Source: Escherichia coli | Lineage (GTDB): Bacteria > Pseudomonadota > Gammaproteobacteria > Enterobacterales > Enterobacteriaceae | Reading direction: 5' to 3' (one strand) | Assembly: GCF_048403405.1 (NCBI RefSeq) | Contig: NZ_CP183129.1 | Length of the DNA stretch: 64,000 nt | Translations under genes and position numbers: made by a program | Notes under the pieces: model-generated | The model's input: only the letters and a program-made list of their open reading frames with translations | The model's database searches: none | Told to the model about the DNA's origin: nothing | Part shown: positions 1 through 64,000 of the stretch, piece by piece | Layout: the number at the start of each line of letters is the position of its first letter | Position numbering within the stretch: position 1 is the first letter of the stretch

Positions 1-278
1 AGGTTGATATCATTCGCCAGCAACGTTTTTAAACGGTTACGCTTCATGCCGCGAATGACCGGGGATTCGCCTTTCCAGAAGTAGCCATGATGCACAATGA
101 CCGCATCCGCGCCCAGACGCACCGCTTCATCGAGCAAAGCCTGGCTGGCAGTGACACCGGTAACAATTTTTTGCACCGTCTCTTTGCCTTCCACCTGCAA
201 ACCATTCGGCGCGTAATCACTAATCGCCGCGCTGTTCAGTTTTTCGTTAATCAGTTGTTCCAGTTCGGTGTTTTTCAT
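1..278 (-). CDS. ybgI: Nif3-family metal-binding protein YbgI, 5' portion (continues beyond window start)
   Basis: Minus-strand translation from the ATG at 278..276 reads MKNTELEQLINEKLNSAAISDYAPNGLQVEGKE..., which I recognise as the YbgI N-terminus. The + ORF 87..320 is its antisense shadow. Confidence 0.85.
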   Translation of the reverse strand, partial: MKNTELEQLINEKLNSAAISDYAPNGLQVEGKETVQKIVTGVTASQALLDEAVRLGADAVIVHHGYFWKGESPVIRGMKRNRLKTLLANDIN

Positions 279-365
279 CTTCGCGCCTTCCGTATTCTGA
301 TAGCTACACCGTTAACATAGCGTTACCTCGCCTGTTCGTCGATAGCCAATCTTTTGACATATTAA

Positions 366-2030
<1,665 letters not shown>

Positions 2031-2048
2031 CAGGCCAGCACCGATGCC

Positions 2049-2080
2049 TGATAAAACGCTCGCTGCGTTTTATCAGGCTC
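2049..2080. terminator. Hairpin between convergent dtpD and phr (ctgataaaacgctcgctgcgttttatcag)
   Basis: Inverted repeat ctgataaaacg...cgttttatcag immediately after the dtpD stop; its far end overlaps the first codons past the phr stop. Probably a bidirectional terminator. Confidence 0.4.
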
Positions 2081-3491
2081 CTTTCCTCGCTTCTTCGTAC
2101 GCTGCCAGCGTTCGCAGCCTTGCCTCTTTGTGATCAACTATCGGTTGCGGATAATCCAGCGTCACACCTGCTTTCTGCGCCCACTTCCACGGCTCATGCA
2201 CCACTTTCCCTGGCACATCGCGCAGTTCCGGTAGCCACTGGCGGATAAACTCGCCTTCGCGGTCAAATTTCTCGCCCTGGGTTGTCGGGTTAAAAATACG
2301 AAAATACGGCGCTGCATCGGTTCCGGTTGAAGCGGCCCACTGCCAGCCACCGTTATTAGCTGCCAAATCACCATCAATCAGCTGCGACATGAAATATCGC
2401 TCGCCTTCGCGCCAGTCGATCAACAAATCTTTCACCAGAAAACTGGCTGTAATCATCCGTAGCCTGTTATGCATCCAGCCAGTGCTGTTAAGCTGACGCA
2501 TGGCAGCATCGACAATCGGGTATCCCGTTTTGCCTTCCTGCCAGACCTGTAAATGTGCGGGATTGCTCTGCCACTGCACACGATCCGTCCAGGCAATAAA
2601 CGGACAATGTTTACACAACGAGGGGTAATACGTCATCAGATGACGGTAGAACTCGCGCCAGATCAGCTCACTAAGCCAGACACTACCGGCCCCACCGTCC
2701 AGCGCCTGCGGCTGTTCCGCCAACAAGCGATGCAAACACTGGCGAGGCGATAACCCGCCCGTTGCCAGGCTGGCGGACAAACGACTGGTGCCTTCCACTG
2801 CCGGAAAATCTCGTTGTTGCTCATATTCTCCGGCACCGTTCTGGCAAAACTGGCGTAATTGCGCAATCGCCGCTTTTTCTTCCACCGGGAAATGCGCAGT
2901 ATCGAAAGGCTGACGAGGATAATTCAGCGTAATGGATGGCGCGGGATCTATCGATCCACTACTACGTACTTTTGGCGCAGCGACGCACTCCGGCATCCCT
3001 TCCCGCAGCCGTTTCAGCCAGGCGTTTTTAAATGGCGTAAAGACTTTGTACATCTCATGATTGCCAGTCATCACCGCCCCCGGCGGCAGGATCACGCTGT
3101 CGTCAAATCCTTCACACACCACGTTACGCAGCGTTCTCTCAACCTGCGCATCCCGCGCCCGCTCATTCACCTCATACTGATAGTTATAAAACAGATGGGT
3201 AACACGATTTTCCGCGCACACCTGTTTAACTATTTCGACGCTGGCAGCAAAGTCATCCACTTCATGAAACAGCAAAGGAATGCCTTTTTCCGCCAGCGCG
3301 ATTTGTAGCCTATTCAGTTGAGCATTGATAAGTTCAGCCTGACGCGGCGACACATTATGCGCCGCCCACTGGCGTGGTGTAGCGATATACAACGCCAGCA
3401 CGCGTGCAGACGAATAGCGGCAAGCGGCAGCCAGCGCGAGATTATCGTGCTGACGTAAATCCTGGCGAAACCAGACCAGATGGGTAGTCAT
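2073..3491 (-). CDS. phr: Deoxyribodipyrimidine photolyase
   Basis: 472-aa product beginning MTTHLVWFRQDLRQHDNLALAAA with the FAD-binding C-terminal region (WQWAASTGTDAAPYFRIFNP); length and sequence match E. coli photolyase. Confidence 0.95.
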   Translation of the reverse strand: MTTHLVWFRQDLRQHDNLALAAACRYSSARVLALYIATPRQWAAHNVSPRQAELINAQLNRLQIALAEKGIPLLFHEVDDFAASVEIVKQVCAENRVTHLFYNYQYEVNERARDAQVERTLRNVVCEGFDDSVILPPGAVMTGNHEMYKVFTPFKNAWLKRLREGMPECVAAPKVRSSGSIDPAPSITLNYPRQPFDTAHFPVEEKAAIAQLRQFCQNGAGEYEQQRDFPAVEGTSRLSASLATGGLSPRQCLHRLLAEQPQALDGGAGSVWLSELIWREFYRHLMTYYPSLCKHCPFIAWTDRVQWQSNPAHLQVWQEGKTGYPIVDAAMRQLNSTGWMHNRLRMITASFLVKDLLIDWREGERYFMSQLIDGDLAANNGGWQWAASTGTDAAPYFRIFNPTTQGEKFDREGEFIRQWLPELRDVPGKVVHEPWKWAQKAGVTLDYPQPIVDHKEARLRTLAAYEEARKGA

Positions 3492-3997
3492 AAAACTCCT
3501 GAATGGCGCAAGTTAATCACATGCGGCCAAAGTTCGAAATAACGCTGCCCTGAAAGCCAGGCGTCAGGATAAAGCGCCATATAGTGTTTGATACGCATCA
3601 GCGGCGCAAGAAGCGGTTGCTCGCCACGGCGATAACTGTCGATAAGCGCCGCCAGCTGCTGGCGTTCTGTGGAATCAATATGCGGGCGAAAATACCCCTG
3701 AACGTGCATCAAAACGTTGGTGTGATCGCGCGGGTTGGCGGGATGAGAAAGCAAAACAATTACGCGTTGACGGTACTGGCTGTAAAAATCATCCAGATTT
3801 TGCCACTGGTGAATATCAGCCACAAACGGGCCAAGTTTGCGGTATTCCGGCTGGGAATGCGCCAGAAAGACGAGTTTATAGCGGCTGTGATAATCGTTGA
3901 GTGCCCCGCGCGTTAAGCCATGTTCTTTCAGTCGATATAGCTCATAAATCGCGAAGATGCGGATTAGGGTGCTTTCATCAAATCGTTGCTGATTCAT
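3488..3997 (-). CDS. ybgA: DUF1722-family protein YbgA
   Basis: 169-aa ORF directly upstream of phr with a 4-nt ATGA stop/start overlap (3488..3491), the known ybgA-phr operon arrangement. Confidence 0.85.
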   Translation of the reverse strand: MNQQRFDESTLIRIFAIYELYRLKEHGLTRGALNDYHSRYKLVFLAHSQPEYRKLGPFVADIHQWQNLDDFYSQYRQRVIVLLSHPANPRDHTNVLMHVQGYFRPHIDSTERQQLAALIDSYRRGEQPLLAPLMRIKHYMALYPDAWLSGQRYFELWPHVINLRHSGVL

Positions 3998-4057
3998 TAC
4001 TGCTCCTGAGATATTAACAGGAGTAAGTGTAGACGTTGGGAAATGATGTTTGTGAAG

Positions 4058-4906
4058 TTAATCCTGTTGTAGCAGGACAAGATTACGAAAGCGCGCTCCC
4101 CGCAAGGACTGACGCCAGATAGTTTCTGTCCATGGCTGCCCTTTCCATTCAAACGTGAAATCAATAAGTTCATCAGGGACACCGCAAACAATATGAAGAC
4201 GGATTTCTTCTCTGCCGTGACTCTTTTCACTCATTGCGAAACTGTCATGCTCTGGATTATTTAATTCTTTCAGTGGGAATTTTTCCTCAAAGGCTTTATT
4301 AAGCCGTCCCTGATTTCCTTTTACAGCGAATAAATAATCACCGCCCTGTTTTTGTATCTTCTCTGCGATATCTTTCTGGCAACCCATCGCATCAGTTGTG
4401 ATAATTTTTCCTTTAATATCCAACATGTTAAGAAGTTCAGGGATAGCTGTGATCTCATTGGATTTCTCATCCGTCCTGATCTGTCCGATGACCAGACTGT
4501 GCATTGTTGAGAACGCACTAATGACATGAATCGCTCCCCTGCGGCGACTCTTGTCATAAGAATGCCGGAGCGTTTTTCCATCAATTGCAATAACGTCTTT
4601 ATCATCTGAAGAATGGCAGTCACGCATCCAGTTAATAAAGCACTCGTGAAATTTTGCAGGACTGATACAGGATACAACTCTGGCAATGGTATCGTGAACA
4701 GGAATACCATTTTCAAAATCACCATATTGCTTCAAAAAATCGAGATGTGTTTCCCCAAAATCCTCTATATCTTCCCAGCCTTCTGCACCAGAAATAACGG
4801 CACAAATAGTCAACAGTAGAATATCCGACAATTTATGTTCCACTTTCCAGGCTTGTCTGTAATCGGGGATAATAGAAATATGTTCCATCAATTTTTTAAG
4901 TTCCAT
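4058..4906 (-). mobile_element. ISAs1-family (H-repeat-associated) transposase, 3'-truncated
   Basis: 282-aa ORF starting [58 protein letters not shown], the conserved H-repeat/ISAs1 N-terminus. It is shorter than the ~370-aa full-length proteins and its last ~30 residues ([26 protein letters not shown]) read as non-conserved sequence past a deletion breakpoint. Confidence 0.8.
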
Positions 4907-5013
4907 TTTGTTCTCCTTAATTATGTAAAGAGTATTTGATCATGTATACGCAATAAAAAACAGCTTCAGGTAATGAGGAATATCTCAATTTTTAAACATA
5001 AAATGCGAATTAC

Positions 5014-5615
5014 TTAGTACAAAAAGTGTACTTCTGATGATCTTTCCCTGTCCTTGGCACCATCATTTTTTGACGCTTCAAAAATACTACTACAAGTGAG
5101 TTTAGAAAACTCTTTTCCAGATAATTCTCCAGGTTGTAATCCTCCGCCGCCAAAAATCCTACTCCCAGGATTTCCATACCTATTTAGAGCATATGAATAG
5201 CAATTATTTACGGCAAGATAATACGCATCTGAATTTAGTTCTCGATTGAATACTGGAGCAGGTTTATCAATTAAGCCCAGCGGATCAATAGAATAGGTTG
5301 GATGTATGGAAGCATATACATACTGATTCCACCCGCCTTCCAGCCCAATCGGTTCCTGAGTGATATACCGCCCCTGCAGCGGGTCATAATAGCGGTGGCG
5401 GTTGTAATACAGGCCGGACTCCTCATCATACTGCTGCCCCGGCAGACGGATAAGCTGCTGCAGGTGCTGCGGGTTCTCTTCAGTCAGCAGGTTGCCCCAT
5501 TCATCATATTCTGCGCACCATTCTGTTGCCCCGTCAGGGCTGATAAGCGTCAGCGGCAGGCCGCGATAGTCGCAGTGGTAGAGGTGGATTATTCGCAGTG
5601 GTAGAGGTGGATTAT
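5014..5615 (-). pseudogene. Orphan rhs C-terminal fragment (core end plus alternative C-terminal tip), no start codon
   Basis: My minus-strand translation gives an open frame [106 protein letters not shown] followed by a distinct ~85-aa tip ending ...[12 protein letters not shown] and a TAA at 5016..5014. Nucleotides ~5290..5560 are a near-copy of rhsC 6650..6930. The frame contains no Met, which is why the ORF track shows only the antisense ORF 5302..5604. Confidence 0.8.
5561..5613. repeat. Tandem direct repeat, 23-bp unit cgcagtggtagaggtggattatt x2 plus partial third copy
   Basis: Read directly: 5561..5583 and 5584..5606 are identical, followed by cgcagtg. It lies at the upstream boundary of the orphan rhs fragment and corresponds to rhsC sequence near 6908..6930. 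Confidence 0.85.
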
Positions 5616-5706
5616 TCGCAGTGATCTATATGCCAACGTCATCTTATTTTTCATCTACTCCAACGAGTAGACAAGTTTTTTATTAAACCATTTATACCTT
5701 TTACGA

Positions 5707-6210
5707 TTAAATTTTCTTATGTAATAGAGGTGAATAATCTTCCCAAAAATCCATACAAGCTTTACTTGCATAAAAGAATCCAGCGTCTGATTCATAAGAC
5801 ATAAACTGTGCAATAATAGATAGTTGTATATCTGAAAAATTAAAAACAAAATTCAAAAAATCATCGTGATCCCGATACTCAGGACATAAATATTGTTGAA
5901 TAAAATCGGATTCAAAAACCCAAAAATCATTCTTATTAAACAACGAGGCATAAATATACAGAGGGATGTAATAGCAGAATACTTTCTCAGGGAGGAATGT
6001 AATTCCTAACTCTAAAGCATAAGAGTCATCCTTTATTTTAAAATTGTTGGCTATTTCATTCCATTGTTTCTTTTGGAAAAAATTATATACAATATCCAGT
6101 TCCTCCAGCCCTGTAATATCATTTGAAATATGAGGTAATGGCTGGCATGGGAAATGAATCATAAGTTCATCATAGACTGCACTCTCGTTAGAGAAAATTA
6201 TTTTTTTCAT
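5707..6210 (-). CDS. Putative RhsC-associated immunity protein (RhsI-type)
   Basis: AT-rich ORF directly downstream of rhsC. The ATG at 6210..6208 ([20 protein letters not shown]...) overlaps the rhsC TGA (6209..6207) in an ATGA arrangement. The track start at 6228 is a TTG extension. No recognisable catalytic motifs; position is typical for an Rhs immunity gene. Confidence 0.7.
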
Positions 6211-9200
6211 TTTATTAAGCCACTGCAATCAGCTGCTGTTTTATATGCTTTATTCTCTTCTTCCATATGGGCCTTATCTCCACCACCAAAGCACTGATTA
6301 TTAATCTGCTTTCTGACCGAAGCGCACGCCAAATTTATCTCGTACCGTCTCAATATTTCTTTTCTCAGCATCTGAGGAGCGCAAGCTCTAGACTGGTTAC
6401 ATAATCTGTTTTTTTCATTTTGTAAGTCACTCAGGTTCTGGGGACTACAGTTACCACCAGGATTTACACCTGACTTATGTTCATCTGTTAATTTGTCGGC
6501 TTCTGGATTAACTTTACGGCCATATTGATCTCTGCGTTGTTGCCCACTTTGGATAACACCACCTGATGAAAATAAACCGCAACTCATCAGTGCTACAACA
6601 CTAAGAATTAACGGATTTAACCCTTGTGGGTCTATCTCTGAGATCGGATTTAACGGATACTGATAAAAATTCCATCCCCCCTTAAGCCCAATCGGATCCT
6701 GAGTGATATACCGCCCCTGCAGCGGGTCATAATAGCGGTGGCGGTTGTAATACAGGCCGGACTCCTCATCATACTGCTGACCCGGCAGGCGGATGAGCTG
6801 CTGCAGCTGATGCGGGTTCTCTTCATTCAGCAGGTTGCCCCATTCATCGTATTCTGCGTACCACGCTGTTGTCCCTTCCGTGCTGACAAGCGCCAGCGGC
6901 AGGCCGCGATGGTCGCAGTGGTACAGGTGGATTTTTCGCGCCGGCGTGTACACCGGGTCCATCTGGTTTTGCATCTGCTCCACCGTCAGGCCGCACGATG
7001 CCAGCCAGCGGCGGCTTTCCTCGCTCACCCGGTCAGTAAGGATTTCACTTTCCAGCCGGTCGAGCATCTGCACCAGCACCGGCGGGAACACCACTCTGCC
7101 ACCGTCTTCGCCGCCGGACTGCTGAAGGGCATCCGCCAGGCTGCGGCGCTGCGTTTTCGCCAGCTCACCGGTGGCGGTTTCAACTCTGATGAGTGGCGTG
7201 AAGCTCCCCGGCTGATAAACCGTCTGGATGCGGGTTCTGTCGTTCTGTATTGTGGTCAGCCGGTCGCCGTCCCAGCCGTACCAGGTCACTTCCGGTTTCC
7301 GTGACAGCGACATCCAGCCCGTCAGGTCCCGTTCACGCCGCCATACCCGTTTTGCCACCCTGCGGCCCAGCGGGTCGTAAAGATAGCGACTTTCGACCAG
7401 CGGCTCTGCATATTGTGTCCGCGTGTAGTGCACCAGCCGGTGCCGGCTGTCGTAATGATACCGGTGAGTCCGCTCATCATCCGTGCGGATAACCCCTTCC
7501 GGGATGAGGTCGGTTTTCTCTGTCAGCCTGCCGTGACGGTCATACCGGTAAAGATAGTGCGCGTCACGGGCGATACGGTTATCCGGCCACATGCTGAGGG
7601 TGCTGTCCGGGTGCAGCTCCGGGTCGGGCAGGCGGTTGCCTGCCGGGTCCGTGGCATACGGGATGCGGATATCCAGATTCGCTGCGGTGGTGTGGACGCC
7701 GGTCAGCCTGCCGGTGTCGCTGTAGCTGTAACTCCGGGTCTGGCGCGGGCTGCTGATGCGGATGAGTTCGCCGTTGTCGTTCCAGGTGTAATCGCGGTCA
7801 TACTGCAGGCTGTTCAGGTGCTGGCTCTGTAACTGCCCGGCAGAGGTGTAAGCGGTGGTGAGTTCATAACGGCCGAAGCTGCGCAGCGTTTCCCGGTGCA
7901 GGCGGTCGCGGGTGAAATCCACCAGCGGTGTGTCGCCGAGTTTCATGCCTGACAGCCAGCCGCTGCCGTAGGTCAGCCATTCCACGGCGGGCAGGCTGTC
8001 CGGTATACAGCGGTTCGCCAGTCCCTGCGCGTTGTACGCATGTCTGGTTTCATGCTGCCAGAGCAGTGCTTCCGTCTGCGGGTGATGCACCGTCTGGCGC
8101 TCACCGGTCAGGCGGCCTTTCTCATCATACCCGTAATGCACCGTCACCCGGTGGCCTTCGCTGAGATGGCTGATGCCTGTCAGCCAGCCGCGTTCGTCAT
8201 ACTGCCACTGCTCTGCAGGTTCACCCTTCACGGTGCGGTGAGTGAGGCGGTCTGCTTCGTCATAGTGCCAGTGGGTGACCAGCCCCTCATCCTCGCTGCG
8301 GATAAGTTTACCGGTCAGGTCGTGGTGATAACGCTGTGTGCGGCCGTCAAAGCCGGTTTCCTGTATCAGCCGGTCAAGTACATCGTAACGGAAGGTGGTG
8401 TGGCTGCCGTTTTCACTGGTCAGGCGGATGACCCGCCCGGCAGCATCGTATTCCATACTGCGCGTCAGACCGCCCTGCGTGGTACGAACGGGCTTTCCCC
8501 ACGCATCGTACTGTGTCCCGTTTCTGCTGCCGTCCGGGGCAATGACGGCGGTCAGGTCACCGGCGGCGTTGTATTCATACCGCGTTTCATGGCCCTGCGT
8601 GTCTTTCACCGCAATTAACTGTCCACGGCTGTCGTATGCGCGGTACTGACTCAGCCCTTCCTCGCGGTGCACCGCCGTCACCTGACCAAAACGGTCATGG
8701 TCATAACGGGTTACATAACCGGAACAGTCAGTGACGGTCAGCAACTGACCGTAACGGCTCCATGTCATGGTTTTCCGGCTGCCGGTGGCATCTTCCGTTG
8801 CGCAGGGTAAGTCACTGTGTGGATTATCATAACGGTAGCGGGTGATATCGCCGTTGTGTGCGGTTTCCTGAATCAGACGGCCGGATTCATCATATTTGCG
8901 GCGCAACTCCAGCCCGTCAGTCCCGGTGGCTGACGTTAACTGGTTGTGGTGGTTATAGTAAAATGCCGATGCCCTGCCATCCGGTGTGGTGATGCGCGTG
9001 ATGAGTCCCGTCACCACATCCGGGCTGTACTCAGTCGTCCGGCCTGCGGCATCCGTCTGTGCCTTAAGCCCGCCCACCGCGTCAAACTGACTCTGCGTGA
9101 CGCTGCCGTCCGCGTGTTCCTTTTTCACCACCCGCTTCAGCCCGCCTTCGCCCTGCGTGTGCAGCACTTCACGGCGGTCCAGACTGTCGGTGATGGTGAT

Positions 9201-10358
9201 GCGGTCTTTCTCATACTGATACGTGTAGCTTAAGCCTGCCGGGTTTAGCTGTTCTGTCACCCGCCCGTCGCTGTCGTAACGGTAACGGATATCCGGCCGG
9301 CCCGTGTGACGGTGCGCCACCATCCGGCCCCGGTATTTATCATCGTAAGTAAAGCTGCGCACCTGTGTATTGCTGCGGTCATACACCGCCGCCAGTTCGC
9401 CGCGTGGCGTCCAGCCATAGCGCACCAGCGGCGCGGCAGGTAAATTCTCCGGGTATTCCGGGTCGTGCGTCAGCCACACGGCAGACAGACGGATGCCGTT
9501 GTCCCGGCCATATTCGGTGTAACCCGGCAGGGTATCAGGAAAAACGGACGGTTCCGTCCCGCCGGAAATGGCCTGCTGCCGGGCTTCTTCTGCCCGCTGC
9601 GCCTGCGTGGTCAGTACCAGCCGGAAGTGACGCCCGGCACCATCCGTCACGCCGGTGATTTCGCCGCTGAATTCGCCGCCAGCCTCACGGTGAAACGTCT
9701 GTGTGCGCCCGAAGCGGTCCACCAGCCCGGTCAGTACCCGGTACGGCGGCAGCGGCGCGGGCAGCACCTCATCCGCCTCCGGCACCCGCTCACACCAGCC
9801 GAGTACCCACCACGGCCCCTGCGGACTGTTTGTCGCCAGATAACGATGCGGACTCAGGCGAAGCTCTTCCGGCAGCGCCTGCCAGAGTGCGGCCAGCCGG
9901 TGACCTTCATCCAGTTTCGCCACGCCGCCGCGCACCAGCCAGAGTGACTCGCTGCGGCTGTAACCGTCCTCACCGGGAAACAGGTGCTCAAAATACAGGC
10001 TTCTGCCGCCGTTATCACTGAGTGTCAGTGTGTTATCGCGCAGCTGTAAGCGGATATCCGCAGGCATTTTCCAGCCGGGGCCGAGGCTCCCCACCGGCGC
10101 GGGCGTTTTTGTCCGGTAACTGCTGTAGGTGCGGGAGAGGATGAACGGCAGCGGGCCGGGCAGGGCAAGGTCGGTTTCGCCGGGAAGGACCTTCGCACCG
10201 AGCAGCGGATTGACCGGATGGCCGGACGTCACCCCGCCGGGGCACACCGAACAGGCCACGCCGGTGGGGGCACCAATACGTACCCCGGCTGAACCCTGAA
10301 CAATGCTACCGCCATACTGCGTCATGTCGCCCTGACGCGCCGCCGGTTTTCCGCTCAT
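6207..10358 (-). CDS. rhsC: Rhs-family polymorphic toxin (YD-repeat protein) with variable C-terminal tip
   Basis: 1383-aa product; N-terminus [31 protein letters not shown] (PAAR-like), many YD repeats ([33 protein letters not shown]), and the core-ending PxxxxDPxGL region ([32 protein letters not shown]) followed by a ~140-aa divergent tip. Chromosomal context (ybfA, kdp) matches rhsC. Confidence 0.9.
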
Positions 10359-10546
10359 CTGCTCATCCTTGTTTTATCGGGTTATTTGTCTGCTGACAGG
10401 CGAAACCCTACAGATTTATAAGAAAGCCTTAAGTGAGATATCTGTCAGATAAGAACAATTAGGAAAATATTTATATATATTTCATGAATATATGTTTCGA
10501 TTGGTATAACGGTGTCTAAATATTCCTCTGAACATCTTCCTGATAC

Positions 10547-10580
10547 AAAAAAAACCGCCAGCGTTTCCGCTGGCGGTTTT
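10547..10580. terminator. Rho-independent terminator hairpin (aaaaaaaaccgccagcgtttccgctggcggtttt)
   Basis: GC stem ccgccagcg/cgctggcgg flanked by an A-run and a T-run, just downstream of ybfA on the minus strand. Confidence 0.6.
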
Positions 10581-10602
10581 CAATGTATTCAAAACTCAGC
10601 AA

Positions 10603-10809
10603 TCAGTAAAAATCACCAGTTGCCTTTTCGGCCTGATCCATCCACACCGGTTTCTCGCTGGTTTTCGACCAGACGCGGTGCAGGTAGCTGTAAAAGCGGG
10701 CGCGGTCTTTCCAGAAAAGCATGAAAGGCAGCGCCAGAACGCCCGCTGCAACCGCATAAGTACGGCGTAAAAAGATAAGCCATGCAGGATATTCTCTGTA
10801 GAGTTCCAT
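10603..10809 (-). CDS. ybfA: DUF2517-family small protein YbfA
   Basis: 68-aa [71 protein letters not shown] at the expected position between rhsC and the kdp operon. Confidence 0.8.
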
Positions 10810-11018
10810 ACTTTTCTCCCCCTTTTGTATCTACCCGGTGAATGGCACCGGAAAAATGAATTTGTTTATCTGATGAAAATAGTACCGCCTTTTGTGTAAT
10901 TTTACTACTCATCCGACCACCTATTTTTGCTTATTGATGGTTTATTTACATTCACACTGTAATTAAGTTACACAAAAGTTAAATTAATACTAACCATCAG
11001 TTAAATCATGGCTTTTGC

Positions 11019-11048
11019 CATTTTTATACTTTTTTTACACCCCGCCCG
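11019..11048 (+). promoter_or_regulatory. kdpFABC promoter region with KdpE-binding site (catttttatactttttttacaccccgcccg)
   Basis: T-rich element about 75 bp upstream of the kdpF start; matches my recollection of the KdpE operator in the kdpFABC promoter. Confidence 0.55.
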
Positions 11049-11121
11049 CAGATTTTTGCGAAATCTTTGCAGCCAGAATTCTACTCTTCCGGTATCACTT
11101 TTAGGCCACTGGAGGTGCACT

Positions 11122-11211
11122 GTGAGTGCAGGCGTGATAGCCGGCGTGTTGCTGGTGTTTTTATTACTGGGTTATCTGGTTTATGCCCTGATCAATGCGG
11201 AGGCGTTCTGA
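11122..11211 (+). CDS. kdpF: K+-transporting ATPase small subunit KdpF
   Basis: GTG-initiated 29-codon ORF giving [29 protein letters not shown]; its TGA (11209..11211) overlaps the kdpA ATG by 1 nt. Embedded in the longer track ORF 11008..11211. Confidence 0.85.
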
Positions 11212-12884
11212 TGGCTGCGCAAGGGTTCTTACTGATTGCCACGTTTTTACTGGTGTTAATGGTGCTGGCGCGTCCTTTAGGCAGCGGGCTGGCGCGGCTG
11301 ATTAACGACATACCTCTTCCCGGTACAGCGGGCGTTGAACGTATACTCTTTCGTTTACCTGGCGTCTCTGACAGTGAGATGAACTGGAAGCAGTATCTCT
11401 CTGCCATTCTCGGCCTGAACATGCTGGGGCTGGCGGTGCTGTTTTTTATGTTGCTCGGTCAGCACTATCTGCCGCTTAATCCACAGCAGTTGCCAGGGCT
11501 GTCGTGGGATCTGGCGCTGAATACCGCCGTCAGCTTTGTCACCAATACCAACTGGCAATCTTATAGCGGTGAAACCACGTTGAGCTATTTCAGCCAGATG
11601 GCGGGCTTAACGGTACAAAACTTTCTTTCTGCCGCCAGCGGGATTGCGGTGATTTTTGCCCTCATTCGTGCGTTTACCCGCCAGAGCATGAGCACACTCG
11701 GGAATGCCTGGGTCGATCTGTTACGTATCACGTTATGGGTGCTAGTCCCTGTGGCGTTGTTGATCGCACTGTTTTTTATTCAACAAGGTGCACTGCAAAA
11801 CTTTCTGCCCTATCAGGCGGTGAATACCGTTGAAGGAGCGAAACAGCTGTTACCCATGGGTCCGGTGGCTTCTCAGGAAGCGATAAAGATGCTCGGCACT
11901 AACGGCGGTGGCTTCTTTAATGCCAACTCGTCGCATCCGTTTGAAAACCCAACCGCACTGACCAACTTCGTGCAGATGCTGGCGATCTTCTTGATCCCAA
12001 CGGCACTGTGCTTTGCCTTTGGCGAAGTGGCGGGCGATCGCCGTCAGGGGCGCATGTTGCTGTGGGCGATGTCAGTGATTTTTGTCATCTGCGTAGGCGT
12101 GGTGATGTGGGCAGAAGTTCAGGGTAATCCTCATCTGCTGGCGCTGGGTGCGGACAGCAGCATCAATATGGAAGGTAAAGAGAGCCGTTTCGGCGTGCTG
12201 GTCAGTAGCCTGTTTGCGGTCGTGACTACGGCGGCTTCCTGCGGCGCGGTGATTGCGATGCATGATTCGTTTACCGCCCCCGGTGGCATGGTGCCGATGT
12301 GGCTGATGCAAATTGGTGAAGTGGTATTCGGCGGTGTCGGTTCTGGTCTTTACGGCATGATGCTGTTTGTCCTGCTGGCGGTGTTTATTGCCGGGCTGAT
12401 GATTGGTCGTACACCGGAATATCTGGGTAAAAAAATCGACGTACGCGAGATGAAACTGACCGCACTGGCGATTCTGGTCACCCCGACGCTGGTGCTGATG
12501 GGCGCGGCGCTGGCAATGATGACCGACGCCGGACGTAGCGCCATGCTCAACCCGGGCCCGCATGGTTTTAGCGAAGTGCTGTACGCCGTGTCGTCCGCCG
12601 CTAACAACAACGGCAGCGCCTTTGCCGGATTAAGCGCCAACTCCCCATTCTGGAACTGTTTGCTGGCGTTCTGCATGTTTGTTGGTCGCTTCGGGGTGAT
12701 TATCCCGGTGATGGCAATTGCCGGTTCGTTGGTGAGTAAAAAGAGCCAACCCGCCAGCTCCGGCACGCTGCCAACGCACGGCCCGCTGTTTGTTGGCCTG
12801 TTAATCGGCACCGTGTTGCTGGTTGGCGCACTGACCTTTATCCCTGCCCTGGCGCTTGGTCCGGTGGCGGAATATCTCTCCTGA
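11211..12884 (+). CDS. kdpA: K+-transporting ATPase subunit A
   Basis: True start is the ATG at 11211 ([24 protein letters not shown]...), giving 557 aa. The track ORF from 11067 is an in-frame upstream extension spanning kdpF. Confidence 0.95.
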
Positions 12885-12906
12885 TGATATTGAGTGAGCA
12901 CTGAAT

Positions 12907-14955
12907 ATGAGTCGTAAACAACTGGCGCTATTCGAACCAACACTTGTCGTTCAGGCGCTGAAAGAAGCGGTGAAAAAATTAAACCCGCAGGCGCAATGGC
13001 GCAATCCGGTGATGTTTATCGTCTGGATCGGCAGTCTGCTGACCACCTGTATTAGCATCGCGATGGCAAGCGGTGCGATGCCTGGCAATGCGCTGTTTAG
13101 CGCGGCCATTAGCGGCTGGCTGTGGATCACCGTACTGTTCGCTAATTTCGCCGAGGCGCTGGCAGAAGGCCGCAGTAAAGCGCAGGCCAACAGCCTGAAA
13201 GGGGTGAAAAAAACTGCCTTTGCCCGCAAGCTGTGTGAGCCGAAATATGGCGCTGCGGCGGACAAAGTTCCCGCCGATCAACTGCGTAAAGGCGATATCG
13301 TACTGGTAGAAGCTGGCGATATTATCCCCTGCGATGGTGAAGTCATTGAAGGGGGCGCATCGGTCGATGAAAGCGCCATCACCGGGGAATCGGCACCGGT
13401 GATCCGTGAATCCGGCGGCGATTTTGCCTCCGTCACTGGCGGCACGCGTATTCTTTCTGACTGGCTGGTGATTGAGTGCAGCGTTAACCCCGGCGAGACA
13501 TTTCTGGATAGGATGATCGCGATGGTGGAAGGCGCACAGCGACGCAAAACGCCGAACGAGATTGCCCTGACCATTCTCCTGATTGCCCTGACTATCGTCT
13601 TTTTACTGGCAACCGCCACGCTGTGGCCGTTTTCCGCGTGGGGCGGTAATGCAGTGAGTGTAACGGTACTGGTGGCGCTGCTGGTCTGTCTGATCCCAAC
13701 CACTATTGGCGGCCTGTTGTCAGCGATCGGCGTCGCCGGGATGAGTCGGATGCTGGGCGCGAATGTGATTGCCACCAGCGGACGTGCAGTTGAAGCGGCA
13801 GGTGACGTTGACGTTCTGCTACTGGATAAAACCGGCACCATCACACTCGGTAACCGTCAGGCGTCGGAGCTTATCCCCGCGCAGGGCGTGGATGAAAAAA
13901 CGCTGGCTGACGCCGCACAACTGGCTTCACTGGCTGATGAAACGCCGGAAGGCCGCAGTATTGTGATCCTCGCCAAGCAGCGTTTTAACCTGCGCGAGCG
14001 CGATGTGCAGTCGCTCCATGCCACCTTTGTACCGTTTACTGCGCAAAGCCGGATGAGCGGGATCAACATCGACAACCGCATGATCCGTAAAGGTTCTGTC
14101 GATGCCATTCGCCGCCATGTTGAGGCTAACGGCGGTCACTTCCCTGCCGATGTCGATCAAAAAGTCGATCAGGTTGCGCGTCAGGGAGCCACGCCGCTGG
14201 TAGTAGTAGAAGGCTCCCATGTGCTTGGCGTTATTGCGCTGAAAGATATCGTCAAAGGCGGTATTAAAGAGCGCTTCGCCCAGCTGCGCAAAATGGGCAT
14301 TAAAACGGTGATGATTACCGGCGATAACCGTCTGACTGCCGCCGCGATAGCTGCGGAAGCGGGTGTCGATGATTTTCTCGCCGAAGCGACACCGGAGGCC
14401 AAGCTGGCATTGATTCGTCAGTATCAGGCGGAAGGCCGTTTGGTGGCGATGACCGGCGACGGCACCAACGATGCTCCGGCGCTGGCGCAGGCAGATGTCG
14501 CGGTGGCGATGAACTCTGGTACTCAGGCGGCGAAAGAAGCGGGCAATATGGTGGATCTCGACTCTAACCCGACCAAGTTGATCGAGGTGGTACATATTGG
14601 CAAACAGATGCTGATGACCCGTGGCTCGCTGACCACCTTCAGCATTGCCAACGATGTGGCGAAATACTTCGCCATTATTCCGGCGGCGTTCGCGGCAACG
14701 TATCCACAGTTAAATGCGCTGAACATCATGCGCCTGCATTCGCCCGACTCCGCCATTCTCAGTGCGGTCATTTTCAACGCCTTGATTATCGTCTTTTTGA
14801 TTCCCCTGGCGTTAAAAGGCGTGAGTTATAAACCGCTTACCGCTTCTGCCATGTTGCGCCGTAACTTATGGATTTACGGTCTGGGTGGGCTGCTGGTGCC
14901 GTTTATTGGTATCAAAGTCATTGATTTACTGCTGACCGTTTGCGGTCTGGTGTGA
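12907..14955 (+). CDS. kdpB: K+-transporting P-type ATPase subunit B
   Basis: 682 aa with the P-type phosphorylation motif DKTGTIT ([12 protein letters not shown]) and the [11 protein letters not shown] hinge motif. Confidence 0.95.
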
Positions 14956-14963
14956 GGTTTACC

Positions 14964-15536
14964 ATGAGTGGATTACGTCCGGCATTATCAACATTTATCT
15001 TTCTGTTATTGATCACTGGCGGCGTTTACCCGCTGCTGACCACCGTGCTGGGGCAATGGTGGTTTCCCTGGCAGGCCAACGGTTCGTTGATTCGTGAAGG
15101 TGATACGGTGCGCGGTTCGGCATTAATCGGGCAGAATTTTACCGGCAACGGCTATTTTCATGGTCGCCCGTCGGCAACGGCAGAAATACCCTATAATCCA
15201 CAGGCTTCTGGCGGGAGCAATCTGGCGGTCAGTAACCCTGAGCTGGATAAACTAATAGCCGCACGCGTTGCTGCATTACGGGCCGCTAACCCGGATGCCA
15301 GCGCGAGCGTTCCGGTTGAACTGGTGACGGCATCGGCAAGCGGGCTGGACAATAATATCACCCCGCAAGCGGCGGCATGGCAGATCCCACGCGTGGCGAA
15401 AGCGCGTAATCTCAGCGTTGAACAGCTCACGCAACTGATCGCAAAATACAGCCAACAACCGCTGGTGAAATATATCGGCCAGCCGGTCGTCAACATTGTC
15501 GAACTCAATCTGGCGCTGGATAAGCTTGATGAATAA
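14964..15536 (+). CDS. kdpC: K+-transporting ATPase subunit C
   Basis: Start set at internal ATG ([25 protein letters not shown]...), giving 190 aa; the track ORF begins 8 codons upstream and overlaps the kdpB 3' end. Confidence 0.9.
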
Positions 15537-18213
15537 CGAACCCTTACGTCCCGACCCCGATCGTCTGCTGGAACAAACTGCCGCGCCGCATCGGGGGAAG
15601 CTGAAAGTTTTCTTCGGTGCCTGCGCAGGCGTCGGGAAGACCTGGGCGATGCTGGCAGAAGCCCAGCGACTGCGGGCGCAAGGGCTGGATATTGTGGTTG
15701 GCGTGGTAGAAACCCACGGGCGGAAAGATACCGCCGCAATGCTGGAAGGGCTGGCTGTTCTGCCGTTAAAACGCCAGGCGTACCGTGGGCGGCACATCAG
15801 CGAGTTTGATCTCGATGCCGCCCTCGCCCGCCGTCCGGCACTGATCTTAATGGACGAACTGGCGCACAGTAATGCGCCAGGTTCTCGTCATCCCAAACGC
15901 TGGCAGGATATTGAAGAGTTGCTGGAAGCTGGCATTGATGTTTTCACTACCGTCAACGTTCAACATCTGGAAAGTCTGAATGATGTGGTCAGCGGCGTCA
16001 CCGGAATTCAGGTACGAGAAACCGTGCCCGATCCTTTTTTCGATGCCGCCGACGACGTGGTGCTGGTGGACTTGCCCCCGGACGATCTGCGCCAGCGGCT
16101 GAAAGAAGGCAAAGTCTATATTGCCGGGCAGGCGGAGCGCGCCATTGAACATTTTTTCCGCAAAGGCAATCTGATCGCCCTGCGCGAACTGGCACTGCGC
16201 CGTACTGCCGATCGCGTAGATGAGCAAATGCGCGCCTGGCGGGGGCATCCTGGCGAAGAGAAAGTCTGGCACACGCGCGACGCGATCCTTTTATGCATCG
16301 GGCATAACACCGGCAGCGAAAAACTGGTCCGCGCGGCGGCGCGGCTGGCGTCACGGCTGGGAAGCGTCTGGCACGCGGTGTATGTTGAAACCCCTGCCCT
16401 GCACCGCTTACCGGAGAAAAAACGTCGGGCAATTCTCAGCGCCTTACGTCTGGCGCAGGAGCTGGGCGCGGAGACGGCAACACTTTCTGATCCAGCGGAA
16501 GAGAAAGCGGTAGTGCGTTATGCCCGTGAACATAATCTCGGCAAGATTATTCTCGGTCGCCCGGCCTCGCGCCGCTGGTGGCGTCGGGAAACGTTTGCTG
16601 ACCGACTGGCGCGAATCGCCCCCGATCTCGATCAGGTGCTGGTCGCGCTTGATGAACCACCCGCCCGCACGATAAACAACGCGCCGGATAGCCGCTCTTT
16701 TAAAGACAAGTGGCGGGTACAGATTCAGGGATGCGTGGTTGCCGCCGCGTTATGCGCCGTTATCACCTTAATTGCCATGCAGTGGCTGATGGCGTTTGAT
16801 GCCGCCAACCTGGTGATGCTGTATCTGCTTGGCGTGGTGGTGGTGGCGCTATTTTATGGACGCTGGCCTTCGGTGGTTGCCACCGTTATTAATGTGGTGA
16901 GTTTCGATCTCTTTTTTATCGCCCCACGCGGCACGCTCGCCGTCTCTGATGTGCAATATCTGCTGACCTTCGCGGTGATGTTAACCGTCGGGCTGGTGAT
17001 CGGGAACCTTACTGCGGGTGTGCGTTATCAGGCGCGGGTAGCCCGTTACCGCGAGCAACGCACACGGCACTTATATGAAATGTCGAAAGCTCTGGCTGTG
17101 GGCCGCAGTCCGCAGGACATCGCCGCCACCAGCGAACAATTTATTGCCTCCACGTTTCATGCCCGCAGTCAGGTGTTGTTGCCCGATGACAACGGTAAAT
17201 TGCAGCCGTTAACACATCCGCAAGGAATGACGCCGTGGGACGATGCCATCGCGCAGTGGAGTTTTGATAAAGGCCTGCCTGCGGGCGCGGGCACCGACAC
17301 GTTACCCGGTGTACCGTACCAGATTCTGCCGTTAAAAAGCGGCGAGAAAACCTACGGACTGGTGGTGGTAGAACCGGGGAATCTGCGTCAGTTGATGATC
17401 CCGGAACAGCAGCGCCTGCTGGAGACATTTACGCTGTTAGTCGCCAATGCGCTTGAGCGGCTGACGCTGACCGCCAGCGAAGAACAGGCGCGGATGGCAA
17501 GCGAACGAGAACAGATCCGCAACGCCCTGCTGGCGGCGCTTTCGCATGATTTACGCACGCCGCTTACGGTGCTGTTCGGTCAGGCAGAAATCTTAACGCT
17601 CGATCTGGCAAGCGAAGGATCGCCTCACGCCCGCCAGGCCAGCGAGATTCGCCAGCATGTGCTGAACACGACCCGACTGGTGAATAATCTACTGGATATG
17701 GCGCGAATTCAGTCCGGCGGCTTTAATTTGAAGAAAGAGTGGTTAACGCTGGAAGAAGTGGTCGGCAGCGCGCTGCAAATGCTGGAACCGGGTTTATCGT
17801 CGCCCATCAATCTTTCTCTGCCAGAACCGCTGACCTTAATCCACGTTGACGGGCCGCTCTTTGAACGGGTGCTGATTAATCTGCTGGAGAACGCGGTGAA
17901 ATACGCGGGGGCGCAGGCCGAAATTGGTATCGATGCCCACGTTGAGGGCGAGAAGCTACAACTGGATGTCTGGGATAACGGCCCCGGTCTTCCGCCAGGC
18001 CAGGAGCAGACGATATTTGATAAGTTTGCTCGCGGGAATAAAGAGTCGGCGGTACCGGGTGTCGGGCTTGGGCTGGCAATTTGTCGGGCGATTGTGGATG
18101 TACACGGCGGCACCATTACCGCGTTCAACCGACCGGAAGGTGGTGCCTGTTTTCGTGTTACACTTCCCCAGCAAACTGCCCCTGAACTTGAAGAATTTCA
18201 TGAGGATATGTGA
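15529..18213 (+). CDS. kdpD: Sensor histidine kinase KdpD
   Basis: Start set at [16 protein letters not shown] (894 aa). Contains the Walker-type N-terminal domain (GACAGVGKT), membrane segments and the H-box [12 protein letters not shown]. Confidence 0.95.
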
Positions 18214-18887
18214 CAAACGTTCTGATTGTTGAAGATGAACAGGCTATTCGTCGCTTTCTGCGCACGGCGCTGGAGGGCGACGGTATGCGCGTCTTTGAGG
18301 CCGAAACGCTGCAACGCGGCTTGCTGGAAGCGGCAACCCGTAAGCCAGATTTGATTATTCTCGATCTCGGCCTGCCCGATGGTGATGGGATTGAGTTTAT
18401 CCGCGACCTGCGCCAGTGGAGCGCGGTGCCGGTGATTGTGCTTTCCGCACGTAGCGAAGAGAGCGATAAAATCGCCGCGCTGGATGCCGGAGCGGATGAT
18501 TACCTGAGTAAGCCATTTGGTATTGGCGAATTGCAGGCCCGTCTGCGCGTCGCTTTACGCCGCCACTCCGCCACCACCGCGCCCGATCCGCTGGTGAAAT
18601 TTTCCGATGTTACCGTCGATTTAGCGGCTCGTGTGATCCATCGCGGTGACGAAGAGGTGCATCTCACCCCGATTGAGTTCCGCCTGCTGGCGGTGCTACT
18701 TAACAATGCCGGAAAAGTACTCACCCAGCGCCAGTTACTCAATCAGGTGTGGGGACCAAACGCGGTCGAACACAGTCATTATTTGCGTATTTATATGGGG
18801 CATCTGCGACAAAAACTGGAACAGGATCCCGCCCGGCCTCGCCATTTCATTACTGAAACCGGTATTGGGTATCGGTTTATGCTTTAG
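18210..18887 (+). CDS. kdpE: Response regulator KdpE (OmpR family)
   Basis: 225 aa; GTG start overlapping the kdpD stop (GTGA), receiver domain (IILDLGLPDGDG) and winged-helix C-terminus. Confidence 0.95.
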   Translation: MTNVLIVEDEQAIRRFLRTALEGDGMRVFEAETLQRGLLEAATRKPDLIILDLGLPDGDGIEFIRDLRQWSAVPVIVLSARSEESDKIAALDAGADDYLSKPFGIGELQARLRVALRRHSATTAPDPLVKFSDVTVDLAARVIHRGDEEVHLTPIEFRLLAVLLNNAGKVLTQRQLLNQVWGPNAVEHSHYLRIYMGHLRQKLEQDPARPRHFITETGIGYRFML

Positions 18888-18894
18888 GCGGTTA

Positions 18895-18995
18895 AATGCT
18901 GGATCCGGCATGAACGCCTTATCCGGCCTACAAAATAGCGCAAATTCAATATATTGCACCATCCTCGCAGGCCTGATAAGCGTAGCGCATCAGGC
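18895..18995. repeat. REP/palindromic-unit-like elements in the kdpE-pgm intergenic region
   Basis: Imperfect palindromes ccggcatgaacgccttatccgg and gcctgataagcgtagcgcatcaggc, typical of enterobacterial REP sequences. Confidence 0.55.
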
Positions 18996-19005
18996 AGTCA
19001 TAAGT

Positions 19006-19038
19006 AAAAAAGGGCGATCTTCCGACCGCCCTTTTTCT
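19006..19038. terminator. Rho-independent terminator downstream of pgm (aaaaaagggcgatcttccgaccgccctttttctt)
   Basis: GC-rich stem gggcg...cgccc with flanking A- and T-runs, 13 bp past the pgm stop. Confidence 0.6.
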
Positions 19039-19050
19039 TATTTAATGTGT

Positions 19051-20691
19051 TTACGCGTTTTTCAGAACTTCGCTAACAATCTCGACCGCTTCTTTCTCGA
19101 TCTGCTTGCGATGCTCTTCACCGAGGAAGCTTTCGCAATAAATCTTGTACGCGTCTTCCGTGCCTGACGGACGCGCGGCGAACCAGCCGTTGTCAGTCAT
19201 CACTTTCAGACCGCCAATAGAAGCACCATTGCCCGGTGCCGCAGTCAGGCGCGCAGTGATCGGGTCACCTGCCAGGGTGCTGGCGCTCACCATTTCCGGA
19301 GACAGCTTAGACAACGCCGCTTTTTGTGCGGAAGTCGCAGCTGCCTGCAAACGGTTGTAGCTCGGCGCACCAAAGCGTTTTGCCAGTTCGTTGTAGTGTT
19401 CCTGCGGGTTCTTACCGGTGACAGCGGTGATTTCCGCCGCCAGCAGACACATAATGATGCCGTCTTTGTCGGTGGACCACGGCGTGCCGTCGAAACGCAG
19501 GAAGGAAGCCCCTGCGCTCTCTTCGCCGCCAAAGCCGAAGCTGCCATCGAACAGACCATCAACAAACCATTTGAAACCTACCGGGACTTCTACCAGCTTA
19601 CGGCCCAAGTCATTGACCACACGGTCGATCATCGCAGATGAAACCAGCGTTTTACCGACAGCAACATCTTTGCCCCACTGCGGACGATGCTGGAACAGGT
19701 AGTTGATCGCCACCGCCAGGTAGTGGTTCGGATTCATCAAACCTGCCGGAGTGACGATACCGTGACGGTCATAATCCGGGTCGTTAGCAAACGCCAGATC
19801 GAACTTATCACGCAGTGCCAGCAGGCCCGCCATCGCACACTCGGAGGAGCAGTCCATACGGATCGCACCGTCTTTATCGAGGTGCATAAAGCGGAAGGTT
19901 TGATCGACCTGATCGTTAACGATGGTCAGGTTGAGGTTGTAATACTCGCCAATGCGCTTCCAGTATTCGATACCGGAACCACCCAGCGGATCAACGCCCA
20001 GCGTCAGGCCCGCTTTCTGAATCGCCGCCATATCAACGATATCGGCCAGCCCTTCCACAAACGGCTGCACCAGATCCTGCTCTTTCACATGACCGGATGC
20101 CATCGCTTCGTCGAGGGAGATACGCTTCACGCCTTTCAGGCCATCGGCCATCAGTGCGTTGGCCCTGTCTTCCACCACTTTGGTGACGTTAGTATCAGCC
20201 GGGCCACCATTTGGCGGATTGTACTTGATACCACCATCTTCCGGCGGGTTATGGGACGGTGTAATCACGATACCGTCTGCCAGAGGGCCACCTTTTTTAT
20301 TGTGAACCAGAATGGCATTGGAAATGGCAGGTGTCGGAGTGAAGCCATTGTTTTCCTGCACAATGACATCAACGCCGTTCGCTGCCAGCACTTCCAGTAC
20401 GGAAATGAACGCAGGCTCGGACAGGGCGTGAGTATCTTTACCCACATAGCAAGGGCCAGTGATGCCGTTTTTCGCACGTTCTTCAGCAATTGCCTGAGCG
20501 ATCGCCAGAATGTGCGGCTCGTTAAAGCTGTGGCGCGCTGCACTGCCACGGTGACCGGAAGTACCGAATTTCACCGCGTGCTCCGCATTCCCTGCTTCTG
20601 GTTTCAGTACATAATATTGCGCCGTCAGTTGGGCGACGTTAATCAAATCACTCTGTTGTGCAGGTTGGCCTGCACGATTGTGGATTGCCAT
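19051..20691 (-). CDS. pgm: Phosphoglucomutase
   Basis: Start set at [22 protein letters not shown] (546 aa); active-site phosphoserine loop [14 protein letters not shown] present. The track ORF is extended 17 codons upstream. Confidence 0.95.
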
Positions 20692-20716
20692 TGCTTTGTC
20701 CTTTGTCTGCAACGTT

Positions 20717-21262
20717 TTAGATAGTTCCGCAAACCTTCTCAATCAATTCCGCCGGGAATTGCATCGACTGCATGATGTGTTCGATCATGCTGCATTTACG
20801 GCCGGTGTTGGTGTTGGTGATCACCCAATACGGCGTGCCAGGCACATGTTTCGGCTTGGTCTGATTACCATTTTTCAGCAGCGTTTGTTCATCTGCCGCA
20901 AAGTAAACGCGTGTACGACCGTGCAACGATTCCGTTGCCTCGGCAAACGCCTGGGCGTCAAGAGAATATAGTGTAGACAACAGCAGCATGAAGCGATTGA
21001 CCGCTCGCTTTTGCTCTGCGTATTCGTCCGAAAGCAGAAGTTCACGCATTGCGCGAACCTTGTCTTTAATCGTTTTGACCGGCTTCGCTTCGACGATAGC
21101 AGGTGACGCAACGCGAACCTCTTTCGTCACCGGAGCAGCAGGCTGTGATGCGGCGGAAAATTTCAACATACGCCGTAAAATGTCGGATGCGCTCTCGCCG
21201 ATATGCTTAGTGTGGCTGGCAATATAGCTGTAGAGTTCATCATCAACTTCAATCGTTTTCAT
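20717..21262 (-). CDS. seqA: Negative regulator of replication initiation SeqA
   Basis: Start set at [33 protein letters not shown] (181 aa); the track ORF has a 45-codon upstream extension. Confidence 0.93.
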
Positions 21263-21446
21263 CTTAATCCAGTGCAGTGTCTTAGCTGAATACAAGTCGC
21301 CAGGAGTATATGAATAAATCCCGGCAGCGGATAGCGTCAAGCCTGGCTTGCAGAAAAACTCGGAATAAACCTTATTTGTTGCAGCCCTGTGGCACAATGG
21401 TCAACATAATACCCTAACCCGACAACGCGAAAAAAAGAACTTTGCC

Positions 21447-22211
21447 ATGAAATTGAATATCCGCGCGCAAACTGCACAAAACCAGCACAATAATTCTCCC
21501 ATCGTTCTTGTCCACGGTCTGTTTGGCAGCCTCGACAACCTTGGCGTACTGGCTCGCGATCTGGTAAACGATCACAATATCATCCAGGTTGATATGCGTA
21601 ACCACGGTCTTTCACCGAGAGATCCGGTGATGAATTACCCGTCGATGGCGCAGGATCTTGTTGATACCCTGGATGCACTGCAGATCGATAAAGCAACATT
21701 TATCGGTCACTCCATGGGCGGTAAAGCGGTAATGGCACTTACTGCACTGGCCCCCGATCGCATCGATAAACTGGTGGCGATTGACATCGCGCCGGTCGAC
21801 TATCACGTACGCCGTCATGATGAGATTTTCGCGGCCATCAACGCAGTCAGTGAATCGGACGCACAAACTCGCCAGCAAGCAGCAGCAATAATGCGCCAGC
21901 ATCTTAATGAAGAAGGGGTGATTCAGTTTCTGTTGAAATCTCTTGTTGACGGGGAGTGGCGCTTTAACGTGCCGGTATTGTGGGATCAGTATCCGCATAT
22001 TGTGGGTTGGGAGAAAATCCCGGCATGGGATCACCCTGCCCTGTTTATCCCTGGCGGCAATTCTCCGTATGTTAGCGAGCAGTACCGTGATGATTTACTG
22101 GCACAATTTCCACAGGCACGGGCGCATGTGATTGCAGGCGCGGGTCACTGGGTCCATGCTGAAAAACCGGATGCGGTATTACGCGCTATCCGTCGCTATC
22201 TCAATGATTAA
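21447..22211 (+). CDS. ybfF: Alpha/beta-hydrolase-fold esterase YbfF
   Basis: 254 aa with GHSMGG nucleophile-elbow motif (FIGHSMGGKAV). Confidence 0.9.
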   Translation: MKLNIRAQTAQNQHNNSPIVLVHGLFGSLDNLGVLARDLVNDHNIIQVDMRNHGLSPRDPVMNYPSMAQDLVDTLDALQIDKATFIGHSMGGKAVMALTALAPDRIDKLVAIDIAPVDYHVRRHDEIFAAINAVSESDAQTRQQAAAIMRQHLNEEGVIQFLLKSLVDGEWRFNVPVLWDQYPHIVGWEKIPAWDHPALFIPGGNSPYVSEQYRDDLLAQFPQARAHVIAGAGHWVHAEKPDAVLRAIRRYLND

Positions 22212-22215
22212 CGCA

Positions 22216-22231
22216 ACTGATTAAAAACCCA
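22216..22231 (+). promoter_or_regulatory. Possible LexA box (ctgattaaaaacccag) upstream of ybfE - tentative
   Basis: CTG-N10-CAG spacing read in sequence, about 120 bp upstream of ybfE, which I recall as LexA-regulated. The match to the CTGT-N8-ACAG consensus is imperfect. Confidence 0.2.
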
Positions 22232-22350
22232 GCGTCCGCGTCGCTTTCCGCGCGTGGGCGTTGGCGTGACTCATCGCGCTGATGTATTATGGCGCGCTAT
22301 CCATCCGGGCAGAGGCCTGGCTGATTGTTTCCCCCGAAGTCACCAAAATC

Positions 22351-22644
22351 ATGGCCAAAGAACAAACGGACCGTACGACATTAGATCTGTTCGCGCACGA
22401 GCGTCGACCGGGACGACCGAAAACTAATCCGCTTTCGCGCGATGAACAGCTGCGTATTAATAAACGCAACCAGCTAAAACGCGACAAAGTACGTGGCCTT
22501 AAGCGTGTCGAACTGAAGCTGAACGCGGAAGCTGTCGAGGCGCTGAACGAGCTGGCGGAATCGCGCAATATGAGCCGTAGCGAACTGATCGAAGAGATGT
22601 TAATGCAGCAACTGGCGGCGCTGCGTAGTCAGGGCATCGTTTAA
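22351..22644 (+). CDS. ybfE: LexA-regulated small protein YbfE
   Basis: Start set at [46 protein letters not shown] (97 aa); the track ORF is extended upstream. Confidence 0.8.
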
Positions 22645-22783
22645 ATTTCCACTTTCATGTAGCACAGTGTGCAGTCCTGCTCGTTTGCTGATTCCGCAAG
22701 ACTGCCTGTTCTGCTATGATTGCCTTTATCCGTGGGCAATTTTCCACCCCCATTTCAATAAGTTTCAAGAGGTTATTTCACTC

Positions 22784-23314
22784 ATGGCTATCACTGGCAT
22801 CTTTTTCGGCAGCGACACCGGTAATACCGAAAATATCGCAAAAATGATTCAAAAACAGCTTGGTAAAGACGTTGCCGATGTCCATGACATTGCAAAAAGC
22901 AGCAAAGAAGATCTGGAAGCATATGACATTCTGCTGCTGGGCATCCCAACCTGGTATTACGGCGAAGCGCAGTGTGACTGGGATGACTTCTTTCCGACTC
23001 TCGAAGAGATTGATTTCAATGGCAAACTGGTTGCGCTGTTTGGTTGTGGTGACCAGGAAGATTACGCTGAATACTTCTGTGACGCATTGGGCACCATCCG
23101 CGACATCATTGAACCGCGCGGTGCAACCATTGTTGGTCACTGGCCAACTGCGGGCTATCATTTCGAAGCATCAAAAGGTCTGGCTGATGACGACCACTTT
23201 GTCGGTCTGGCTATCGACGAAGACCGTCAGCCGGAACTGACCGCTGAACGTGTAGAAAAATGGGTTAAACAGATTTCTGAAGAGTTGCATCTCGACGAAA
23301 TTCTCAATGCCTGA
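22784..23314 (+). CDS. fldA: Flavodoxin 1
   Basis: Start set at [27 protein letters not shown] (176 aa), with the flavodoxin FMN-binding T/SxTGxT loop. The track ORF is a 39-codon upstream extension. Confidence 0.95.
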
Positions 23315-23330
23315 TGTGATGCGGCGTAGA

Positions 23331-23360
23331 CTCATGTCTACGCCGTATTAATAGATAATG
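23331..23360 (+). terminator. Hairpin downstream of fldA (ggcgtagactcatgtctacgcc)
   Basis: Perfect inverted repeat read in sequence; the T-tract is weak, so it may act as a stabilising stem-loop or partial terminator. Confidence 0.4.
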
Positions 23361-23519
23361 CCAATCAAAATAATTGCTACAAATTTGTAACTTTTGCTGT
23401 TGTACCTGTACAATGTCCCGGTGTTCAAGTGGCCTTGCCGTTGTAAATGTAAGCAGTGCCACGTTTTTATTAACAATATTTGCCAGGGACTTGTGGTTTT
23501 CATTTAGGCGTGGCAATTC

Positions 23520-23538
23520 TATAATGATACGCATTATC
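23520..23538 (+). promoter_or_regulatory. Fur box (tataatgatacgcattatc) in the uof/fur promoter
   Basis: 19-bp match to the Fur-box consensus GATAATGATAATCATTATC, overlapping the uof start codon. Confidence 0.75.
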
Positions 23539-23610
23539 TCAAGAGCAAATTCTGTCACTTCTCCTAATGAAGTGAACCGCTTAGTAACAGGACAGATTCC
23601 GCATGACTGA
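23524..23610 (+). CDS. uof: Upstream ORF of fur (leader peptide Uof)
   Basis: 28-codon ORF MIRIISRANSVTSPNEVNRLVTGQIPHD ending 8 nt inside fur; this is the known fur translational-coupling leader. Confidence 0.7.
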   Translation: MIRIISRANSVTSPNEVNRLVTGQIPHD

Positions 23611-24049
23611 TAACAATACCGCCCTAAAGAAAGCTGGCCTGAAAGTAACGCTTCCTCGCTTGAAAATCCTGGAAGTTCTTCAGGAGCCGGACAACCATCA
23701 CGTCAGTGCGGAAGATTTATACAAACGTCTGATCGATATGGGTGAAGAAATTGGTCTGGCTACGGTATATCGCGTACTGAACCAGTTTGACGACGCTGGT
23801 ATCGTCACCCGCCACAATTTTGAAGGCGGTAAATCCGTATTTGAACTGACACAGCAACATCACCACGATCACCTGATCTGCCTCGACTGCGGCAAGGTAA
23901 TCGAATTTAGTGATGATTCCATCGAAGCGCGTCAGCGTGAAATTGCCGCAAAACATGGCATTCGCCTGACTAACCACAGTCTCTATCTTTACGGTCACTG
24001 TGCCGAAGGCGATTGCCGCGAAGATGAGCACGCGCACGAAGGCAAATAA
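23603..24049 (+). CDS. fur: Ferric uptake regulator
   Basis: 148 aa, MTDNNTALKKAGLKVTLPRLKILEVLQ... with histidine-rich metal site (HHHDH) and C-terminal Cys motifs. Confidence 0.97.
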   Translation: MTDNNTALKKAGLKVTLPRLKILEVLQEPDNHHVSAEDLYKRLIDMGEEIGLATVYRVLNQFDDAGIVTRHNFEGGKSVFELTQQHHHDHLICLDCGKVIEFSDDSIEARQREIAAKHGIRLTNHSLYLYGHCAEGDCREDEHAHEGK

Positions 24050-24064
24050 GCCAGCCGGAACGAG

Positions 24065-24094
24065 AAAAGCCAACCTGCGGGTTGGCTTTTTTAT
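24065..24094. terminator. Rho-independent terminator after fur (aaaagccaacctgcgggttggcttttttat)
   Basis: Stem gccaacc/ggttggc followed by a T-run; lies between convergent fur and chiQ. Confidence 0.7.
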
Positions 24095-24132
24095 ACACGG
24101 GAAATAAGAAAAGCGAGAGTTACAGCTCTCAC

Positions 24133-24459
24133 TTATTTGTTATTACTGCGAATTTCCTGCCAGACCTTATCACAATCGGCTTTTACCGCCTGGTCATTAC
24201 CGGTTTGCGTTGCGCGCAGACACTGCTGATAATCCAGTACGCGTACACTTTCCTGGTCGGCAAAATGCTGATGTTGTCTCTCTTTCTTCAGCACGTTTAA
24301 CACGCTCTGGCAGGCTTCAATTTTTTCCGGCGAACCTTGCGCGGTGTTAATACAGGCGCTGTATGCCTCTTTCAGACGACTGTCTTCCTGTGGCGCGGTT
24401 GATTGCGCACAAGCTACCAGCCCCGATGCCATTATGGCGATGAGAATCAGTTTTTTCAT
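24133..24459 (-). CDS. chiQ: Lipoprotein ChiQ (YbfN)
   Basis: 108 aa with lipoprotein signal peptide and lipobox (MKKLILIAIMASGLVACAQ), immediately downstream of chiP. Confidence 0.85.
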   Translation of the reverse strand: MKKLILIAIMASGLVACAQSTAPQEDSRLKEAYSACINTAQGSPEKIEACQSVLNVLKKERQHQHFADQESVRVLDYQQCLRATQTGNDQAVKADCDKVWQEIRSNNK

Positions 24460-24508
24460 AGCAAATTCCTCAAACGTGCGGCAGGCACAAAACCTGCCGT
24501 GTCGGACA

Positions 24509-25915
24509 TCAGAAGATGGTGAATGGTGCGATTACCATAAATTTCACGTCACGCTCATCCTGGAAGATGTTGCCGTAACCACCGCCCCAGCTTGGGATGT
24601 CGGAGTGGTTGTCGTATTCGGTGAAGTGCAGTTTGAACATCGTGCCTTTGGCGCGACCGTCCTGAATGGTGTACACCGCATCCAGGCTGTAGGCAGACTC
24701 TTCAATAGTCCGGTTTTTGTCGTAGTACGCATCCGGATTGCTCTGCCAGGTAGCGGGCTTAGCATCCCATGCGTAAACGTAGGAAGCGCCGATGGCGAAG
24801 CCTGGAAGATTCCAGTTTTTCAGGTCATACATCGCACCGAAGAAGACCGCTTTTTCGCCGTTAGCGTTGAAGTCGGAACGGTTATCCCACCAGATATCCA
24901 GGCGGCCGTTGGAGGAAGCGTAGGTTGGAGTCATACGTTGCAGGAAGTATCCCTGCTGACCGTCGGCTTTAACCCAGGTGCCTTCCAGACGCAAATCCAC
25001 TACATCAGCCGCCCGGTAACCAAAGGTCAACGCTTGCAGCCAGGCAGTGCCGTCGTAAAGGTCGTTGACGCTGCGATCGTCAACTTTATCGCGCGTACCG
25101 TAGAACTGGTAGCTGGTGGTTAACGGGCTACCGGCGATATCAAATTTGTAGCTGGCTTTGGCAAAGTATTGATCGATATACCCTTCCGCCTGACCAAATG
25201 CTGCTTCCAGTACAAAGTTATTTTTGAAGTCGTACTTCGCACCGATGGAGTGCAGATAATCAACTTTGGTAGTTTTATCGTTCTGATAAAACTCATCCAT
25301 TTCGAGATGCCACGGTGCTTTGTATTCGTTGGTCCACATGTAGGAGAAACTCAACGCACCAGCATCGCCGTAATCAAAATTCGCCCCGGCTTCCGCCCCC
25401 TGATAAGTACCCGGCATAAAGCTCCAGTGCGGCGCTAACAGCGTTTGACCAGTTGGCTGAATGTAACCTGCCCTCGCCCAAACCGGACCGTATTTAAATT
25501 TGGCCGCTGCTTTATACAGGCTTATACCGCTTTTGTCGCCGGACCAGTCTTCGTCATAGGCTTTATTACTTTTTGAAAACGCGATTTCGTTCGGGTGAGA
25601 GCTGTCACCGTTTTCCGCCATTTCAATCGCCGTAAACGCAGCAATATCAAGGCCGAACATATCAGCAGCATAACCAGACTGAAAATCGAGGTTGGCGTTC
25701 CAGGTGGAGTGAGAAAGGTTGGTTTTGTATTTGTCGCCGTCGGTAACATCTTTACGGTCGCGTTCACGCTGCCAGTAATAGATACCGCCGGTTAAGGTTG
25801 AATCGTCGATGAATCCTTCGGCGCGAGCCTCCGGCATTGCCATAAAGCCCGACATTGCTGTAACACCGGCGATAGCCAGCGCCAGCGTACTACGTTTGCC
25901 ACTAAACGTACGCAT
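24509..25915 (-). CDS. chiP: Chitooligosaccharide outer-membrane porin ChiP (YbfM), OprD family
   Basis: 468 aa with signal peptide ([32 protein letters not shown]) and C-terminal aromatic residue (…FTIF), typical of a beta-barrel porin. Confidence 0.9.
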
Positions 25916-26269
25916 GGGTTAATCCTCTTTGACGTATAAATTGCTGCACCAAAGGTGAACAGCGAAAAAAATAAAAATTAAAAAAGTAGCGTTGAGAAAA
26001 GTCTCGCTGACTACAGGAACAGACTATTTTTCGCGACGCGAATTATCAATCTCTTTCTGTAACCAGAATGTAAGAACATGAGCAACCGCACATATTTTGA
26101 TGATTTTTGTTACAAGGCTTAAGTTGTAGTTGAAAGGTGTGTTGAAGAAAAAATGCGTGAATTTCCAGCAAGATGAAAGCGGTTACATTTTATTTAATTA
26201 TGATTTGTAATTTTAAATTTGCTTTATGAATAAATTACGAAGCAGAATTAATTCGCGAAGAAAAGCAGA

Positions 26270-26294
26270 AAAAAACGCCGCGGAGCGCGGCGTT
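26270..26294 (-). terminator. Rho-independent terminator downstream of glnS
   Basis: On the minus strand: hairpin cgccgcgctccgcggcg followed by a T-run. Confidence 0.6.
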
Positions 26295-26362
26295 TGGGAT
26301 TGTTTGCATATTTCTTGCCGGATGCGGCGTAAACGCCTCACCCGGCCTGGTAGAACTTAAAA

Positions 26363-28027
26363 TTACTCGCCTACTTTCGCCCAGGTATCACGCAGCCCAA
26401 CGGTGCGATTAAATACCGGTTTTTCCGCCGTAGAATGGCGGCTGTCGAGGCAGAAATAACCTTCACGCTCAAACTGGAATGCTTTACCCGCTACCGCGTC
26501 TTTCAGAGACGGTTCAGCAAAGCCCTGTTTGATCACCAGCGATTCCGGGTTAATCACCGACAGGAAATCATCCGCAGCACCTGGGTTCGGCACGCTGAAC
26601 AGACGATCGTACAGGCGGATTTCAACCGGCAGCGCATGTGCCGAGCTCACCCAGTGAATAACGCCTTTCACTTTACGACCATCTGCCGGATCTTTGCTTA
26701 AGGTGTCGGCGTCATAAGTACAGAAGATGGTGGTGATATTGCCTTCGGCATCTTTCTCCACGCGTTCTGCCTTAATGACGTAAGCATTACGCAGACGCAC
26801 TTCTTTACCCAGCACCAGACGCTTGTACTGCTTGTTAGCTTCTTCGCGGAAATCGGCGCGGTCGATCCAAATCTCACCGCTAAACGGCACCTGACGGCTC
26901 CCCATTTCCGGTTTGTTCGGATGGTTCGGCATGGTAACCATTTCGCCTTCGCCCTGGTAGTTTTCGATAACCAGTTTCACCGGATCGATAACCGCCATTG
27001 CGCGCGGGGCGTTTTCGTTGAGATCTTCACGGATGCAGGATTCCAGCGACGCCATTTCAATGGTGTTGTCCTGCTTGGTCACGCCGATGCGTTTGCAGAA
27101 CTCACGAATAGAAGCCGCAGTGTAACCACGACGACGCAGACCGGAAATGGTCGGCATACGCGGGTCATCCCAGCCTTCAACGTGCTTGTCGGTCACCAGC
27201 AGGTTCAGCTTACGCTTGGACATCACAGTGTATTCCAGATTCAGGCGCGAGAATTCGTACTGGCGCGGGTGAACAGGAATGGTGATGTTGTCCAACACCC
27301 AGTCGTACAGGCGACGGTTGTCCTGGAACTCAAGCGTACACAGAGAGTGCGTAATACCTTCCAGCGCATCGCTGATGCAATGGGTGAAGTCGTACATCGG
27401 GTAGATGCACCACTTGTTGCCAGTCTGGTGGTGTTCAGCAAATTTAATGCGGTACAGCACCGGATCGCGCATTACGATAAATGGCGACGCCATGTCGATT
27501 TTCGCACGCAGGCAGGCTTTACCTTCTTCAAAACCGCCGGCACGCATTTTTTCGAACAGCGCCAGGTTCTCTTCAACGCTGCGGTCGCGGTACGGGCTGT
27601 TTTTACCCGGCTGCGTCAGGGTGCCACGGTATTCGCGGATCTGTTCCGGCGTCAATTCATCAACGTACGCCAGGCCTTTATTGATCAGTTCGATCGCATA
27701 GGCGTGGAGCTGATCAAAATAATCGGAGGAGTAACGGACGTTACCAGACCAGTGAAAACCTAACCACTCAACGTCGTTTTTGATCGACTCGACATACTCG
27801 ATATCTTCTTTTACCGGGTTAGTGTCGTCGAAACGCAGGTTGCACTGGCCTTTATAGTCCTGGGCGATCCCGAAGTTCAGGCAGATAGATTTCGCATGGC
27901 CAATATGCAGATAGCCATTCGGCTCCGGCGGGAAACGGGTGTGTACTGTGGTGTGCTTACCACTGGCCAGATCTTCATCGATGATCTGACGGATAAAGTT
28001 AGTCGGGCGGGCTTCTGCCTCACTCAT
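26363..28027 (-). CDS. glnS: Glutaminyl-tRNA synthetase
   Basis: 554 aa; class I motifs HIGH (LHIGHAKS) and KMSKS-type (VMSKRKL). Confidence 0.97.
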
Positions 28028-28246
28028 CGTGGATTCCTCAAAGCGTAAACAACGTATAACGGCGTATGATCTTATAAGCGGGACAGGCTGACAACTGTTA
28101 GTTAGTGAAAAAGTGGTTTTGCGTAAGATATTGGGGCGTTTTCTGCGCTACAGCCAGCAGATCCTCGCGCTGGAGACGTAAGGCCAAACGTCGCCAGCCT
28201 GACGCGTCTATTAAATTTCCGGATGAGCTGGCCGCAGAGTCGTAGA

Positions 28247-29008
28247 TTAATCGGCTATGATTAAACGCGTCGATAAGGACGCAAGCGTTCTACGCGTCTG
28301 CCCATCAAGCTGATTATCCGTAATAATCTCTGTCAGTTCATTAAGATGCGCGATATTAAACAGCGACCATGAACCGTATTTTGAGCTGTCAGCCAGGAGA
28401 ATTTTGCGCGAAGCATGCGCGATAAGATCGCGTTTTAGTGCGGCTTTCTCTTCCGTGGGTGCTGTAATACCCTTTTCAAGATCCCAGCTGTTACAGCTTA
28501 AAAATGCCACGTCCGGCCAGGTATTTTGCAGCAATTTACGACCATGTTCGCCAATGCAGGACTGGCTGGAGTCGTCGATACGTCCACCGATAATCGTCAC
28601 TTCAATCTGCTTGAATTCAGCCAAAAAAAGCGCGATATGCAGGTCGCTGGTGATCACGCGAAGCGGTAAATGTGTAATCTGCCGCGCAAGTTCAATCATT
28701 GTCGTACCGGCATCAAGGACGACGGAATCCCCCGCTTTGACCATTGACGCCGCTGCGCTGGCGATGGCATGTTTTTCCGCCAGGCTGCGCTGCATTTTCT
28801 CATGGGTAGTCGGTTGGGTAGGAATAAACCGGTTGAGGGTCACACCGCCGTGTGTACGGCTGATAACACCCTGCTCATCGAGTTTTATCAGGTCTCGACG
28901 AATCGTGGCCGGCGACGCATTGGTTACCGCCACCAGCTCATCAACGGTGACCAGATTATGGCTTTTCAGGTAATCCATGATCTGCTCTAACCGGTTATAT
29001 CCCTTCAT
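28247..29008 (-). CDS. DeoR-family transcriptional regulator (island gene)
   Basis: 253 aa with N-terminal HTH ([37 protein letters not shown]) and a DeoR-type C-terminal sugar-phosphate sensor domain. Its start codon lies 1 nt from the stop of the upstream PdxA-family gene. Confidence 0.8.
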
Positions 29009-29009
29009 T

Positions 29010-29996
29010 TTATTCTCGCGAAATCTGCATTGCTAACTGGATGGAAACTGCCATGCTCTCAGACTTGGCTTTTCCTGTCCAGGCAATATCAAACGCGGTG
29101 CCGTGGTCGGCAGAAGTGCGAATAAATGGCAACCCGGCGGTGATATTCACCCCATCATAAAATCCAAGCAGTTTTAAAGGGATATGCCCCTGATCGTGGT
29201 ACATAGCCACTACCATATCGAATAGCCCTTCATGGCATTGCATAAACACGGTATCTGGCGGGCACGGGCCAGTAACATCAATATCTTCGGCCTGCATTGC
29301 TTCAATCGCAGGCGCGATAATCTCGATTTCTTCAGTGCCGAATAAACCGTGTTCCCCTGCATGTGGATTTACACCCGCCACGGCAATACGCGGACGCTCA
29401 ATACCAACACGTTTCAGGAAGTGGTTCGCAACTCGAATAACCGTTTTGACCCTTTCACCATTCAAAGTATCCAGGAATTTACGCAGTGAGATATGCGTCG
29501 AAATATGGATAACCTTGAGCTTATCGGTATAGAGCACCATCGCGTACTCTTTGCTGCCGGTAAGATGGGCCAGCAATTCCGTATGCCCCGGATAGTTATG
29601 CCCGCCAAGATGCAACGCTTCTTTATTCAGCGGCGCAGTGGCTATGGCTTTCACCTCGCCTGATAAGGCCAGGGCCGTTGCACGTTTGATACAGCGATAC
29701 GCTAAATCGCCTGCCGCAGCCTGTACCACTCCGGGTGTCAGCGCATCGGGGTTAGCCAGCGGCTCATCCATCACGTTAATCACGCCGGGAGCAAAATGGG
29801 CGTCGCACACCTTTTCAATGACGCGTAACTCTGCCTTCGGCGTGATATTCATCGCCATAATACGTCTCAGCGTGCGCACACAGCCCACCACCACCACCGG
29901 GGCACCAGCAAGCCCGGCTTCGCTCAGGGATTTAATAATGATCTCCGGGCCAATACCCGCCGGGTCGCCCATCGTTACCGCAATAATATTATTCAC
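29010..29996 (-). CDS. PdxA-family NAD-dependent dehydrogenase (PdxA2-like)
   Basis: 328 aa; N-terminus [22 protein letters not shown] matches the PdxA GxPxGIGPE signature, and [11 protein letters not shown] matches the conserved metal-binding His region. Confidence 0.8.
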
Positions 29997-31227
29997 TACG
30001 CTTCTCCTCGATAAAATTCAGAACCTGATGCAACGTGGTCTCATCGCCAAACCCACCGGCTTTCGTCATCACCGAACGGGACCAGACGCCGCCCAGAAAG
30101 TGACCGTATGGAACGCATTGCGCCACCTTCGCCGTAATACGAAATCCGGTCGCGCCTAACGCACTGGCTGTTGCCATTGCGACATCACCACCAGAGAGAT
30201 AAAGCGCATCGGGCATTGCGCGAAGCAGAACTTGCCGGGTAAGTTCGCCAAGAAACCGGCAAATTTTTTCCCCAAGCGCAGCGCGACTCATCTGCCAACG
30301 CTGGCAAAGGGTGTCGATCTGGTGCCTTGCTACAGAATCGTTACAGGTGTGGACAATGCAGTGGTCGCCTTTCTGCAAGGCCTGCACAATACGCGCGTCA
30401 TAGTCACTGGCATTGCCTGCCAGAATGTGTTCAACATCGACGTATATCTGTGTGATACGTGGGTGTGAATGAAGTGTGGCGATCTGCCGTTGAGCGATTT
30501 CGCTCATTGAACCAATAATGGCCAGCACGGTGGGTGGCGGCATAATCGTGGAGCGCCGGGCAACGGCATCACAAATACCAGCGGAGCCGACCAGCAGCAG
30601 CGGTTGTTTAGCCTGCATCACAGCGGCAGCGATGCGATCCAGGTCGCTGTCCGTCTGCGCATCTATCACGCCAATCCACGGTTGCTCATAAGACAAATGG
30701 CTGAGCTGAGAAACCGTAACGGGCTGGCATGGAATGGCCGTCTGCAACCGGATGATGTCCGCAATTCGGGCGCTCAATACCGGGGTTTTCGGATCGCTGG
30801 CAAACTCGGTTTCCGTTATCCGCACACCGTTTACCCAACACTCACCGGCCACTGTGGTCCTTCCCGCCTGAGGAAATGCGGGGGCAACCACTGCGCCCGT
30901 TATACCGCATGCCTTCATCAGGGCTTCAATTTCTGCGCCAATATTGCCTCGCAGCGTGGAATCTATCTTTTTAATCACGAGCGGAGGGTTATTCGCCAGA
31001 GGGAGATGACTCATCAGCGAGGTTATTTTCATCGCCGCCAGCTTAGGATCCATCGCCCGGCTGTCGCTGTTAATCACCCATACGCTGGCATCACCGCGAT
31101 AAGGCATTTCAAAGGCCACATCAACTGTATGCCCCACCTGCGCCAGGCTTACCCCCGCGTCATTGGCTCCCGTGAAATCATCGGCAACGACGAGAATGCT
31201 CGGCTTAGTGATTCCCTTTTCCATCAT
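29989..31227 (-). CDS. DUF1537-family four-carbon acid-sugar kinase
   Basis: N-terminal signature VVADDFTGANDAG characteristic of OtnK/DtnK-type kinases; 8-nt overlap with the downstream PdxA-family gene. Start chosen at the ATG preceded by GGAG (MMEKGITKPS...); the track ORF starts 13 codons upstream. Confidence 0.75.
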   Translation of the reverse strand: MMEKGITKPSILVVADDFTGANDAGVSLAQVGHTVDVAFEMPYRGDASVWVINSDSRAMDPKLAAMKITSLMSHLPLANNPPLVIKKIDSTLRGNIGAEIEALMKACGITGAVVAPAFPQAGRTTVAGECWVNGVRITETEFASDPKTPVLSARIADIIRLQTAIPCQPVTVSQLSHLSYEQPWIGVIDAQTDSDLDRIAAAVMQAKQPLLLVGSAGICDAVARRSTIMPPPTVLAIIGSMSEIAQRQIATLHSHPRITQIYVDVEHILAGNASDYDARIVQALQKGDHCIVHTCNDSVARHQIDTLCQRWQMSRAALGEKICRFLGELTRQVLLRAMPDALYLSGGDVAMATASALGATGFRITAKVAQCVPYGHFLGGVWSRSVMTKAGGFGDETTLHQVLNFIEEKRSE

Positions 31228-31264
31228 CACTCCAGGTTGTTTTATGATAACAATGATTATATTC

Positions 31265-31278
31265 AATCACGATTGATT
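31265..31278. promoter_or_regulatory. Operator-like inverted repeat AATCA-cgat-TGATT in the island divergent promoter
   Basis: Read directly; shares the TGATT/AATCA half-site with the second palindrome at 31360..31375. Confidence 0.4.
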
Positions 31279-31359
31279 AAATGTGAGCAAGCTCAAGTTA
31301 TTAATCACTCGAATAAATTATAAAATTAGACCATGTTACGTAGGCTACGGCATTTTGAA

Positions 31360-31375
31360 TGATTGAATTCAATCA
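31360..31375. promoter_or_regulatory. Perfect 16-bp palindrome TGATTGAATTCAATCA in the island divergent promoter
   Basis: Read directly; lies about 20 bp upstream of the Fe-ADH GTG start, consistent with a repressor operator. Confidence 0.45.
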
Positions 31376-31393
31376 CCAGAAGAGAGGTTATTT

Positions 31394-32551
31394 GTGGTAA
31401 TTATCAATAGCACGATACTGAGCGGCGCAGGCGCTATCCCTTCCCTGACGTCGCTCTTACCCGACATCAGAAAAATGCTGCTGGTCACTGACCGTAATAT
31501 TGCGCAGCTCGACGGTGTGCAGCAGATTCGCGCCTTACTGGAAAAGCACTGCCCGCAGGTTAACGTTATCGATAATGTGCCCGCAGAGCCCACGCATCAT
31601 GATGTGCGCCAGCTAATGGACGCCCCTGGCGATGCCTCTTTTGATGTGGTGGTCGGGATCGGCGGTGGCAGCGTGTTGGATGTGGCGAAGCTGCTATCGG
31701 TGCTTTGCCATCCACAATCACCAGGGCTGGATGCGCTGCTTGCGGGTGAAAAACCGACTCAGAGGGTGCAATCATGGTTGATTCCTACAACCGCCGGAAC
31801 CGGCTCAGAAGCCACGCCGAATGCGATTCTGGCAATCCCTGAGCAAAGCACGAAGGTGGGTATTATTTCCCCGGTGCTGTTACCAGACTATGTGGCGCTT
31901 TTCCCGGAACTGACCACCAGCATGCCCGCGCATATTGCGGCGTCCACGGGCATTGATGCTCTTTGCCACTTACTGGAGTGTTTTACCGCGACCGTGGCAA
32001 ATCCGGTCAGCGATAACGCGGCGCTGACTGGGTTAAGTAAGCTTTTCCGGCACATTCAACCCGCCGTGAACGATCCTCAGGATCTGCGCGCAAAACTGGA
32101 AATGCTGTGGGCGTCTTACTATGGCGGCGTAGCGATAACCCATGCGGGCACGCATCTCGTTCATGCGCTCTCCTACCCGTTAGGTGGCAAATATCATCTG
32201 CCGCATGGCGTCGCGAATGCCATCTTGCTGGCGCCGTGCATGGCGTTTGTTCGCCCCTGGGCGGTCGAGAAATTTGCCCGGGTCTGGGATTGCATTCCCG
32301 ATGCGGAAACCGCCCTGAGCGCGGAAGAAAAATCTCATGCCCTGGTGGCCTGGCTACAGGCATTAGTCAATCAACTCAAGCTACCCAACAATCTCGCGGA
32401 TCTCGGCGTACCGCCAGAGGATATTGCCTCTCTTAGCGAGGCGGCACTGAACGTGAAGCGCCTTATGAACAATGCGCCGTGCCAGCTTGATCTACAGGAC
32501 GTACAGGCCATTTACCAAACACTGTTTCCGCAACATCAATTTAAGGAATAA
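31394..32551 (+). CDS. Iron-containing (group III) alcohol dehydrogenase family oxidoreductase
   Basis: 385 aa; NAD-binding GGGSxxD motif (VGIGGGSVLDVAKLL) and conserved His cluster (HALSYPLGGKYHLPHGVANA). GTG start preceded by GAGAGG. Confidence 0.8.
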   Translation: MVIINSTILSGAGAIPSLTSLLPDIRKMLLVTDRNIAQLDGVQQIRALLEKHCPQVNVIDNVPAEPTHHDVRQLMDAPGDASFDVVVGIGGGSVLDVAKLLSVLCHPQSPGLDALLAGEKPTQRVQSWLIPTTAGTGSEATPNAILAIPEQSTKVGIISPVLLPDYVALFPELTTSMPAHIAASTGIDALCHLLECFTATVANPVSDNAALTGLSKLFRHIQPAVNDPQDLRAKLEMLWASYYGGVAITHAGTHLVHALSYPLGGKYHLPHGVANAILLAPCMAFVRPWAVEKFARVWDCIPDAETALSAEEKSHALVAWLQALVNQLKLPNNLADLGVPPEDIASLSEAALNVKRLMNNAPCQLDLQDVQAIYQTLFPQHQFKE

Positions 32552-32554
32552 ATC

Positions 32555-33442
32555 ATGCCGAAAACCATTGAAGGTGTATTAACCGCCATCGTCACCCCGT
32601 TTACCGCGACCGGCAGTCTGAATATCCCGGCGTTAAAAGTGCAGGTGAATCGTCAACTGGAAGCGGGTAACGCGATTTTTTGCGGCGGCACCAACGGCGA
32701 GTTTTTTGTGTTGAATGAACAGGAGAAGCTCAGCGTTACGCAAACCTGCGTGGATGAAGTGGCTGGTCGTGCGCCGGTCGTGGCACACATTGGCGAGATC
32801 TCGACGCGCGAAACGATTCGTCTGGGTCAGCAGATTGAAAAACTTGGCGTAGATGCTGTGTCGGTCATTACCCCTTACTTCGTACCGCTGAAACAGGAAG
32901 AGTTGATTGCGCATTACAGCGCAATTGCCGACGCGCTGAGCATTCCGATGTTTCTCTATAACATCCCGGCCCGCACTGGCAATACGATCCAGCCGGAAAC
33001 CGCGCGTGCTCTGGCGTCGCATCCCAATATCATTGGGATTAAAGACAGCGCCGGAAGCGACGAAAGCCTGAAGGGTTTTCTCGATGCTGTGCGCAACATT
33101 GACGGCTTTAATGTACTCAACGGCCCGGATTCGCTGATCCATAAAGGGTTTGTCGAGGGGTGTTCAGCCTGTATCTCTGGGCTCGCCAACGTCGCACCGC
33201 GGGAAATCAATGCTATCTGGTCTCGCGTCCATGCCGGTGATATTGAAGGGTCTTATGAAGCACAGGAGAGTGTAACGGGCCTGCGTACCGACCTTTATAA
33301 AGTAGCGTTCTCCCCGGCTGCGGTGAAAAAAGCGTTGCAGCTTATGGGGCATGATGTTGGTGATAGCCGCTACGCGGTTAATTTCACGCCTGAACAGATC
33401 AGCGAGATTCAACAAATTATTCGTCATTATAACATTAATTAA
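32555..33442 (+). CDS. DHDPS/N-acetylneuraminate-lyase-family class I aldolase or dehydratase
   Basis: 295 aa; GTNGEF motif (CGGTNGEFFVLNEQEK), the Tyr-containing ITPYF segment and the Schiff-base lysine context IGIKDSAG, typical of DapA/NanA-family enzymes. Confidence 0.8.
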   Translation: MPKTIEGVLTAIVTPFTATGSLNIPALKVQVNRQLEAGNAIFCGGTNGEFFVLNEQEKLSVTQTCVDEVAGRAPVVAHIGEISTRETIRLGQQIEKLGVDAVSVITPYFVPLKQEELIAHYSAIADALSIPMFLYNIPARTGNTIQPETARALASHPNIIGIKDSAGSDESLKGFLDAVRNIDGFNVLNGPDSLIHKGFVEGCSACISGLANVAPREINAIWSRVHAGDIEGSYEAQESVTGLRTDLYKVAFSPAAVKKALQLMGHDVGDSRYAVNFTPEQISEIQQIIRHYNIN

Positions 33443-33501
33443 ATTAACTCTATTATCCAGCCCGCGATAAAGTTTAGATAAAGAGAATAAAGGATTACTC
33501 C

Positions 33502-34260
33502 ATGTTTTTGTGGTTTATGCAGCCAGATATCTGGCTCACTTTAATTACCCTCACCTTTCTGGAAATTATTCTTGGGGTGGATAATATTATTTTTCTTTCA
33601 CTGGTGGTGGCAAAACTTCCGTTATCACAACAAAATATGGCGCGTAAACTGGGTTTAAGCTGCGCGATGATTATGCGGATATTATTGCTGATATCCATTG
33701 CGTGGCTTTCACATATTACCCAGCCGCTTTTTACCGTGCTGACGCTGGAGATTTCGTTCCGCACGTTGATTCTGCTCGGGGGCGGGCTGTTCCTGATTTA
33801 TAAAGCGATACAGGAGATACGCGAAGAGCTGTCGCCCGCGCAGGAAGACGAACATGGCAGCGGATCGCGGCAACTGTCGTTGTGCGGTGCCATCGTACAG
33901 ATAATGCTGCTCGATATCGTGTTTAGCCTGGATTCGGTGATCACCGCCGTCGGCCTTTCTCAGCATATATTTATCATGATTGCCGCCGTAATGATTGCCG
34001 TCGGTGTCATGATGTTTGCGGCGAAAACAATTGGTGATTTCGTTAACGCCACGCCGTCAATAAAAATACTGGCGTTAACCTTTTTATTATTTGTCGGTGT
34101 ATTGCTGGTTGCCGATAGTCTCAACATTCATATTGCCAAAGAGTATCTCTACTTCGCGATATTTTTCTCATTAAGTGTTGAGACACTCAATATTATCCGT
34201 GAAAGAAGAAATAAAAAAGTTTCGACATTGATCGAAACGCATGAATCGCACTCGCATTAA
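33502..34260 (+). CDS. TerC-family integral membrane protein
   Basis: 252 aa, multiple TM segments, paired TerC motifs GVDNIIF and LDIVFSLDSV. Confidence 0.7.
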   Translation: MFLWFMQPDIWLTLITLTFLEIILGVDNIIFLSLVVAKLPLSQQNMARKLGLSCAMIMRILLLISIAWLSHITQPLFTVLTLEISFRTLILLGGGLFLIYKAIQEIREELSPAQEDEHGSGSRQLSLCGAIVQIMLLDIVFSLDSVITAVGLSQHIFIMIAAVMIAVGVMMFAAKTIGDFVNATPSIKILALTFLLFVGVLLVADSLNIHIAKEYLYFAIFFSLSVETLNIIRERRNKKVSTLIETHESHSH

Positions 34261-34295
34261 TAAATCTATTACCGACTTTAAGATGGAGTCTAACT

Positions 34296-35465
34296 ATGTC
34301 TGTAGCCCTTATTCGTGACGGCGTCATCCGTCCATCCGAAAACGATTCGCATGTGCTTACCGCCATGCTGCCCTCGTCCTGCCCACAAAACCACGCGGCG
34401 AATATTCTGCCTTTGCCGGATGGCGCGTTAATGTGCGTCTGGTTTGCGGGAACGCAGGAAGGTATTGCCGATATTTCTGTCTGGGGATCGCGATTGCCCG
34501 CTGGCGGGATGCAGTGGAGCGATGCGGTCAAACTTTCCCACGATGACACGCGTTCAGAGCAAAACCCAGTGCTGTTTCTCGCGCCGGATAACGTGCTGTG
34601 GCTGCTATGGACCGCACAAATATCCGGGAATCAGGACACCGCCATCGTCCGCTACCGTAAGTCAGACGACCTCGGACAAACCTGGGGCGAGATTGCCACG
34701 CTGCTCGATAAACCCGGCACGTTCATTCGCCAGCCGATCACGGTGCTTGATAACGGCAACTGGCTGCTGCCCGTCTTTTATTGCCGTACCCAACCCGGTG
34801 AAAAATGGGTCGGCAATGATGATATCAGCGCAGTGAAAATTTCCGCTGACGGTGGTCACTCCTGGCGCGATGTCGTGGTGCCGCAAAGTCTCGGCTGCGT
34901 TCATATGAATATCACAATGCTGCACGACAGTACGTTGGTTGCTCTCTTTCGAAGCCGTTGGGCAGACAACATCTATATCAGCCATTCAGTGGACAACGGC
35001 GAGAGTTGGTCGGTGCCGCAAGCTACCGAATTGCCCAACAACAATTCGTCTATTCAGGTAACGACGCTTGCCAGCGGCGAACTGGCGCTGGTGTACAACG
35101 CGATGAGTGCGGCAGGCGCAGTAGAACGTCGCGCGTCGCTTTATGACGAAATCGACGATGGCGACGACAGCCGCAAAGAACCGACAGCCGTCGGACGCTC
35201 CGCTTTCTGGGGGGCCCCACGCGCGCCGATGACGGTAGCGATTTCTGCCGATGGTGGGAAAAGCTGGCCGTGGCGGCGCAATCTCGATGAAGGCGACGGC
35301 TACTGCATGACCAACAATTCCCTGGAAAAGCTAAATCGTGAGTTCTCCTACCCCAGCATCAAACAAAGCCCGGACGGTACGCTACATATCGCTTACACCT
35401 GGTGGCGTCAGGCCATCAAGTACGTGCGCATCTCCCCCGAGTGGGTTAAGGGGCAGGCATCATGA
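34296..35465 (+). CDS. BNR/Asp-box repeat protein (sialidase-like beta-propeller), apparently cytoplasmic
   Basis: 389 aa with four Asp-box motifs (SDDLGQTW, SADGGHSW, SVDNGESW, SADGGKSW). The N-terminus MSVALIRDGVIRPSENDSHV has no signal-peptide features. Confidence 0.75.
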   Translation: MSVALIRDGVIRPSENDSHVLTAMLPSSCPQNHAANILPLPDGALMCVWFAGTQEGIADISVWGSRLPAGGMQWSDAVKLSHDDTRSEQNPVLFLAPDNVLWLLWTAQISGNQDTAIVRYRKSDDLGQTWGEIATLLDKPGTFIRQPITVLDNGNWLLPVFYCRTQPGEKWVGNDDISAVKISADGGHSWRDVVVPQSLGCVHMNITMLHDSTLVALFRSRWADNIYISHSVDNGESWSVPQATELPNNNSSIQVTTLASGELALVYNAMSAAGAVERRASLYDEIDDGDDSRKEPTAVGRSAFWGAPRAPMTVAISADGGKSWPWRRNLDEGDGYCMTNNSLEKLNREFSYPSIKQSPDGTLHIAYTWWRQAIKYVRISPEWVKGQAS

Positions 35466-35932
35466 TTATCGGTAATCTCAACCATTTGTCGCTGGCGGGG
35501 CTTCCCGCCTGGGTGAGAAATATTCTGCTGTGCCCGGAGTGTTCGTTATCGGCGTTATCCGCCAGAGAGGACGGTCGCTGGCAACCTGAAGGATGTCGGT
35601 GGTTCTGCACGCTGGGAACTTCAGACACGCAACCCGCCGAACTCCGCCATACGGAGTATCACCATCTGTGGGCCGATATCCAGGTGGTGATTACTGGTTG
35701 TGAGGGCATTAATGCGGGAACGCGGCCCATCGCTCGCGAAAACGATGAAGAACGTAAGCCCGATCTGTTTATCGCCCCATCCCCTGAAAACAGTGTCGCC
35801 ATCACTCTACACCCCGGTGATTTCGCCGTCTTTATGCCTGAGGAACCTCACCAGGCGCTGTGCGCGATTGGCGCGGCTACGTCAGTACGCAAAGCGGTCT
35901 TTAAGGTACCGCGCGACATGCTGGAAGCCTAA
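35462..35932 (+). CDS. YhcH/YjgK/YiaL (DUF386) family protein
   Basis: 156 aa; C-terminal segment LHPGDFAVFMPEEPHQALCAIG resembles the conserved PGxFxVFxPxEPH motif of the YhcH/EbgC-like family. 4-nt overlap with the upstream BNR gene. Confidence 0.7.
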   Translation: MIIGNLNHLSLAGLPAWVRNILLCPECSLSALSAREDGRWQPEGCRWFCTLGTSDTQPAELRHTEYHHLWADIQVVITGCEGINAGTRPIARENDEERKPDLFIAPSPENSVAITLHPGDFAVFMPEEPHQALCAIGAATSVRKAVFKVPRDMLEA

Positions 35933-35945
35933 AAGGAGAGAAAAA

Positions 35946-37226
35946 ATGACAATGGAAATGATCCTGGCATTAGGAATACTGGTCCTGATGATCGTGCTGA
36001 TCATGTCGGACAAAATGCCATTTGGCGCACCGCCACTGCTTGCGTGTTTATTGCTGGTTGTCTCGGGACTTTCGACCGTTCAACAGGCTTTTGCCGGATT
36101 CGTCAATCCAAGCGTGGTGATGATTGCAGGGTTTATGGTGGTCATGGCAGCGCTACAAAAAACCCGGCTTATCAGCAACGTTAAATCTGCGATGATAAGC
36201 CTGGTCAATAAAGGCAGTTACCGCAGCTACGGGCTGTTGTTAGTCATTGTTATGCTGGGTGCCAGTCTTGCAGGCACCGGCGCGACCGGTTATTACGTGC
36301 TGATTCTGTCGCTGGTATCCACCATTCCGTACAGTAAAAAGCTACCAACATCGAAATTAATGATGCCCCTGGGATTTGCCACCAACCACCCGCTTCTTCC
36401 TATCAATCTCGCGCTTCTCTTTGGCGTTACGGCGACCGTACTCGAAACCGCGGGTTTTCATCAGGAGATTTCGATGGGGCGCTTTGCGCTGGTGAATCTC
36501 ATCATGTCAGCGGCGTTCCTCGCATGGAGTCTTATTGCCTACCGTTTTCTTCCGGATCATCCCATTGCGGATGCTTCCGAGGATGCGCTGGCGGCACGCG
36601 AGGAAACGTTTAACGCCCTTCCTGCCTGGAAAGAATATTGCACTATTGCCGCATTCGCTGTCAGCGTTATCGGCATGATGCTAATGAACATTCTGGGAAA
36701 TATCGCCTTCGTTATTCCGGGTCTTGCGGGTGCGTTTGTTCTGATGATCGATGTACTGGACTTTAAAGAAGTTCGCGATCATATGGGAGCGCCGGTCATT
36801 TTAATGATGGCGGGGGTGATCGGTGTAGCTGATGCACTGGCGGGCACCGGCTTTACGGCGATGGTTGGCGATGCCGTTGCAGGTGTGCTCGGTTCTGGCG
36901 TCTCACCGTTTGTATTTATTGTCGCCTTTGCTTTGCTTACCAGTACCTGCGCCACCTTCACGGGTTCGAATATGGGGTCTGTTTATATTTTTGCCCCCAT
37001 CGCCATTGCCGCCTGTACCAGCCTTGGGCTTAACCCGACCGCTGCAGCGATTGCGGTGGTGATTTCAGGCTGGAACGGCGGCTATATGCCTATTGACGGA
37101 ATGCCAGCCATGATCCTCGGAATGGGGAAATACAAACTTCCCGAATTCTGGGTGTTCTCTGTACCAATGTATCTCATCCGCATTCTGGCGCTTTGTGCAG
37201 GCGCTGTTTTTATCTTCCCAATGTAA
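35946..37226 (+). CDS. Ion-transporter-superfamily anion permease (GntP/CitMHS/DASS-like), putative sugar-acid importer
   Basis: About 426 aa of polytopic membrane protein from the ATG at 35946 preceded by AGGAGA. The track ORF 35700..37226 carries an 82-codon non-membrane extension that overlaps the YhcH gene in another frame. Confidence 0.7.
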   Translation: MTMEMILALGILVLMIVLIMSDKMPFGAPPLLACLLLVVSGLSTVQQAFAGFVNPSVVMIAGFMVVMAALQKTRLISNVKSAMISLVNKGSYRSYGLLLVIVMLGASLAGTGATGYYVLILSLVSTIPYSKKLPTSKLMMPLGFATNHPLLPINLALLFGVTATVLETAGFHQEISMGRFALVNLIMSAAFLAWSLIAYRFLPDHPIADASEDALAAREETFNALPAWKEYCTIAAFAVSVIGMMLMNILGNIAFVIPGLAGAFVLMIDVLDFKEVRDHMGAPVILMMAGVIGVADALAGTGFTAMVGDAVAGVLGSGVSPFVFIVAFALLTSTCATFTGSNMGSVYIFAPIAIAACTSLGLNPTAAAIAVVISGWNGGYMPIDGMPAMILGMGKYKLPEFWVFSVPMYLIRILALCAGAVFIFPM

Positions 37227-37234
37227 TCTCAGAC

Positions 37235-37272
37235 AAAAAAAGCGGCAGAGAAGATCCCTGCCGCTTTTTATT
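37235..37272. terminator. Bidirectional rho-independent terminator between the island permease and nagE
   Basis: Hairpin agcggcagagaagatccctgccgct flanked by an A-run and a T-run; a REP-like palindrome gatgcgacgctgccgtgtcgcatc follows at 37277..37300. Confidence 0.65.
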
Positions 37273-37314
37273 GTTGGATGCGACGCTGCCGTGTCGCATC
37301 AGGTATAAAGCAGA

Positions 37315-39261
37315 TTACTTTTTGATTTCATACAGCGGCGTTTGACCCGCCACGACATGGCCCTGAGCTTTAATGATCAAGCCGCTGAAATCGTCGATAT
37401 TGCTGCAAACCACCGGGCTAATCATCGAGCGGGCGTTAGCGTTCAGGTAATCCAGATCCATTTCCAGAATCGGTTGTCCTGCGCTTACCTGCGCGCCCTC
37501 TTCCACCAGACGTTTAAAACCTTTACCTTCCAGCGCTACGGTGTCGATACCCATATGGACGACGATCTCCGCGCCTTTTTCGGTTTCCAGGCAGAACGCG
37601 TGGTTGGTATTGAAGATTTTCACGATTGTCCCTGCGGCTGGTGATACGACGATTTTATCTGTCGGTTTCACCGCCACACCGTCACCCACCGCTTTGCTGG
37701 CGAATGCTTCGTCAGGAACCTGATCCAGTGCCACAACATCACCGGTAATCGGCGATACCAGCTCCGCGACAGACACCGCGTTTGGTATAGCCTGCGGTTT
37801 TGCTACAGGCGCGGCAGTTGCAGGCGCAGTTTCAGCTGACGTAGCGGCTACCGGACCACGGGCAACAACTTTCTTCATTGCATCGCCAATGGATTCCGCT
37901 TTCGCGCCAACAATCACCTGAATAGTCTGTTTGTTCAGTTTCACTACCCCAGAAGCACCCAGCCGTTTACACATCGCATCGTTGACGCGAGCCGAGTCAA
38001 CCACGGTCAGGCGCAGACGAGTAATACAGGCGTCAATTGCTTTCAGGTTGTCAGTGCCGCCAACCGCAGCAATATAGTTGGTCGCCAGTTGATTGAGGCC
38101 TTCTTCAGTGTTGCTGTTGGCTTCTTCAGTAACGATCTCATCTTCTTTATCTTCACGACCCGGCGTTTTCAGGTTGAACATGCGGATAACCAAACTGAAC
38201 ACCACGAAGTAGATAGCGAAGAAGACAACACCCATCACCAGCAGCATCCAGACGTTCTGGCTGGCGGCCGGCAGGTTATACATCAACGCGTAGTCGATAG
38301 CCCCCGCAGAGAAGGAGAAGCCCGCGTGGATACCCAGCAGCGTTGCCACAAACAGGCTGATACCGGTCAGCAGTGCGTGCAGGAGGTACAGCAGCGGCGC
38401 AAGGAACATGAACAGGAATTCCAGCGGCTCAGTCACACCGGTCAGGAACGCAGTAACAGCAACAGAAAGCAGCATACCGCCAACCATCGGACGACGCTCT
38501 TTCGGTGCTGCAAAGTACATCGCCAGCGCCGCACCCGGCAGACCGAACATCATGATCGGGAAGAAGCCGGACATGAACATCCCCGCGGTGCCGTCACCGG
38601 CATAGAAGCGGTTGATGTCACCGTGGAAAACCGTACCCGCCGCGTTGGTGAATTCACCAATCTGGAACCAGGCGATGGTGTTCAGTACCTGATGCAGACC
38701 GGTTGGGATCAGCAGACGGTTGATGAAACCAAAGATACCGGAACCCAGCGCGCCCGCAGAAACGATCCACTCGCCGCCTGCATGGATAGCGTGCTGTACC
38801 GGCGGCCAGACGTAACCAAAAATGGCCGCCAGCACCAGGCAGAAGAAGCCGGTGGCAATCGGCACAAAGCGTTTGCCGCCGAAGAAACTCAGGAAGTCCG
38901 GCAGTTTAATATCGGACCAACGGTTATAAGCTGCGCCACCAACCAGACCGGTAATGATACCCGCCAGTACACCCATGTTAATTTCCGGGTTGATGGTCAC
39001 CATCGCTTTGGTTAACACAAAGTAACCTACCGCACCCGCCAGCGCCGCCGCACCTGCGCTGTCTTTCGACCAGCTGGATGCCACACCGATGGCGAAGATT
39101 AATGCGAGGTTATCAAAAATCGCACCGCCCGCCTGGGCAATAAACGCAACGTTAAGTAAATCTGGCTGACCGAATCGCAGCAACAGCGCCGCCACCGGCA
39201 GCACCGCGATAGGGAGCTGTAACGCCCTACCGAGTCGCTGGAAAAAACCTAAAATATTCAT
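37315..39261 (-). CDS. nagE: PTS N-acetylglucosamine-specific EIICBA component
   Basis: 648 aa; EIIC membrane domain, EIIB Cys region (IDACITRLRL) and C-terminal EIIA domain. Confidence 0.95.
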   Translation of the reverse strand: MNILGFFQRLGRALQLPIAVLPVAALLLRFGQPDLLNVAFIAQAGGAIFDNLALIFAIGVASSWSKDSAGAAALAGAVGYFVLTKAMVTINPEINMGVLAGIITGLVGGAAYNRWSDIKLPDFLSFFGGKRFVPIATGFFCLVLAAIFGYVWPPVQHAIHAGGEWIVSAGALGSGIFGFINRLLIPTGLHQVLNTIAWFQIGEFTNAAGTVFHGDINRFYAGDGTAGMFMSGFFPIMMFGLPGAALAMYFAAPKERRPMVGGMLLSVAVTAFLTGVTEPLEFLFMFLAPLLYLLHALLTGISLFVATLLGIHAGFSFSAGAIDYALMYNLPAASQNVWMLLVMGVVFFAIYFVVFSLVIRMFNLKTPGREDKEDEIVTEEANSNTEEGLNQLATNYIAAVGGTDNLKAIDACITRLRLTVVDSARVNDAMCKRLGASGVVKLNKQTIQVIVGAKAESIGDAMKKVVARGPVAATSAETAPATAAPVAKPQAIPNAVSVAELVSPITGDVVALDQVPDEAFASKAVGDGVAVKPTDKIVVSPAAGTIVKIFNTNHAFCLETEKGAEIVVHMGIDTVALEGKGFKRLVEEGAQVSAGQPILEMDLDYLNANARSMISPVVCSNIDDFSGLIIKAQGHVVAGQTPLYEIKK

Positions 39262-39375
39262 CTTATTCCCCCTACGAGAACCCTATTTGGCTCGTTTAAA
39301 GCCGTATTTTTATTTTGCTGCAAATTGTACTGCCGATGTTCTGTAATCAGATTGTTAGATCATCTGCTACAGAGT

Positions 39376-39505
39376 GTGTGAAAATTTAATTCGTATCGCA
39401 AATTAAACGCGTGTCTTTTGTGAGTTTTGTCACCAAATATCGTTATCATCACTCCCTTTTACTGGCTAAACCAGAAAACTTATTTTATCATTCAAAAAAT
39501 CAGGT
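39376..39505. promoter_or_regulatory. nagE-nagB divergent control region: NagC operators and CRP site
   Basis: aatttaattcgtatcgcaaattaaacg (NagC-type operator), tgtgagttttgtcacc (CRP-like TGTGA-N6-TCAC) and cttattttatcattcaaaaaatcagg (second NagC-type site). Confidence 0.55.
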
Positions 39506-39593
39506 CGGATTGACGCCTGTCTGCGCAAATCCAGGTTACGCTTAAAGATGCCTAATCCGCCAACGGCTTACATTTTACTTATTGAGGTGAATA

Positions 39594-41602
<2,009 letters not shown>

Positions 41603-41610
41603 GAGAAAGT

Positions 41611-42831
41611 ATGACACCAGGCGGACAAGCTCAGATAGGTAATGTTGATCTCGTAAAACAGCTTAACAGCGCGGCGGTTTATCGCTTGATTGACCAGTAC
41701 GGGCCAATCTCGCGGATTCAGATTGCCGAGCAAAGCCAGCTTGCCCCCGCCAGCGTAACCAAAATTACGCGTCAGCTTATCGAACGCGGGCTGATTAAAG
41801 AAGTTGATCAGCAGGCCTCCACCGGGGGCCGCCGCGCTATCTCTATCGTCACCGAAACCCGCAATTTCCACGCAATCGGCGTACGGCTTGGTCGTCACGA
41901 CGCCACCATCACTCTGTTTGATCTCAGTAGCAAAGTGCTGGCAGAAGAACATTACCCGCTGCCGGAACGTACCCAGCAGACGCTGGAACATGCCCTGCTG
42001 AATGCCATTGCTCAGTTTATTGATAGCTACCAGCGCAAACTGCGCGAGCTGATCGCCATTTCCGTGATCCTGCCAGGACTTGTTGACCCGGACAGCGGCA
42101 AAATTCATTACATGCCGCATATTCAGGTAGAAAACTGGGGGCTGGTAGAAGCTCTGGAAGAACGTTTTAAAGTGACCTGTTTCGTCGGTCACGATATCCG
42201 TAGTCTGGCGCTGGCGGAGCACTACTTCGGTGCAAGTCAGGATTGCGAAGACTCCATTCTGGTGCGTGTACATCGCGGAACCGGGGCCGGGATTATCTCT
42301 AACGGGCGCATTTTTATTGGCCGCAACGGTAACGTCGGTGAAATTGGCCATATTCAGGTCGAACCGCTGGGTGAACGCTGCCACTGCGGCAACTTTGGCT
42401 GCCTGGAAACTATCGCCGCCAACGCTGCCATTGAACAACGGGTGTTGAATCTGTTAAAGCAGGGCTACCAGAGCCGTGTGCCACTGGACGACTGCACCAT
42501 CAAAACTATCTGCAAAGCCGCGAACAAAGGCGATAGCCTGGCGTCGGAAGTGATTGAGTATGTCGGTCGTCATCTGGGCAAAACCATCGCCATTGCTATC
42601 AACTTATTTAATCCGCAAAAAATTGTTATTGCCGGTGAGATCACCGAAGCCGATAAAGTGCTGCTCCCTGCTATTGAAAGCTGCATTAATACCCAGGCGC
42701 TGAAGGCGTTTCGTACTAATCTGCCGGTGGTACGTTCTGAGCTGGATCACCGCTCGGCAATCGGCGCTTTTGCGCTGGTAAAACGCGCCATGCTCAACGG
42801 TATTTTGCTCCAGCATTTGCTGGAAAATTAA
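41611..42831 (+). CDS. nagC: ROK-family repressor NagC
   Basis: 406 aa; N-terminal HTH and ROK domain with Cys/His zinc motif (GERCHCGNFGCLE). Confidence 0.95.
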   Translation: MTPGGQAQIGNVDLVKQLNSAAVYRLIDQYGPISRIQIAEQSQLAPASVTKITRQLIERGLIKEVDQQASTGGRRAISIVTETRNFHAIGVRLGRHDATITLFDLSSKVLAEEHYPLPERTQQTLEHALLNAIAQFIDSYQRKLRELIAISVILPGLVDPDSGKIHYMPHIQVENWGLVEALEERFKVTCFVGHDIRSLALAEHYFGASQDCEDSILVRVHRGTGAGIISNGRIFIGRNGNVGEIGHIQVEPLGERCHCGNFGCLETIAANAAIEQRVLNLLKQGYQSRVPLDDCTIKTICKAANKGDSLASEVIEYVGRHLGKTIAIAINLFNPQKIVIAGEITEADKVLLPAIESCINTQALKAFRTNLPVVRSELDHRSAIGAFALVKRAMLNGILLQHLLEN

Positions 42832-42878
42832 TGTGCTTTTATAGTGGCGCTTATTGTTGTCAATATTCTGGGTAGTCC

Positions 42879-43631
42879 ATGACCATTAAAAATGTAATTT
42901 GCGATATCGACGGCGTGCTGATGCACGATAACGTCGCCGTACCGGGTGCAGCGGAATTTTTGCACGGGATTATGGATAAAGGCCTGCCGCTGGTGTTGCT
43001 GACCAACTATCCTTCGCAGACCGGGCAAGATCTGGCGAACCGCTTTGCCACTGCCGGTGTCGATGTACCGGATAGCGTGTTTTATACCTCCGCGATGGCA
43101 ACCGCCGATTTCCTGCGTCGCCAGGAAGGCAAGAAAGCATATGTGGTGGGCGAAGGCGCACTGATTCATGAACTGTACAAAGCCGGTTTCACTATTACCG
43201 ATGTGAACCCTGATTTTGTGATTGTTGGCGAAACGCGTTCCTACAACTGGGACATGATGCATAAAGCAGCCTATTTCGTCGCTAACGGTGCACGCTTTAT
43301 CGCCACCAACCCGGACACCCACGGGCGCGGTTTTTATCCCGCGTGTGGCGCGTTGTGTGCAGGCATCGAAAAAATCTCCGGGCGTAAACCGTTCTATGTT
43401 GGTAAACCGAGTCCGTGGATCATCCGCGCAGCATTAAACAAAATGCAGGCGCATTCGGAAGAAACAGTGATTGTCGGCGATAACCTGCGTACCGATATTC
43501 TGGCGGGCTTCCAGGCCGGTCTGGAGACGATTCTGGTACTCTCTGGCGTTTCGTCGCTCGACGATATCGACAGTATGCCATTCCGCCCCAGCTGGATTTA
43601 CCCATCGGTCGCTGAAATCGACGTTATCTGA
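42879..43631 (+). CDS. nagD: HAD-superfamily UMP phosphatase NagD (UmpH)
   Basis: 250 aa; HAD motif I DxDG (ICDIDGVLM). Confidence 0.93.
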   Translation: MTIKNVICDIDGVLMHDNVAVPGAAEFLHGIMDKGLPLVLLTNYPSQTGQDLANRFATAGVDVPDSVFYTSAMATADFLRRQEGKKAYVVGEGALIHELYKAGFTITDVNPDFVIVGETRSYNWDMMHKAAYFVANGARFIATNPDTHGRGFYPACGALCAGIEKISGRKPFYVGKPSPWIIRAALNKMQAHSEETVIVGDNLRTDILAGFQAGLETILVLSGVSSLDDIDSMPFRPSWIYPSVAEIDVI

Positions 43632-43887
43632 ATAGCAACCACGCCTCAGGGCGTGGTTTCTTATTTTTACCCATCATTAAAATTCACCCATTCAATAAAA
43701 CCCGCCAAAAATTATCGATTCATCAATAAATACACCTCCACACCCTACCCTTTTTCATTAATCAGCAATCACCATTACGTTTTTTATTTACCCCCTGCCA
43801 AATCGCTTGCGTACAGTGCTGCTTTGCGGCATTTTTTTAAACAAGCAAACACAACAAGCAACAAATACCAGGTTAACGGAGAAGGTT

Positions 43888-45552
43888 ATGTGTTCAATTT
43901 TTGGCGTATTCGATATCAAAACAGACGCAGTTGAGCTGCGTAAGAAAGCACTCGAACTGTCACGCCTGATGCGTCATCGTGGCCCGGACTGGTCCGGTAT
44001 TTATGCCAGCGATAACGCCATTCTCGCCCACGAACGTCTGTCAATTGTTGACGTTAACGCGGGGGCGCAACCTCTCTACAACCAACAAAAAACTCATGTG
44101 CTGGCGGTAAACGGTGAAATCTACAACCACCAGGCACTGCGCGCCGAATATGGCGATCGTTATCAGTTCCAGACCGGATCTGACTGCGAAGTGATCCTCG
44201 CGCTGTATCAGGAAAAAGGGCCGGAATTTCTCGACGACTTGCAGGGCATGTTTGCCTTTGCCCTGTACGACAGCGAAAAAGATGCATATCTGATTGGTCG
44301 CGACCATCTGGGGATCATCCCACTGTATATGGGCTATGACGAACACGGTCAGCTGTATGTGGCCTCAGAAATGAAAGCCCTGGTGCCAGTTTGCCGCACG
44401 ATTAAAGAGTTCCCGGCGGGGAGCTATTTGTGGAGCCAGGACGGCGAAATCCGTTCTTATTATCACCGCGACTGGTTCGACTTTGATGCAGTGAAAGATA
44501 ACGTGACCGACAAAAACGAGCTGCGTCAGGCACTGGAAGATTCCGTTAAAAGCCATCTGATGTCTGACGTTCCTTACGGTGTGCTGCTATCTGGTGGCCT
44601 GGATTCCTCAATCATTTCCGCGATCACCAAGAAATACGCCGCCCGTCGCGTGGAAGATCAGGAACGCTCTGAAGCCTGGTGGCCGCAATTACACTCCTTT
44701 GCTGTAGGTCTGCCGGGTTCACCGGATCTGAAAGCAGCCCAGGAAGTGGCAAACCATCTGGGCACGGTGCATCACGAAATTCACTTCACTGTACAGGAAG
44801 GTCTGGACGCCATCCGCGACGTGATTTACCACATCGAAACCTATGATGTGACCACTATTCGCGCTTCAACACCGATGTATTTAATGTCGCGGAAGATCAA
44901 GGCGATGGGCATTAAAATGGTGCTGTCCGGTGAAGGTTCTGATGAAGTGTTTGGCGGTTATCTTTACTTCCACAAAGCACCGAATGCCAAAGAACTGCAT
45001 GAAGAGACGGTGCGTAAACTGCTGGCCCTGCATATGTATGACTGCGCGCGTGCCAACAAAGCGATGTCAGCCTGGGGCGTGGAAGCACGCGTTCCGTTCC
45101 TCGACAAAAAATTCCTCGACGTGGCGATGCGCATTAACCCACAGGATAAAATGTGCGGTAACGGCAAAATGGAAAAACACATCCTGCGTGAATGTTTTGA
45201 GTCGTACTTGCCCGCAAGTGTGGCCTGGCGGCAGAAAGAGCAGTTCTCCGATGGCGTCGGTTACAGTTGGATCGACACCCTGAAAGAAGTAGCGGCACAG
45301 CAGGTTTCTGATCAACAGCTGGAAACTGCCCGCTTCCGCTTCCCGTACAACACGCCGACGTCCAAAGAAGCGTATCTGTACCGCGAGATCTTTGAAGAAC
45401 TGTTCCCGCTTCCGAGCGCCGCTGAGTGCGTGCCGGGCGGCCCTTCCGTCGCGTGTTCTTCCGCTAAAGCGATCGAGTGGGATGAGGCGTTCAAGAAAAT
45501 GGACGATCCGTCTGGTCGTGCGGTTGGTGTTCACCAGTCGGCGTATAAGTAA
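43888..45552 (+). CDS. asnB: Asparagine synthetase B (glutamine-hydrolysing)
   Basis: Start at ATG 43888 (MCSIFGVFDIK, catalytic Cys2), preceded by GGAGAAGG; PP-loop SGGLDSS present; 554 aa. The track ORF is extended 27 codons upstream. Confidence 0.95.
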   Translation: MCSIFGVFDIKTDAVELRKKALELSRLMRHRGPDWSGIYASDNAILAHERLSIVDVNAGAQPLYNQQKTHVLAVNGEIYNHQALRAEYGDRYQFQTGSDCEVILALYQEKGPEFLDDLQGMFAFALYDSEKDAYLIGRDHLGIIPLYMGYDEHGQLYVASEMKALVPVCRTIKEFPAGSYLWSQDGEIRSYYHRDWFDFDAVKDNVTDKNELRQALEDSVKSHLMSDVPYGVLLSGGLDSSIISAITKKYAARRVEDQERSEAWWPQLHSFAVGLPGSPDLKAAQEVANHLGTVHHEIHFTVQEGLDAIRDVIYHIETYDVTTIRASTPMYLMSRKIKAMGIKMVLSGEGSDEVFGGYLYFHKAPNAKELHEETVRKLLALHMYDCARANKAMSAWGVEARVPFLDKKFLDVAMRINPQDKMCGNGKMEKHILRECFESYLPASVAWRQKEQFSDGVGYSWIDTLKEVAAQQVSDQQLETARFRFPYNTPTSKEAYLYREIFEELFPLPSAAECVPGGPSVACSSAKAIEWDEAFKKMDDPSGRAVGVHQSAYK

Positions 45553-45863
45553 GAAATGCGGTACTGCCCCGGAGAAATCCGGGGCTGTTTTAGTTATTGA
45601 GCTGCTTGTTGATTCTGATATGCAGTAAGGAAATGTTCCGGGTTTGCCACATCACTGTTTGACAACTCATCACTGTAGGCCAGTACTTCATAGATTAATT
45701 TCCCACCACTATTGTTGAATTCCGAATTTCATCCTGTATGACAAAAGAATGGCTGTAGGGTGGGGAAAAAACACAAAGTAAACAATAATTGACGAATATA
45801 GCGCCACGCTGTTCGCAACCTAACCAAACAGTCACTTTCGAGCAATTTTCCTTGAAAAAGAGG

Positions 45864-45892
45864 TTGACGCTGCAAGGCTCTATACGCATAAT
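45864..45892 (+). promoter_or_regulatory. metT tRNA-operon promoter (-35 ttgacg, 17-bp spacer, -10 cataat, GC-rich discriminator)
   Basis: Read directly upstream of the first tRNA; the GC-rich discriminator gcgccccgc is typical of stringently controlled stable-RNA promoters. Confidence 0.55.
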
Positions 45893-45931
45893 GCGCCCCG
45901 CAACGCCGATAAGGTATCGCGAAAAAAAGAT

Positions 45932-46008
45932 GGCTACGTAGCTCAGTTGGTTAGAGCACATCACTCATAATGATGGGGTCACAGGTTCGAATCCCGTCGT
46001 AGCCACCA
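45932..46008 (+). tRNA. metT: tRNA-Met (CAU), elongator
   Basis: 77-nt cloverleaf ggctacgtagctcagttggttagagcacatcactCATaatgatg...agccacca with encoded CCA. Confidence 0.9.
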
Positions 46009-46016
46009 TCTTTTTT

Positions 46017-46101
46017 GCGGGAGTGGCGAAATTGGTAGACGCACCAGATTTAGGTTCTGGCGCCGCAAGGTGTGCGAGTTCAAGTCTCGCCTCCCGCACC
46101 A
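46017..46101 (+). tRNA. leuW: tRNA-Leu (UAG)
   Basis: 85-nt type II tRNA with long variable arm; anticodon loop ...agatTTAGgtt...; ends gcacca. Confidence 0.9.
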
Positions 46102-46124
46102 TTCACCAGAAAGCGTTGTACGGA

Positions 46125-46199
46125 TGGGGTATCGCCAAGCGGTAAGGCACCGGTTTTTGATACCGGCATTCCCTGGTTCGAATCCAGGTACCCCAGCCA
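46125..46199 (+). tRNA. glnU: tRNA-Gln (UUG)
   Basis: tggggtatcgccaagcggtaaggcaccggtttTTGataccgg...ccccagcca. Confidence 0.9.
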
Positions 46200-46233
46200 T
46201 CTTCTTCGAGTAAGCGGTTCACCGCCCGGTTAT

Positions 46234-46308
46234 TGGGGTATCGCCAAGCGGTAAGGCACCGGTTTTTGATACCGGCATTCCCTGGTTCGAATCCAGGTAC
46301 CCCAGCCA
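46234..46308 (+). tRNA. glnW: tRNA-Gln (UUG)
   Basis: Identical copy of the previous tRNA-Gln(UUG). Confidence 0.9.
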
Positions 46309-46323
46309 TCGAAGAAACAATCT

Positions 46324-46400
46324 GGCTACGTAGCTCAGTTGGTTAGAGCACATCACTCATAATGATGGGGTCACAGGTTCGAATCCCGTCGTAGCCACCA
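46324..46400 (+). tRNA. metU: tRNA-Met (CAU), elongator
   Basis: Identical copy of the metT sequence. Confidence 0.9.
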
Positions 46401-46448
46401 AATTCTGAATGTGTCGAATATGTTCGGCAAATTCAAAAACCAATTTGT

Positions 46449-46523
46449 TGGGGTATCGCCAAGCGGTAAGGCACCGGATTCTGATTCCGGCATTCCGAGG
46501 TTCGAATCCTCGTACCCCAGCCA
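46449..46523 (+). tRNA. glnV: tRNA-Gln (CUG)
   Basis: tggggtatcgccaagcggtaaggcaccggattCTGattccgg...ccccagcca. Confidence 0.9.
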
Positions 46524-46550
46524 ATTTATTCAAGACGCTTACCTTGTAAG

Positions 46551-46625
46551 TGCACCCAGTTGGGGTATCGCCAAGCGGTAAGGCACCGGATTCTGATTCC
46601 GGCATTCCGAGGTTCGAATCCTCGT
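46551..46625 (+). tRNA. glnX: tRNA-Gln (CUG)
   Basis: Identical copy of the previous tRNA-Gln(CUG). Confidence 0.9.
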
Positions 46626-46629
46626 ACCC

Positions 46630-46662
46630 CAGCCACATTAAAAAAGCTCGCTTCGGCGAGCT
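46630..46662 (+). terminator. Rho-independent terminator of the tRNA operon (aaaaaagctcgcttcggcgagctttttgctttt)
   Basis: Stem gctcgc/gcgagc with ttcg loop and a T-run. Confidence 0.75.
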
Positions 46663-46757
46663 TTTTGCTTTTATGAAATCCGAAAAAATCACCCATACAT
46701 AGTGGTCGTTAATGACCAGTGATACATTGCCTGCCTTCATAACAAAAGGATCTTGCA

Positions 46758-47342
46758 ATGAATTATCAGCTATTCTCACCATTCTTTACCAAAGTCATCA
46801 TGCTGCTTATCGCATTGCTTTGCATTGTTCTTGCCTCATTTGGTATTTCTGCCCCATTTTGTTACATCGTTTTTATCGGCATCATTTTCCCCGTTGCTAT
46901 ATCAATGCGCATACACCGTCTCAATGAAACAGGAACAGCACTCACACTAACCGAAAGCTCACACTGGATCGTTTACATCCATGGTTTTCCAGCTGAGGAA
47001 CAACGTGAAGTTTTGAAAAACCCCTGTTTCTGGTCAACAGAAAGAGTGAAACAGTTTTTCCTTCGCGGTCTTGCTGGCAAGGTTATTCTTCAACTCGCCT
47101 GCCTTGCACTTCTGGTCAATGAATATTTCCGCTCAACACCAGGTTCCGGGCAAGACTTACTCGCAGCAGGCGTGCTGTTTTTTATTTTGTTTTCGATAAG
47201 CAAAAATTTCTGGACGATGTATCTTCTCGCCACAGATAAATGGCAGTGCGAATCCCTGACCACCACCAGCGGTAGCCTTTGGTATCAGGGATTTCTGTGT
47301 AAAGGAAACAGAAGAGTTACGCTGTTTTCGCGGCTGGTGTAA
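46758..47342 (+). CDS. Hypothetical small membrane protein in an AT-rich tRNA-adjacent segment
   Basis: 194-aa ORF with two or three hydrophobic segments at the N-terminus (LLIALLCIVLASFGISAPFCYIVFIGIIFPVAI); convergent with ubiF with a 6-bp gap. The composition is visibly more AT-rich than its neighbours. I do not recognise the product. Confidence 0.45.
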   Translation: MNYQLFSPFFTKVIMLLIALLCIVLASFGISAPFCYIVFIGIIFPVAISMRIHRLNETGTALTLTESSHWIVYIHGFPAEEQREVLKNPCFWSTERVKQFFLRGLAGKVILQLACLALLVNEYFRSTPGSGQDLLAAGVLFFILFSISKNFWTMYLLATDKWQCESLTTTSGSLWYQGFLCKGNRRVTLFSRLV

Positions 47343-47348
47343 CAGCTA

Positions 47349-48524
47349 CTACAACCCTAACGCATATTTCAGCGCCTGACGTTTCAACATGCCAGCACGC
47401 TCCGCCGCCATCAAACCAAGATTACGCACAAAACGCAGTGGTGGCAGATTATTGCTGAATCCGGCATAGAACAGATCCATACCGCTCTGCATAATGAAGT
47501 TATCCGCCATGCGCCGCATCTGGTAACGCTTGAGGATCGGATAACTGGCCCACGCTTCGCCATAGCTGCGAGCGTTGACCAGAACGTCAATCAGGGCATC
47601 GACATCACGATAACCAAGATTCACCCCCTGCCCCGCCAGCGGATGGATGGTATGCGCGGCATCGCCCACCAGCGCAAGCCCCGGCTGCACATACTGCAAC
47701 GCATGGCGGCGCGTCAGCGGAAAAGCGCCAGCGGCAAGCGGTGTTACATACCCAAGACGCGACGGGAAATGCTTCGCGATTTCCGCCTGTAACTGCGCCA
47801 TATTCATATTCTGCAACTGGCGAATGCGTGCCGGAGAGTCATACCACACCAGCGATGCCCAGTTATCAAACAACGGCAGAAACGCACGAGGTCCATCCGG
47901 GGTAAATTGCTGCCAGGTGCTGTCGCCGGGATCGTTCTCACACTGTACGCTAATTAACATACACGACTGTGCATACTGCCAGGCATGAACGCCAATTCCC
48001 GCCATCTGCCGCACCTGGGAATTTGCGCCGTCGGCACCAATCACCAGCTTCGCGCGGATCGTTTCACCGCCCTTCAGTTCCAGCTCCTGAAGATCATTAT
48101 GGCGATGCAGCGCAATCAGCGAGCCTGGCACACGTAACGTTACTTTCGGATGCGCTTCCAGCGCCTGCCACAGCGCCTGTTGCAGAACAGTGTTTTCCAC
48201 CATGTAGCCAAGCACAGGCAGCTTTAATTCGGCTGCATCAAACACCACATGCGCCGTTTCCCACTCCCAAGTTTCCAGTCTGCGGTAAGGATGGCAACGC
48301 ATAGCCTGTACCGCGTCCCAGACGCCTAAACCTTTAAGCAATGATACCGAAGCCGCACTGATCGCCGAGATCCGCACGTCCGGCTGGCTATCAACAACAA
48401 ACGTCGCAGATTGGGCATGTTCGATAACCGTTACCGAAAATCCGTGCTGAGCCAGTCCCAGCGCCAGTGCGCCGCCGACCATTCCTCCGCCGACAATGGC
48501 AATTTCCGTTGGTTGATTTGTCAT
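47349..48524 (-). CDS. ubiF: 2-octaprenyl-3-methyl-6-methoxy-1,4-benzoquinol hydroxylase (flavin monooxygenase)
   Basis: Start set at MTNQPTEIAIVGGGMVGGALALG (FAD GxGxxG fold); about 391 aa. The track ORF begins 2 codons upstream at a TTG. Confidence 0.93.
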   Translation of the reverse strand: MTNQPTEIAIVGGGMVGGALALGLAQHGFSVTVIEHAQSATFVVDSQPDVRISAISAASVSLLKGLGVWDAVQAMRCHPYRRLETWEWETAHVVFDAAELKLPVLGYMVENTVLQQALWQALEAHPKVTLRVPGSLIALHRHNDLQELELKGGETIRAKLVIGADGANSQVRQMAGIGVHAWQYAQSCMLISVQCENDPGDSTWQQFTPDGPRAFLPLFDNWASLVWYDSPARIRQLQNMNMAQLQAEIAKHFPSRLGYVTPLAAGAFPLTRRHALQYVQPGLALVGDAAHTIHPLAGQGVNLGYRDVDALIDVLVNARSYGEAWASYPILKRYQMRRMADNFIMQSGMDLFYAGFSNNLPPLRFVRNLGLMAAERAGMLKRQALKYALGL

Positions 48525-48669
48525 GGTCAATCATCCTGTTAGCAATATGCTTTAAGTTTACAGGATTTTTACCCCTAAGGGCTGATAACGCTCATACTGG
48601 TCACAACGGCAGCAAAGCATTACACTATGCGCCCTGCATTCCTGGCTACTATTTCGCAAGAGCAAGTCG

Positions 48670-50094
48670 ATGACCAAAAAACTCCATATTAAAACCTGGG
48701 GCTGTCAGATGAACGAGTACGATTCATCGAAGATGGCCGATCTGCTGGATGCCACCCACGGCTATCAACTGACCGACGTGGCGGAAGAAGCGGATGTGCT
48801 GCTGCTGAACACCTGCTCAATCCGCGAGAAGGCTCAGGAAAAAGTCTTCCATCAGTTGGGTCGCTGGAAACTGTTAAAAGAGAAGAATCCAGACCTGATT
48901 ATCGGCGTCGGCGGCTGCGTGGCATCGCAAGAAGGTGAGCACATTCGCCAGCGCGCCCACTATGTCGATATTATTTTTGGGCCGCAAACGCTGCACCGTC
49001 TGCCGGAGATGATCAACTCCGTGCGCGGCGACCGCAGCCCGGTTGTAGATATCAGCTTCCCGGAAATCGAGAAGTTTGACCGTCTGCCGGAACCGCGTGC
49101 CGAAGGGCCGACCGCGTTTGTCTCCATCATGGAAGGCTGCAATAAATATTGCACCTACTGCGTAGTGCCTTACACCCGTGGTGAAGAGGTAAGCCGTCCG
49201 TCCGACGATATTCTGTTTGAGATCGCCCAGCTTGCGGCTCAGGGCGTGCGTGAAGTCAACCTGCTCGGTCAGAACGTGAACGCCTGGCGTGGTGAAAACT
49301 ACGACGGCACCACCGGATCGTTTGCCGATCTGCTGCGTCTGGTTGCGGCGATCGACGGGATCGATCGTATTCGCTTTACCACCAGCCATCCGATCGAATT
49401 CACCGACGATATCATCGAAGTGTACCGCGACACGCCGGAGCTGGTGAGCTTCCTGCATCTGCCGGTACAGAGCGGTTCCGATCGCATTCTGAACCTGATG
49501 GGACGTACCCATACAGCGCTGGAGTACAAAGCGATCATCCGTAAGCTGCGTGCGGCGCGTCCGGATATTCAGATCAGTTCTGACTTCATCGTTGGCTTCC
49601 CTGGCGAAACCACCGAAGACTTCGAGAAAACGATGAAGCTGATTGCCGACGTCAATTTCGACATGAGCTACAGCTTTATCTTCTCCGCTCGTCCAGGTAC
49701 ACCAGCCGCCGATATGGTTGATGATGTTCCGGAAGAAGAGAAGAAGCAGCGTCTGTATATTCTGCAAGAGCGCATTAACCAGCAAGCGATGGCATGGAGC
49801 CGCCGGATGCTCGGCACCACCCAGCGTATTCTGGTAGAAGGTACATCGCGTAAGAGCATCATGGAGCTTTCCGGGCGTACCGAAAATAACCGCGTGGTCA
49901 ACTTCGAGGGCACACCGGATATGATCGGTAAATTCGTCGATGTAGAAATTACCGACGTCTACCCGAACTCTCTGCGCGGTAAAGTGGTGCGTACTGAAGA
50001 TGAAATGGGTCTGCGCGTGGCAGAAACACCAGAATCGGTGATTGCCCGTACCCGCAAAGAAAACGACCTTGGCGTGGGTTATTATCAGCCGTAA
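48670..50094 (+). CDS. miaB: tRNA-i6A37 methylthiotransferase
   Basis: 474 aa; radical-SAM CxxxCxxC (CNKYCTYC) plus N-terminal MTTase Cys residues and TRAM domain. Confidence 0.95.
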
Positions 50095-50246
50095 TTCTCA
50101 GGCCCGCCGTTCCGGTGGGCCTTGTTTTTTCTCTCTTTATCCCCATCTTTATTGCAATGCTTGCGCCTTTTTCCTGTGGCGTGAATAATTTCCTTATAGG
50201 CCGGTGAATGTTCAGCTTCCGGCGGCATACAGATAAGAGGAACGGT

Positions 50247-51287
50247 TTGAACATAGACACTCGCGAAATCACCCTGGAGCCAGCAGACAATGCGCGTCTG
50301 TTGAGCCTGTGCGGCCCGTTTGATGACAACATCAAACAACTCGAACGCCGTCTCGGCATCGAGATCAATCGCCGCGATAACCACTTTAAACTGACCGGCC
50401 GTCCGATTTGCGTCACCGCTGCGGCAGACATTCTGCGTAGCCTGTATGTCGATACCGCCCCGATGCGCGGTCAGATTCAGGATATCGAACCGGAACAGAT
50501 CCACCTTGCGATTAAAGAAGCGCGAGTACTGGAGCAAAGCGCGGAGAGCGTGCCGGAGTACGGCAAAGCGGTCAATATCAAAACCAAACGCGGCGTAATT
50601 AAGCCGCGCACACCAAACCAGGCGCAGTACATCGCCAATATTCTCGACCATGACATCACCTTCGGCGTTGGCCCGGCGGGTACGGGTAAAACCTACCTGG
50701 CAGTGGCTGCGGCAGTTGATGCCCTGGAGCGTCAGGAAATTCGCCGTATTCTGCTGACTCGTCCGGCGGTAGAAGCCGGTGAGAAACTGGGCTTCCTGCC
50801 TGGCGATTTAAGCCAGAAAGTAGATCCGTATCTGCGCCCGCTGTACGACGCGCTGTTTGAAATGCTGGGCTTTGAGAAAGTCGAGAAACTGATTGAGCGC
50901 AACGTTATTGAAGTCGCGCCGCTGGCCTATATGCGTGGTCGTACGCTGAATGACGCCTTTATCATTCTCGATGAGAGCCAGAACACCACCATCGAACAGA
51001 TGAAGATGTTCCTGACCCGTATCGGTTTTAACTCAAAAGCGGTTATCACCGGCGACGTCACACAGATCGACCTGCCGCGTAATACTAAATCAGGCTTACG
51101 TCACGCCATCGAAGTGCTGGCCGATGTTGAAGAGATCAGCTTTAACTTCTTCCACAGCGAAGACGTGGTTCGTCACCCGGTGGTGGCGCGTATCGTTAAC
51201 GCTTATGAAGCCTGGGAAGAAGCAGAACAAAAACGTAAAGCGGCGCTGGCAGCAGAACGCAAGCGCGAAGAACAGGAACAAAAATGA
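50247..51287 (+). CDS. ybeZ: PhoH-like ATPase YbeZ
   Basis: Walker A GPAGTGKT. Start tentatively placed at the TTG (…[11 protein letters not shown]) preceded by AAGAGG; an in-frame ATG at 50208 is the alternative. Confidence 0.85.
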
Positions 51288-51751
51288 GTCAGGTGATCCT
51301 CGATTTACAACTGGCATGTGAAGATAATTCCGGGTTACCGGAAGAGAGCCAGTTTCAAACATGGCTGAATGCGGTGATCCCGCAGTTTCAGGAAGAGTCG
51401 GAAGTGACTATTCGCGTGGTCGATACCGCCGAAAGCCACAGTCTGAATCTGACCTATCGCGGTAAGGATAAGCCGACCAACGTGCTCTCCTTCCCGTTTG
51501 AAGTGCCGCCTGGCATGGAAATGTCGCTACTGGGCGATCTGGTTATCTGCCGTCAGGTGGTTGAGAAGGAAGCTCAGGAGCAAGGCAAACCACTGGAGGC
51601 GCACTGGGCGCATATGGTGGTGCACGGCAGTCTGCATTTGTTAGGTTACGATCACATCGAAGATGACGAAGCAGAAGAAATGGAAGCCATCGAAACAGAG
51701 ATTATGCTTGCTCTGGGCTATGAGGATCCGTACATTGCCGAGAAAGAATAA
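51284..51751 (+). CDS. ybeY: Endoribonuclease YbeY (16S rRNA maturation)
   Basis: 155 aa; HxxxH metal motif in [11 protein letters not shown]; 4-nt overlap with ybeZ. Confidence 0.95.
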
Positions 51752-51840
51752 TTTGCCAGGCATTTGACTGGCAGACGTCCCCGCCGTTGGTGATTAACGA
51801 CGGCGTTTTGATTAACTAACATGAGAACCCATACGACGCC

Positions 51841-52719
51841 ATGAGCGACGACAATTCACACAGTAGTGACACGATAAGCAACAAGAAGGGATTTTTCTCC
51901 CTGTTACTCAGCCAACTTTTCCACGGTGAACCGAAAAACCGTGACGAACTGCTGGCGCTGATCCGTGATTCCGGGCAGAACGACCTTATCGACGAAGATA
52001 CGCGCGATATGCTCGAAGGGGTGATGGACATCGCAGACCAACGCGTCCGCGACATCATGATCCCCCGCTCCCAGATGATTACCCTGAAACGCAACCAGAC
52101 GCTGGACGAATGCCTTGATGTCATCATCGAGTCCGCCCACTCACGTTTCCCGGTGATTAGCGAAGACAAAGATCACATTGAAGGGATTCTGATGGCGAAA
52201 GACTTGCTGCCGTTTATGCGCAGCGATGCTGAAGCCTTCAGCATGGACAAAGTGTTACGTCAGGCGGTTGTCGTTCCTGAAAGTAAGCGCGTAGACCGGA
52301 TGCTGAAAGAGTTTCGCTCTCAGCGTTACCACATGGCGATCGTCATTGACGAATTCGGTGGGGTTTCCGGTCTGGTGACCATTGAAGACATCCTGGAACT
52401 GATTGTTGGTGAGATTGAAGACGAGTATGACGAAGAAGATGATATCGACTTCCGTCAGCTGAGTCGTCATACCTGGACCGTGCGCGCACTGGCTTCCATC
52501 GAAGATTTCAACGAAGCGTTCGGCACCCACTTTAGCGATGAAGAGGTTGACACTATCGGTGGTCTGGTGATGCAGGCATTTGGGCATCTTCCGGCGCGTG
52601 GCGAAACCATCGACATCGACGGTTACCAGTTCAAAGTGGCGATGGCCGACAGTCGGCGTATTATTCAGGTTCATGTCAAAATCCCGGATGACTCACCCCA
52701 GCCGAAGCTGGATGAATAA
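51841..52719 (+). CDS. corC: CBS-domain Mg/Co efflux-associated protein CorC (YbeX)
   Basis: 292 aa with tandem CBS domains and C-terminal CorC/HlyC transporter-associated domain. Confidence 0.93.
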
Positions 52720-52743
52720 AACCGAAACTGGATAGATAACTAC

Positions 52744-54282
52744 ATGGCTTTTGCCTCATTAATTGAACGCCAGCGCATTCGCCTGCTGCTGGCGTTATTA
52801 TTCGGTGCCTGCGGAACGCTGGCCTTCTCTCCTTACGACGTCTGGTCTGCGGCGATTATTTCGCTGATGGGGCTTCAGGCGCTGACCTTTAACCGCCGTC
52901 CACTCCAGTCTGCCGCTATTGGCTTTTGCTGGGGATTTGGCCTCTTTGGCAGCGGTATTAACTGGGTCTATGTCAGCATCGCGACTTTTGGCGGAATGCC
53001 TGGCCCGGTTAACATCTTCCTGGTGGTACTGCTGGCGGCGTATTTGTCGCTGTATACCGGATTATTTGCTGGCGTGCTGTCGCGTCTGTGGCCGAAAACC
53101 ACCTGGCTGCGCGTGGCGATTGCCGCCCCTGCTCTCTGGCAAGTGACCGAGTTTCTGCGCGGTTGGGTGCTGACTGGTTTCCCGTGGTTACAGTTCGGCT
53201 ATAGCCAGATTGATGGCCCGTTAAAAGGGCTGGCACCGATAATGGGCGTGGAAGCCATTAACTTCCTGCTAATGATGGTTAGCGGCCTGCTGGCACTGGC
53301 GTTGGTCAAACGCAACTGGCGTCCGATGGTGGTGGCCGTCGTGCTGTTCGCCCTTCCCTTCCCGCTGCGTTACATCCAGTGGTTTACCCCGCAACCGGAG
53401 AAAACCATTCAGGTTTCGATGGTTCAGGGCGATATTCCGCAATCGCTGAAGTGGGACGAAAGCCAGCTTCTTAATACGCTGAAAATTTATTACAACGCGA
53501 CGGCACCGCTGATGGGCAAATCGTCGCTGATTATCTGGCCGGAGTCGGCGATAACCGATCTGGAAATTAATCAGCAACCGTTCCTCAAAGCACTGGACGG
53601 TGAGTTGCGCGATAAAGGTAGCTCGCTGGTCACCGGGATTGTCGACGCGCGTCTCAATAAGCAGAACCGCTACGATACCTACAACACCATCATCACGCTG
53701 GGGAAAGGTGCGCCGTACAGCTACGAATCAGCCGATCGCTATAACAAAAACCATCTGGTGCCGTTTGGCGAGTTTGTCCCGCTGGAGTCGATTCTGCGTC
53801 CGTTAGCGCCGTTCTTTGATCTGCCGATGTCGTCGTTCAGCCGTGGGCCATATATCCAGCCGCTGCTGTCGGTAAACGGTATTGAGCTTACTGCGGCTAT
53901 TTGCTACGAGATCATTCTTGGCGAGCAAGTGCGTGATAACTTCCGCCCGGATACCGACTACCTGCTGACTATCTCCAACGATGCGTGGTTTGGTAAATCT
54001 ATTGGTCCATGGCAACACTTCCAGATGGCGCGAATGCGTGCGCTGGAGTTGGCGCGCCCGCTACTGCGCAGCACCAATAACGGCATTACGGCGGTGATTG
54101 GCCCGCAGGGTGAGATTCAGGCGATGATCCCGCAATTCACCCGCGAAGTATTAACCACTAACGTGACGCCGACTACCGGACTCACACCGTACGCACGTAC
54201 CGGCAACTGGCCGCTGTGGGTACTGACGGCATTGTTTGGTTTTGCTGCTGTGCTGATGAGCCTGCGTCAACGACGTAAATAA
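52744..54282 (+). CDS. lnt: Apolipoprotein N-acyltransferase
   Basis: 512 aa; N-terminal membrane domain and C-terminal nitrilase-fold domain. Confidence 0.95.
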
Positions 54283-54381
54283 TCCCTTCTTATCGTGCCG
54301 GAATACATCCCGTATTTCGGCACGCTCACCGGATGCGGCATCAGTGCGTTATCCGGATAACAAAATTCCCCTATCCAACTT

Positions 54382-54397
54382 TGGCACATCTATTGCT
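54382..54397 (+). promoter_or_regulatory. Sigma-54-like -24/-12 element (TGGCAC-N5-TTGCT) upstream of gltI - tentative
   Basis: Good match to the consensus TGGCACG-N4-TTGCW read in sequence, but it lies about 280 bp upstream of the gltI start, so assignment is uncertain. Confidence 0.3.
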
Positions 54398-54678
54398 TTG
54401 TTATACAAGGCAAAGCTTGAACCAGCATCAGTACAACCCGGTTGCACCACAGCAATCCACGGGTAGCACCAAAAGAGTGCATTTTAAGAATTTTGCTTCG
54501 GAATGGTGCGGCGCATCTCGCAAAAACAAACAATAAAACAGCAATATCTTTACATTTAACCAAACTAAATGTTACCTAACAGGCACAACACTGCACAATA
54601 AAGTTGCAGACGATAACAACACAAACACTCACAACAGGTATCCATGCGTTCTTAACGCAGAAGATAAAGGAGTTGGAT

Positions 54679-55587
54679 ATGCAATTACGTAAACCTGCCA
54701 CAGCAATCCTCGCCCTGGCGCTTTCCGCAGGACTGGCACAGGCAGATGACGCCGCCCCGGCAGCGGGCAGTACGCTGGACAAAATCGCCAAAAACGGTGT
54801 GATTGTCGTCGGTCACCGTGAATCTTCAGTACCTTTCTCTTATTACGACAATCAGCAAAAAGTGGTGGGTTACTCGCAGGATTACTCCAACGCCATTGTT
54901 GAAGCAGTGAAAAAGAAACTCAACAAACCGGACTTGCAGGTGAAACTGATTCCGATCACCTCACAAAACCGTATTCCACTGCTGCAAAACGGCACTTTCG
55001 ATTTTGAATGTGGTTCCACCACCAATAACGTCGAACGCCAAAAACAGGCGGCTTTCTCTGACACTATTTTCGTGGTCGGTACGCGCCTGCTGACCAAAAA
55101 GGGCGGCGATATCAAAGATTTTGCCGACCTGAAAGACAAAGCCGTAGTCGTCACTTCCGGCACTACCTCTGAAGTTTTGCTCAACAAACTGAATGAAGAG
55201 CAAAAAATGAATATGCGCATCATCAGCGCCAAAGATCACGGTGACTCTTTCCGCACCCTGGAAAGCGGTCGTGCCGTTGCCTTTATGATGGATGATGCCC
55301 TGCTGGCCGGTGAACGTGCGAAAGCGAAGAAACCAGACAACTGGGAAATCGTCGGCAAGCCGCAGTCTCAGGAAGCCTACGGTTGTATGTTGCGTAAAGA
55401 TGATCCGCAGTTCAAAAAGCTGATGGATGACACCATCGCTCAGGTGCAGACCTCCGGTGAAGCGGAAAAATGGTTTGATAAATGGTTCAAAAATCCAATT
55501 CCGCCGAAAAACCTGAACATGAATTTCGAACTGTCAGACGAAATGAAAGCACTGTTCAAAGAACCGAATGACAAAGCACTGAACTAA
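54679..55587 (+). CDS. gltI: Glutamate/aspartate ABC transporter periplasmic binding protein
   Basis: Start set at MQLRKPATAILALALSAGLAQA (signal peptide), 302 aa; the track ORF is a 25-codon upstream extension. Confidence 0.95.
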   Translation: MQLRKPATAILALALSAGLAQADDAAPAAGSTLDKIAKNGVIVVGHRESSVPFSYYDNQQKVVGYSQDYSNAIVEAVKKKLNKPDLQVKLIPITSQNRIPLLQNGTFDFECGSTTNNVERQKQAAFSDTIFVVGTRLLTKKGGDIKDFADLKDKAVVVTSGTTSEVLLNKLNEEQKMNMRIISAKDHGDSFRTLESGRAVAFMMDDALLAGERAKAKKPDNWEIVGKPQSQEAYGCMLRKDDPQFKKLMDDTIAQVQTSGEAEKWFDKWFKNPIPPKNLNMNFELSDEMKALFKEPNDKALN

Positions 55588-55589
55588 TT

Positions 55590-55744
55590 ACAAGAACCAG
55601 GGGCGGAAATTCCAGCCCTCTCGATTGTTACGTAGCACGGACAGACTATACGCCTGATGGTCGTTCCCCATCGGGCCTGAAAACCGCAATACGCTGGGTA
55701 ACAATCTTCGAGGGTAGCAGTTAACGCTGCTACCCTCTTTTTTC
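55590..55744 (+). ncRNA. sroC: SroC-like sRNA region in the gltI-gltJ spacer
   Basis: The 169-bp gltI-gltJ intergenic region ends in a strong hairpin plus T-run (agggtagcagttaacgctgctaccctctttttt) just 12 bp before the gltJ ATG. This matches the known SroC location; exact boundaries are not determinable from sequence. Confidence 0.45.
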
Positions 55745-55756
55745 TGGAGTAGATTT

Positions 55757-56497
55757 ATGTCTATAGACTGGAACTGGGGTATTTTTTTACAACAAGCCCC
55801 GTTCGGCAACACCACCTATCTTGGTTGGATCTGGAGTGGTTTTCAGGTGACGATCGCTTTGTCGATCTGCGCCTGGATTATCGCTTTCCTCGTCGGTTCA
55901 TTTTTCGGCATTTTACGTACCGTTCCAAACCGTTTTCTCTCCGGTCTGGGTACGTTGTATGTCGAACTGTTCCGCAACGTGCCGTTGATTGTGCAATTCT
56001 TTACCTGGTATCTGGTGATCCCGGAGCTGCTGCCGGAGAAAATCGGCATGTGGTTTAAGGCCGAGCTGGATCCCAATATTCAGTTTTTCCTTTCATCCAT
56101 GCTCTGCCTGGGGCTGTTTACCGCCGCCCGTGTTTGCGAACAGGTACGCGCCGCGATCCAGTCGCTGCCGCGAGGGCAAAAAAATGCCGCGCTGGCGATG
56201 GGCCTGACGCTACCGCAGGCTTATCGATACGTACTGTTGCCTAATGCTTATCGCGTTATCGTCCCGCCGATGACCTCCGAGATGATGAACCTGGTGAAAA
56301 ACTCTGCCATCGCCTCGACTATTGGTCTGGTGGATATGGCGGCGCAGGCGGGTAAATTGCTTGATTACTCAGCCCACGCCTGGGAGTCGTTTACCGCCAT
56401 CACGCTGGCGTATGTATTGATTAACGCTTTTATCATGCTGGTGATGACGCTGGTTGAACGTAAAGTTCGCCTGCCTGGCAACATGGGGGGCAAATAA
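55757..56497 (+). CDS. gltJ: Glutamate/aspartate ABC transporter permease
   Basis: 246-aa polytopic membrane protein with ABC permease EAA-type loop. Confidence 0.93.
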
Positions 56498-57171
56498 TGT
56501 ACGAGTTTGACTGGAGTTCCATTGTCCCTTCCCTGCCATATCTGCTCGACGGGCTGGTGATCACGCTGAAAATCACCGTCACAGCAGTCGTGATTGGTAT
56601 TTTGTGGGGCACCATGCTGGCGGTGATGCGCTTGTCCAGCTTTGCGCCCGTAGCGTGGTTTGCCAAAGCCTACGTTAACGTATTCCGCTCGATTCCTTTA
56701 GTTATGGTTTTGCTGTGGTTTTACCTGATCGTGCCGGGTTTTCTGCAAAACGTACTGGGATTATCACCAAAAAATGACATCCGTTTAATTTCGGCGATGG
56801 TGGCGTTTTCGATGTTTGAAGCAGCCTACTATTCAGAGATTATCCGTGCCGGTATTCAAAGTATTTCCCGTGGTCAGTCGAGCGCCGCGCTGGCGTTGGG
56901 GATGACTCACTGGCAGTCGATGAAACTGATTATTCTGCCGCAGGCTTTCCGCGCGATGGTGCCGCTGCTGCTCACTCAGGGCATCGTACTGTTCCAGGAT
57001 ACCTCACTGGTGTATGTGTTATCTCTGGCCGATTTCTTCCGTACCGCTTCAACCATTGGTGAGCGTGATGGTACGCAGGTCGAGATGATCCTGTTTGCCG
57101 GATTTGTTTATTTCGTTATTAGCCTTAGCGCGTCGTTGTTGGTCAGCTACTTGAAAAGAAGGACAGCTTAA
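56497..57171 (+). CDS. gltK: Glutamate/aspartate ABC transporter permease
   Basis: 224 aa; start overlaps the gltJ stop by 1 nt. Confidence 0.93.
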
Positions 57172-57896
57172 TGATTACCCTGAAAAATGTTTCAAAATGG
57201 TATGGTCACTTTCAGGTGCTGACCGACTGCTCAACCGAAGTGAAAAAAGGCGAAGTGGTGGTGGTTTGCGGCCCGTCTGGTTCCGGCAAATCAACGCTGA
57301 TTAAAACCGTCAACGGCCTCGAACCGGTGCAGCAAGGTGAAATTACCGTCGATGGCATCGTGGTTAACGATAAGAAAACCGATCTGGCAAAGCTGCGTTC
57401 CCGCGTCGGGATGGTGTTCCAGCATTTCGAGTTGTTCCCCCATTTGTCGATTATTGAAAACCTGACCCTGGCGCAGGTGAAAGTGCTTAAACGCGATAAA
57501 GCACCCGCTCGTGAAAAAGCATTGAAATTGCTGGAGCGCGTCGGGCTTTCCGCTCATGCCAATAAGTTTCCGGCGCAGCTTTCCGGCGGTCAGCAGCAGC
57601 GTGTGGCGATCGCTCGCGCATTGTGCATGGATCCTATCGCGATGCTGTTCGACGAACCGACATCGGCGCTGGATCCGGAGATGATCAACGAAGTGCTGGA
57701 CGTGATGGTGGAACTGGCGAACGAAGGAATGACCATGATGGTGGTGACCCACGAAATGGGCTTTGCCCGTAAAGTGGCGAATCGGGTGATCTTTATGGAC
57801 GAGGGTAAAATTGTCGAAGACTCGCCGAAAGACGCTTTCTTCGATGATCCGAAATCGGACCGCGCAAAAGACTTCCTCGCGAAAATCCTGCATTAA
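57171..57896 (+). CDS. gltL: Glutamate/aspartate ABC transporter ATP-binding protein
   Basis: 241 aa; Walker [13 protein letters not shown] signature LSGGQQQR, Walker [12 protein letters not shown]. Confidence 0.95.
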
Positions 57897-58013
57897 TCAC
57901 TCTGGCGCGCATACCCAAGTGCGCGCCATCTCACGCTTTATCGTTTCACTCCTCGTATCTGTTACATCCTGGCGTTACCCTTGTCGCAAAGAAGCACACA
58001 ACAAGGAGCAACA

Positions 58014-58949
58014 ATGGCACTGCCAATTCTGTTAGATTGCGACCCAGGTCATGACGACGCTATCGCAATAGTTCTTGCCCTCGCCTCACCAGAGCTTGAT
58101 GTCAAAGCAATTACGTCTTCCGCCGGAAACCAGACTCCAGAAAAAACCTTACGCAATGTTCTGCGTATGCTGACCTTGCTTAATCGCACCGATATTCCGG
58201 TAGCAGGCGGCGCGGTAAAACCGTTAATGCGTGAGTTGATTATCGCGGACAATGTGCACGGCGAAAGCGGTCTCGACGGCCCGGCATTACCGGAACCGAC
58301 GTTCGCACCGCAAAACTGTACGGCGGTGGAGCTGATGGCGAAAACGCTGCGTGAAAGTGCGGAACCTGTCACGATTGTGTCTACCGGACCGCAAACTAAC
58401 GTTGCCTTGCTGCTCAATAGCCATCCGGAACTGCATAGCAAAATTGCCCGTATCGTGATTATGGGCGGCGCAATGGGGCTTGGTAACTGGACGCCAGCCG
58501 CCGAGTTTAATATTTATGTTGACCCGGAAGCGGCAGAAATTGTTTTCCAGTCAGGGATCCCGGTGGTGATGGCCGGTCTGGATGTTACTCACAAAGCACA
58601 AATTCACGTTGAGGACACCGAGCGTTTCCGCGCGATTGGCAACCCTGTTTCAACCATTGTTGCCGAACTGCTGGATTTCTTCCTCGAATATCATAAAGAC
58701 GAAAAATGGGGCTTTGTCGGCGCACCGCTGCATGACCCATGCACCATCGCCTGGCTGTTAAACCCGGAGTTGTTTACCACTGTTGAGCGCTGGGTTGGCG
58801 TGGAAACACAAGGGAAATATACCCAGGGTATGACGGTTGTTGATTATTATTATCTGACCGGCAATAAACCGAATGCTACTGTAATGGTCGATGTTGATCG
58901 TCAGGGCCTTGTTGATTTACTGGCTGATCGTCTGAAATTTTACGCTTAA
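58014..58949 (+). CDS. rihA: Pyrimidine-specific ribonucleoside hydrolase
   Basis: Start set at [22 protein letters not shown] (nucleoside-hydrolase DxDxxxDD motif), 311 aa. Confidence 0.93.
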
Positions 58950-58993
58950 TCACTCGCCGGATGACATCACGCCATCCGGCACCACTCATTTCA

Positions 58994-59476
58994 TTAAGGC
59001 TCGAACGGGCGTCTCTGGAACTGGTCATGACCACATTTCGGGCATAGCGTCAGCACTTCCGGTGTGTAGATCGGGAGATGGAAATGACATTTCTCGCAGA
59101 CCAGATTACCCAGCCCTACCACTTCTCCGCTGTGATAAACCCCGTGATGATTGAGGTCCTGGAAAACTTCGCGCCATTCAAGCTGCGTTTTATCGGTGAT
59201 GTCTGCCAGCTCCTGCCACAAGCTTTCTTTAATCACCCGCATAAAGACGCTGTCAGACTCTTCTTTCAGGCTCTCTTCATAGCTCATGGCGAACTCTTCC
59301 AGGTCACGTCTGACAGCTCGCGTCAGCTCATCGACTTCGGTTCGCGTTAACTCCCCTGTTTTTATTACGCGCTCGCGCGCCTGTTCCACCAGTGCGTCGA
59401 TATCACGTTCGCCATTGCGCAGGCGTTCGCTCAGTGACGCGACCAGTTCACGGTAATATTGAGCAACCTTGTTCAT
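58994..59476 (-). CDS. ybeL: DUF1451-family protein YbeL
   Basis: 160 aa with C-terminal CxxC...CxxC zinc-ribbon (CEKCHF...CPKCGH). Confidence 0.85.
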   Translation of the reverse strand: MNKVAQYYRELVASLSERLRNGERDIDALVEQARERVIKTGELTRTEVDELTRAVRRDLEEFAMSYEESLKEESDSVFMRVIKESLWQELADITDKTQLEWREVFQDLNHHGVYHSGEVVGLGNLVCEKCHFHLPIYTPEVLTLCPKCGHDQFQRRPFEP

Positions 59477-59710
59477 CGTTTCATCTCCCGGGTCGTTAAC
59501 TGACTATAATAATAGACGTTCTTTGTTCCTTGCTTTGCTAATACGCCCACAAACTCTGTAAATTAATGTATGAATAATCCGGGCATCATTTCAACGTCGA
59601 ATGCGCGAAAGGCTGTTTTGACGCGGACGTTTGGGCTATGCTATGCGGATCTGAAAAACCACCTCAACGCTACATTTGTAGCCGTATTGAAAACAGGACC
59701 ACTGGCTGCC

Positions 59711-62293
59711 ATGCAAGAGCAATACCGCCCGGAAGAGATAGAATCCAAAGTACAGCTTCATTGGGATGAGAAGCGCACATTTGAAGTAACCGAAGACGAG
59801 AGCAAAGAGAAGTATTACTGCCTGTCTATGCTTCCCTATCCTTCTGGTCGACTACACATGGGCCACGTACGTAACTACACCATTGGTGACGTGATCGCCC
59901 GCTACCAGCGTATGCTGGGCAAAAACGTCCTGCAGCCGATCGGCTGGGACGCGTTTGGTCTGCCTGCGGAAGGCGCGGCGGTGAAAAACAACACCGCACC
60001 GGCACCGTGGACGTACGACAACATCGCGTACATGAAAAACCAGCTCAAAATGCTGGGCTTTGGTTATGACTGGAGCCGCGAGCTGGCAACCTGTACACCG
60101 GAATACTACCGTTGGGAACAGAAATTCTTCACCGAGCTGTATAAAAAAGGCCTGGTATATAAGAAGACTTCTGCAGTCAACTGGTGCCCGAACGACCAGA
60201 CCGTACTGGCGAACGAACAAGTTATCGACGGCTGCTGCTGGCGCTGCGATACCAAAGTTGAGCGTAAAGAGATCCCGCAATGGTTTATCAAAATCACCGC
60301 TTACGCTGACGAGCTGCTTAACGATCTGGATAAACTGGATCACTGGCCAGACACCGTTAAAACCATGCAGCGTAACTGGATCGGTCGTTCCGAAGGCGTG
60401 GAAATCACCTTCAACGTTAACGACTATGACAACACGCTGACCGTTTACACTACCCGCCCGGACACCTTTATGGGTTGTACCTACCTGGCGGTAGCGGCAG
60501 GTCATCCGCTGGCGCAGAAAGCGGCGGAAAATAATCCTGAACTGGCGGCCTTTATTGACGAATGCCGTAACACCAAAGTTGCCGAAGCTGAAATGGCAAC
60601 GATGGAGAAAAAAGGCGTCGATACTGGCTTTAAAGCGGTTCACCCATTAACGGGCGAAGAAATTCCCGTTTGGGCAGCAAACTTCGTATTGATGGAGTAC
60701 GGCACGGGCGCAGTTATGGCGGTTCCGGGTCACGACCAGCGCGACTACGAGTTTGCCTCTAAATACGGCCTGAATATCAAACCGGTTATCCTGGCAGCTG
60801 ACGGCTCTGAGCCAGATCTTTCTCAGCAAGCCCTGACTGAAAAAGGCGTTCTGTTCAACTCTGGCGAGTTCAACGGTCTTGACCATGAAGCGGCCTTCAA
60901 CGCTATCGCCGATAAACTGACTGCGATGGGCGTTGGCGAGCGTAAAGTGAACTACCGCCTGCGCGACTGGGGTGTTTCCCGTCAACGTTACTGGGGCGCG
61001 CCGATTCCGATGGTGACGCTGGAAGACGGTACCGTAATGCCGACCCCGGACGACCAGCTGCCGGTGATCCTGCCGGAAGATGTGGTGATGGACGGTATTA
61101 CCAGCCCGATTAAAGCAGATCCGGAGTGGGCAAAAACTACCGTTAACGGTATGCCAGCGCTGCGTGAAACCGACACTTTCGACACCTTTATGGAGTCCTC
61201 CTGGTACTATGCGCGCTACACTTGCCCGGAGTACAAAGAAGGTATGCTGGATTCCAAAGCGGCTAACTACTGGCTGCCGGTGGATATCTACATTGGTGGT
61301 ATCGAACACGCCATTATGCACCTGCTCTACTTCCGCTTCTTCCACAAACTGATGCGTGATGCAGGCATGGTGAACTCTGACGAACCAGCGAAACAGTTAC
61401 TGTGTCAGGGTATGGTGCTGGCAGATGCCTTCTACTATGTTGGCGAAAACGGCGAACGTAACTGGGTTTCCCCGGTTGATGCTATCGTTGAACGTGACGA
61501 GAAAGGCCGTATCGTGAAAGCGAAAGATGCGGCAGGCCATGAACTGGTTTATACCGGCATGAGCAAAATGTCCAAGTCGAAGAACAACGGTATCGACCCG
61601 CAGGTGATGGTTGAACGTTACGGCGCGGACACCGTTCGTCTGTTTATGATGTTTGCTTCTCCGGCTGATATGACTCTCGAATGGCAGGAATCCGGCGTGG
61701 AAGGGGCTAACCGCTTCCTGAAACGTGTCTGGAAACTGGTTTACGAGCACACAGCGAAAGGTGATGTTGCGGCACTGAACGTTGATGCGCTGACTGAAGA
61801 TCAGAAAGCGCTGCGTCGCGATGTGCATAAAACGATCGCTAAAGTGACCGATGATATCGGCCGTCGTCAGACCTTCAACACCGCAATTGCGGCGATTATG
61901 GAGCTGATGAACAAACTGGCGAAAGCACCGACCGATGGCGAGCAGGACCGCGCCCTGATGCAGGAAGCGCTGCTGGCGGTAGTCCGTATGCTTAACCCGT
62001 TCACCCCGCACATCTGCTTCACGCTGTGGCAGGAACTGAAAGGCGAAGGCGATATCGACAACGCACCGTGGCCGGTTGCTGACGAAAAAGCGATGGTGGA
62101 AGACTCCACGCTGGTCGTGGTGCAGGTTAACGGTAAAGTCCGTGCAAAAATCACCGTTCCGGTGGACGCAACGGAAGAACAGGTTCGCGAACGTGCTGGC
62201 CAGGAACATCTGGTAGCAAAATATCTTGATGGCGTTACTGTACGTAAAGTGATTTACGTACCAGGTAAACTCCTCAATCTGGTCGTTGGCTAA
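59711..62293 (+). CDS. leuS: Leucyl-tRNA synthetase
   Basis: Start set at [18 protein letters not shown] (860 aa); HMGH (HIGH-class) and KMSKS motifs present. The track ORF has a 47-codon upstream extension. Confidence 0.97.
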
Positions 62294-62307
62294 GCGCGGG
62301 AGGAAGC

Positions 62308-62889
62308 GTGCGATATCTGGCAACATTGTTGTTATCTCTGGCGGTGTTAATCACCGCCGGGTGTGGCTGGCATCTGCGTGATACCACGCAGGTTCCTTCC
62401 ACTATGAAGGTCATGATCCTGGACTCAGGCGATCCGAACGGGCCATTAAGCCGTGCGGTGCGTAACCAGTTACGTCTGAATGGTGTCGAGTTGCTTGATA
62501 AAGAAACCACGCGTAAGGACGTTCCATCCCTGCGTTTGGGTAAAGTGAGCATCGCGAAAGATACCGCATCGGTATTCCGTAACGGTCAAACAGCAGAGTA
62601 TCAGATGATCATGACGGTCAATGCGACCGTGTTGATCCCCGGCCGTGACATCTACCCGATTAGCGCCAAAGTCTTCCGTTCGTTCTTCGATAACCCGCAA
62701 ATGGCGTTAGCGAAAGATAACGAACAAGACATGATCGTAAAAGAGATGTACGACCGTGCTGCCGAACAGCTGATTCGTAAGCTGCCAAGCATCCGTGCTG
62801 CGGATATTCGTTCCGACGAAGAACAGACGTCGACCACAACGGATACTCCGGCAACGCCTGCACGCGTCTCTACCACGCTGGGTAACTGA
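62308..62889 (+). CDS. lptE: LPS-assembly lipoprotein LptE
   Basis: 193 aa; GTG start, lipobox LITAGC. Confidence 0.93.
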
Positions 62890-63920
62890 TGATTCGGTTG
62901 TACCCGGAACAACTCCGCGCGCAGCTCAATGAAGGGCTGCGCGCGGCGTATCTTTTACTTGGTAACGATCCTCTGTTATTGCAGGAAAGCCAGGACGCTA
63001 TTCGTCAGGTAGCTGCGGTACAAGGATTCGAAGAACACCACACTTTTTCCATTGATCCCAACACTGACTGGAATGCGATCTTTTCGTTATGCCAGGCCAT
63101 GAGTCTGTTTGCCAGTCGACAAACGCTATTGCTGTTGTTATCAGAAAACGGACCGAATGCGGCGATTAATGAACAACTTCTCACACTCACCGGACTTCTG
63201 CATGACGACCTGCTGTTGATCGTCCGCGGCAATAAATTAAGCAAAGCGCAAGAAAATGCCGCCTGGTTTACTGCTCTTGCGAATCGCAGCGTGCAGGTGA
63301 CCTGTCAGACACCGGAGCAGGCTCAGCTTCCCCGTTGGGTTGCTGCGCGTGCAAAACAGCTCAACTTAGAACTGGATGACGCGGCGAATCAGGTGCTCTG
63401 CTACTGTTATGAAGGTAACCTGCTGGCGCTGGCTCAGGCACTGGAGCGTTTATCGCTACTCTGGCCAGACGGCAAACTGACATTACCTCGCGTTGAACAG
63501 GCGGTGAATGATGCCGCGCATTTCACCCCTTTTCATTGGGTTGATGCTTTGTTGATGGGAAAAAGTAAGCGCGCGTTGCATATTCTTCAGCAACTGCGTC
63601 TGGAAGGCAGCGAACCGGTTATTTTGTTGCGCACATTACAACGTGAACTGTTGTTACTGGTTAACCTGAAACGCCAGTCTGCCCATACGCCACTGCGTGC
63701 GTTGTTTGATAAGCATCGGGTATGGCAGAACCGCCGGGGCATGATGGGCGAGGCGTTAAATCGCTTAAGCCAGCCGCAGTTACGTCAGGCCGTGCAACTC
63801 CTGACACGAACGGAACTCACCCTCAAACAAGATTACGGTCAGTCAGTGTGGGCAGAGCTGGAAGGGTTATCTCTTCTGTTGTGCCATAAACCCCTGGCGG
63901 ACGTATTTATCGACGGTTGA
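62889..63920 (+). CDS. holA: DNA polymerase III delta subunit
   Basis: 343 aa starting [30 protein letters not shown]; start overlaps the lptE stop. Confidence 0.95.
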
Positions 63921-63921
63921 T

Positions 63922-64000
63922 ATGAAATCTTTACAGGCTCTGTTTGGTGGCACCTTTGATCCGGTGCACTATGGTCATCTTAAACCCGTGGAAACGCTGG
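63922..64000 (+). CDS. nadD: Nicotinate-mononucleotide adenylyltransferase, 5' end (continues beyond window)
   Basis: [26 protein letters not shown] with the nucleotidyltransferase (H/T)xGH motif; truncated by the window end. Confidence 0.85.

Follow-up and report, generated by a model that had tools for sequence, protein, structure and literature searches.

Closest described systems

A kinase and a dehydrogenase that convert D-threonate are known from Salmonella Typhimurium, where Zhang et al. 2016 characterised the D-threonate pathway (summarised in PMC10971088). The kinase and dehydrogenase of the E. coli island analysed here pass the corresponding NCBIfam equivalog cut-offs, and a DeoR regulator lies alongside. 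The island PdxA2 is 75% identical to Salmonella PdxA2 (P58718), whereas the kinase is only ~40% identical to Salmonella DtnK (PMC12928451). Unlike the Salmonella pathway, the island adds an upstream module comprising a permease, a sialidase-fold protein, a YhcH-family protein, a lyase and an Fe-dependent alcohol dehydrogenase (Fe-ADH), and it would produce D-threonate inside the cell rather than take it up. The second related system is E. coli nanATEK-yhcH (NanA, NanQ, NanT), which likewise combines a class I DHDPS/NanA-family lyase, a YhcH-family protein and a dedicated anion transporter. The island differs from it in lacking NanK and NanE, in its transporter family, in a lyase nearer to DapA than to NanA, with an equivalent of DapA Arg138, and in a downstream product that would be a C4 acid rather than ManNAc. 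In the D-galactarate/D-glucarate pathway, a 2-keto-3-deoxy-aldarate is cleaved by GarL to pyruvate and a semialdehyde-acid, which the tartronate-semialdehyde reductase GarR reduces to a hydroxy-acid and GarK then phosphorylates. The scheme proposed below mirrors this logic with a substrate one carbon longer, a class I DHDPS-type lyase instead of a class II HpcH-type one, an Fe-ADH instead of a beta-hydroxyacid dehydrogenase, a DUF1537 kinase, and an additional oxidative decarboxylation by PdxA2.

The region itself was listed among uncharacterized features of ExPEC/AIEC as "GR 6 (nagE..glnS)" (PLoS One 2026, PMC12928451), reported complete in APEC O1, IMT5155, RS218, IHE3034, 78-Pyelo, CFT073 and LF82. 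GR 6 is the identical island with identical ORFs; that paper ties the kinase/PdxA2 pair to PLP synthesis and proposes neither a pathway nor a substrate. Our literature search found no pathway assigned to the island. The island appears to encode an undescribed pathway for a seven-carbon sugar acid of plant pectin, probably Dha, ending in pyruvate and DHAP.

An inserted island between glnS and nagE

The window is a 64,000-nucleotide stretch of an E. coli genome. In K-12 RP437 and EC571, glnS and nagE are neighbours with a 202-bp spacer; when these empty spacers were aligned to the window, the match ran on the left up to 28111 and resumed on the right at 37232, and the insert replaced ~35 bp of the spacer. 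The features are as follows.

28112..37231, no strand: inserted island of 9120 bp, from the glnS promoter side to the nagE terminator (alignment with empty spacers)
28247..29008, minus: DeoR/GlpR-family regulator, whose gene ends the minus-strand operon (NCBIfam, RefSeq)
29010..29996, minus: PdxA2, 4-phospho-D-threonate dehydrogenase (decarboxylating), product DHAP + CO2 (NF002891)
29989..31224, minus: DUF1537 kinase, called D-threonate kinase DtnK (NF047819; start as RefSeq)
31263..31276, no strand: operator-like inverted repeat TCAATCAcGATTGA in the divergent promoter region
31360..31375, no strand: second operator-like palindrome TGATTGAATTCAATCA, immediately upstream of the Fe-ADH start
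31394..32551, plus: Fe-ADH, proposed to reduce 2,3-dihydroxy-4-oxobutanoate to D-threonate (Pfam/NCBIfam Fe-ADH)
32555..33442, plus: class I lyase of the DHDPS/NanA family, proposed to act as a Dha aldolase (TIGR00674)
33502..34260, plus: TerC-family membrane protein (TIGR03716/03717 matches under cut-off)
34296..35465, plus: cytoplasmic BNR_2 protein of sialidase fold, containing four Asp-boxes, tentatively proposed as a ketosidase for ulosaric acids
35462..35932, plus: YhcH/NanQ-family protein, proposed as the anomerase that opens the ring of the lyase substrate (TIGR00022)
35946..37226, plus: DASS/SLC13 anion permease, proposed to import the dicarboxylate substrate (weak TIGR00785 match)
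37235..37269, no strand: hairpin between an A-run and a T-run, the pre-existing nagE terminator (sequence)

The earlier note had described nine genes in two divergent, tightly packed operons, inserted as accessory DNA where K-12 has a spacer of ~200 bp. All nine ORFs were found intact at these coordinates, and the measured junctions agree with the packing: the kinase and PdxA2 genes overlap by 8 nt and the sialidase-fold and YhcH genes by 4 nt, and gaps of 1 and 3 nt separate PdxA2 from DeoR and Fe-ADH from the lyase. NCBIfam and Pfam profile searches upheld the nine family calls, and the inability of that note to match the gene set to a named operon accords with our literature search. A survey of complete E. 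coli genomes found the full-length island in 1047 of 5426 (about a fifth). The copy was always single and always chromosomal; carriers include CFT073, for which RefSeq annotates the same nine genes, EC958 and NRG 857C, and the island is enriched in B2 pathogens. The GC content (0.45–0.58 per 500 bp) does not contrast with the flanks, and the island has neither an integrase nor a tRNA gene, nor do repeats flank it.

Proposed route from Dha to pyruvate and DHAP

Dha (3-deoxy-D-lyxo-hept-2-ulosaric acid) is a component of the pectin rhamnogalacturonan-II. Judged from sequence and from comparison across genomes, we see about an even chance that the island encodes a complete catabolic system, under DeoR control, that acts on a cyclic 2-keto-3-deoxy dicarboxylic sugar acid, most likely Dha. 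The substrate, free or as a small ketoside, would be imported as an anion by the DASS permease and, if bound, freed from its ketosidic partner by the cytoplasmic sialidase-fold protein. The YhcH-type anomerase may then open the pyranose ring, the lyase may cleave Dha to pyruvate and threo-2,3-dihydroxy-4-oxobutanoate, and Fe-ADH may reduce the latter to D-threonate. Finally, DtnK would phosphorylate D-threonate at O4, and PdxA2 would oxidise and decarboxylate 4-phospho-D-threonate to DHAP and CO2. We propose these last two steps because both proteins match the characterised D-threonate enzymes at equivalog level: PdxA2 scored 681 bits against NF002891 (cut-off 583) and the kinase 532 bits against NF047819 (cut-off 450; NCBIfam). 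An alternative in-frame ATG of the kinase gene lies one codon upstream, at 31227. NF047819 was also the best match for four of the five cluster-linked kinases tested from other phyla. Fischer-projection analysis placed C5 and C6 of D-lyxo Dha at C3 and C2 of the tetronate, giving the D-threo isomer; the stereochemistry of Dha yields D-threonate, the very substrate called for the kinase and PdxA2 by NCBIfam.

The remaining steps are suggested by the upstream module. The best NCBIfam models for Fe-ADH were ErcA, FucO and 4-hydroxybutyrate dehydrogenase (~213–218 bits, all under cut-off), and its PDB relatives are FucO and methanol dehydrogenase. It resembles semialdehyde/aldehyde reductases, 4-hydroxybutyrate dehydrogenase among them, and its assumed role as a semialdehyde reductase led us to a dicarboxylic C7 ulosaric acid as the island substrate. 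DapA (DHDPS) uses Arg138 to bind the carboxylate of its C4 semialdehyde substrate. The lyase, which scored 191 bits against TIGR00674 (cut-off 206, NCBIfam), retains the Schiff-base Lys163, the catalytic Tyr135 and, as the Arg138 equivalent, Arg140, and carries Asn47 and Phe109 against DapA Thr45 and Tyr107. Arg140 is conserved among cluster orthologs across phyla, with Leu at the NanA equivalent, and would fit a substrate with a distal carboxylate. The YhcH-family protein (97 bits against TIGR00022, cut-off 45.5; 91 bits against the NanQ equivalog, under its cut-off of 160; PDB relatives 9jrr and 1jop) implies a mostly cyclic substrate, since NanQ functions as a sialic-acid anomerase (PMC8141875).

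The ketosidase step is the least certain. The best structural matches of the sialidase-fold protein are GH33 sialidases and a KDNase, and its translation has no N-terminal hydrophobic signal sequence, as the earlier note had read it. It is just 15–19% identical to GH33 exo-sialidases and the KDNase, to GH181 (Akkermansia Am1547) and to GH143 (BT1020), and unlike these it is cytoplasmic, with His33 and His203 in place of the expected Arg and catalytic Glu. His33 is invariant and lies roughly where the first Arg of the triad is expected; the Tyr-activating Glu of GH181 corresponds in the alignment to His203, a position that holds His or Gln throughout the family. The active site is non-canonical. 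The GH143 Dha-hydrolase domain of B. thetaiotaomicron BT1020, for comparison, is five-bladed, periplasmic or surface-located, and lies within a PUL. We know of no activity for the family of the island protein. Several points speak against the Dha proposal: a cytoplasmic ketosidase requires an imported glycoside, and we know of no disaccharide transport by DASS carriers; Dha is a minor sugar that may not be available to E. coli in the gut; and the scheme leaves TerC without a function. The TerC gene was confined, among related loci, to the cluster variant of E. coli, Klebsiella, Kluyvera and Aeromonas, and a riboswitch search for it found none.

Linkage across phyla and alternative readings

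Among 80 related loci spread over several bacterial phyla, 52 combine the sialidase-fold gene with those for Fe-ADH, the DHDPS-like lyase, the DUF1537 kinase and PdxA2, and 57 have three or more of these partners; Fe-ADH is found at 58 and the DeoR regulator at 43. Six or more arrangements of the genes were seen, in clusters from Enterobacterales, Gilliamella, Vibrio, Lonepinella, Betaproteobacteria, Bacillus, Clostridium, Paenibacillus, Negativicutes and Alphaproteobacteria. This co-occurrence in differing orders led us to regard the nan-like and PdxA2/DUF1537 halves as functionally linked. The earlier interpretation stands as to an accessory island, its families, the lack of a named pathway and the linked halves; it is refined by Fe-ADH, to which it had given no role. 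Many hosts are plant-associated or pectin-degrading (Pectobacterium, Dickeya, Erwinia, Pantoea, Gilliamella), a GH28 polygalacturonase-like gene lies near the clusters in Pantoea and the Bacillus pumilus group, and the Aeromonas cluster has a KdgM-family porin; hosts and neighbours point to pectin. The transporters vary (DASS, SSF, TAXI-TRAP, ACS-family MFS), all being anion or acid-sugar types. Most related clusters have an SSF carrier and a 229-aa SDR, both absent from the E. coli island, and at some loci of Pantoea, Bacillus and Bradyrhizobium an SSF-BNR-SDR trio stands by itself; neither is accounted for by the Dha proposal.

The same logic might serve another 2-keto-3-deoxy acid, with seven carbons or a different number, such as 3-deoxy-D-arabino-heptulosonate or an unknown heptulosaric isomer, with D-erythronate or a tetrose as the C4 product and DenK or another tetronate kinase as the kinase. 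We regard this as unlikely. The low identity to DtnK means that D-erythronate or another acid may be the kinase substrate, the Firmicutes-cluster kinases fall under the DtnK cut-off, the SDR that most clusters carry could form a lactone by oxidising a tetrose, and DUF1537 also takes in a D-erythronate kinase, according to PMC10971088. A mono-acid, however, would leave Fe-ADH without a productive role, E. coli has no SDR, and the DASS/ACS-type carriers and the conserved Arg140 favour a dicarboxylate. To our knowledge, Dha is the sole natural heptulosaric acid.

Doubtful, and slightly more so, is a chance association of two unrelated modules, one nan-like (permease, sialidase-like protein, YhcH, lyase) that would act on Kdo or a different ulosonic acid and one for D-threonate utilisation (kinase, PdxA2, DeoR). 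The Salmonella dtnK-pdxA2 cluster reportedly stands without the remaining island genes, the SSF-BNR-SDR trio is found by itself at some loci, and Kdo is secreted by RG-II-grown Bacteroides, with no consumer pathway known (bioRxiv 10.64898/2026.03.13.711244). Yet the two modules stay linked through the rearranged gene orders in several phyla, Firmicutes clusters interleave the kinase and PdxA2 with the lyase and Fe-ADH, and D-arabinose from Kdo cleavage has no obvious handler among the island enzymes.

It is very improbable that the kinase/PdxA2 pair serves pyridoxal-phosphate synthesis or 4-hydroxy-L-threonine detoxification, as described in PMC12928451. STM0162, a DUF1537 kinase of Salmonella, is able to phosphorylate 4-hydroxy-L-threonine (Thiaville et al. 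2016, via PMC12928451 and PMC10971088), and PdxA2 also exceeds the cut-off of the generic PdxA model TIGR00557 (370 bits), but its top-scoring model is the D-threonate 4-phosphate dehydrogenase equivalog, across phyla the pair lies within clusters for sugar-acid catabolism that also carry a transporter and a lyase, and the core PLP pathway is present in E. coli in any case. Equally remote is an ExPEC virulence island for sialic-acid (Neu5Ac, KDN) scavenging with a sialidase: RefSeq names ("sialidase family protein", "exo-alpha-sialidase", NanQ-like), the structural matches and the B2 enrichment recommend it, but the sialidase-fold protein is cytoplasmic and lacks the canonical RIP Arg and Tyr-partner Glu in the alignment, ManNAc kinase and epimerase are absent from the island, its relatives are chiefly in plant-associated bacteria, and nanATEK-yhcH is already in E. 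coli.

Matches of the DeoR regulator to NCBIfam DeoR-family models (AgaR, YgbI, GlpR) were all under equivalog cut-off. TCAATCA/TGATTGA heptamers, putative binding sites of this regulator, recur between the kinase and Fe-ADH genes at most of the orthologous loci in enterobacteria, and many genera have a second site near the Fe-ADH start. The nagE hairpin, within the flank common to empty-site strains, probably also terminates the plus-strand operon. As for the permease, its Aeromonas ortholog matches Pfam Na_sulph_symp/CitMHS, and the copies in Clostridium and Paenibacillus clusters are 76–78% identical.

Gene content and position of the island

The nine genes between glnS and nagE were recovered as the earlier note had described them, both in the ORF table and in the RefSeq annotation of CFT073, which holds the same nine genes.

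Features of the island and its flanks (window coordinates; genes from the ORF table)
26363-28027, minus strand, glnS (island flank)
28247-29008, minus strand, DeoR-family regulator
29010-29996, minus strand, PdxA-family dehydrogenase
29989-31224, minus strand, DUF1537 kinase
31263-31276 and 31360-31375, divergent promoter, candidate operators (TCAATCA/TGATTGA inverted repeats that recur in orthologs)
31394-32551, plus strand, Fe-dependent alcohol dehydrogenase (Fe-ADH)
32555-33442, plus strand, DHDPS/NanA-family lyase
33502-34260, plus strand, TerC-family membrane protein
34296-35465, plus strand, BNR/sialidase-fold protein
35462-35932, plus strand, YhcH-family protein
35946-37226, plus strand, DASS/SLC13 permease
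~37235-37269, nagE terminator hairpin
37315-39261, minus strand, nagE (other island flank)

Neighboring genes overlap or are separated by gaps of 1-13 nt, except around the TerC gene. All nine family assignments held on searches with NCBIfam and Pfam models, and two of the proteins, the PdxA-family protein and the kinase, exceeded curated equivalog cut-offs. Most orthologous loci of enterobacteria have the TCAATCA/TGATTGA repeats in the corresponding intergenic region, and the repeats are putative operators. Consensus scans for promoters and terminators gave matches at chance level.

The description of the region as an insert into a short spacer was also confirmed: the glnS-nagE spacing is 202 bp in K-12 RP437 and EC571. 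Alignment of these two spacers to the window placed the island junctions at 28111/28112 and 37231/37232, with 9120 bp in place of ~35 bp of the spacer. The nagE terminator hairpin lies in the flank shared with the empty-site strains and probably doubles as the end of the plus-strand operon. The island has neither an integrase nor a tRNA gene, is not flanked by repeats, and is unremarkable in base composition.

Of 5426 complete E. coli genomes, 1047 carry the island at full length, as a single chromosomal copy in every case; the carriers include CFT073, ST131 EC958, AIEC NRG 857C, ABU 83972, and APEC strains. Compared at 34296-35465, the window copy is ~98.2% identical to those of most carriers (CFT073, EC958, and others) and reaches at least 99% identity in only seven genomes (e.g. 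GN02461 and TUM14771). Therefore, either the window derives from a minority lineage or two allelic forms of the island exist. CFT073 carries an IS200C transposase gene between chiP and glnS (1647-2105 of its locus, L001); the corresponding gap in the window (25916-26362) is only 447 bp, into which this gene would not fit.

A 2026 PLoS One study of APEC BEN2908 (PMC12928451) named the region 'GR 6 nagE..glnS' in a table of uncharacterized features, found the entire region in seven ExPEC/AIEC strains of the B2 lineage, and noted that homologs of the sialidase-like, DapA-like, and ADH genes cluster in Sinorhizobium meliloti. Beyond this descriptive entry, the searchable literature yielded no pathway for the island. 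The island has therefore already been described, with its function unassigned in that literature, in agreement with the earlier view that the gene set matches no named operon.

Proposed route from a pectic sugar acid to DHAP

The idea of an uncharacterized acid-sugar island was retained and is sharpened here to a specific substrate and route. We propose, with moderate confidence in the statement as a whole, that 3-deoxy-D-lyxo-hept-2-ulosaric acid (Dha), a sugar acid of the pectic rhamnogalacturonan-II (RG-II), is converted to pyruvate and D-threonate, and D-threonate to DHAP. The general logic of an acid-sugar pathway is probable.

The best-anchored part of the pathway, judged from model scores, is its predicted end. 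The DtnK/PdxA2 route is said to have been characterized by Zhang et al. in 2016. In the island, the kinase would convert D-threonate to 4-phospho-D-threonate, which PdxA2 is predicted to oxidize in an NAD-dependent manner and decarboxylate, giving DHAP and CO2. The PdxA-family protein matched the D-threonate 4-phosphate dehydrogenase equivalog NF002891 over its full length (residues 1-326; 681 bits vs a cut-off of 583). With the D-threonate kinase model NF047819, the kinase reached 532 bits (cut-off 450), and with the OtnK model only 107 bits, far under the cut-off; it has the two-domain DUF1537 architecture, and Pfam SBD_N and NBD_C were found on the Aeromonas ortholog. The kinase may prefer D-threonate to D-erythronate or 3-oxo-tetronate. 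The D-threonate kinase model was also the best NCBIfam match for the kinases of four of five distant clusters, the fifth giving no match at threshold.

From a 2-keto-3-deoxy acid, class I lyases of the DHDPS/NanA type release pyruvate together with an aldehyde. The Fe-ADH, which is the only further oxidoreductase of the E. coli island besides PdxA2 and whose closest models are aldehyde/semialdehyde reductases (e.g. FucO and 4-hydroxybutyrate dehydrogenase), would reduce the aldehyde released by the lyase to D-threonate. If so, the aldehyde would already be carboxylated, namely 2,3-dihydroxy-4-oxobutanoate, and the lyase substrate would in turn be a C7 2-keto-3-deoxy dicarboxylic acid. To our knowledge, Dha is the sole natural acid of this kind. 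It is located in side chain D of RG-II (bioRxiv 10.64898/2026.03.13.711244). By our own derivation, C4, C5, and C6 of Dha point left, left, and right in the Fischer projection, and after cleavage and reduction C6 would be C2 of the tetronate (left) and C5 would be its C3 (right). We infer that this tetronate is D-threo, which is one of four possible isomers and the one predicted by the kinase and PdxA2 calls. The kinase is only ~40% identical to the characterized DtnK (as given in PMC12928451), which would suit a different C7 acid as the substrate, a reading that we consider unlikely. This reading and that of two independent modules, slightly less likely still, are the leading rivals of the proposal. 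The Dha scheme is analogous to the GarL/GarR/GarK galactarate route, the island version being one carbon longer.

The lyase was aligned with DapA and NanA of E. coli K-12 and with cluster orthologs from other phyla. Its Schiff-base residue Lys163 (in GIKDS) aligns with DapA K161 and NanA K165, and its catalytic Tyr135 (in YNIPARTG) with DapA Y133 and NanA Y137. Arg140 is the equivalent of DapA Arg138, whereas NanA has leucine at this position. DapA Arg138 binds the carboxylate of aspartate semialdehyde, a C4 semialdehyde-acid. Arg140 is kept, with lysine once, in the cluster-linked orthologs of Dickeya, Gilliamella, Vibrio, Bacillus, Clostridium, Lonepinella, Lucifera, Formivibrio, and Paenibacillus. 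Cleavage of Dha would need a DHDPS-like enzyme able to condense pyruvate with a C4 semialdehyde-acid or to reverse that reaction, and the fit of the lyase to this description provides independent support for the predicted reaction.

The lyase is neither DapA proper nor NanA. DapA is recognized by the catalytic triad Tyr133-Thr44-Tyr107 together with Thr45; in the lyase, Tyr107 and Thr45 are replaced by Phe109 and Asn47, which are kept in the orthologs, and the DapA model TIGR00674 gave 191 bits against a cut-off of 206. The NanA models gave 114 bits against 382 (TIGR00683) and 148 against 281 (NF003164), and the positions of the sialic-acid-binding residues Glu192, Ser208, and Leu142 hold serine, glycine, and arginine, respectively.

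The YhcH-family protein exceeded the cut-off of TIGR00022 (YhcH/YjgK/YiaL, DUF386; 97 bits vs 45.5) and fell below that of the NanQ equivalog NF040884 (91.5 bits vs 160). NanQ/YhcH supplies NanA with the open-chain form of its substrate and has no effect on an already open acid (PMC8141875). By analogy, the presence of a homolog in the cluster implies that the lyase substrate would be mostly cyclic.

Linkage of the cluster genes across phyla

Genomes were scanned with the sialidase-fold protein, using a profile from an 11-sequence alignment closer than the 26-sequence family set. From 563 confirmed relatives, 80 loci were obtained, in which ORFs were called and compared with the nine island proteins. 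The Fe-ADH, lyase, kinase, and PdxA2 were all present in 52 of the 80 loci and at least three of them in 57; YhcH was found in 47. The loci come from Enterobacterales (Pectobacterium, Dickeya, Erwinia, Pantoea, Klebsiella, Enterobacter, and Kosakonia) and from Gilliamella, Vibrio, Lonepinella, Rhodocyclales-type Betaproteobacteria, Bacillus, Clostridium, Paenibacillus, Lucifera, and Alphaproteobacteria. There are at least six gene orders among them, and in the Firmicutes clusters the lyase and Fe-ADH genes are interleaved with those of the kinase and PdxA2. This linkage across phyla supports the earlier suggestion that a nan-like module is joined to a PdxA2/DUF1537 module, and argues for one pathway rather than two modules that hitch-hike together; that the two are independent appears improbable given the variety of orders and the interleaving.

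Two further readings can be set aside as unlikely: PLP salvage, although the kinase and PdxA2 pair has been tied to PLP synthesis (PMC12928451), and sialic-acid scavenging. Kdo, KDN, and Neu5Ac are poor fits as substrates to the downstream enzymes.

The transporter is the variable element of the cluster. Most clusters have an SSF carrier, those of E. coli, Klebsiella, Kluyvera, Aeromonas, Clostridium, and Paenibacillus a DASS carrier, and the remainder TAXI-TRAP or ACS-family MFS carriers; all four are carrier types for anionic solutes. The island permease, named 'SLC13 family permease' in RefSeq, matched TIGR00785 weakly (56.7 bits vs a cut-off of 198.6, spanning residues 6-414), and its Aeromonas ortholog (87% identical) carries Pfam Na_sulph_symp and CitMHS. 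The E. coli permease is 76-78% identical to those of Clostridium caldaquaticum (L063 1747) and Paenibacillus ginsengihumi (L076 11337). This exceeds the E. coli-Firmicutes identity of any other shared cluster gene and suggests that the transporter gene was acquired horizontally not long ago.

Plant-associated and pectin-degrading bacteria are prominent among the hosts. In Pantoea and the Bacillus pumilus group, the cluster has a GH28 polygalacturonase-like gene nearby, and in Aeromonas enteropelogenes it ends, after TerC, with a gene for a KdgM-family (oligogalacturonate/NanC-type) porin (L004 13888-14592). The latter cluster adjoins antitoxin and RadC-like mobile-element genes. Beyond the cluster, the flanking DNA of Gilliamella, Paenibacillus, Clostridium, Pectobacterium, and Bradyrhizobium was occupied by unrelated genes, for PBP1C, an amino-acid ABC transporter, choline TMA-lyase, and sporulation; therefore, the conserved unit is the cluster itself. 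In three Pantoea loci (L002, L003, and L015, including P. stewartii), PdxA2 is present and an adjacent gap of ~850 bp (~4110-4961) holds no ORF for a DUF1537 kinase; the kinase gene may have decayed there.

A route for the catabolism of Dha was not found in searchable papers, and gut-microbe consumer pathways for Kdo, another RG-II sugar, are unconfirmed (bioRxiv 10.64898/2026.03.13.711244). If the proposed route is correct, it would fill this gap in pectin turnover, explain a source of D-threonate in nature, and assign a role to an accessory island characteristic of the B2 lineage, which is rich in ExPEC/AIEC (CFT073, ST131 EC958, and the LF82-like NRG 857C), suggesting a diet-linked cross-feeding niche in gut colonization. 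B2-lineage E. coli and many plant-associated bacteria would then feed on an RG-II fragment freed by primary degraders of pectin, Bacteroides among them. The joint claim of a first Dha catabolic pathway, a natural origin of D-threonate, RG-II cross-feeding, and a new His-substituted, ulosaric-acid family founded by the cytoplasmic sialidase-fold protein is tentative.

The sialidase-fold protein and elements that fit poorly

The proposed acid-sugar pathway would be built from known families, with one of its enzymes puzzling and a membrane protein left without explanation. The sialidase-fold protein has the GH33-type features of a six-bladed beta-propeller and Asp-box repeats, and lacks a signal peptide. 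A phmmer search against PDB sequences gave nothing at E <= 0.01, and a profile was required, which aligned best with the Akkermansia GH181 sialidase (9eob). The nucleophile Tyr352 aligns with the tyrosine of 9eob and, in an alignment of 26 family members, is shared by at least 90% of them. Arg219 and Arg309 are matched to arginines of GH181. His203 aligns with the Tyr-activating glutamate of 9eob, in the alignment only, and is histidine or glutamine across the family. In a low-confidence alignment with NanI, the spacing to the Asp/Glu loop puts an invariant 'NHA' (His33) at about the position predicted for the N-terminal RIP-motif arginine of the triad, and the invariant Glu55 adjoins the position of the acid/base aspartate of NanI. 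The GH143 Dha-hydrolase (BT1020 N-terminal domain) was rejected as a relative, since neither a five-bladed propeller nor a detectable sequence relationship was found.

Conservation is unusually high, with 60-65% identity between the E. coli and Firmicutes proteins. The family is large and highly conserved; its active site is unusual, and no activity is known for it. We read the protein as a putative sialidase-type enzyme adapted to an ulosaric acid; most simply, it would act as a ketosidase, releasing Dha from a small glycoside that the cell has imported. Of all the steps this one is the weakest, because the active site is non-canonical and we know of no disaccharide transport by DASS carriers.

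The SSF carrier and a 229-aa SDR that flank the propeller gene in most related clusters are both missing from E. coli, which does not fit the proposal. The propeller protein and SDR may be functional partners, a pairing lost from E. coli. The SSF-propeller-SDR trio also occurs without the lyase, ADH, kinase, and PdxA2 in Pantoea (L028-L034 and L065), Bacillus (L054 and L062), and Bradyrhizobium (L082); the Pantoea trio is bordered by genes for a sugar ABC transporter, a LysR regulator, and a protein resembling GH28 polygalacturonases.

TerC is restricted to the enterobacterial and Aeromonas DASS variant of the cluster. Pfam TerC matches its orthologs, and the island protein scored below the cut-offs of the riboswitch-controlled YkoY/YjbE subfamilies (85.6 bits vs 138.5 and 67.4 vs 134.8). 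An Rfam scan of 27900-37400 detected neither an Mn riboswitch (yybP-ykoY) nor any other element upstream of it. In Bacillus haynesii, B. pumilus, and B. xiamenensis (L060, L064, and L075), an Fe(3+)-dicitrate/B12-type ABC importer (binding protein, permease, and ATPase; ~2994-6250) lies directly upstream of the lyase gene. Considered alongside the TerC of the E. coli cluster, this importer is a hint, no more, that the substrate may be taken up as a metal chelate.

Follow-up and report, generated by a model that had tools for sequence, protein, structure and literature searches.

We propose that a D-threonate kinase (DtnK) and a PdxA2 dehydrogenase of Escherichia coli form the terminal module of a catabolic route in which a divergently transcribed operon makes D-threonate inside the cell by aldolase-plus-reductase logic, a reading to which we assign a probability of about 55%. 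The two genes lie in the window (the 64,000-nt stretch of E. coli DNA analysed here) on a chromosomal island of nine genes, which the window annotation places between glnS and nagE. A dtnK-pdxA2-deoR operon faces a divergent six-gene operon encoding, in order, an Fe-alcohol dehydrogenase (Fe-ADH), a DHDPS-like lyase, a TerC protein, a sialidase-fold (BNR) protein, a YhcH-family protein and an SLC13 permease. The island is accessory, being carried by ~19% (about a fifth) of complete E. coli genomes, and UTI89 and ST95 are among its ExPEC carriers. Literature searches for the glnS-nagE island, its gene combination and catabolism of 3-deoxy-D-lyxo-hept-2-ulosaric acid (Dha) turned up only PMC12928451, where the region appears among uncharacterised ones and the pair is assigned to PLP synthesis; PMC12904279 mentions four-carbon acid sugar kinases of S. 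meliloti without a functional clue. No explanation of a module of aldolase, reductase, DtnK and PdxA2 was found in the literature searched. It is the comparative context, rather than the pair itself, that is informative.

The predicted D-threonate 4-phosphate dehydrogenase PdxA2 (decarboxylating, product DHAP) is encoded on the minus strand at 29010..29996 (GTG start, 328 aa). The DUF1537 four-carbon acid-sugar kinase, predicted to be DtnK, occupies 29989..31224 on the same strand, within a longest ORF of 29989-31266 (-). The range given in the initial annotation implies a kinase start at the ATG at 31227 (MMEKG...), which is kept here as an alternative; the RefSeq gene model begins at the following ATG (31224), and this one is better placed relative to the upstream GGAG. 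Two other features that it reported are present as described, namely the 8-nt overlap of the genes (29989-29996; kinase stop 29989-29991, PdxA2 start 29994-29996) and the ADDFTGAND signature in the kinase translation (context ILVVADDFTGANDAGV). The N-terminal ADDxTG motif of the kinase reads VVADDFTGANDAG, and its two-domain architecture was recovered with Pfam SBD_N (1.3e-53) and NBD_C (1.1e-30). In Succinivibrio the kinase and PdxA2 are fused in one ORF, and in Diaphorobacter an uninterrupted frame runs across both genes.

PdxA2 passed the NCBIfam model for D-threonate 4-phosphate dehydrogenase (NF002891, 681.2 bits vs cutoff 583, residues 1-326 of 326) and, far lower, the generic pdxA model TIGR00557 (370 vs 290). 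In the PDB it scored 581 bits with 6e85 and 557 bits with 2hi1, but only 193 bits with the E. coli-type PdxA of 1ps6/1ps7. Housekeeping PdxA, the identity that would have refuted the initial annotation, is ruled out by the gap between 1ps6 and 6e85. Identity to P58718, the PdxA2 of Salmonella, is 75.4% (PMC12928451). The kinase passed the D-threonate kinase model NF047819 (532.5 bits vs cutoff 450) and failed other DUF1537 models (OtnK, 106.7 vs 350; OiaK, 31 vs 700), and it scored 316.6 bits with PDB 4xfm. Since it is only ~40% identical to Q8ZRS5 (PMC12928451) and ~44% identical to the 4xfm-type Pectobacterium ortholog, its predicted specificity for D-threonate rests on the curated model and the PdxA2 partner. 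RefSeq already names the genes as D-threonate kinase and D-threonate 4-phosphate dehydrogenase. Judged from these comparisons, the pair is a known PdxA2 with a putative D-threonate-type DUF1537 kinase, and is ordinary on its own.

The OtnK route for L-threonate and D-erythronate (LtnD/DenD, OtnI, OtnC; E. coli ygbJKLM) likewise uses a DUF1537 superfamily kinase and ends in DHAP. However, it is ruled out here by the OtnK score of the kinase and by the annotation, which shows no LtnD/DenD, OtnI or OtnC between glnS and nagE; decarboxylation would instead be carried out by PdxA2. The dehydrogenase and isomerase partners that the initial annotation called usual belong to the OtnK route, and the PdxA2 route minimally needs a transporter and a regulator, as in locus L016 of our set. 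The D-threonate catabolic locus of Salmonella enterica, which Zhang et al. are said to have described in PNAS in 2016, reportedly consists of just a transporter, DtnK, PdxA2 and DeoR. The same two reactions are predicted there as on the island (D-threonate to 4-phospho-D-threonate, then to DHAP and CO2), PdxA2 is ~75% identical, the regulator is of the DeoR family, and the analogous locus L016 has a TGATT-N6-AATCA site. However, the kinases are only ~40% identical, RefSeq annotates no KdgT-type D-threonate carrier on the E. coli island, and the island adds the divergent six-gene operon, which apparently generates the substrate internally.

The two operons share their control region. The last gene of the dtnK-pdxA2-deoR operon (28247..29008, minus strand) is named a DeoR/GlpR-family regulator by RefSeq and matched NCBIfam DeoR-family models, all below their cutoffs; DeoR orthologs of 72-83% identity accompany PdxA2 in minimal and extended loci alike. 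The 169-bp intergenic region at 31225..31393, common to both operons, contains two operator-like palindromes, one at 31254..31269 (TGATTATATTCAATCA) and a perfect one at 31360..31375 (TGATTGAATTCAATCA), 106 bp from the first. The motif TGATT-N6-AATCA was found upstream of the kinase in all DeoR-carrying Enterobacterales, Vibrio and Succinivibrio loci, including minimal loci with only transporter, kinase, PdxA2 and DeoR. Paired sites also occur ~103-106 bp apart in Klebsiella, Yersinia, Citrobacter, Superficieibacter and Mangrovibacter, and operator-like pairs ~92 bp apart in Vibrio. Consensus scans for promoters and terminators gave background levels. As part of the best explanation, we somewhat favour the two operons being one regulon under predicted DeoR control.

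The first gene of the divergent operon (31394..32551, plus strand, as are all six) encodes the Fe-ADH, a predicted reductase of a C4 semialdehyde acid to D-threonate. Its translation shows a GGGS motif and D/H/H/H metal ligands, and its top NCBIfam matches, all below cutoff at ~213-218 bits, were ErcA, lactaldehyde reductase and 4-hydroxybutyrate dehydrogenase, the last of which is a succinate-semialdehyde reductase. The second gene (32555..33442) encodes a DHDPS-family class I pyruvate lyase, predicted to be an aldolase of a 2-keto-3-deoxy dicarboxylic sugar acid. It fell below the cutoffs for dapA (TIGR00674, 191.1 vs 206.15) and for NanA (NF003164, 147.8 vs 281; TIGR00683, 114 vs 382), and its nearest PDB entries are true DHDPS (147 bits). 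The subfamily signature T44 N45 F107 Y133 R138 K161 is kept in 22 of 25 aligned lyase loci, the exceptions being fungal L009 and Bacteroidota L041 and L079. R138, which in DHDPS binds the carboxylate of aspartate semialdehyde, is missing from the Alistipes and fungal DHDPS-like proteins. Like DapA, the island lyase retains the Schiff-base Lys, Tyr133 and carboxylate-binding Arg138, and the compounds it is predicted to handle, pyruvate together with a C4 semialdehyde acid, parallel those of DapA. However, throughout the subfamily Tyr107 of the DapA triad T44/Y107/Y133 is replaced by Phe, Thr45 is replaced by Asn, and the predicted direction is cleavage.

The third gene (33502..34260) encodes a TerC-family membrane protein by RefSeq name and NCBIfam search. 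TerC recurs in Klebsiella, Aeromonas and L010, is absent from Yersinia and Pectobacterium, and has no step in the route proposed below.

The fourth gene (34296..35465) encodes a cytoplasmic sialidase-fold protein (Pfam BNR_2, 1e-63), predicted to be a feeder enzyme before the aldolase. A single-sequence PDB search with it gave no match, whereas the family profile matches sialidases at 4e-10. Its AF2 model (pLDDT 93.6) and Foldseek identify a six-bladed beta-propeller sialidase fold: almost all of the top 50 matches were sialidases (TM ~0.65-0.72), the best being GH33. In a profile alignment, as distinct from a structural superposition, R219 aligns to the second triad Arg, and Y352, R309 and R371 are conserved. 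However, the catalytic set has diverged in the same alignment, with His33 at the RIP-motif (first triad) Arg position and His/Gln203 at the position of the nucleophile's Glu partner, so a glycosidase role is uncertain. No signal peptide is evident in the N-terminus as read from the translation. A distant homolog occurs on a fungal chromosome that lacks the partner genes. A free monosaccharide acid would have no obvious need for a sialidase-fold protein. Overlapping this gene by 4 nt is that of a YhcH/YjgK/YiaL (DUF386) protein (35462..35932), a predicted anomerase or ring-opening helper for an ulosonic-type acid. It passed TIGR00022 (97.3 vs 45.5) and failed the NanQ model NF040884 (91.5 vs 160), and by these models is a family member, not NanQ. 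The last gene (35946..37226; SLC13 family permease in RefSeq) is predicted to be an SLC13/DASS-family anion permease for uptake of the acid substrate. It scored 56 bits with the DASS model, below cutoff, and its orthologs match Pfam Na_sulph_symp and CitMHS.

The NanA-like lyase (32555-33442, +) and sialidase-like neighbour (34296-35465, +) pointed out in the initial annotation are thus real. The sialidase fold, the YhcH member and the DHDPS-family lyase recall Nan sialic acid catabolism, with which transporter families also overlap in some species. However, the proteins fall short of the NanA and NanQ cutoffs, the sialidase catalytic set has diverged, RefSeq annotates neither NanK nor NanE in the island, and the NanK, NanE, NagA, NagB logic is replaced downstream by reductase, DtnK and PdxA2. 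True sialic-acid catabolism was ruled out on the Nan scores and the lack of annotated NanK and NanE.

We compared 80 species-level PdxA2 loci. The commonest arrangement was the minimal locus of KdgT-type transporter, kinase, PdxA2 and DeoR (26/80). A pyruvate aldolase and an aldehyde reductase were present at 23/80, and Fe-ADH and the DHDPS-like lyase occurred together at 19/80 and almost never apart. At four actinobacterial loci the DHDPS-like and Fe-ADH proteins are replaced jointly, the former by a class II pyruvate aldolase of the GarL/HpaI family and the latter by an aldo-keto reductase (AKR); this pair still adjoins kinase and PdxA2, along with BNR or a 2-hydroxyacid dehydrogenase. The aldolase-reductase pair is found beside PdxA2 across Proteobacteria, Firmicutes, Negativicutes and Bacteroidota, and from other enzyme families in Actinobacteria. 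This widespread combination of an aldolase and an aldehyde reductase with DtnK and PdxA2 has arisen two or more times from enzyme families that are not related. The entire module is kept in Klebsiella, Yersinia, Aeromonas, Pectobacterium, Erwinia, Pantoea and Vibrio with exchanged transporters; at other loci the SLC13 permease gives way to SSF, TRAP, TAXI-TRAP, ABC or MFS carriers. In Coprococcus catus the kinase, Fe-ADH, DHDPS-like, PdxA, TRAP, BNR and DUF386 genes form a single co-directional run, and Succinivibrio and Lucifera have a similar run. That the pair is coupled to the genes for the lyase and sialidase-like protein, as first suggested from the E. coli letters, is borne out by the shared operator region, the multi-phylum co-occurrence and the single operon of some Firmicutes.

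The initial annotation also placed the pair outside the known threonate/erythronate operon context, which was overstated. The Pectobacterium DUF1537 kinase of the crystal structures PDB 4xfm/4xgj is an EFI target and reportedly one of the DtnKs that Zhang et al. assayed. In P. zantedeschiae a nearly identical ortholog of this kinase lies in exactly such a context, with Fe-ADH, DHDPS-like, BNR and DUF386 genes divergent from kinase, PdxA2 and DeoR. That locus differs from the island in having an SSF transporter and an SDR and neither TerC nor SLC13. No published role was found for the neighbours of the 4xfm-type kinase.

In the proposed route, the SLC13 permease would import an anionic sugar acid, probably of plant origin, and the sialidase-fold and YhcH-family proteins would release the acid from a small glycoside or handle its ring or anomer. 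The DHDPS-like class I aldolase would then act on a 2-keto-3-deoxy dicarboxylic sugar acid, and its products would be pyruvate and 2,3-dihydroxy-4-oxobutanoate; the latter is a C4 semialdehyde acid with the size and charge of aspartate semialdehyde. The Fe-ADH, working in the presumed direction of reduction, would convert this aldehyde to D-threonate with NAD(P)H, and DtnK would phosphorylate O-4, the hydroxyl newly made by the Fe-ADH. PdxA2 would finally oxidise and decarboxylate 4-phospho-D-threonate to DHAP and CO2, a step that would restore the reduced cofactor. The net conversion of substrate and ATP to pyruvate, DHAP and CO2 would be redox neutral.

This logic resembles the GarL-GarR-GarK pathway for glucarate and galactarate in E. 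coli, where a 2-keto-3-deoxy diacid is cleaved by an aldolase to pyruvate and a semialdehyde acid, which is reduced to a hydroxy acid and phosphorylated; the actinobacterial modules even use a GarL/HpaI-family aldolase. However, the island pathway would be one carbon longer, with a C4 rather than a C3 fragment, and has DHDPS-like, Fe-ADH and DUF1537 families, an extra oxidative decarboxylation by PdxA2 and no dehydratase. GarL and HpaI cleave 2-keto-3-deoxy dicarboxylates to pyruvate and a semialdehyde acid. The actinobacterial use of such enzymes, together with the retained R138, points to a second carboxylate on the substrate, and the non-orthologous replacement of both lyase and reductase strengthens the case for cleavage of a larger acid. 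Every alternative transporter falls in one of the families (DASS, SSF, TRAP, TAXI, MFS-ACS) that are generally known as common carriers of organic anions. The initial annotation had derived the C4 acid from a larger ulosonic acid; cleavage is the best-supported mechanism, but the invariably linked aldehyde reductase favours a dicarboxylic (ulosaric) substrate, since an ulosonic mono-acid would yield a neutral aldose.

A mono-acid is nevertheless the basis of one alternative, close to that earlier wording, which we consider unlikely. Here the genes would be coupled through other chemistry: a mono-carboxylic ulosonic acid (e.g., 3-deoxy-heptulosonate) would give pyruvate and a neutral tetrose, with Fe-ADH and other oxidoreductases interconverting tetrose, tetritol and tetronate, or the substrate would be an acid sugar other than Dha. 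The SDR gene that joins the cluster in Yersinia, Pectobacterium and Vibrio and the 2-hydroxyacid dehydrogenase of the alternative module would fit this chemistry, and SSF and TRAP carriers are generally known to move mono-acids such as sialic acid as well. However, the reductase is universal and these two dehydrogenases are not, and as families Fe-ADH and AKR reduce aldehydes or oxidise alcohols and do not take an aldehyde to an acid. The evidence for a second carboxylate and the DASS-type carrier of E. coli also speak against it.

We regard it as improbable that the island holds two independent neighbouring pathways, with dtnK-pdxA2-deoR serving external D-threonate as in Salmonella and the divergent operon serving an unrelated sialic-acid-like sugar. 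Minimal loci do exist and are the commonest type, and the NanA-like, NanQ-like and sialidase-like trio is superficially Nan-like. However, the island has no KdgT-type carrier for external D-threonate, its Nan-like proteins score below cutoff without annotated NanK or NanE, and the aldolase-reductase pair recurs beside PdxA2 across phyla, even with different enzyme families; the single runs of Coprococcus and Succinivibrio and the operator region common to both operons also bind the two halves together. A main role of the pair in vitamin B6 supply, by phosphorylation of 4-hydroxy-L-threonine feeding PLP synthesis as stated in PMC12928451, is very improbable: a DUF1537/PdxA2 side activity (Thiaville et al. 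2016, as summarised in passages of PMC9997740 and PMC10971088) and the pass of TIGR00557 favour it, but E. coli has its own pdxA, the island is accessory, and its transporters, lyase and reductase are company typical of catabolism.

Within the aldolase-plus-reductase reading, the leading candidate substrate, which we offer tentatively, is Dha from side chain D of pectin rhamnogalacturonan-II (RG-II). It is favoured because its stereochemistry yields D-threonate: in a Fischer/CIP derivation, the centres C5 (R) and C6 (S) in D-lyxo Dha end up as C3 (R) and C2 (S) in the tetronate. No Dha catabolic pathway is described in the literature searched. Kdo was ruled out because an aldolase would release D-arabinose from it, a sugar that cannot supply a C4-acid kinase, and KdgD-type dehydratase chemistry because it yields no C4 hydroxy acid. 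It is possible, on this basis, that D-threonate is an obligatory intracellular intermediate and the island the first described catabolic pathway for Dha, a seven-carbon ulosaric acid unique to RG-II. B2/ExPEC E. coli and many plant- and gut-associated bacteria might then cross-feed on RG-II debris from primary degraders such as Bacteroides, with the sialidase-fold protein as a new kind of enzyme acting on Dha fragments, e.g., L-Araf-beta-1,5-Dha. Were the proposed chemistry true, D-threonate would gain a physiological origin, functions would follow for a DHDPS subfamily, an Fe-ADH subfamily and a large cytoplasmic sialidase-fold family (fungi included), and an accessory metabolic trait of ~19% of complete E. 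coli genomes, UTI89 and ST95 included, would be defined; a gap in how microbes degrade the most complex of plant polysaccharides might also be closed.

The Dha model leaves one variant unaccounted for, in which a D-2-hydroxyacid dehydrogenase and an MFS carrier stand in place of BNR at about half of the aldolase-plus-reductase loci. In Alistipes, a homolog of BT_1002, an RG-II enzyme, is encoded directly beside a DHDPS-SSF-FeADH-PdxA-kinase operon; since other specificities occur among GH141 members, this link to RG-II is circumstantial. A 548-aa neighbour there, tested as a GH143-type Dha hydrolase, had no PDB-chain sequence match and no Pfam family. Its mediocre model (pLDDT 75) matched five-bladed propeller glycosidases of a generic kind, GH117 ranking first and BT_0996 fourth, and these matches do not identify it. 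Carriers of the module are mostly plant-, gut- or rhizosphere-associated.

The island is an accessory insertion of 9.3 kb in the E. coli chromosome, lying between glnS (26363-28027, minus strand) and nagE (37315-39261, minus strand), and the segment 28000-33500 of the window is identical (100%) to several complete genomes. Its nine intact genes form two divergent operons. The minus-strand operon contains genes for a DUF1537 kinase (29989-31224, RefSeq start), PdxA2 (29010-29996) and a DeoR-family regulator (28247-29008). The plus-strand operon contains genes for an Fe-alcohol dehydrogenase (Fe-ADH, 31394-32551), a DHDPS-family lyase (32555-33442), TerC (33502-34260), a sialidase-family (BNR) protein (34296-35465), a YhcH/DUF386 protein (35462-35932) and an SLC13 permease (35946-37226). 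Of 5426 complete E. coli genomes, 1048 carry the island, in every case on the chromosome, and it is essentially intact in 1047 of these carriers. UTI89 and CFT073 are among the strains that have it, and K-12 lacks it. The nagE..glnS island corresponds to region GR6, which is common to ExPEC strains and AIEC LF82 and was placed among "uncharacterized features" (PMC12928451).

The two open reading frames described in the initial annotation were present, together with their 8-nt overlap (29989-29996), the VVADDFTGANDAG motif, and the lyase and sialidase-like neighbours. The kinase starts at 31224 in RefSeq, versus 31227 in that annotation, and both starts are ATG codons behind GGAG. The PdxA-family protein scored 681 bits, above the cutoff of 583, against the NCBIfam model for D-threonate 4-phosphate dehydrogenase (NF002891). 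Among solved structures, it matched 6e85, named D-threonate 4-phosphate dehydrogenase, with 581 bits and 2hi1 (PdxA2) with 557 bits, versus 193 bits for 1ps6-type PdxA, and is thus not the housekeeping enzyme that would have spoken against a catabolic pairing. The kinase has an SBD_N plus NBD_C architecture, with 4xfm as its best structural relative (317 bits). It scored 532 bits against NF047819 (D-threonate kinase; cutoff 450) and only 107 bits against the oxo-tetronate kinase model (cutoff 350). RefSeq names for both genes already match these functions. Judged by these scores, the annotation of the pair as a DtnK/PdxA2 module is correct, and the pair is of a known kind and ordinary when taken alone. 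Such a module converts D-threonate via 4-phospho-D-threonate to DHAP and CO2, according to Zhang et al. 2016 as summarized in PMC10971088 and PMC9997740. The role in PLP synthesis assigned to the pair in section 14 of PMC12928451 is a documented side activity, and the main role is catabolic (PMC9997740).

The two proteins differ in their conservation. Identity to the Salmonella proteins is 75.4% for PdxA2 (P58718) and 40.4% for DtnK (Q8ZRS5) (PMC12928451). Among Enterobacterales (window 29010-31224 versus comparison loci L002-L024), the kinases were 40-57% identical and the PdxA2 proteins 74-83% identical. On these identities, the kinase is evolving much faster than the adjacent PdxA2, a marked rate gap inside one operon, so that the annotation overstates how secure the kinase's specificity is. 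The two genes are fused into one 782-aa ORF in Succinivibrio (L033 8648-10996), and an unbroken reading frame of ~710 aa spans both in Diaphorobacter (L091 ~8849-10981).

A PdxA2 alignment was scanned over one genome per species, and the 80 returned loci were scored for homologs of every island gene. The commonest arrangement was a KdgT-family transporter gene beside kinase and pdxA2 (26 loci), followed by the deoR gene in the Enterobacterales examples. Salmonella has this layout; in an Enterobacter sp. (L016), the minimal transporter, kinase and pdxA2 locus adjoins speDE. The dehydrogenase and isomerase that the initial annotation regarded as the usual partners belong to the OtnK route (LtnD, OtnI, OtnC) and are not expected beside a PdxA2-coupled kinase. 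Its view that the pair lies outside the known operon context was also overstated, since the crystallised kinase 4xfm has a near-identical counterpart (876 bits, full length) in Pectobacterium zantedeschiae, divergent from genes for Fe-ADH, DHDPS-like, SSF, BNR, DUF386 and SDR proteins.

Gene neighbourhoods, and the palindromes described below, support a joint function of the two operons. Of the 80 loci, 19 had homologs of both the Fe-ADH and the DHDPS-like protein, and only three had one without the other. Between species, the module proteins were mostly 72-88% identical, and the kinase and DUF386 protein only 51-64%. The accompanying genes varied: TerC and SLC13 in Klebsiella michiganensis, SSF and SDR in Yersinia enterocolitica, an extra KdgM-family porin in Aeromonas, TAXI-TRAP systems in Vibrio hepatarius and Succinivibrio, and an ABC system, a GntR regulator and altered gene order on a proteobacterial metagenome scaffold. 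In Coprococcus catus, the genes form a single co-directional run (kinase, Fe-ADH, DHDPS-like, PdxA, TRAP-Q/M, BNR, DUF386), and similar runs were found in Lucifera butyrica and Succinivibrio.

In Halopolyspora, Nonomuraea, Rhodococcus and Streptomyces, adjacent genes for an aldo-keto reductase and a GarL/HpaI-family class II pyruvate aldolase take the divergent slot opposite kinase and pdxA2, where they stand in for the Fe-ADH and DHDPS-like genes; Halopolyspora and Nonomuraea keep the sialidase-fold gene. This double non-orthologous replacement in actinobacteria is the strongest single result of our analysis. That two unrelated families for each activity fill one slot argues that an aldehyde reductase and a pyruvate aldolase are what is required there. 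The substrates of GarL and HpaI are 2-keto-3-deoxy dicarboxylates, from which these enzymes release a semialdehyde acid. Counting the four actinobacterial replacements, an aldolase and reductase pair was present in 23 of the 80 loci.

The DHDPS-like proteins belong to one tight subfamily: in 22 of the 25 aligned loci they retain the Schiff-base Lys161, Tyr133 and Arg138 and have Asn45 and Phe107 where DapA has Thr and Tyr (E. coli DapA numbering). DapA uses Arg138 to bind the carboxylate of aspartate semialdehyde, which is a C4 semialdehyde acid. The island lyase scored below the dapA and NanA model cutoffs; among solved structures, true DHDPS enzymes are closest to it. In the Fe-ADH, the NAD and metal motifs are intact; the best matches of this enzyme, all below cutoff, were ErcA (regulator-like), then lactaldehyde reductase and 4-hydroxybutyrate dehydrogenase, the last being a succinate-semialdehyde reductase.

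We propose that the aldolase would cleave a 2-keto-3-deoxy dicarboxylic sugar acid to pyruvate and 2,3-dihydroxy-4-oxobutanoate, whose aldehyde the reductase would convert to a primary alcohol, giving a tetronate. DtnK would then phosphorylate the hydroxyl newly made by the reductase, and PdxA2 would oxidise C3, after which the beta-keto acid would lose CO2 to give DHAP. Such a route would be redox neutral, because PdxA2 gives back the NAD(P)H spent by the reductase. With one carbon more, it would parallel the breakdown of glucarate and galactarate by GarL, GarR and GarK. Of the explanations considered, the earlier suggestion that cleavage of a larger ulosonic-type acid feeds the pair has the best support, provided that it is refined to a ulosaric acid and a reductase step. 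We put the probability of this aldolase-plus-reductase feeder mechanism at slightly better than even (about 0.55). The island would thus join a known terminal module (DtnK/PdxA2) to an undescribed, widely distributed upstream pathway.

As the substrate of this pathway, we tentatively put forward 3-deoxy-D-lyxo-hept-2-ulosaric acid (Dha), a speculative assignment that is more doubtful than the mechanism itself. Dha is, to our knowledge, the sole natural 2-keto-3-deoxy-heptaric acid. It is ketosidically linked in side chain D of the pectin rhamnogalacturonan-II (RG-II), L-Araf-beta-1,5-D-Dha-beta-1,3-GalA, and this side chain is released by heat alone (preprint 10.64898/2026.03.13.711244). Our literature search found no description of Dha catabolism. 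In the Fischer projection, D-lyxo Dha has its C5 hydroxyl on the left (R) and its C6 hydroxyl on the right (S). Retro-aldol cleavage at C3-C4 and reduction at C4, renumbered from the old C7 carboxylate, yield (2S,3R)-tetronate, which is D-threonate. This is the isomer annotated for the pair, an agreement that was not built into the Dha hypothesis.

Other observations also agree with Dha as the substrate. The E. coli permease is of the DASS (dicarboxylate) type, and the Aeromonas cluster ends in a KdgM-family outer-membrane porin gene (L006 13888-14592). The KdgM family comprises oligogalacturonate and sialic-acid channels, and such a porin would suit the uptake of an acidic sugar. An Alistipes operon (L095 2030-5988) encodes DHDPS-like, SSF, Fe-ADH, PdxA and kinase proteins, with a homolog of BT_1002 (PDB 5mqp, E = 1.4e-44) immediately upstream; BT_1002 belongs to GH141 and is encoded in the RG-II locus of Bacteroides. 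Fungal BNR homologs are 47-50% identical (L009 8024-13403; L011 10001-11182), and the one in L009 lies in a cluster that also holds DHDPS-family and PdxA-family genes, an MFS carrier and fungal transcription factors, which suggests a related pathway in fungi. The carriers are largely associated with plants, the rhizosphere or the gut; among them are the Klebsiella oxytoca group, Kosakonia, Pantoea, Erwinia, Pectobacterium, Yersinia, Coprococcus, Succinivibrio and, according to PMC12928451, Sinorhizobium.

The BNR protein is confidently modelled as a six-bladed sialidase propeller (pLDDT 93.6; Foldseek matches to GH33, TM ~0.7), and its family profile reaches sialidases at E ~4e-10. In profile alignments, however, His or Gln stands in place of the Glu that partners the nucleophile, and His in place of the RIP-motif Arg; a single triad Arg (R219) is conserved, as are Y352, R309 and R371. 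Candidate roles are hydrolysis of a Dha-containing fragment or handling of a lactone, anhydro or anomeric form.

Instead of BNR/DUF386, roughly half of the loci with an aldolase and a reductase carry a D-2-hydroxyacid dehydrogenase (SerA/GhrB/PdxB-like, beside the aldolase and reductase genes) and an ACS-family MFS carrier. This module was found in Citrobacter, Pantoea sp. IMH, Superficieibacter, Mangrovibacter, Pelosinus, Niallia, Rhodococcus and Streptomyces (L092 4167-6502; L012, L013, L014, L017, L023, L037, L044, L060, L067, L070). The transporter accompanies it in the proteobacterial and Firmicute loci, and no such transporter was detected with the dehydrogenase in the two loci from actinobacteria. 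Lucifera carries both modules. The alternative module appears to supply the same aldolase by another route, and the Dha reading does not account for it.

In the 169-bp intergenic region, a 16-bp palindrome occurs twice, as TGATTATATTCAATCA and TGATTGAATTCAATCA, with 106 bp spacing. TGATT-N6-AATCA lies 5' of the kinase gene in all DeoR-carrying Enterobacterales, Vibrio and Succinivibrio loci. Because these operator-like palindromes are shared, also with minimal loci, the feeder operon would be under the same regulator as the pair. This regulator probably senses D-threonate or D-threonate phosphate.

A TerC-family membrane protein is encoded in several versions of the cluster, a distant one included (window 33502-34260; L002 9210-9971; L006 13056-13805; L010 2645-3688), with no obvious role in a sugar-acid pathway. 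Beside the BT_1002 homolog, the Alistipes locus encodes a conserved 548-aa Bacteroidota protein that belongs to no Pfam family and has a glycosidase-like model with a five-bladed propeller. At ~4139-10358 of the window (L094 17643-23862), an RHS core gene is followed by a small ORF, an orphan RHS C-terminal fragment and a truncated ISAs1 transposase, and low GC (0.40 in 4001-6000) coincides with the RHS variable tip, the orphan fragment and the transposase remnant.

Follow-up and report, generated by a model that had tools for sequence, protein, structure and literature searches.

Transcriptional repressors of the DeoR/GlpR family provide the closest described systems for the locus analyzed here, a divergent promoter region within a genomic island of Escherichia coli. 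The operators of E. coli DeoR are TGTTAGAA-TTCTAACA and TGTTAGAA-TACTAACA (PMC5326754), and DeoR represses via looping between its operators (PMC8053113). Several features of this system would recur in the arrangement proposed for the island, namely multiple operators, the placement of one of them over a -10 element, co-control by CRP and cooperation over a distance (PMC8053113), with looping at the island being putative. The distances differ, however. The deo operators are separated by approximately 600 and 300 bp at tandem promoters, whereas the island sites lie 106 bp apart at a divergent promoter. DeoR and the island regulator both possess the HTH_DeoR and DeoRC domains and share the TIRRDL core of the recognition helix, but they are only 22% identical. 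The two residues preceding TIRRDL are EM in DeoR, HM in YgbI, and PA in the island regulator.

Two further family members control clusters that encode DUF1537 proteins. YgbI is a local repressor whose binding over its promoter has been mapped by ChIP-exo and whose deletion derepresses the ygbJKLMN cluster (PMC8464067). Like the arrangement proposed here, it has a single target, a divergent promoter adjoining an operon with a DUF1537 acid-sugar kinase. The two regulators are 33% identical, but ygbI is transcribed divergently from its operon while the island gene is the last in its operon, and the YgbI pathway involves OtnK rather than DtnK and PdxA2. In Brucella, VdtR is a DeoR-family repressor in an erythronate (DUF1537) cluster, with several promoter sites demonstrated by EMSA, and the cluster is induced by the pathway substrate (PMC10580937). 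VdtR differs from the island regulator in that it is alphaproteobacterial, its motif is unreported, and it belongs to another gene set.

A geometric precedent comes from outside the family. In the gal repressosome, GalR bound at OE and OI, at about -60/-70 and +40/+54, brackets a CRP-dependent promoter with CRP at -41.5. The gal operators are a whole number of helical turns apart, about 11, as compared to about 10 at the island. GalR is a LacI-family protein and requires HU. Unlike in the gal arrangement, the island site O1 additionally overlies the predicted -10 of the opposing promoter, and the loop at the island is putative. Within the DeoR family, DeoR, GlpR, and UlaR provide precedents for induction by phosphorylated intermediates, and some members, such as FucR, are activators.

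The island and its genes

The window, which is the whole 64-kb stretch of E. coli DNA that was analyzed, contains an insertion of approximately 9.1 kb at positions 28112-37231. Comparison of the junctions with K-12 MG1655 by blastn placed it within the nagE-glnS spacer, which is 202 bp long in K-12 and is split by the island. The island is 100% identical to that of strains GN02461 and MS 69-1 and 98.7% identical to that of E2348/69. Of 5426 complete E. coli genomes, 1047, or about a fifth, carry it in its entirety. The carriers include the model strains E2348/69 and 83972 and one ST131 isolate. The island has been listed as the uncharacterized region 'GR 6 nagE..glnS', common to ExPEC/AIEC strains, and is complete in such strains, including CFT073 and LF82 (PMC12928451). 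It consists of two divergent operons, with the kinase, PdxA, and regulator genes transcribed leftward and the genes from Fe-ADH onward transcribed rightward. The genes and the neighbors of the island are as follows.

26363-28027, minus strand: glnS, left neighbor of the island
28247-29008, minus strand: DeoR/GlpR-family regulator of 253 amino acids, the candidate repressor, encoded at the end of the left operon
29010-29996, minus strand: PdxA2-type D-threonate 4-phosphate dehydrogenase (NCBIfam, RefSeq), left operon
29989-31224, minus strand: DUF1537-family four-carbon acid sugar kinase, annotated dtnK (RefSeq, NCBIfam), first gene of the left operon
31394-32551, plus strand: Fe-ADH with a GTG start, first gene of the right operon (31394-37226)
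32555-33442, plus strand: DHDPS/NanA-family aldolase, right operon
33502-34260, plus strand: TerC protein, right operon
34296-35465, plus strand: BNR_2 sialidase-like protein, right operon
35462-35932, plus strand: YhcH/NanQ-like protein, right operon
35946-37226, plus strand: SLC13/DASS permease, right operon
37315-39261, minus strand: nagE, right neighbor of the island

The activities of the first two enzymes of the left operon are predicted. The kinase scores 532 bits against the NCBIfam model NF047819, above the D-threonate kinase equivalog cut-off of 450, but it is only 40% identical to the characterized Salmonella DtnK (PMC12928451). The dehydrogenase scores 681 bits against NF002891, above the equivalog cut-off of 583. 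The coding sequences of the left operon abut or overlap. The location of the regulator gene within the kinase operon implies autoregulation. The RefSeq kinase start at 31224, which gives a divergent spacer of 169 bp, is backed by a ribosome-binding site of the form GGAG-N5-ATG. The length of 166 bp given in the sequence-only reading holds when the ATG at 31227 is taken as the start.

The palindromes of the divergent spacer

The elements found or predicted in the spacer are listed by position.

31254-31269: O1, operator-like 16-bp palindrome TGATTATATTCAATCA, found by a mismatch-tolerant search of the window
31256-31261, minus strand: predicted leftward -10 element TATAAT inside O1, with a predicted start at approximately 31249
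31265-31278: palindrome AATCAcgatTGATT, formed by the right half of O1 and a third half-site
31274-31278: third half-site TGATT
31274-31289: possible weak tandem operator O3, TGATTAAATGTGAGCA
31279-31300: CRP-type site AAATGTGAGCAAGCTCAAGTTA, centered at 31289.5
31319-31324 or 31321-31326, plus strand: predicted rightward -10 element, TATAAA or TAAAAT respectively, with a predicted start at approximately 31331-31333
31360-31375: O2, perfect 16-bp palindrome TGATTGAATTCAATCA, 18 bp upstream of the Fe-ADH GTG start

Both palindromes singled out in the sequence-only reading, AATCAcgatTGATT and TGATTGAATTCAATCA, are present where it placed them. The pairing of the two was nonetheless in the wrong register. 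In AATCAcgatTGATT the half-sites face outward and are separated by four bases, and the true partner of O2 is O1. When mismatches were allowed, the closest further match to TGATTGAATTCAATCA in the 64-kb window was O1, with two mismatches, both central. The two sites share the design TGATT-N6-AATCA and match at 14 of 16 positions. The left cluster as a whole contains three half-sites in the order TGATT (31254)-N6-AATCA (31265)-N4-TGATT (31274).

The paired design is rare by chance. Two TGATT-N6-AATCA sites appeared in none of 200,000 shuffles of the spacer (p < 5e-6), and one site appeared in 148. A motif-agnostic test, which counted any inverted repeat of the form 5-N6-5 with the same half-site occurring twice, was positive in 194 of 200,000 shuffles. 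By itself, the outward-facing arrangement AATCA-N(2-8)-TGATT is not rare, occurring three times in the window versus 0.53 expected, with the other two occurrences within coding sequence. With a weight matrix built from the sites, O1 scored 23.5 bits and O2 scored 26.0 bits, and no other strong matrix site was found across the 64-kb window, the next best scoring 11.7 bits. Recurring but weaker matrix hits at 28875-28890, in the regulator gene, and at 30491-30506, in the kinase gene, were judged to be coincidences of coding sequence. They coincide with stretches encoding the peptide motifs LIKLD and MSEIAQ, which are conserved, and in E. coli they reach only 10.5 and 11.7 bits, respectively.

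O2 resembles the deo operator TGTTAGAATTCTAACA, with which it shares the 16-bp 5-6-5 design, the GAATTC center, and 12 of 16 positions (PMC5326754). The DeoR-type operator design TG....GAATTC....CA is found in O2, and O1 is of the same design. In contrast, the half-sites of the deo operator and of the island sites differ at two of five positions. In addition, the ygbI-ygbJ spacer contains neither a TGATT-N6-AATCA site nor a similar palindrome, and the resemblance to the deo operator may therefore be coincidental.

The promoters predicted around these sites suggest how they might act. A scan of the spacer for consensus sigma-70 promoters and terminators found no -35/-10 pair and no terminator. 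The absence of a consensus promoter fits activator-dependent promoters, without lending positive support. The CRP-type site agrees with the consensus AAATGTGATCTAGATCACATTT at 16 of 22 positions. No other site in the 64-kb window reaches that level, and 0.11 matches are expected from shuffles. Relative to the predicted start sites, its center lies at -41.5 for the rightward and -40.5 for the leftward promoter. The former is a class II position, so that one CRP dimer would serve two class II-type promoters if the predicted starts are correct. The sequence-only reading had set one palindrome next to each divergent start. This is too simple a description. The -10 predicted for the kinase promoter is inside O1, O2 lies at approximately +30 to +45 of the predicted Fe-ADH transcript, and the conserved CRP-type site is located between the two.

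By the same predictions, O1 spans -20 to -5 of the kinase promoter, and its center is at -69.5 of the Fe-ADH promoter. The latter is a class I activator position, and the NCBIfam model of FucR, the activator of the L-fucose operon, hits the island regulator at 101 bits. The regulator might then be mainly an inducer-dependent activator or a dual regulator resembling FucR, helping CRP at the Fe-ADH promoter from O1. This appears unlikely because O1 contains the leftward TATAAT and O2 is downstream of the rightward start, both of which are repressor positions. Moreover, most characterized DeoR-family members repress, including both of those from DUF1537 clusters, YgbI and VdtR. Repression thus remains the preferred mode of action.

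Conservation and spacing across related loci

Within E. coli the spacer is 96-100% identical, and more diverged loci were therefore collected. About 17 positions of the spacer are polymorphic within the species. All of them avoid the half-sites, and one is in the degenerate center of O2. The first route of collection was independent of the motif and combined a genome scan using the kinase with a look-up of regulator orthologues. It yielded loci from an Escherichia sp., Pseudocitrobacter, four Citrobacter, Erwinia, Kosakonia, two Klebsiella, Pluralibacter, Salmonella, Aeromonas, and a Pseudomonas-labelled assembly. The kinases of these protein-retrieved loci are 53-94% identical. All of the loci contain a five-gene core, with the regulator, PdxA, and kinase genes on one side and the Fe-ADH and DHDPS genes on the other, and the downstream cargo differs. 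The second route searched metagenome contigs by DNA pattern, with the invariant O1-plus-CRP core as the sole query. Together with the earlier loci, it brought the collection to 101 distinct spacers. Wherever the contig is long enough, the spacers sit between kinase and Fe-ADH genes. Regulators at 57% and approximately 41% identity were on contigs of 1-5 kb without a usable promoter.

In an alignment of 13 spacers ranging from Escherichia to Aeromonas, 14 of the 16 positions of O1 are invariant. The identical O1 16-mer is present in 96 of the 101 distinct spacers, a set whose retrieval pattern included part of O1. The GTGAnCAA..TCAA block and the TATAAA block are also invariant in the alignment, and O2 retains TGA...A...AATCA. 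The regions to the left of O1, between TATAAA and O2, and to the right of O2 cannot be aligned. An information profile of 98 spacers anchored on O2 is high at the outer bases and near zero on both flanks. The left half of O2 is TGATT in approximately 55% of spacers and TGAGC in approximately 35%, and the right half, AATCA, is nearly invariant. Within O1, ATTATA is invariant in all loci and positions 9-11 vary, while the center of O2 is free to vary. This indicates a second constraint on the center of O1, which would be the predicted -10 element.

Of the three half-sites, the third varies most, being present in 11 of 13 aligned loci. The four-base gap of AATCAcgatTGATT is constant in length and variable in sequence across loci. 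The conservation of all three half-sites and the invariant gap length lend some weight to the possibility that the N4 register is the functional one on the left, with AATCA-N4-TGATT (31265-31278) being recognized and the TGATT at 31254 being an incidental part of the promoter. We regard this as quite improbable. O2 possesses the N6 arrangement alone, without an N4-spaced partner, and half-sites that face inward across N6 cannot be bound by a symmetric dimer in the same manner as half-sites that face outward across N4. In the N6 frame, furthermore, O1 and O2 agree at 14 of 16 positions, and it is the third half-site that is absent from two of the 13 loci. The N6 register is preferred for both sites.

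The third TGATT may instead belong to the weak tandem site O3. This candidate scores 10.5 bits, is centered 20 bp from the center of O1, and overlaps the left arm of the CRP-type site. The third TGATT itself is outside the 22-bp CRP consensus. Inside the CRP spacer, GAGCAAG is nearly invariant, more so than CRP requires, which agrees with a possible overlap of O3 and the CRP-type site.

The distances between the elements are similarly constrained. Among the 15 protein-retrieved loci, the centers of O1 and the CRP-type site are exactly 28 bp apart in every case. The distance from the CRP-type block to the rightward -10 is 30 bp in 14 of them and 29 bp in the automatic call for Aeromonas. In the window O1 and O2 are spaced by 106 bp, or approximately 10 helical turns. 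Among the 101 spacers, the distance between them is 105-106 bp in 76 and falls within 102-106 bp in 97. The outliers include two, at 93 and 94 bp, that are about one helical turn shorter. Another spacer has lost O2, and in one variant locus a palindrome, TGATTTATAAATATCA, is located directly over the rightward -10 TATAAA. As controls, the distance from O1 to the kinase start drifts from 24 to 74 bp and that from O2 to the ADH start from 17 to 55 bp. Because the spacing of O1 and O2 is steady while these flanking distances drift, the O1-O2 distance is specifically constrained. A spacing of approximately 10 turns is what cooperative binding on the same face of the DNA, or looping, would predict. 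Spacings of 102-104 bp, found in approximately 20% of spacers, are loose for strict helical phasing.

The candidate repressor and its possible inducer

Based on the current evidence, O1 and O2 are very likely protein-binding regulatory sites. It is also probable that they are the operators of the DeoR/GlpR-family repressor encoded by the island, which would act on both operons and on its own gene. A single repressor for the two operons had already been suggested from the initial inspection of the sequence, which named the DeoR-family protein of the island as the obvious candidate. The comparative tests agree with this idea in conservation, geometry, synteny, the likeness to the deo operator, and the parallels with YgbI and VdtR, and they leave the pairing of protein and site at the level of a prediction.

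The regulator and all of its orthologues carry an N-terminal HTH_DeoR domain (PF08220) and a C-terminal DeoRC domain (PF00455) according to Pfam. Residues 71-229 match the structure of the E. coli DeoR C-terminal domain, 7L6L, with an E value of 7e-9. The protein falls below every NCBIfam equivalog cut-off, scoring 172 bits for AgaR (cut-off 260), 169 for YgbI (400), and 83 for DeoR (244). By these scores, it is not an orthologue of any of the named members AgaR, YgbI, GlpR, SrlR, UlaR, FucR, and DeoR, and it is nearer to AgaR, YgbI, and GlpR than to DeoR. Its clade is distinct, with the next full-length 50%-identity cluster at 57% identity and the following one at approximately 42%.

The 13-residue recognition helix and the wing are invariant across approximately 75 orthologues, in parallel with the invariance of the half-sites. 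As both the helix and the half-sites are invariant, there is nothing to covary, and the TGATT and TGAGC variants of O2 track no change in the DNA-binding domain. The regulator is present in 60 of the 62 loci with enough flanking sequence, and the two exceptions are decayed loci. All of the loci are homologous, and the co-occurrence of the regulator and the sites is not independent evidence. The regulator is at least 73% identical while the kinase drops to approximately 39%. The module is found in unrelated contexts, both chromosomal and plasmid, such as beside ccdAB and conjugation genes in Klebsiella and on megaplasmids in Pantoea. These varied contexts favor self-contained control.

Megaplasmids of P. 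ananatis provide a case in which the kinase and the regulator are absent and O1, the CRP site, and the -10 are kept. Their O2 has one mismatch per half-site, and the Klebsiella locus L011, which does have the regulator, has an equally weak O2. Since these plasmids keep O1 without the regulator and kinase, a promoter function could account for part of the conservation of O1. Taken further, the retention of O1 without the regulator and its overlap with the -10 would allow a reading in which there is no dedicated operator, O1 being a promoter element formed by the -10 and a surface, adjoining CRP, for the C-terminal domain of the RNA polymerase alpha subunit, O2 being an RNA or leader element, and the likeness of the two being coincidental. 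We consider this highly improbable. The same 5-N6-5 inverted repeat occurs twice (p < 5e-6), the outer bases of O2 are conserved symmetrically, as DNA, and the O1-O2 spacing is constrained while the flanks drift. An RNA-level reading of the spacer was also rejected, as the spacer has no Rfam match at E <= 1 and the predicted Fe-ADH leader does not fold better than its shuffles (z = 0.00).

P. ananatis also bears on the identity of the protein. O1 persists there in a locus that has lost the regulator gene, the link between protein and DNA is drawn from comparison, and YgbI, the closest paralogue with a mapped site, has no similar motif at its promoter. The sites could then be true operators bound by another transcription factor encoded by the host. 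This is unlikely to be the case, however. The module moves from Aeromonas to Escherichia with an invariant O1 and an invariant recognition helix, and any factor from the hosts would need to be just as invariant in all of them. In addition, the 64-kb window contains no other strong site. To our knowledge, none of the familiar E. coli motifs compared by eye (Cra, ArgR, Fur, NagC, LacI-type) fits TGATT-N6-AATCA. The island regulator thus remains the preferred candidate.

If the island regulator is the repressor, one dimer would bind each TGATT-N6-AATCA unit. Repressor bound at O1 would cover the TATAAT -10 and occlude the promoter of the kinase, PdxA, and regulator genes, which would result in negative autoregulation. 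A multimer may bridge O1 and O2 on the same face of the DNA, forming a loop of approximately 105 bp that contains the Fe-ADH promoter together with the CRP site, similar to the loops of GalR and DeoR. O2 alone may act as a roadblock. The weak site O3, 20 bp from O1, would let the repressor compete with CRP. A single cAMP-CRP dimer at 31289.5 would activate both promoters from about -41. An intermediate of the pathway would free the repressor, the likeliest being 4-phospho-D-threonate, which the kinase would produce, or a related phosphorylated compound, by analogy with other family members.

A broader and more doubtful proposal, which we offer tentatively, is that the operators, the CRP site, and the self-regulated repressor form a portable cassette that is better conserved than the enzymes and that switches on an undescribed pathway for a C7 3-deoxy-ulosaric acid. 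The substrate might be, for example, the pectin sugar DHA (3-deoxy-D-lyxo-heptulosarate). The DapA-like aldolase would cleave it to pyruvate and a four-carbon aldehyde-acid, which Fe-ADH would reduce to D-threonate. DtnK would then phosphorylate D-threonate, and PdxA2 would convert the product to DHAP and CO2. Under this proposal the inducer would be 4-phospho-D-threonate, and repression would involve a gal-like loop of 10 turns around the shared CRP dimer. A literature search found nothing on DHA catabolism, and a search of the searchable literature for the operator sequences returned only a chloroplast coincidence.

Overall, the arrangement is one of textbook local control, with a local repressor, paired palindromes, CRP, and a divergent catabolic promoter. 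Local control of this type has not previously been described for this island. Deletion of the regulator or mutation of O1 and O2 could be used to switch the island on, and the promoter could serve as a reporter for screening gut and plant-derived sugar acids. The value of the finding is in annotation and as a practical tool, rather than as a new concept. The operator motif, the promoter model, and the candidate repressor would together provide a direct way to the inducer of the island and hence to its substrate.

Conservation of the regulatory cassette and its promoter

Conservation is much stronger in the DeoR/GlpR-family regulator and the candidate operators O1 and O2 than in the enzymes under their control. 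In the related loci L003-L143, identity of the regulator ranges from 73 to 100%, while that of the DUF1537 kinase falls to about 39% and that of the Fe-ADH to about 50%. From these comparisons, it appears either that the regulatory cassette changes far more slowly than its enzymes or that the enzymes undergo swapping. The Fe-ADH start codon (window 31394; columns about 243-245 of the spacer alignment A1) is GTG in 12 of the 13 aligned genera and ATG in L012, and translation tuning may be the reason that a non-ATG start has been so widely kept.

Some loci depart from this arrangement. On the megaplasmids of Pantoea ananatis (L147 4172-4636, PA13 plasmid PAGR_p; L123), only a remnant of the kinase is present and the PdxA gene has no regulator gene after it, as judged from the PLSDB gene table, which leaves out pseudogenes. 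These megaplasmids possess an intact O1, CRP-like site and -10, as well as an O2 with one mismatch per half-site. The metagenome contig L108 has no O2 at 105 bp and carries instead the palindrome TGATTTATAAATATCA, which sits right on the rightward -10 some 60 bp downstream of O1. This palindrome looks like a putative operator in an alternative location. A different inverted repeat, TTCACATAAA-N18-TTTATGTGAA, was found by eye in the divergent promoter controlled by the DeoR-family repressor YgbI (E. coli K-12 ygbI-ygbJ spacer, L145 3313-3350) and may represent a so far unreported YgbI operator.

Operator-like sequences within genes

Two operator-like sequences are located within coding regions:

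Window 30491-30506 (e.g., L004 6722-6737 and L009 5503-5518): perfect 7+7 palindrome TGAGCGATTTCGCTCA in the kinase gene
Window 28875-28890 (L010 7119-7134 and L007 8344-8359): operator-like sequence in the regulator gene

The palindrome in the kinase gene, which scores 11.7-15 bits against the O1/O2 weight matrix, coincides with the codons for MSEIAQ and is kept across genera. Its TGAGC half-site is the variant left half of O2 found in Citrobacter and Salmonella. Coding coincidence probably explains this palindrome; alternatively, it may function as an auxiliary intragenic operator. The second sequence sits on the LIKLD codons of the recognition helix. Its score is as high as 20.3 bits in Kosakonia and Citrobacter (TGATTAAACTCGATCA), compared with just 10.5 bits for the E. 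coli copy, and it may be either a coding coincidence or, in some lineages, a third operator located within a gene.

Mobility and cargo of the module

The module is mobile. In Klebsiella (L011 9792-14762, one contig), it adjoins ccdAB and genes for type IV secretion and conjugation, and in Pantoea it is carried on megaplasmids of 270-470 kb. In E. coli it is found on the chromosome only, with 0 of the 1047 copies carried by plasmids. The genes 3' of the conserved five-gene core form a mosaic cargo (window 33502-37226 compared with L009-L016, L005, L012 and L148):

TerC, BNR_2, DUF386 and SLC13: E. coli, Salmonella and Aeromonas, the last without TerC
SSF permease and BNR_2: Erwinia, Kosakonia, Klebsiella, Pluralibacter and P. 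ananatis
2-Hydroxyacid dehydrogenase and MFS: C. youngae, L012 and P. vagans

A possible catabolic pathway

The gene set (window 28112-37231, core 28247-33442; L009-L016, L147 and L148) suggests an undescribed catabolic pathway. The DHDPS/NanA-type aldolase would split a 7-carbon 3-deoxy-ulosaric acid, for example the pectin-derived 3-deoxy-D-lyxo-heptulosarate (DHA), into pyruvate and a 4-carbon aldehyde-acid. The Fe-ADH would then reduce the latter to D-threonate, which DtnK followed by PdxA2 would convert to DHAP and CO2. The D-threo form is the expected product of the proposed DHA route, with the stereochemistry derived by hand. A literature search yielded no report of such a pathway. A DHA-type pathway is consistent with the SLC13 dicarboxylate-type permease encoded in the island and with the plant-associated hosts.

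Follow-up and report, generated by a model that had tools for sequence, protein, structure and literature searches.

Gene organization of the island

The DNA analyzed here, which we call the window, is a 64,000-nucleotide stretch of Escherichia coli sequence. In the ORF list of the window, an ATG-start reading frame coincides exactly with positions 33502-34260 of the plus strand and encodes a 252-residue membrane protein; it is the third of six genes in a putative operon, and lies in a nine-gene island, flanked by glnS and nagE, with the following features:

28247-31224, minus strand: divergent arm of the island (NCBIfam equivalogs, RefSeq), containing the next three genes
28247-29008, minus strand: DeoR regulator (RefSeq)
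29010-29996, minus strand: D-threonate-4-phosphate dehydrogenase PdxA2 (NCBIfam equivalog, RefSeq)
29989-31224, minus strand: D-threonate kinase DtnK (NCBIfam equivalog, RefSeq)
31225-31393, no strand: putative control region separating the divergently oriented dtnK and Fe-ADH genes (annotated gene ends and sequence)
31394-32551, plus strand: Fe-dependent alcohol dehydrogenase (Fe-ADH), first gene of the operon (Pfam Fe-ADH and ADH_Fe_C, RefSeq)
32555-33442, plus strand: DHDPS/NanA-family pyruvate aldolase, the "lyase" (Pfam DHDPS, 208 bits)
33443-33501, plus strand: DHDPS-TerC spacer, 59 nt, with Shine-Dalgarno AAGGA at 33490-33494 (sequence)
33502-34260, plus strand: TerC-family (YgdQ-type) membrane protein, 252 aa (ORF, Pfam, YgdQ identity, dN/dS)
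34261-34295, plus strand: TerC-BNR spacer, 35 nt, with Shine-Dalgarno GGAG at 34285-34288 (sequence)
34296-35465, plus strand: BNR_2 sialidase-fold protein, cytoplasmic (Pfam BNR_2, 216 bits)
35462-35932, plus strand: YhcH/NanQ-like (DUF386) protein, overlapping the BNR gene by 4 nt (Pfam DUF386, NCBIfam YhcH subfamily)
35946-37226, plus strand: gene closing the operon, for an SLC13/DASS-like anion permease of 426 aa (RefSeq start, Pfam CitMHS)
37186-37216, plus strand: terminator-like hairpin and T-run in the 3′-terminal part of the permease gene (consensus scan, pattern match alone)

Two equivalogs in the divergent arm score above their NCBIfam cutoffs (NF002891, 681 bits with a cutoff of 583; NF047819, 532 bits with a cutoff of 450), and the DHDPS-family lyase scores under every equivalog cutoff in the same collection. 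No signal peptide was found at the N-terminus of the BNR protein, whose AF2 model (pLDDT 91) has a six-bladed GH33-like fold (TM ~0.7, 12-16% identity). A longer ORF at 35700-37226 (508 aa) was rejected as an over-extended permease, both the orthologs and RefSeq placing the start at 35946.

Several observations suggest that TerC is a member of the operon running from Fe-ADH to the permease, and is presumably cotranscribed with its neighbors: i) the spacing is tight; ii) a terminator scan finds only one good plus-strand hairpin with a T-run, the likely operon end at 37186-37216, and no convincing plus-strand terminator in either of the gaps flanking TerC; iii) the synteny is conserved across genera at two chromosomal sites (18 loci, discussed below); and iv) terC is co-transferred with the cassette. 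An initial annotation of this DNA, which had placed a TerC-family membrane protein between the lyase and the BNR protein and had read the short gaps as a sign of membership in a catabolic operon, is borne out on both counts. Candidate internal promoters and terminators around TerC were rejected as matching no better than shuffled sequence; a weak promoter-like match (9/12) runs into the last part of the DHDPS gene. All 13 variant B loci measured (variant B is defined below) have a TerC-BNR gap of 26-50 nt. Among orthologous loci the DHDPS-TerC gap ranges between 59 and 296 nt, often with a hairpin, and is long with hairpins in some genera; TerC may be expressed in part independently. An Rfam E-value scan of 28000-37400 returned nothing relevant, and Rfam detected neither a yybP-ykoY Mn2+ riboswitch nor another RNA element, whether in the E. 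coli island or at three orthologous loci (Kluyvera, K. oxytoca, and Metakosakonia).

Of 5426 complete E. coli genomes, 1047 (~19%) contain the island, among them ST131, ST95, ATCC 25922, and E2348/69, and all 1047 carriers match terC at a coverage of at least 80%. In the 30 sampled rows terC is a single uninterrupted piece except in BEN2908, where the island is present and terC is interrupted by IS1 (an extra 502 bp, considered as a different gene, proved to be this insertion); loss of TerC is therefore tolerated in at least one lineage. Natural deletion fusions also occur, joining TerC to SLC13 (P0315) or to BNR (P0042). The island is also found in many plant-associated bacteria. It appears in the literature only as the uncharacterized "GR 6", from which TerC was omitted (PMC12928451); our literature search found no paper on this TerC gene or on expression of the island, and guessed CFT073 locus tags used as queries gave no matches.

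TerC family membership and paralogy to ygdQ

The island protein matches the Pfam TerC profile (PF03741) over residues 15-205 and profile positions 1-177 of 178, with E = 4.3e-46 and 157.3 bits relative to a curated cutoff of 27.8 bits, and the RefSeq label for the identical protein WP_000480546.1 is "TerC family protein". TerC is its sole Pfam domain, in a short architecture from which CBS and CorC domains are absent. There are six to seven hydrophobic segments, with E21 and D27 in the first, and D138 and D144 in the fourth or at the boundary between fourth and fifth. These four acidic residues are invariant in all 13 aligned island TerC and YgdQ sequences. A His-rich C-terminus was considered as a metal site and rejected, the tail ETHESHSH being confined to E. 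coli while other island orthologs end in LELNK. Searches by sequence found a solved structure for none of three proteins, namely TerC, the permease, and the BNR protein.

The dN/dS ratio of the island TerC (0.058) is close to that of the permease (0.049), with the island enzymes at 0.07-0.15, although the comparison spans a deep divergence (~25% at the amino acid level) over which dS is saturated. Judged by these ratios, the island terC is an intact gene under purifying selection; together with the recurrence of its gene order across genera, this goes well past what chance would give.

Over 237 of its 252 residues the island TerC is 62% identical to K-12 YgdQ (E = 6e-98). The two share full-length similarity, a layout of about 7 helices, and identical E..DN and D..DS intramembrane motifs; but unlike E. 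coli YgdQ (b2832), the island protein is an accessory copy that is encoded within a DeoR-controlled catabolic operon and restricted to 19% of E. coli genomes, and it has a C-terminal extension of ~15 residues and group-specific substitutions such as LSDH to LSQH and WK to YK. DNA resembling ygdQ is found in 5425 of 5426 complete E. coli genomes, as against 1047 for the island copy, and in a neighbor-joining tree without bootstrap the island proteins form a separate clade, sister to the Enterobacterales YgdQ orthologs. Because the island gene lies outside the mutH-ygdQ-ygdR context and lacks the pairing site for MgrR, we conclude from context and sequence that it is a diverged paralog of housekeeping ygdQ and not the ortholog. 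MgrR is an sRNA induced by low Mg2+/Ca2+ with ygdQ mRNA among its main targets (PMC6239178); the predicted duplex energy is -21.6 kcal/mol for ygdQ, where the site covers codons 3-6, compared with -11.3 kcal/mol for the island copy, a value equal to the shuffle mean. Knockout of ygdQ abolishes Ca-driven carbonate precipitation (PMC12707652).

Comparison with known systems

Alx and the TerC of Vibrio parahaemolyticus are Mn exporters, and five acidic residues are essential for Mn2+ export by Alx. The island TerC belongs to the same Pfam family and retains four of the five, E21, D27, D138, and D144 aligning with Alx E86, D92, D216, and D222; the remaining one, Alx E213, is replaced by Met (M135). 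Unlike Alx, to which it is 22-23% identical, it has neither the ~60-residue N-terminal extension nor the long central loop, and no yybP-ykoY/PRE riboswitch lies upstream; it is a candidate Mn exporter. In Bacillus subtilis, MeeF (YceF) and MeeY (YkoY) are Mn-exporting TerC proteins that act at the Sec translocon and metalate exoenzymes, with SwrC as a partner of MeeY. They provide a precedent within the family for a TerC that works with another membrane transport machine, but the island TerC falls below the NCBIfam cutoffs for both YkoY (TIGR03716, 85.6 vs 138.5) and YjbE (TIGR03717, 67.4 vs 134.8), the island encodes no exported enzyme, and the proposed partner is an importer rather than an exporter.

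The remaining genes recall sialic acid (nan) clusters: like these, the operon around TerC combines a sialidase-fold protein, a YhcH-family protein, and a DHDPS/NanA-family aldolase, joined in most species by an SSF symporter. The island differs from the nan clusters (NanA, NanQ/YhcH, sialidase, SiaT-type SSF) in that it reaches no nan equivalog cutoff, its sialidase-fold protein is cytoplasmic and remote from the GH33 enzymes, and its downstream steps are a D-threonate kinase and dehydrogenase. Clusters of the nan type are not known to contain a TerC gene.

TerC follows the uptake module

Comparison of related operons shows that TerC comes and goes with the transporters. In 64 related SSF-type operons a Na+:solute symporter (SSF) occupies the TerC slot, a short-chain dehydrogenase (SDR) gene stands at the end of the operon, and TerC is absent. 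In variant B, of which 18 loci from at least eight genera are known, TerC takes the place of SSF, and the SDR gives way to an SLC13/DASS-like permease; all 13 variant B loci in the set that contains the 64 SSF-type operons have TerC and SLC13 and neither SSF nor SDR (the other five were found by other routes). The variant B cassette lies between glnS and nagE in E. coli and between ptrR and marC elsewhere, and TerC is kept even in the degraded clusters of C. rodentium and S. salamae. No remnant of a symporter gene was detected in the DHDPS-TerC gap by tblastn at E values up to 10. In a neighbor-joining tree of BNR proteins, calculated without bootstrap, variant B is a single clade nested within the SSF type; with a single origin, the 18 loci amount to one evolutionary event plus retention.

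Independent events joining TerC to the permease number only two, the other being variant D in two Aeromonas islands, where the order is YhcH-SLC13-TerC-KdgM with TerC directly after the permease. The variant D protein is 80-81% identical to housekeeping YgdQ and 55-59% identical to variant B TerC, nests inside the YgdQ clade (neighbor-joining, no bootstrap), and is encoded within a low-GC island on an enzyme backbone of SSF-type ancestry. By these sequence relationships, the Aeromonas island represents a second, independent recruitment of a different YgdQ-type TerC beside the same permease. Five SLC13-type cassettes, one from Actinobacillus (Pasteurellaceae) and four of Firmicute type, have no TerC in the operon, and the permease thus has no strict need of TerC; TerC accompanies the permease in every Enterobacterales and Aeromonas cassette examined, and was seen only where an SLC13/DASS-like permease is present. 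As its presence covaries with the transporter genes, and the enzymes occur elsewhere without it, we conclude from gene content that TerC tracks the uptake module and not the enzymes.

The permease itself scores below the NCBIfam "dass" model (TIGR00785, 56.4 bits, cutoff 198.6) and passes only the broad Pfam CitMHS (86 bits, cutoff 31.9); no PDB relative could be found by sequence. These matches make it a divergent member of the ion-transporter superfamily. With a weak DASS match and no TIGR citMHS match, there is no evidence that it carries metal-substrate complexes, and a CitM/CitH-type metal-citrate carrier was set aside as a weak possibility. The closest relatives of the permease lie in Firmicute-type cassettes, at 75-78% identity, as compared with only 25-45% for the enzymes, which points to import of the permease gene across phyla; the permease is the only transporter in the Firmicute-type operons, and the permease of the Pasteurellaceae cassette, where there is no TerC, is 52% identical.

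Possible roles of the island TerC

We suggest, with a probability of about 0.4 for the explanation as a whole, that the island TerC functions in the inner membrane as a YgdQ-branch exporter of divalent cations, forms part of the uptake module, and is induced together with the permease, which would take up a chelating acid, perhaps 3-deoxy-D-lyxo-heptulosaric acid (Dha). In Enterobacterales, an ancestral SSF in this slot and a terminal SDR would have been replaced by TerC and the SLC13/DASS-like permease, so that TerC would belong to the uptake of the substrate rather than to its enzymology. By analogy with relatives that are only 23% identical (Alx), from which both ion specificity and direction of transport are taken, TerC might move Mn2+, Ca2+, or Mg2+ out of the cytoplasm by way of its conserved intramembrane Glu/Asp pairs; induced alongside the permease, it would then counterbalance the cations that accumulate when a dicarboxylic ulosonic acid with strong chelating power, plausibly Dha from pectin, is taken up and broken down; and the island copy could supply YgdQ-type activity at times when MgrR, the sRNA of low Mg/Ca, represses ygdQ mRNA.

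The island probably encodes an undescribed ulosonic acid pathway. If the substrate is Dha, the cytoplasmic sialidase-fold enzyme and YhcH-type protein would prepare the ulosonic acid; the aldolase would split it into pyruvate and threo-2,3-dihydroxy-4-oxobutanoate; Fe-ADH would reduce the latter to D-threonate; and DtnK and PdxA2 would turn D-threonate into dihydroxyacetone phosphate. None of the retrieved papers that mention heptulosaric acid deals with bacterial Dha catabolism.

Other roles deserve consideration. TerC might instead help the permease, either by a physical association that helps it to insert into the enterobacterial membrane or keeps it stable there, or by handing over metal to the permease or its substrate. 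The strict co-occurrence of TerC and SLC13 in both variants (B and D), the two genes being direct neighbors in D, speaks for such a helper, as do the apparent arrival of the permease from another phylum, its diverged Pasteurellaceae relative that does without TerC, and the Bacillus precedents in which MeeY binds SwrC and enables its function and MeeF and MeeY copurify with the secretion machinery; but Firmicute-type permease operons manage without TerC, and two enzyme genes separate TerC from the permease in variant B. This role overlaps with cation export, and the two are inseparable by sequence alone; we consider it unlikely, though still worth keeping in mind. We are more doubtful that TerC transports an organic solute, whether as a second importer or as a safety-valve exporter of D-threonate or the C4 semialdehyde through a LysE-superfamily fold, which serves amino acid export in other families. 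TerC proteins are classed with the LysE/RhtB-type exporters, and the island TerC took over the exact operon slot of the symporter; yet all characterized TerC proteins handle metal cations, the metal-binding acidic pairs are invariant, and the close resemblance of the variant D copy to housekeeping YgdQ argues against a new substrate specificity. The initial annotation had also raised the idea of a second transporter, and its transport half fares well, TerC covarying with transporters, occupying the SSF slot, and occurring only with the permease; a second substrate importer is less likely, since the permease alone suffices in the Firmicute versions, and TerC is more likely an accessory ion transporter.

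It is improbable, in our judgment, that TerC is simply a passenger of the recombination that rebuilt the operon, with generic extra YgdQ activity or none and no role in the pathway. Co-occurrence in variant B could reflect inherited linkage from its single origin, BEN2908 tolerates IS1 in terC, and the deletion fusions exist in nature; against this stand the strong purifying selection (within the limits of a saturated dS), the survival of TerC even where the cluster has decayed (C. rodentium, S. salamae), the independent recruitment of a YgdQ-type protein beside the same permease, and the presence of terC in every island-carrying E. coli genome, intact in the sampled rows bar BEN2908. Least credible of all is the proposal, also made in the initial annotation, that TerC delivers Mn or Fe to island enzymes such as Fe-ADH or PdxA2. 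The operon and island do encode enzymes of metal-dependent families (Fe-ADH, PdxA; Pfam), and Bacillus TerC proteins do metalate enzymes; but the Bacillus clients are secreted or membrane-bound and have their active sites outside the cytoplasm, whereas the BNR protein of the island has no signal peptide and the other enzymes are of cytosolic families; characterized TerC proteins export metal; enzymes 60-85% identical function in 64 SSF-type operons without TerC, and the five TerC-less SLC13-type operons have orthologous enzyme sets; and TerC covaries with transporters, not with any enzyme.

Implications

YgdQ-type TerC proteins are widespread in Enterobacterales, E. coli YgdQ has no assigned function, and a paralog fixed in a catabolic operon offers an inducible setting in which to probe the role of this branch of the family. 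The comparison of cassettes indicates, more generally, that a transporter swap (here from a Na+ symporter to an anion permease) can bring along an ion-handling accessory gene. We would go further only with considerable reserve: a YgdQ-type TerC and a DASS-like permease could constitute a module that imports a chelating anion and exports a cation, in what would be the first catabolic pathway for Dha, a component of rhamnogalacturonan-II. If true, this reading would provide a first physiological role for the orphan ygdQ, and would explain a trait that is limited to part of the E. coli population.

The island TerC gene and its operon

The open reading frame at window 33502-34260 (+) matches the annotated gene exactly, starting with ATG and encoding 252 amino acids. 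The protein matches Pfam TerC (PF03741) along the whole length of the profile, scoring 157 bits (cutoff 27.8), and RefSeq gives the same sequence, WP_000480546.1, the name 'TerC family protein', bearing out the family assignment of the initial annotation. The closest relatives fall into two tiers: island orthologs (70-80% identity, 253 aa), followed by the Enterobacterales housekeeping paralog YgdQ (61-64% identity, 236-238 aa; 62% over the full length for K-12 YgdQ). In a neighbour-joining tree without bootstrap values, the island proteins group as the sister clade of the Enterobacterales YgdQ orthologs. For the E. coli island protein, the NCBIfam YkoY and YjbE subfamily scores fall under cutoff. 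Of 5426 genomes, 5425 contain ygdQ-like DNA; the island gene is an extra one in about 19%. We conclude that island TerC is a new paralogous member of a known family, on the YgdQ branch. Hydropathy indicates six to seven membrane segments: the first contains E21 and D27, and D138 and D144 fall in the fourth segment or where it borders the fifth. In the alignment these four residues correspond to Alx E86, D92, D216, and D222. Mn2+ export by Alx has been shown to require these and one more acidic residue, E213, in whose place the island protein has Met.

The window is E. coli chromosomal DNA and matches strain GN02461 at 100% identity. Nine genes, TerC among them, make up the island, whose insertion site is between glnS and nagE:

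28247-37226: whole island
Minus-strand arm (-): DeoR regulator, PdxA2 (D-threonate-4-phosphate dehydrogenase), and DtnK (D-threonate kinase), the two enzymes each an NCBIfam equivalog above cutoff
Divergent arm (+), in order: Fe-ADH, DHDPS-family aldolase, TerC, BNR_2 sialidase-fold protein (BNR), YhcH/DUF386, SLC13-like permease

A 508-aa GTG-started reading frame (35700-37226) that overlaps the YhcH gene was rejected as the permease, since orthologs and RefSeq agree on a start at 35946 and 426 aa; an over-long version survives in one database entry (APEC O1). Local GC extremes, 0.40 at 4001-6000 and 0.62 at 8001-10000, occur in the window upstream of the island.

The aldolase-TerC and TerC-BNR gaps are 59 and 35 nt, both spacers ending in a Shine-Dalgarno sequence; of the two junctions after BNR, one is a 4-nt overlap and the other a 13-nt gap. 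In consensus scans and pattern matches, promoter-like and terminator-like sites were no commoner than in shuffled sequence; the sole good plus-strand terminator-like hairpin found by pattern matching, at 37186-37216, coincides with the end of the permease gene. No Rfam match, including the yybP-ykoY Mn riboswitch, was found in the island or three orthologous loci. The same gene order recurs in Kluyvera, Metakosakonia, the Klebsiella oxytoca group, Klebsiella sp. WP4, Pseudocitrobacter, other Escherichia, Salmonella enterica subsp. salamae, Scandinavium, one further Enterobacteriaceae genome, and, in a degraded cluster, Citrobacter rodentium. In those other genera the cassette lies between ptrR and marC, rather than glnS and nagE as in E. 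coli, and has therefore been transferred as a whole, TerC included. Spacing, Shine-Dalgarno sites, and synteny across many genera thus uphold the earlier suggestion, drawn from the short gaps, that TerC belongs to the operon, which by these criteria runs from Fe-ADH to the permease.

What is left at the C. rodentium locus is Fe-ADH, aldolase, TerC, BNR, and permease, with DeoR, PdxA2, DtnK, and YhcH lost; the S. salamae locus still has TerC, YhcH, and permease, with no called gene at the BNR position. The aldolase-TerC spacer ranges from 59 to 296 nt, and in several genera holds GC-rich hairpins lacking T-runs that may serve in processing or attenuation within the operon. Such gaps in three related loci are:

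L002 8719-9000
L008 8985-9209
L077 8917-9212

About 1047 (1047-1048) of 5426 complete E. coli genomes carry the island, chromosomally in every case; carriers include ST131, ATCC 25922, E2348/69, and BEN2908. TerC is matched at one place with at least 80% coverage in all 1047, and as one unbroken piece in all 30 sampled matches except that of avian pathogenic BEN2908, a natural TerC knockout in which IS1 splits the gene (NZ_LR740776.1 703369-705168, approximately window 33200-34500). The IS1 interruption explains why the sole paper found on the island, which calls it the uncharacterised 'GR 6', tabulates every ORF but TerC (PMC12928451). The literature searched held no description of TerC in this setting. 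Two E. coli-derived database entries are in-frame deletion fusions: P0315 joins TerC residues 1-83 to permease residues 61 onward, and P0042 joins TerC residues 1-150 to the BNR C-terminus. Decay of the island is thus under way in some lineages.

TerC and the exchange of transporters

With BNR as marker, 80 species-level loci were fetched and each scored for all island genes. Variant A (64 loci; Enterobacter, Leclercia, Lelliottia, Kosakonia, Pantoea, Erwinia, Pectobacterium, Dickeya, Gilliamella, and others) encodes Fe-ADH, aldolase, a 470-aa Na+:solute symporter (SSF, PF00474), BNR, YhcH, and a short-chain dehydrogenase (SDR); variant B (13 loci in this set, 18 overall) encodes Fe-ADH, aldolase, TerC, BNR, YhcH, and the SLC13-like permease. 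The symporter slot of A is the TerC slot of B, and the dehydrogenase slot is the permease slot; in Enterobacter asburiae (L013), typical of the 64, these are 8587-9999 and 11633-12310. TerC is never accompanied by SSF or SDR, and in Enterobacterales the permease accompanies it in every case. The BNR tree places all of variant B in a single clade inside variant A, and the aldolase tree comes close to doing so (both neighbour-joining without support values, as is the TerC tree). In several genera variant B occupies the chromosomal site of variant A; a single in-situ replacement would be the simplest reading. Since the dehydrogenase is missing from every permease-type cassette, the form of substrate imported may differ between the two versions. 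Among seven variant-B loci dN/dS is about 0.06 for TerC, 0.05 for the permease, and 0.07-0.15 for the enzymes, values that are rough because dS is saturated.

Permease homologs 75-78% identical to that of E. coli are found in Firmicute-type cassettes of Anaeromicropila herbilytica, Bacillus salacetis, and two metagenomic contigs:

L086 10001-11281
L087 10001-11284
L098 9001-10275
L099 9001-10281

The permease is the only transporter in these operons, which have the same enzyme set and mostly a sigma-54 regulator, but their enzymes are only 25-45% identical to those of the E. coli island. The discrepancy implies that a transporter gene crossed phyla into an enterobacterial operon backbone. TerC is missing from all four Firmicute-type cassettes examined, and from one Actinobacillus cassette whose permease is 52% identical, making five permease-type counter-cases. 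Divergent from the TerC-less L098 cassette is a gene for an 881-aa P-type cation ATPase with a Ca2+/Mg2+-type domain set (272-2917), a weak lead to cations that, as a single case, may be coincidence.

A fourth architecture occurs in two Aeromonas assemblies (A. enteropelogenes; L093 3097-12939, and L096), as a 10 kb island of low GC (38-50%) within flanks of 55-63%: Fe-ADH, aldolase, BNR, YhcH, SLC13, 121 nt, TerC, 82 nt, and a KdgM oligogalacturonate porin. The enzymes of this island most resemble those of Leclercia and Enterobacter variant A. The TerC it encodes shares 80-81% identity with housekeeping YgdQ but only 55-59% with variant-B TerC, nests inside the YgdQ clade (neighbour-joining, no support values), and is differently placed; two YgdQ-family genes have therefore been recruited to permease cassettes, and none to the 64 symporter-type cassettes. 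Independent pairings number only two, variant B (one event plus retention) and the Aeromonas type. On this distribution, TerC tracks the uptake module and not the enzymes.

A putative ulosonic acid pathway

The enzyme set (sialidase-fold protein, YhcH/NanQ-like protein, NanA-family aldolase, Fe-ADH, D-threonate kinase, and D-threonate-4-phosphate dehydrogenase) implies that the substrate is an ulosonic acid and that D-threonate arises by reduction of its aldol cleavage product; the island looks like an undescribed catabolic pathway leading via D-threonate to DHAP. One hypothetical substrate is Dha (3-deoxy-D-lyxo-hept-2-ulosaric acid), a component of pectic rhamnogalacturonan-II. By our own stereochemical derivation, aldol cleavage of Dha would yield pyruvate and threo-2,3-dihydroxy-4-oxobutanoate, and reduction of the latter would give D-threonate. 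Dha is a dicarboxylate and so fits a DASS-like permease; also consistent are the concentration of the cassette in pectinolytic and plant-associated bacteria, an oligogalacturonate lyase gene adjoining the Scandinavium cassette, and the Aeromonas KdgM porin. None of the heptulosaric acid papers retrieved concerned bacterial Dha catabolism. The conclusions about TerC are independent of this assignment.

What TerC may do

The initial annotation proposed that TerC supplies metal to island enzymes or is a second transporter. Metal supply is unlikely because the enzymes are cytoplasmic (BNR, modelled by AF2 as a compact six-bladed sialidase fold, has no signal peptide), because orthologous enzymes work without TerC in most species, and because characterised TerC proteins (Alx, Vibrio TerC, MeeF/MeeY) carry metal outward. 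Nor is TerC likely to be the main importer, since the Firmicute operons manage with the permease alone. The gene associations best support a role for TerC as an accessory ion transporter linked to uptake through the permease, with cation export accompanying anion uptake as a plausible mechanism: import and breakdown of a substrate that is probably a chelating dicarboxylic sugar acid could perturb cytoplasmic Mn, Ca, or Mg, and TerC would export a divalent cation alongside. A close rival, by analogy with the support of SwrC by MeeY, a precedent for a TerC-family helper, is that TerC assists the permease directly; sequence data do not separate the two.

Cation export would also suit the regulation of ygdQ, whose mRNA is a main target of the MgrR sRNA, induced by low Mg2+/Ca2+ (PMC6239178). 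MgrR pairs with ygdQ at codons 3-6, and the island copy lacks this site (duplex dG -21.6 for ygdQ vs -11.3 for the island copy, the shuffle mean). Chelation by the substrate outside the cell might lower free Mg2+ and Ca2+, the MgrR-inducing signal, and turn ygdQ mRNA down; lacking the site, the operon copy could supply YgdQ-type activity just when the housekeeping copy is repressed. A ygdQ knockout is among 54 Keio mutants that lose Ca-driven carbonate precipitation (PMC12707652), a weak lead to cations.

The placement of TerC in this operon is real, and the genomic comparisons link it to a transporter swap. It is chiefly of value as an entry point for experiments, both on the uncharacterised YgdQ subgroup and on an unstudied island present in about one fifth of E. 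coli genomes.

Follow-up and report, generated by a model that had tools for sequence, protein, structure and literature searches.

A cytoplasmic sialidase-fold protein encoded between glnS and nagE in Escherichia coli: a candidate entry enzyme for a proposed Dha-to-D-threonate pathway

What might a sialidase-like protein without an export signal do inside an Escherichia coli cell? The question is raised by one gene in the 64,000-nucleotide stretch of E. coli DNA analysed here (GCF_048403405.1 NZ_CP183129.1; hereafter the window). The initial annotation had placed an ORF with four Asp-boxes at 34296..35465 on the plus strand, and both are exactly as it described. The ORF, hereafter the BNR gene, opens with ATG and encodes 389 aa, and the pattern S-x-D-x-G-x-x-W matches its product four times (SDDLGQTW at residue 123, SADGGHSW at 183, SVDNGESW at 231 and SADGGKSW at 317). 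By our own estimate from typical residue frequencies, about 0.005 such matches are expected by chance in a protein of 389 aa, so the repeats are real, far beyond chance. The BNR_2 profile of Pfam (PF13088) covers residues 43-365 with E=1e-63, and the protein has the features of a six-bladed beta-propeller; the proposal of a sialidase-type propeller therefore stands. A single-sequence search of the PDB with the BNR protein gave nothing significant (best E=0.12), and no NCBIfam model matches it. A profile of 41 sequences reached GH33 and Amuc_1547-type structures in the PDB with E-values of 1e-15 to 1e-16, and GH33 sialidases are the nearest structures. The counterpart in E2348/69 is WP_000109434.1, which RefSeq names 'sialidase family protein'.

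The N-terminus carries no sign of export. Hydropathy is low (the maximum 15-residue Kyte-Doolittle mean within the first 60 residues is 1.5), a search of the protein for a lipobox found none, and no RR-x-F-L-K Tat motif is visible in it. An in-frame stop lies 17 codons 5' of the ATG, which rules out a missed signal peptide, and GGAG is found 8 nt 5' of the same ATG. No orthologue out of 81, from 80 species, begins with a hydrophobic segment; in homologues at a greater distance (30-40% identity), N-terminal hydrophobic extensions are frequent. The protein therefore has none of the features (Sec, Tat or lipobox) of a secreted or periplasmic glycosidase, in agreement with what had been read from the N-terminus before. 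Given the lack of an export signal and the presence of importers in the operon, we conclude that the BNR protein acts on an imported substrate, and the earlier suggestion of intracellular action is upheld.

The active site offers the first clues to the chemistry. GH33 enzymes are recognized by features that include a carboxylate-binding Arg triad with the Arg of an N-terminal (F/Y)RIP motif (bioRxiv 10.1101/2022.06.28.497753). [quoted passage not shown] A motif scan found no [FY]RIP anywhere in the BNR protein, so that the absence noticed by eye in the initial annotation is real. We used the GH33 enzyme BDI_2946 (4fj6) as the reference in a profile alignment, and the equivalences given here come from that alignment and from motif spacing, not from superposed coordinates. 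Two members of the 4fj6 Arg triad, the second and the third, have counterparts in Arg219 ('FRSR') and Arg309 ('PRAP'). The place of the RIP Arg is taken, by motif spacing, by His33 ('QNHAAN'), four residues ahead of the aligned strand; the RIP residues of 4fj6 fall just outside the printed alignment. The GH33 triad is thus incomplete in the BNR protein, with two of its Arg matched and the (F/Y)RIP Arg missing. Glu55 pairs with the acid/base Asp of 'SVDLQ' in 4fj6, 22-25 residues past the RIP site. Tyr352 is present in the context 'FSYPSI', of which we take the 'SYPS' portion to resemble the GH33 nucleophile motif 'YS(D/S)L'. His203 occupies the position of the Glu that is paired with the nucleophile Tyr, and this position is His in the BNR clade and Gln in distant homologues.

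These positions are strongly conserved. Across the 81 orthologues (60-100% identity to the BNR protein), His33 is invariant, and Glu55, Arg145, His203, Arg219, Arg221, Asn248-250, Arg309, Glu349, Tyr352 and Arg371 are likewise invariant or nearly so. Conservation extends to an insert that is specific to the clade (R278 R279 x S L Y D E I D D). Arg145 lies just before strand 156-162, taken as the inner strand of blade 3, a position that is only suggestive of a polar pocket. Given that the retaining core is mostly kept (Tyr352, Glu55, Arg219 and Arg309), the chemistry is probably still ketoside hydrolysis. The earlier caution that it may differ from that of canonical sialidases is right as far as the loss of the RIP Arg is concerned, but the difference appears to lie in the substrate instead, for which the conserved gene neighbourhood points to a sugar diacid that yields D-threonate and not to sialic acid.

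In E. coli that neighbourhood is an accessory island of nine genes between glnS and nagE (Table 1), with the DeoR, PdxA2 and DtnK genes on the minus strand and the genes for Fe-ADH, the DHDPS-family aldolase, TerC, BNR, YhcH and the SLC13 permease on the plus strand. The 6 kb around the BNR gene match several human isolates at 100% identity and EPEC E2348/69 at 98.9%. Of 5426 complete E. coli genomes, 1047 (19%) carry the BNR gene, always on the chromosome and always in a single copy, with an identity of at least 97.8%. A 2026 genome paper describes 'GR 6 nagE..glnS' as an uncharacterised region common to ExPEC strains and AIEC LF82 (PMC12928451).

Table 1. Features of the glnS-nagE island, with coordinates counted from the first nucleotide of the window
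Feature	Coordinates	Strand	Remarks
DeoR/GlpR-family transcription regulator of the island	28247..29008	-	
PdxA2, D-threonate 4-phosphate dehydrogenase	29010..29996	-	NF002891, 681 bits vs cut-off 583
DtnK, D-threonate kinase (DUF1537 family)	29989..31224	-	NF047819, 532 bits vs cut-off 450; 31224 is the RefSeq start, longest ORF reaches 31266
Divergent promoter region	31267..31393	.	Two inverted repeats, read by eye
Fe-ADH, iron-containing alcohol dehydrogenase	31394..32551	+	Best matches lactaldehyde reductase and 4-hydroxybutyrate dehydrogenase, no match reaching its cut-off
DHDPS/NAL-family class I aldolase	32555..33442	+	YNIP Tyr and IKD Lys motifs
TerC-family integral membrane protein	33502..34260	+	252 aa, polytopic
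BNR gene	34296..35465	+	389 aa, BNR_2 sialidase-fold, no signal peptide; predicted cytoplasmic ketosidase
YhcH/YjgK/YiaL (NanQ-like)	35462..35932	+	Predicted anomerase/ring-opener for the released keto-acid sugar
SLC13/DASS permease, di/tricarboxylate-type importer	35946..37226	+	Start as in RefSeq E2348/69

Curated equivalog models identify DtnK and PdxA2 in the island, and their orthologues in Leclercia also score above the NCBIfam cut-offs (521 and 671 bits). The DHDPS-family aldolase reaches neither the DapA nor the NanA cut-off, and TIGR02313, a model for a C7-diacid aldolase, is among its matches as well. Where E. coli has TerC, most other species have an SSS-family symporter. The stop codon of the BNR gene and the start of the YhcH gene overlap (ATGA), and YhcH is translationally coupled to the BNR gene. 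Both inverted repeats of the divergent promoter region use the half-site TCAATC/GATTGA, the first at 31263-31276 and the second, a perfect palindrome (TGATTGAATTCAATCA), at 31360-31375; from their sequence we consider them a candidate DeoR operator. A scan of 28000-37400 for consensus promoters and terminators gave counts not above those of shuffled sequence.

Relatives of the BNR gene were found by a genome scan in at least 585 species, and the following counts are of neighbours up to 10 kb away at the best 80 loci, from 80 species. The commonest of these neighbours is an SDR (67/80), and no SDR is encoded in the E. coli island. An SSS-family Na+/solute symporter lies directly 5' of the BNR gene in 65 loci, PdxA2 and a DHDPS-family aldolase are each nearby in 63, Fe-ADH in 62, DtnK in 61, YhcH in 57 and DeoR in 52. 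In six of the 80, TerC and SLC13 stand in for the SSS symporter and SDR, a variant seen among these best loci only in E. coli, the Klebsiella oxytoca group and Kluyvera-type loci. Altogether, the BNR gene and the D-threonate module are co-localised in about 78% of the 80 species, in shuffled gene orders. Plant-associated or pectinolytic bacteria make up most of the 80 loci (the K. oxytoca group, Kosakonia, Pantoea, Erwinia, Pectobacterium, Dickeya, Rahnella, the Bacillus pumilus/safensis group, Vibrio and Clostridium). Some Pantoea and Bacillus loci have a transporter, BNR and SDR only and lack both aldolase and kinase genes up to 10 kb away; in the Pantoea loci that lack catabolic genes, a tartrate dehydrogenase and a sigma-54 regulator nearby give no clear lead.

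More divergent loci keep the functions and exchange the parts. Four types of acid-sugar transporter (SSS, TRAP, SBP_bac_5 ABC and SLC13/DASS) occur among BNR loci. The locus of a 46%-identical BNR protein encodes an SBP_bac_5 ABC transporter, an esterase, TerC, Fe-ADH, DHDPS, a DUF1537 kinase and PdxA, and that of a 40%-identical one has the full enzyme set (DUF1537, SDR, PdxA, Fe-ADH and DHDPS) with a TRAP DctPQM transporter. An actinobacterial locus (45% identity) combines an Opp-like ABC transporter, DeoR, PdxA and DUF1537 with an aldolase of the HpcH/HpaI type, whose best matches are the diacid aldolases GarL and HpaI, and with an aldo-keto reductase. Apparent fusions, judged from length and annotation in AFDB, join a 57%-identical BNR domain to an HpcH/HpaI aldolase domain-containing protein of 648 aa and a 45%-identical one to a 711-aa Devosia '4-hydroxythreonine-4-phosphate dehydrogenase'. 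AFDB also holds BNR orthologues at 52-53% identity from Aspergillus section Nigri and A. oryzae/flavus; the fungal homologue examined for its neighbours (P0124) has no informative ones. Two distant homologues adjoin a TonB-type receptor (P0150) and a GH2 gene (P0143), contexts that give no information on function either.

The conserved linkage, the non-orthologous displacements and the fusions show the BNR protein to be a partner of the aldolase, reductase, kinase and dehydrogenase in a single pathway. We consider it likely that it is a hydrolase of sialidase fold that works in the cytoplasm and is coupled to a pathway through aldolase, reductase and D-threonate. From a pyruvate-releasing aldolase and an aldehyde reductase one would expect a 2-keto-3-deoxy acid to be split into pyruvate and an aldehyde, which is then converted to D-threonate. 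Given that the product of the reduction would be D-threonate, the aldehyde should already have a carboxylate, and the substrate would therefore be a C7 2-keto-3-deoxy diacid. The most likely such sugar is Dha (3-deoxy-D-lyxo-hept-2-ulosaric acid), an acid sugar of pectin rhamnogalacturonan-II (RG-II) that occurs in its side chain D (10.64898/2026.03.13.711244, preprint). In our own Fischer derivation, the D-lyxo configuration of Dha places the C4 and C5 hydroxyls left and the C6 hydroxyl right. Cleavage between C3 and C4, reduction at C4 and renumbering from the carboxylate then give C2-OH left and C3-OH right, which is (2S,3R)-trihydroxybutanoate, or D-threonate. Other candidates were rejected: aldol cleavage of Kdo would give D-arabinose and not a C4 acid, DAH would yield D-erythrose, and C6 diacids would lead to a C3 semialdehyde that is taken by glycerate kinases, not by DUF1537 kinases. 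A diacid substrate fits the DASS and TRAP transporters, the GarL/HpaI-like replacement aldolase and the secondary match to TIGR02313, and it also fits the likeness of the Fe-ADH to 4-hydroxybutyrate dehydrogenase, a succinate-semialdehyde reductase. The distribution of the orthologues agrees with a pectin sugar, concentrated as they are in plant-associated or pectinolytic taxa, Aspergillus section Nigri included.

In the scheme that we propose, the substrate would be imported by the SLC13/DASS permease in E. coli and by SSS, TRAP or SBP_bac_5 ABC transporters elsewhere. The BNR enzyme would cut a ketosidic bond, with Tyr352 as nucleophile, Glu55 as acid/base and the C1 carboxylate held by His33, Arg219 and Arg309; one of Arg145, Arg221, Arg371, Arg278 or Arg279 would be the partner of the C7 carboxylate. 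The YhcH/NanQ-like protein may equilibrate the freed anomer with the open chain needed by the aldolase, and the DHDPS-family enzyme would split 4,5,6-trihydroxy-2-oxoheptanedioate into pyruvate and 2,3-dihydroxy-4-oxobutanoate. Fe-ADH would reduce this aldehyde to D-threonate, and DtnK and PdxA2 would convert D-threonate to DHAP and CO2.

Ketosidic hydrolysis of an imported Dha glycoside is the most economical role for the BNR protein at the entry of this scheme. The imported substrate would be small, a glycoside or another anomeric derivative of a 3-deoxy-2-ulosaric acid; here we infer the substrate, the aglycone and the catalytic steps alike. That the enzyme is a cytoplasmic, retaining Dha ketosidase, and not a sialic-acid enzyme, is the reading we favour, with a confidence that falls a little short of even. 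Several observations run against it. The SSS, TRAP, SBP_bac_5 ABC and DASS families carry free sialic acid or small acids, so the imported substrate may be only mono- or disaccharide-sized, and monosaccharide-sized import puts the need for a glycosidase in doubt. The loci without an aldolase or kinase within 10 kb also count against this model, and neither the SDR of 67/80 loci nor TerC has a role in the proposed scheme. Nor are these bacteria known to grow on Dha.

The strongest competitor, which we regard as possible and clearly less probable, retains both the pathway and the sugar acid and changes the bond. The BNR protein could remove beta-L-Araf from O5 of Dha, as in the Araf-beta1,5-Dha of free RG-II side chain D, or it could open or hydrate some form of Dha, such as a dehydrated, anhydro or lactone monosaccharide, possibly together with the neighbouring SDR. 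Free side chain D is released from RG-II by heat or acid (10.64898/2026.03.13.711244, preprint). However, the conserved residues at positions for C1-carboxylate binding and C2 attack suit a ketosidase better than an arabinofuranosidase, and the E. coli island is without an SDR. We also know of no sialidase-fold lactonase.

It is rather unlikely that the BNR protein is a glycosidase or ketosidase for another acid sugar, with an indirect link to D-threonate; in this case DUF1537 and PdxA2 might serve 4-hydroxythreonine and PLP salvage, or the use of an imported free tetronate. Against such a sugar, we know of no natural 2-keto-3-deoxy acid besides Dha from which a D-threo C4 acid would arise. 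PMC12928451, citing Thiaville et al. 2016, assigns DUF1537/PdxA2 to 4-hydroxythreonine and PLP metabolism and not to sugar catabolism, a PLP-related role that would agree with this alternative, as would the scores of the aldolase and Fe-ADH below every curated cut-off and the absence of the catabolic genes from some loci. Against it, DtnK and PdxA2 score above the cut-offs of curated D-threonate equivalogs, and the co-localisation in about 78% of the 80 species persists through shuffled orders, replacements and fusions.

A genuine exo-alpha-sialidase acting on imported sialosides seems very improbable, even though GH33 sialidases are the nearest structures, a NanQ-like gene and a NAL-family lyase adjoin, and some RefSeq records use 'exo-alpha-sialidase' as the name. 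Invariant His residues stand where GH33 enzymes have the first triad Arg and the Glu that partners Tyr, neither NCBIfam nor the single-sequence PDB search yields a significant match, and the NAL-family lyase reaches 114-148 bits with NanA models that have cut-offs of 281-382. The partner genes form and consume D-threonate, not ManNAc, and the taxa are plant-associated. As far as we know, E. coli is regarded as sialidase-negative. Similarly, a non-catalytic, binding or regulatory propeller that merely looks like a sialidase is very improbable: there are many BNR propellers without enzymatic activity, and the canonical catalytic residues are partly changed here, but the polar residues of the sialidase active site are strictly invariant across phyla, and the gene is embedded among, and sometimes fused to, genes for catabolic enzymes.

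Returning to the Dha ketosidase, the BNR gene itself is a known, generically annotated family member, and it is the predicted function in a path from Dha to D-threonate that would be new. Our literature search found no published Dha catabolic pathway and nothing that ties a sialidase-family gene to D-threonate; searches on nagE/glnS with neuraminidase, and on Pectobacterium/Dickeya with sialidase, found nothing relevant. According to a 2026 preprint, the routes by which other gut microbes process several of the secreted products of RG-II are unconfirmed. In the literature covered, only PMC12928451 mentions the E. coli cluster; citing Thiaville 2016, it also points to a similar one in S. meliloti.

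More tentatively than for the enzyme alone, we suggest that the glnS-nagE island, together with the corresponding loci of at least 585 species, represents the first catabolic pathway for Dha, in which a new family of ketosidases feeds DtnK and PdxA2 and allows RG-II to be scavenged. If correct, the BNR protein would found a family of cytoplasmic ketosidases with a His/Arg/Arg plus Tyr/His/Glu site, apart from GH33 and GH143, and sialidase-fold enzymes would gain a new specificity and a variant catalytic constellation. The D-threonate kinase/dehydrogenase module has been characterised and, to our knowledge, has no established natural feedstock; the pathway would be a natural source of D-threonate for DtnK and PdxA2. 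B2/ExPEC E. coli and soft-rot bacteria would scavenge an RG-II by-product that is freed by acid, by heat or by primary degraders of the Bacteroides type, and dietary pectin would be linked to the fitness of pathogenic E. coli lineages and soft-rot plant pathogens. The annotation 'exo-alpha-sialidase', which is now spreading in databases, would be corrected. The island is in addition a conserved marker region of ExPEC/AIEC-type E. coli.

From the perspective of known systems, the BNR protein is only 15-19% identical to GH33 exo-alpha-sialidases such as those of Micromonospora viridifaciens (1eur/1eut), human cytosolic Neu2 (1snt) and the IT-sialidase of Ruminococcus gnavus (4x47). It differs from them in having His33 for the RIP Arg, His203 for the Glu partner and Glu in place of Asp as the acid/base, in the extra invariant Arg 145, 221 and 371 together with 278/279 of the clade-specific insert, and in a gene context that is D-threonate-forming and not nan-type.

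Activity of sialidase-fold enzymes on non-sialic 3-deoxy-ulosonic acids has precedents in KdhAB, for Kdo, and BT_1020, for Dha. The N-terminal domain of BT_1020 (PDB 5mqs, 'Sialidase BT_1020') is a sialidase-like propeller that acts on Dha, the same sugar that we propose here. We take BT_1020 to be the founding member of GH143, and the BNR protein lacks the close structural or sequence kinship to its propeller domain that would place it in that family. In Bacteroides thetaiotaomicron, BT1020 removes RG-II side chain D (10.64898/2026.03.13.711244, preprint), and pectin PULs of Bacteroides contain GH33 genes (PMC4769552). In the KdhAB/KdoH systems of Francisella, Helicobacter and Legionella, a sialidase-like subunit cleaves a ketoside of Kdo, a non-sialic 3-deoxy-2-ulosonic acid (PMC3573668). 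Compared by description, these systems are unlike BNR in being two-component, membrane-anchored and non-catabolic, and in trimming LPS. The partner of KdhA is a small inner-membrane subunit, whereas the TerC of the island is no small anchor.

The steps after hydrolysis share their logic with the pathways for glucarate/galactarate (GarL-GarR-GarK) and homoprotocatechuate (HpaI), in which a 2-keto-3-deoxy diacid gives pyruvate and an acid semialdehyde that is then reduced and phosphorylated. The proposed scheme would parallel the glucarate pathway (GarL, GarR and GarK) with one more carbon, and would differ from the Gar and HpaI pathways in its C7 trihydroxy diacid, its C4 product D-threonate and its glycosidase step. 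The known DtnK/PdxA2 module was described for free D-threonate, and the kinase and dehydrogenase of the island pass both curated models. D-threonate catabolism by DtnK and PdxA2 is credited to Zhang et al. 2016 PNAS in PMC9997740. Compared with that module, the island adds BNR, an aldolase and a reductase upstream, and with these it would make D-threonate inside the cell.

E. coli, the K. oxytoca group and Kluyvera differ from most other species, in which an SSS-family symporter and an SDR are the usual neighbours of the gene for the sialidase-fold BNR protein: in their place stand a membrane protein of the TerC family and a permease of the SLC13 family. L003, a distant metagenomic locus, also has a TerC gene close to the cluster. 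In Clostridium caldaquaticum (L079), an SLC13 permease with 78% identity to that of the E. coli island adjoins the cluster copy, about 1.7 kb into the locus, while the other cluster genes there reach only 26-61%. This permease could reflect horizontal transfer of the transporter.

The D-threonate kinase DtnK of the E. coli island has only 51-59% identity to the Klebsiella, Leclercia and Enterobacter kinases (L009-L036), whereas the flanking island genes mostly have 72-89% in the same comparison (YhcH, 57-69%). Both versions of the kinase pass the D-threonate kinase model. Because DtnK is less conserved than the genes on either side of it, sequence comparison suggests that dtnK was replaced in place or evolved fast. 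In the intergenic region between the divergent dtnK and Fe-ADH (iron-containing alcohol dehydrogenase) genes, the half-site TCAATC/GATTGA occurs in a pair of inverted repeats, one of them a perfect palindrome. Both repeats are candidate operators for the DeoR regulator of the island.

Coordinates of features in the window and in locus L012
Feature	Window	Other locus	Remark
dtnK	29989-31266
Inverted repeat, half-site TCAATC/GATTGA	31263-31276
Perfect 16-bp palindrome TGATTGAATTCAATCA	31360-31375		Just upstream of Fe-ADH start
TerC / SLC13 vs SSS / SDR positions	33502-34260 and 35946-37226	L012 8587-9999 and 11639-12316
Clade-specific BNR insertion	about 35103-35219		Residues 270-308
Rhs element core protein and ISAs1-family transposase	4058-4906, 6207-10358

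The cytoplasmic clade of BNR proteins has a specific insertion, within which the motif R278-R279-x-S-L-Y-D-E-I-D-D is invariant, and which is missing from distant, often signal-bearing homologues. The pLDDT drops to 81-83 in this segment, which could form a lid or a loop that binds carboxylate. To judge from length and annotation only, the BNR domain appears to be fused naturally to other modules in three AFDB entries (A0A257H979, A0A1I1JV56 and A0A9P1JZ79): an HpcH/HpaI aldolase in a protein of 648 aa, a PdxA-type dehydrogenase in one of 711 aa from Devosia, and a further module in one of 724 aa from Azospirillum.

Elsewhere in the window, GC content is anomalous, with 0.40 between 4 and 6 kb and 0.62 between 8 and 10 kb. 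The anomaly coincides with a transposase of the ISAs1 family and the core protein of an Rhs element (1383 aa, 2632 bits). These have no relation to the BNR island.

The Pantoea rodasii group (L037-L045) has the SSS-BNR-SDR trio, and the aldolase, kinase and PdxA2 (D-threonate 4-phosphate dehydrogenase) genes are absent within 10 kb of it. The neighbours of the trio in L037 include a LysR (TtdR-like) regulator, a sigma-54 regulator and a tartrate dehydrogenase, which passes its equivalog cut-off (574 vs 470).
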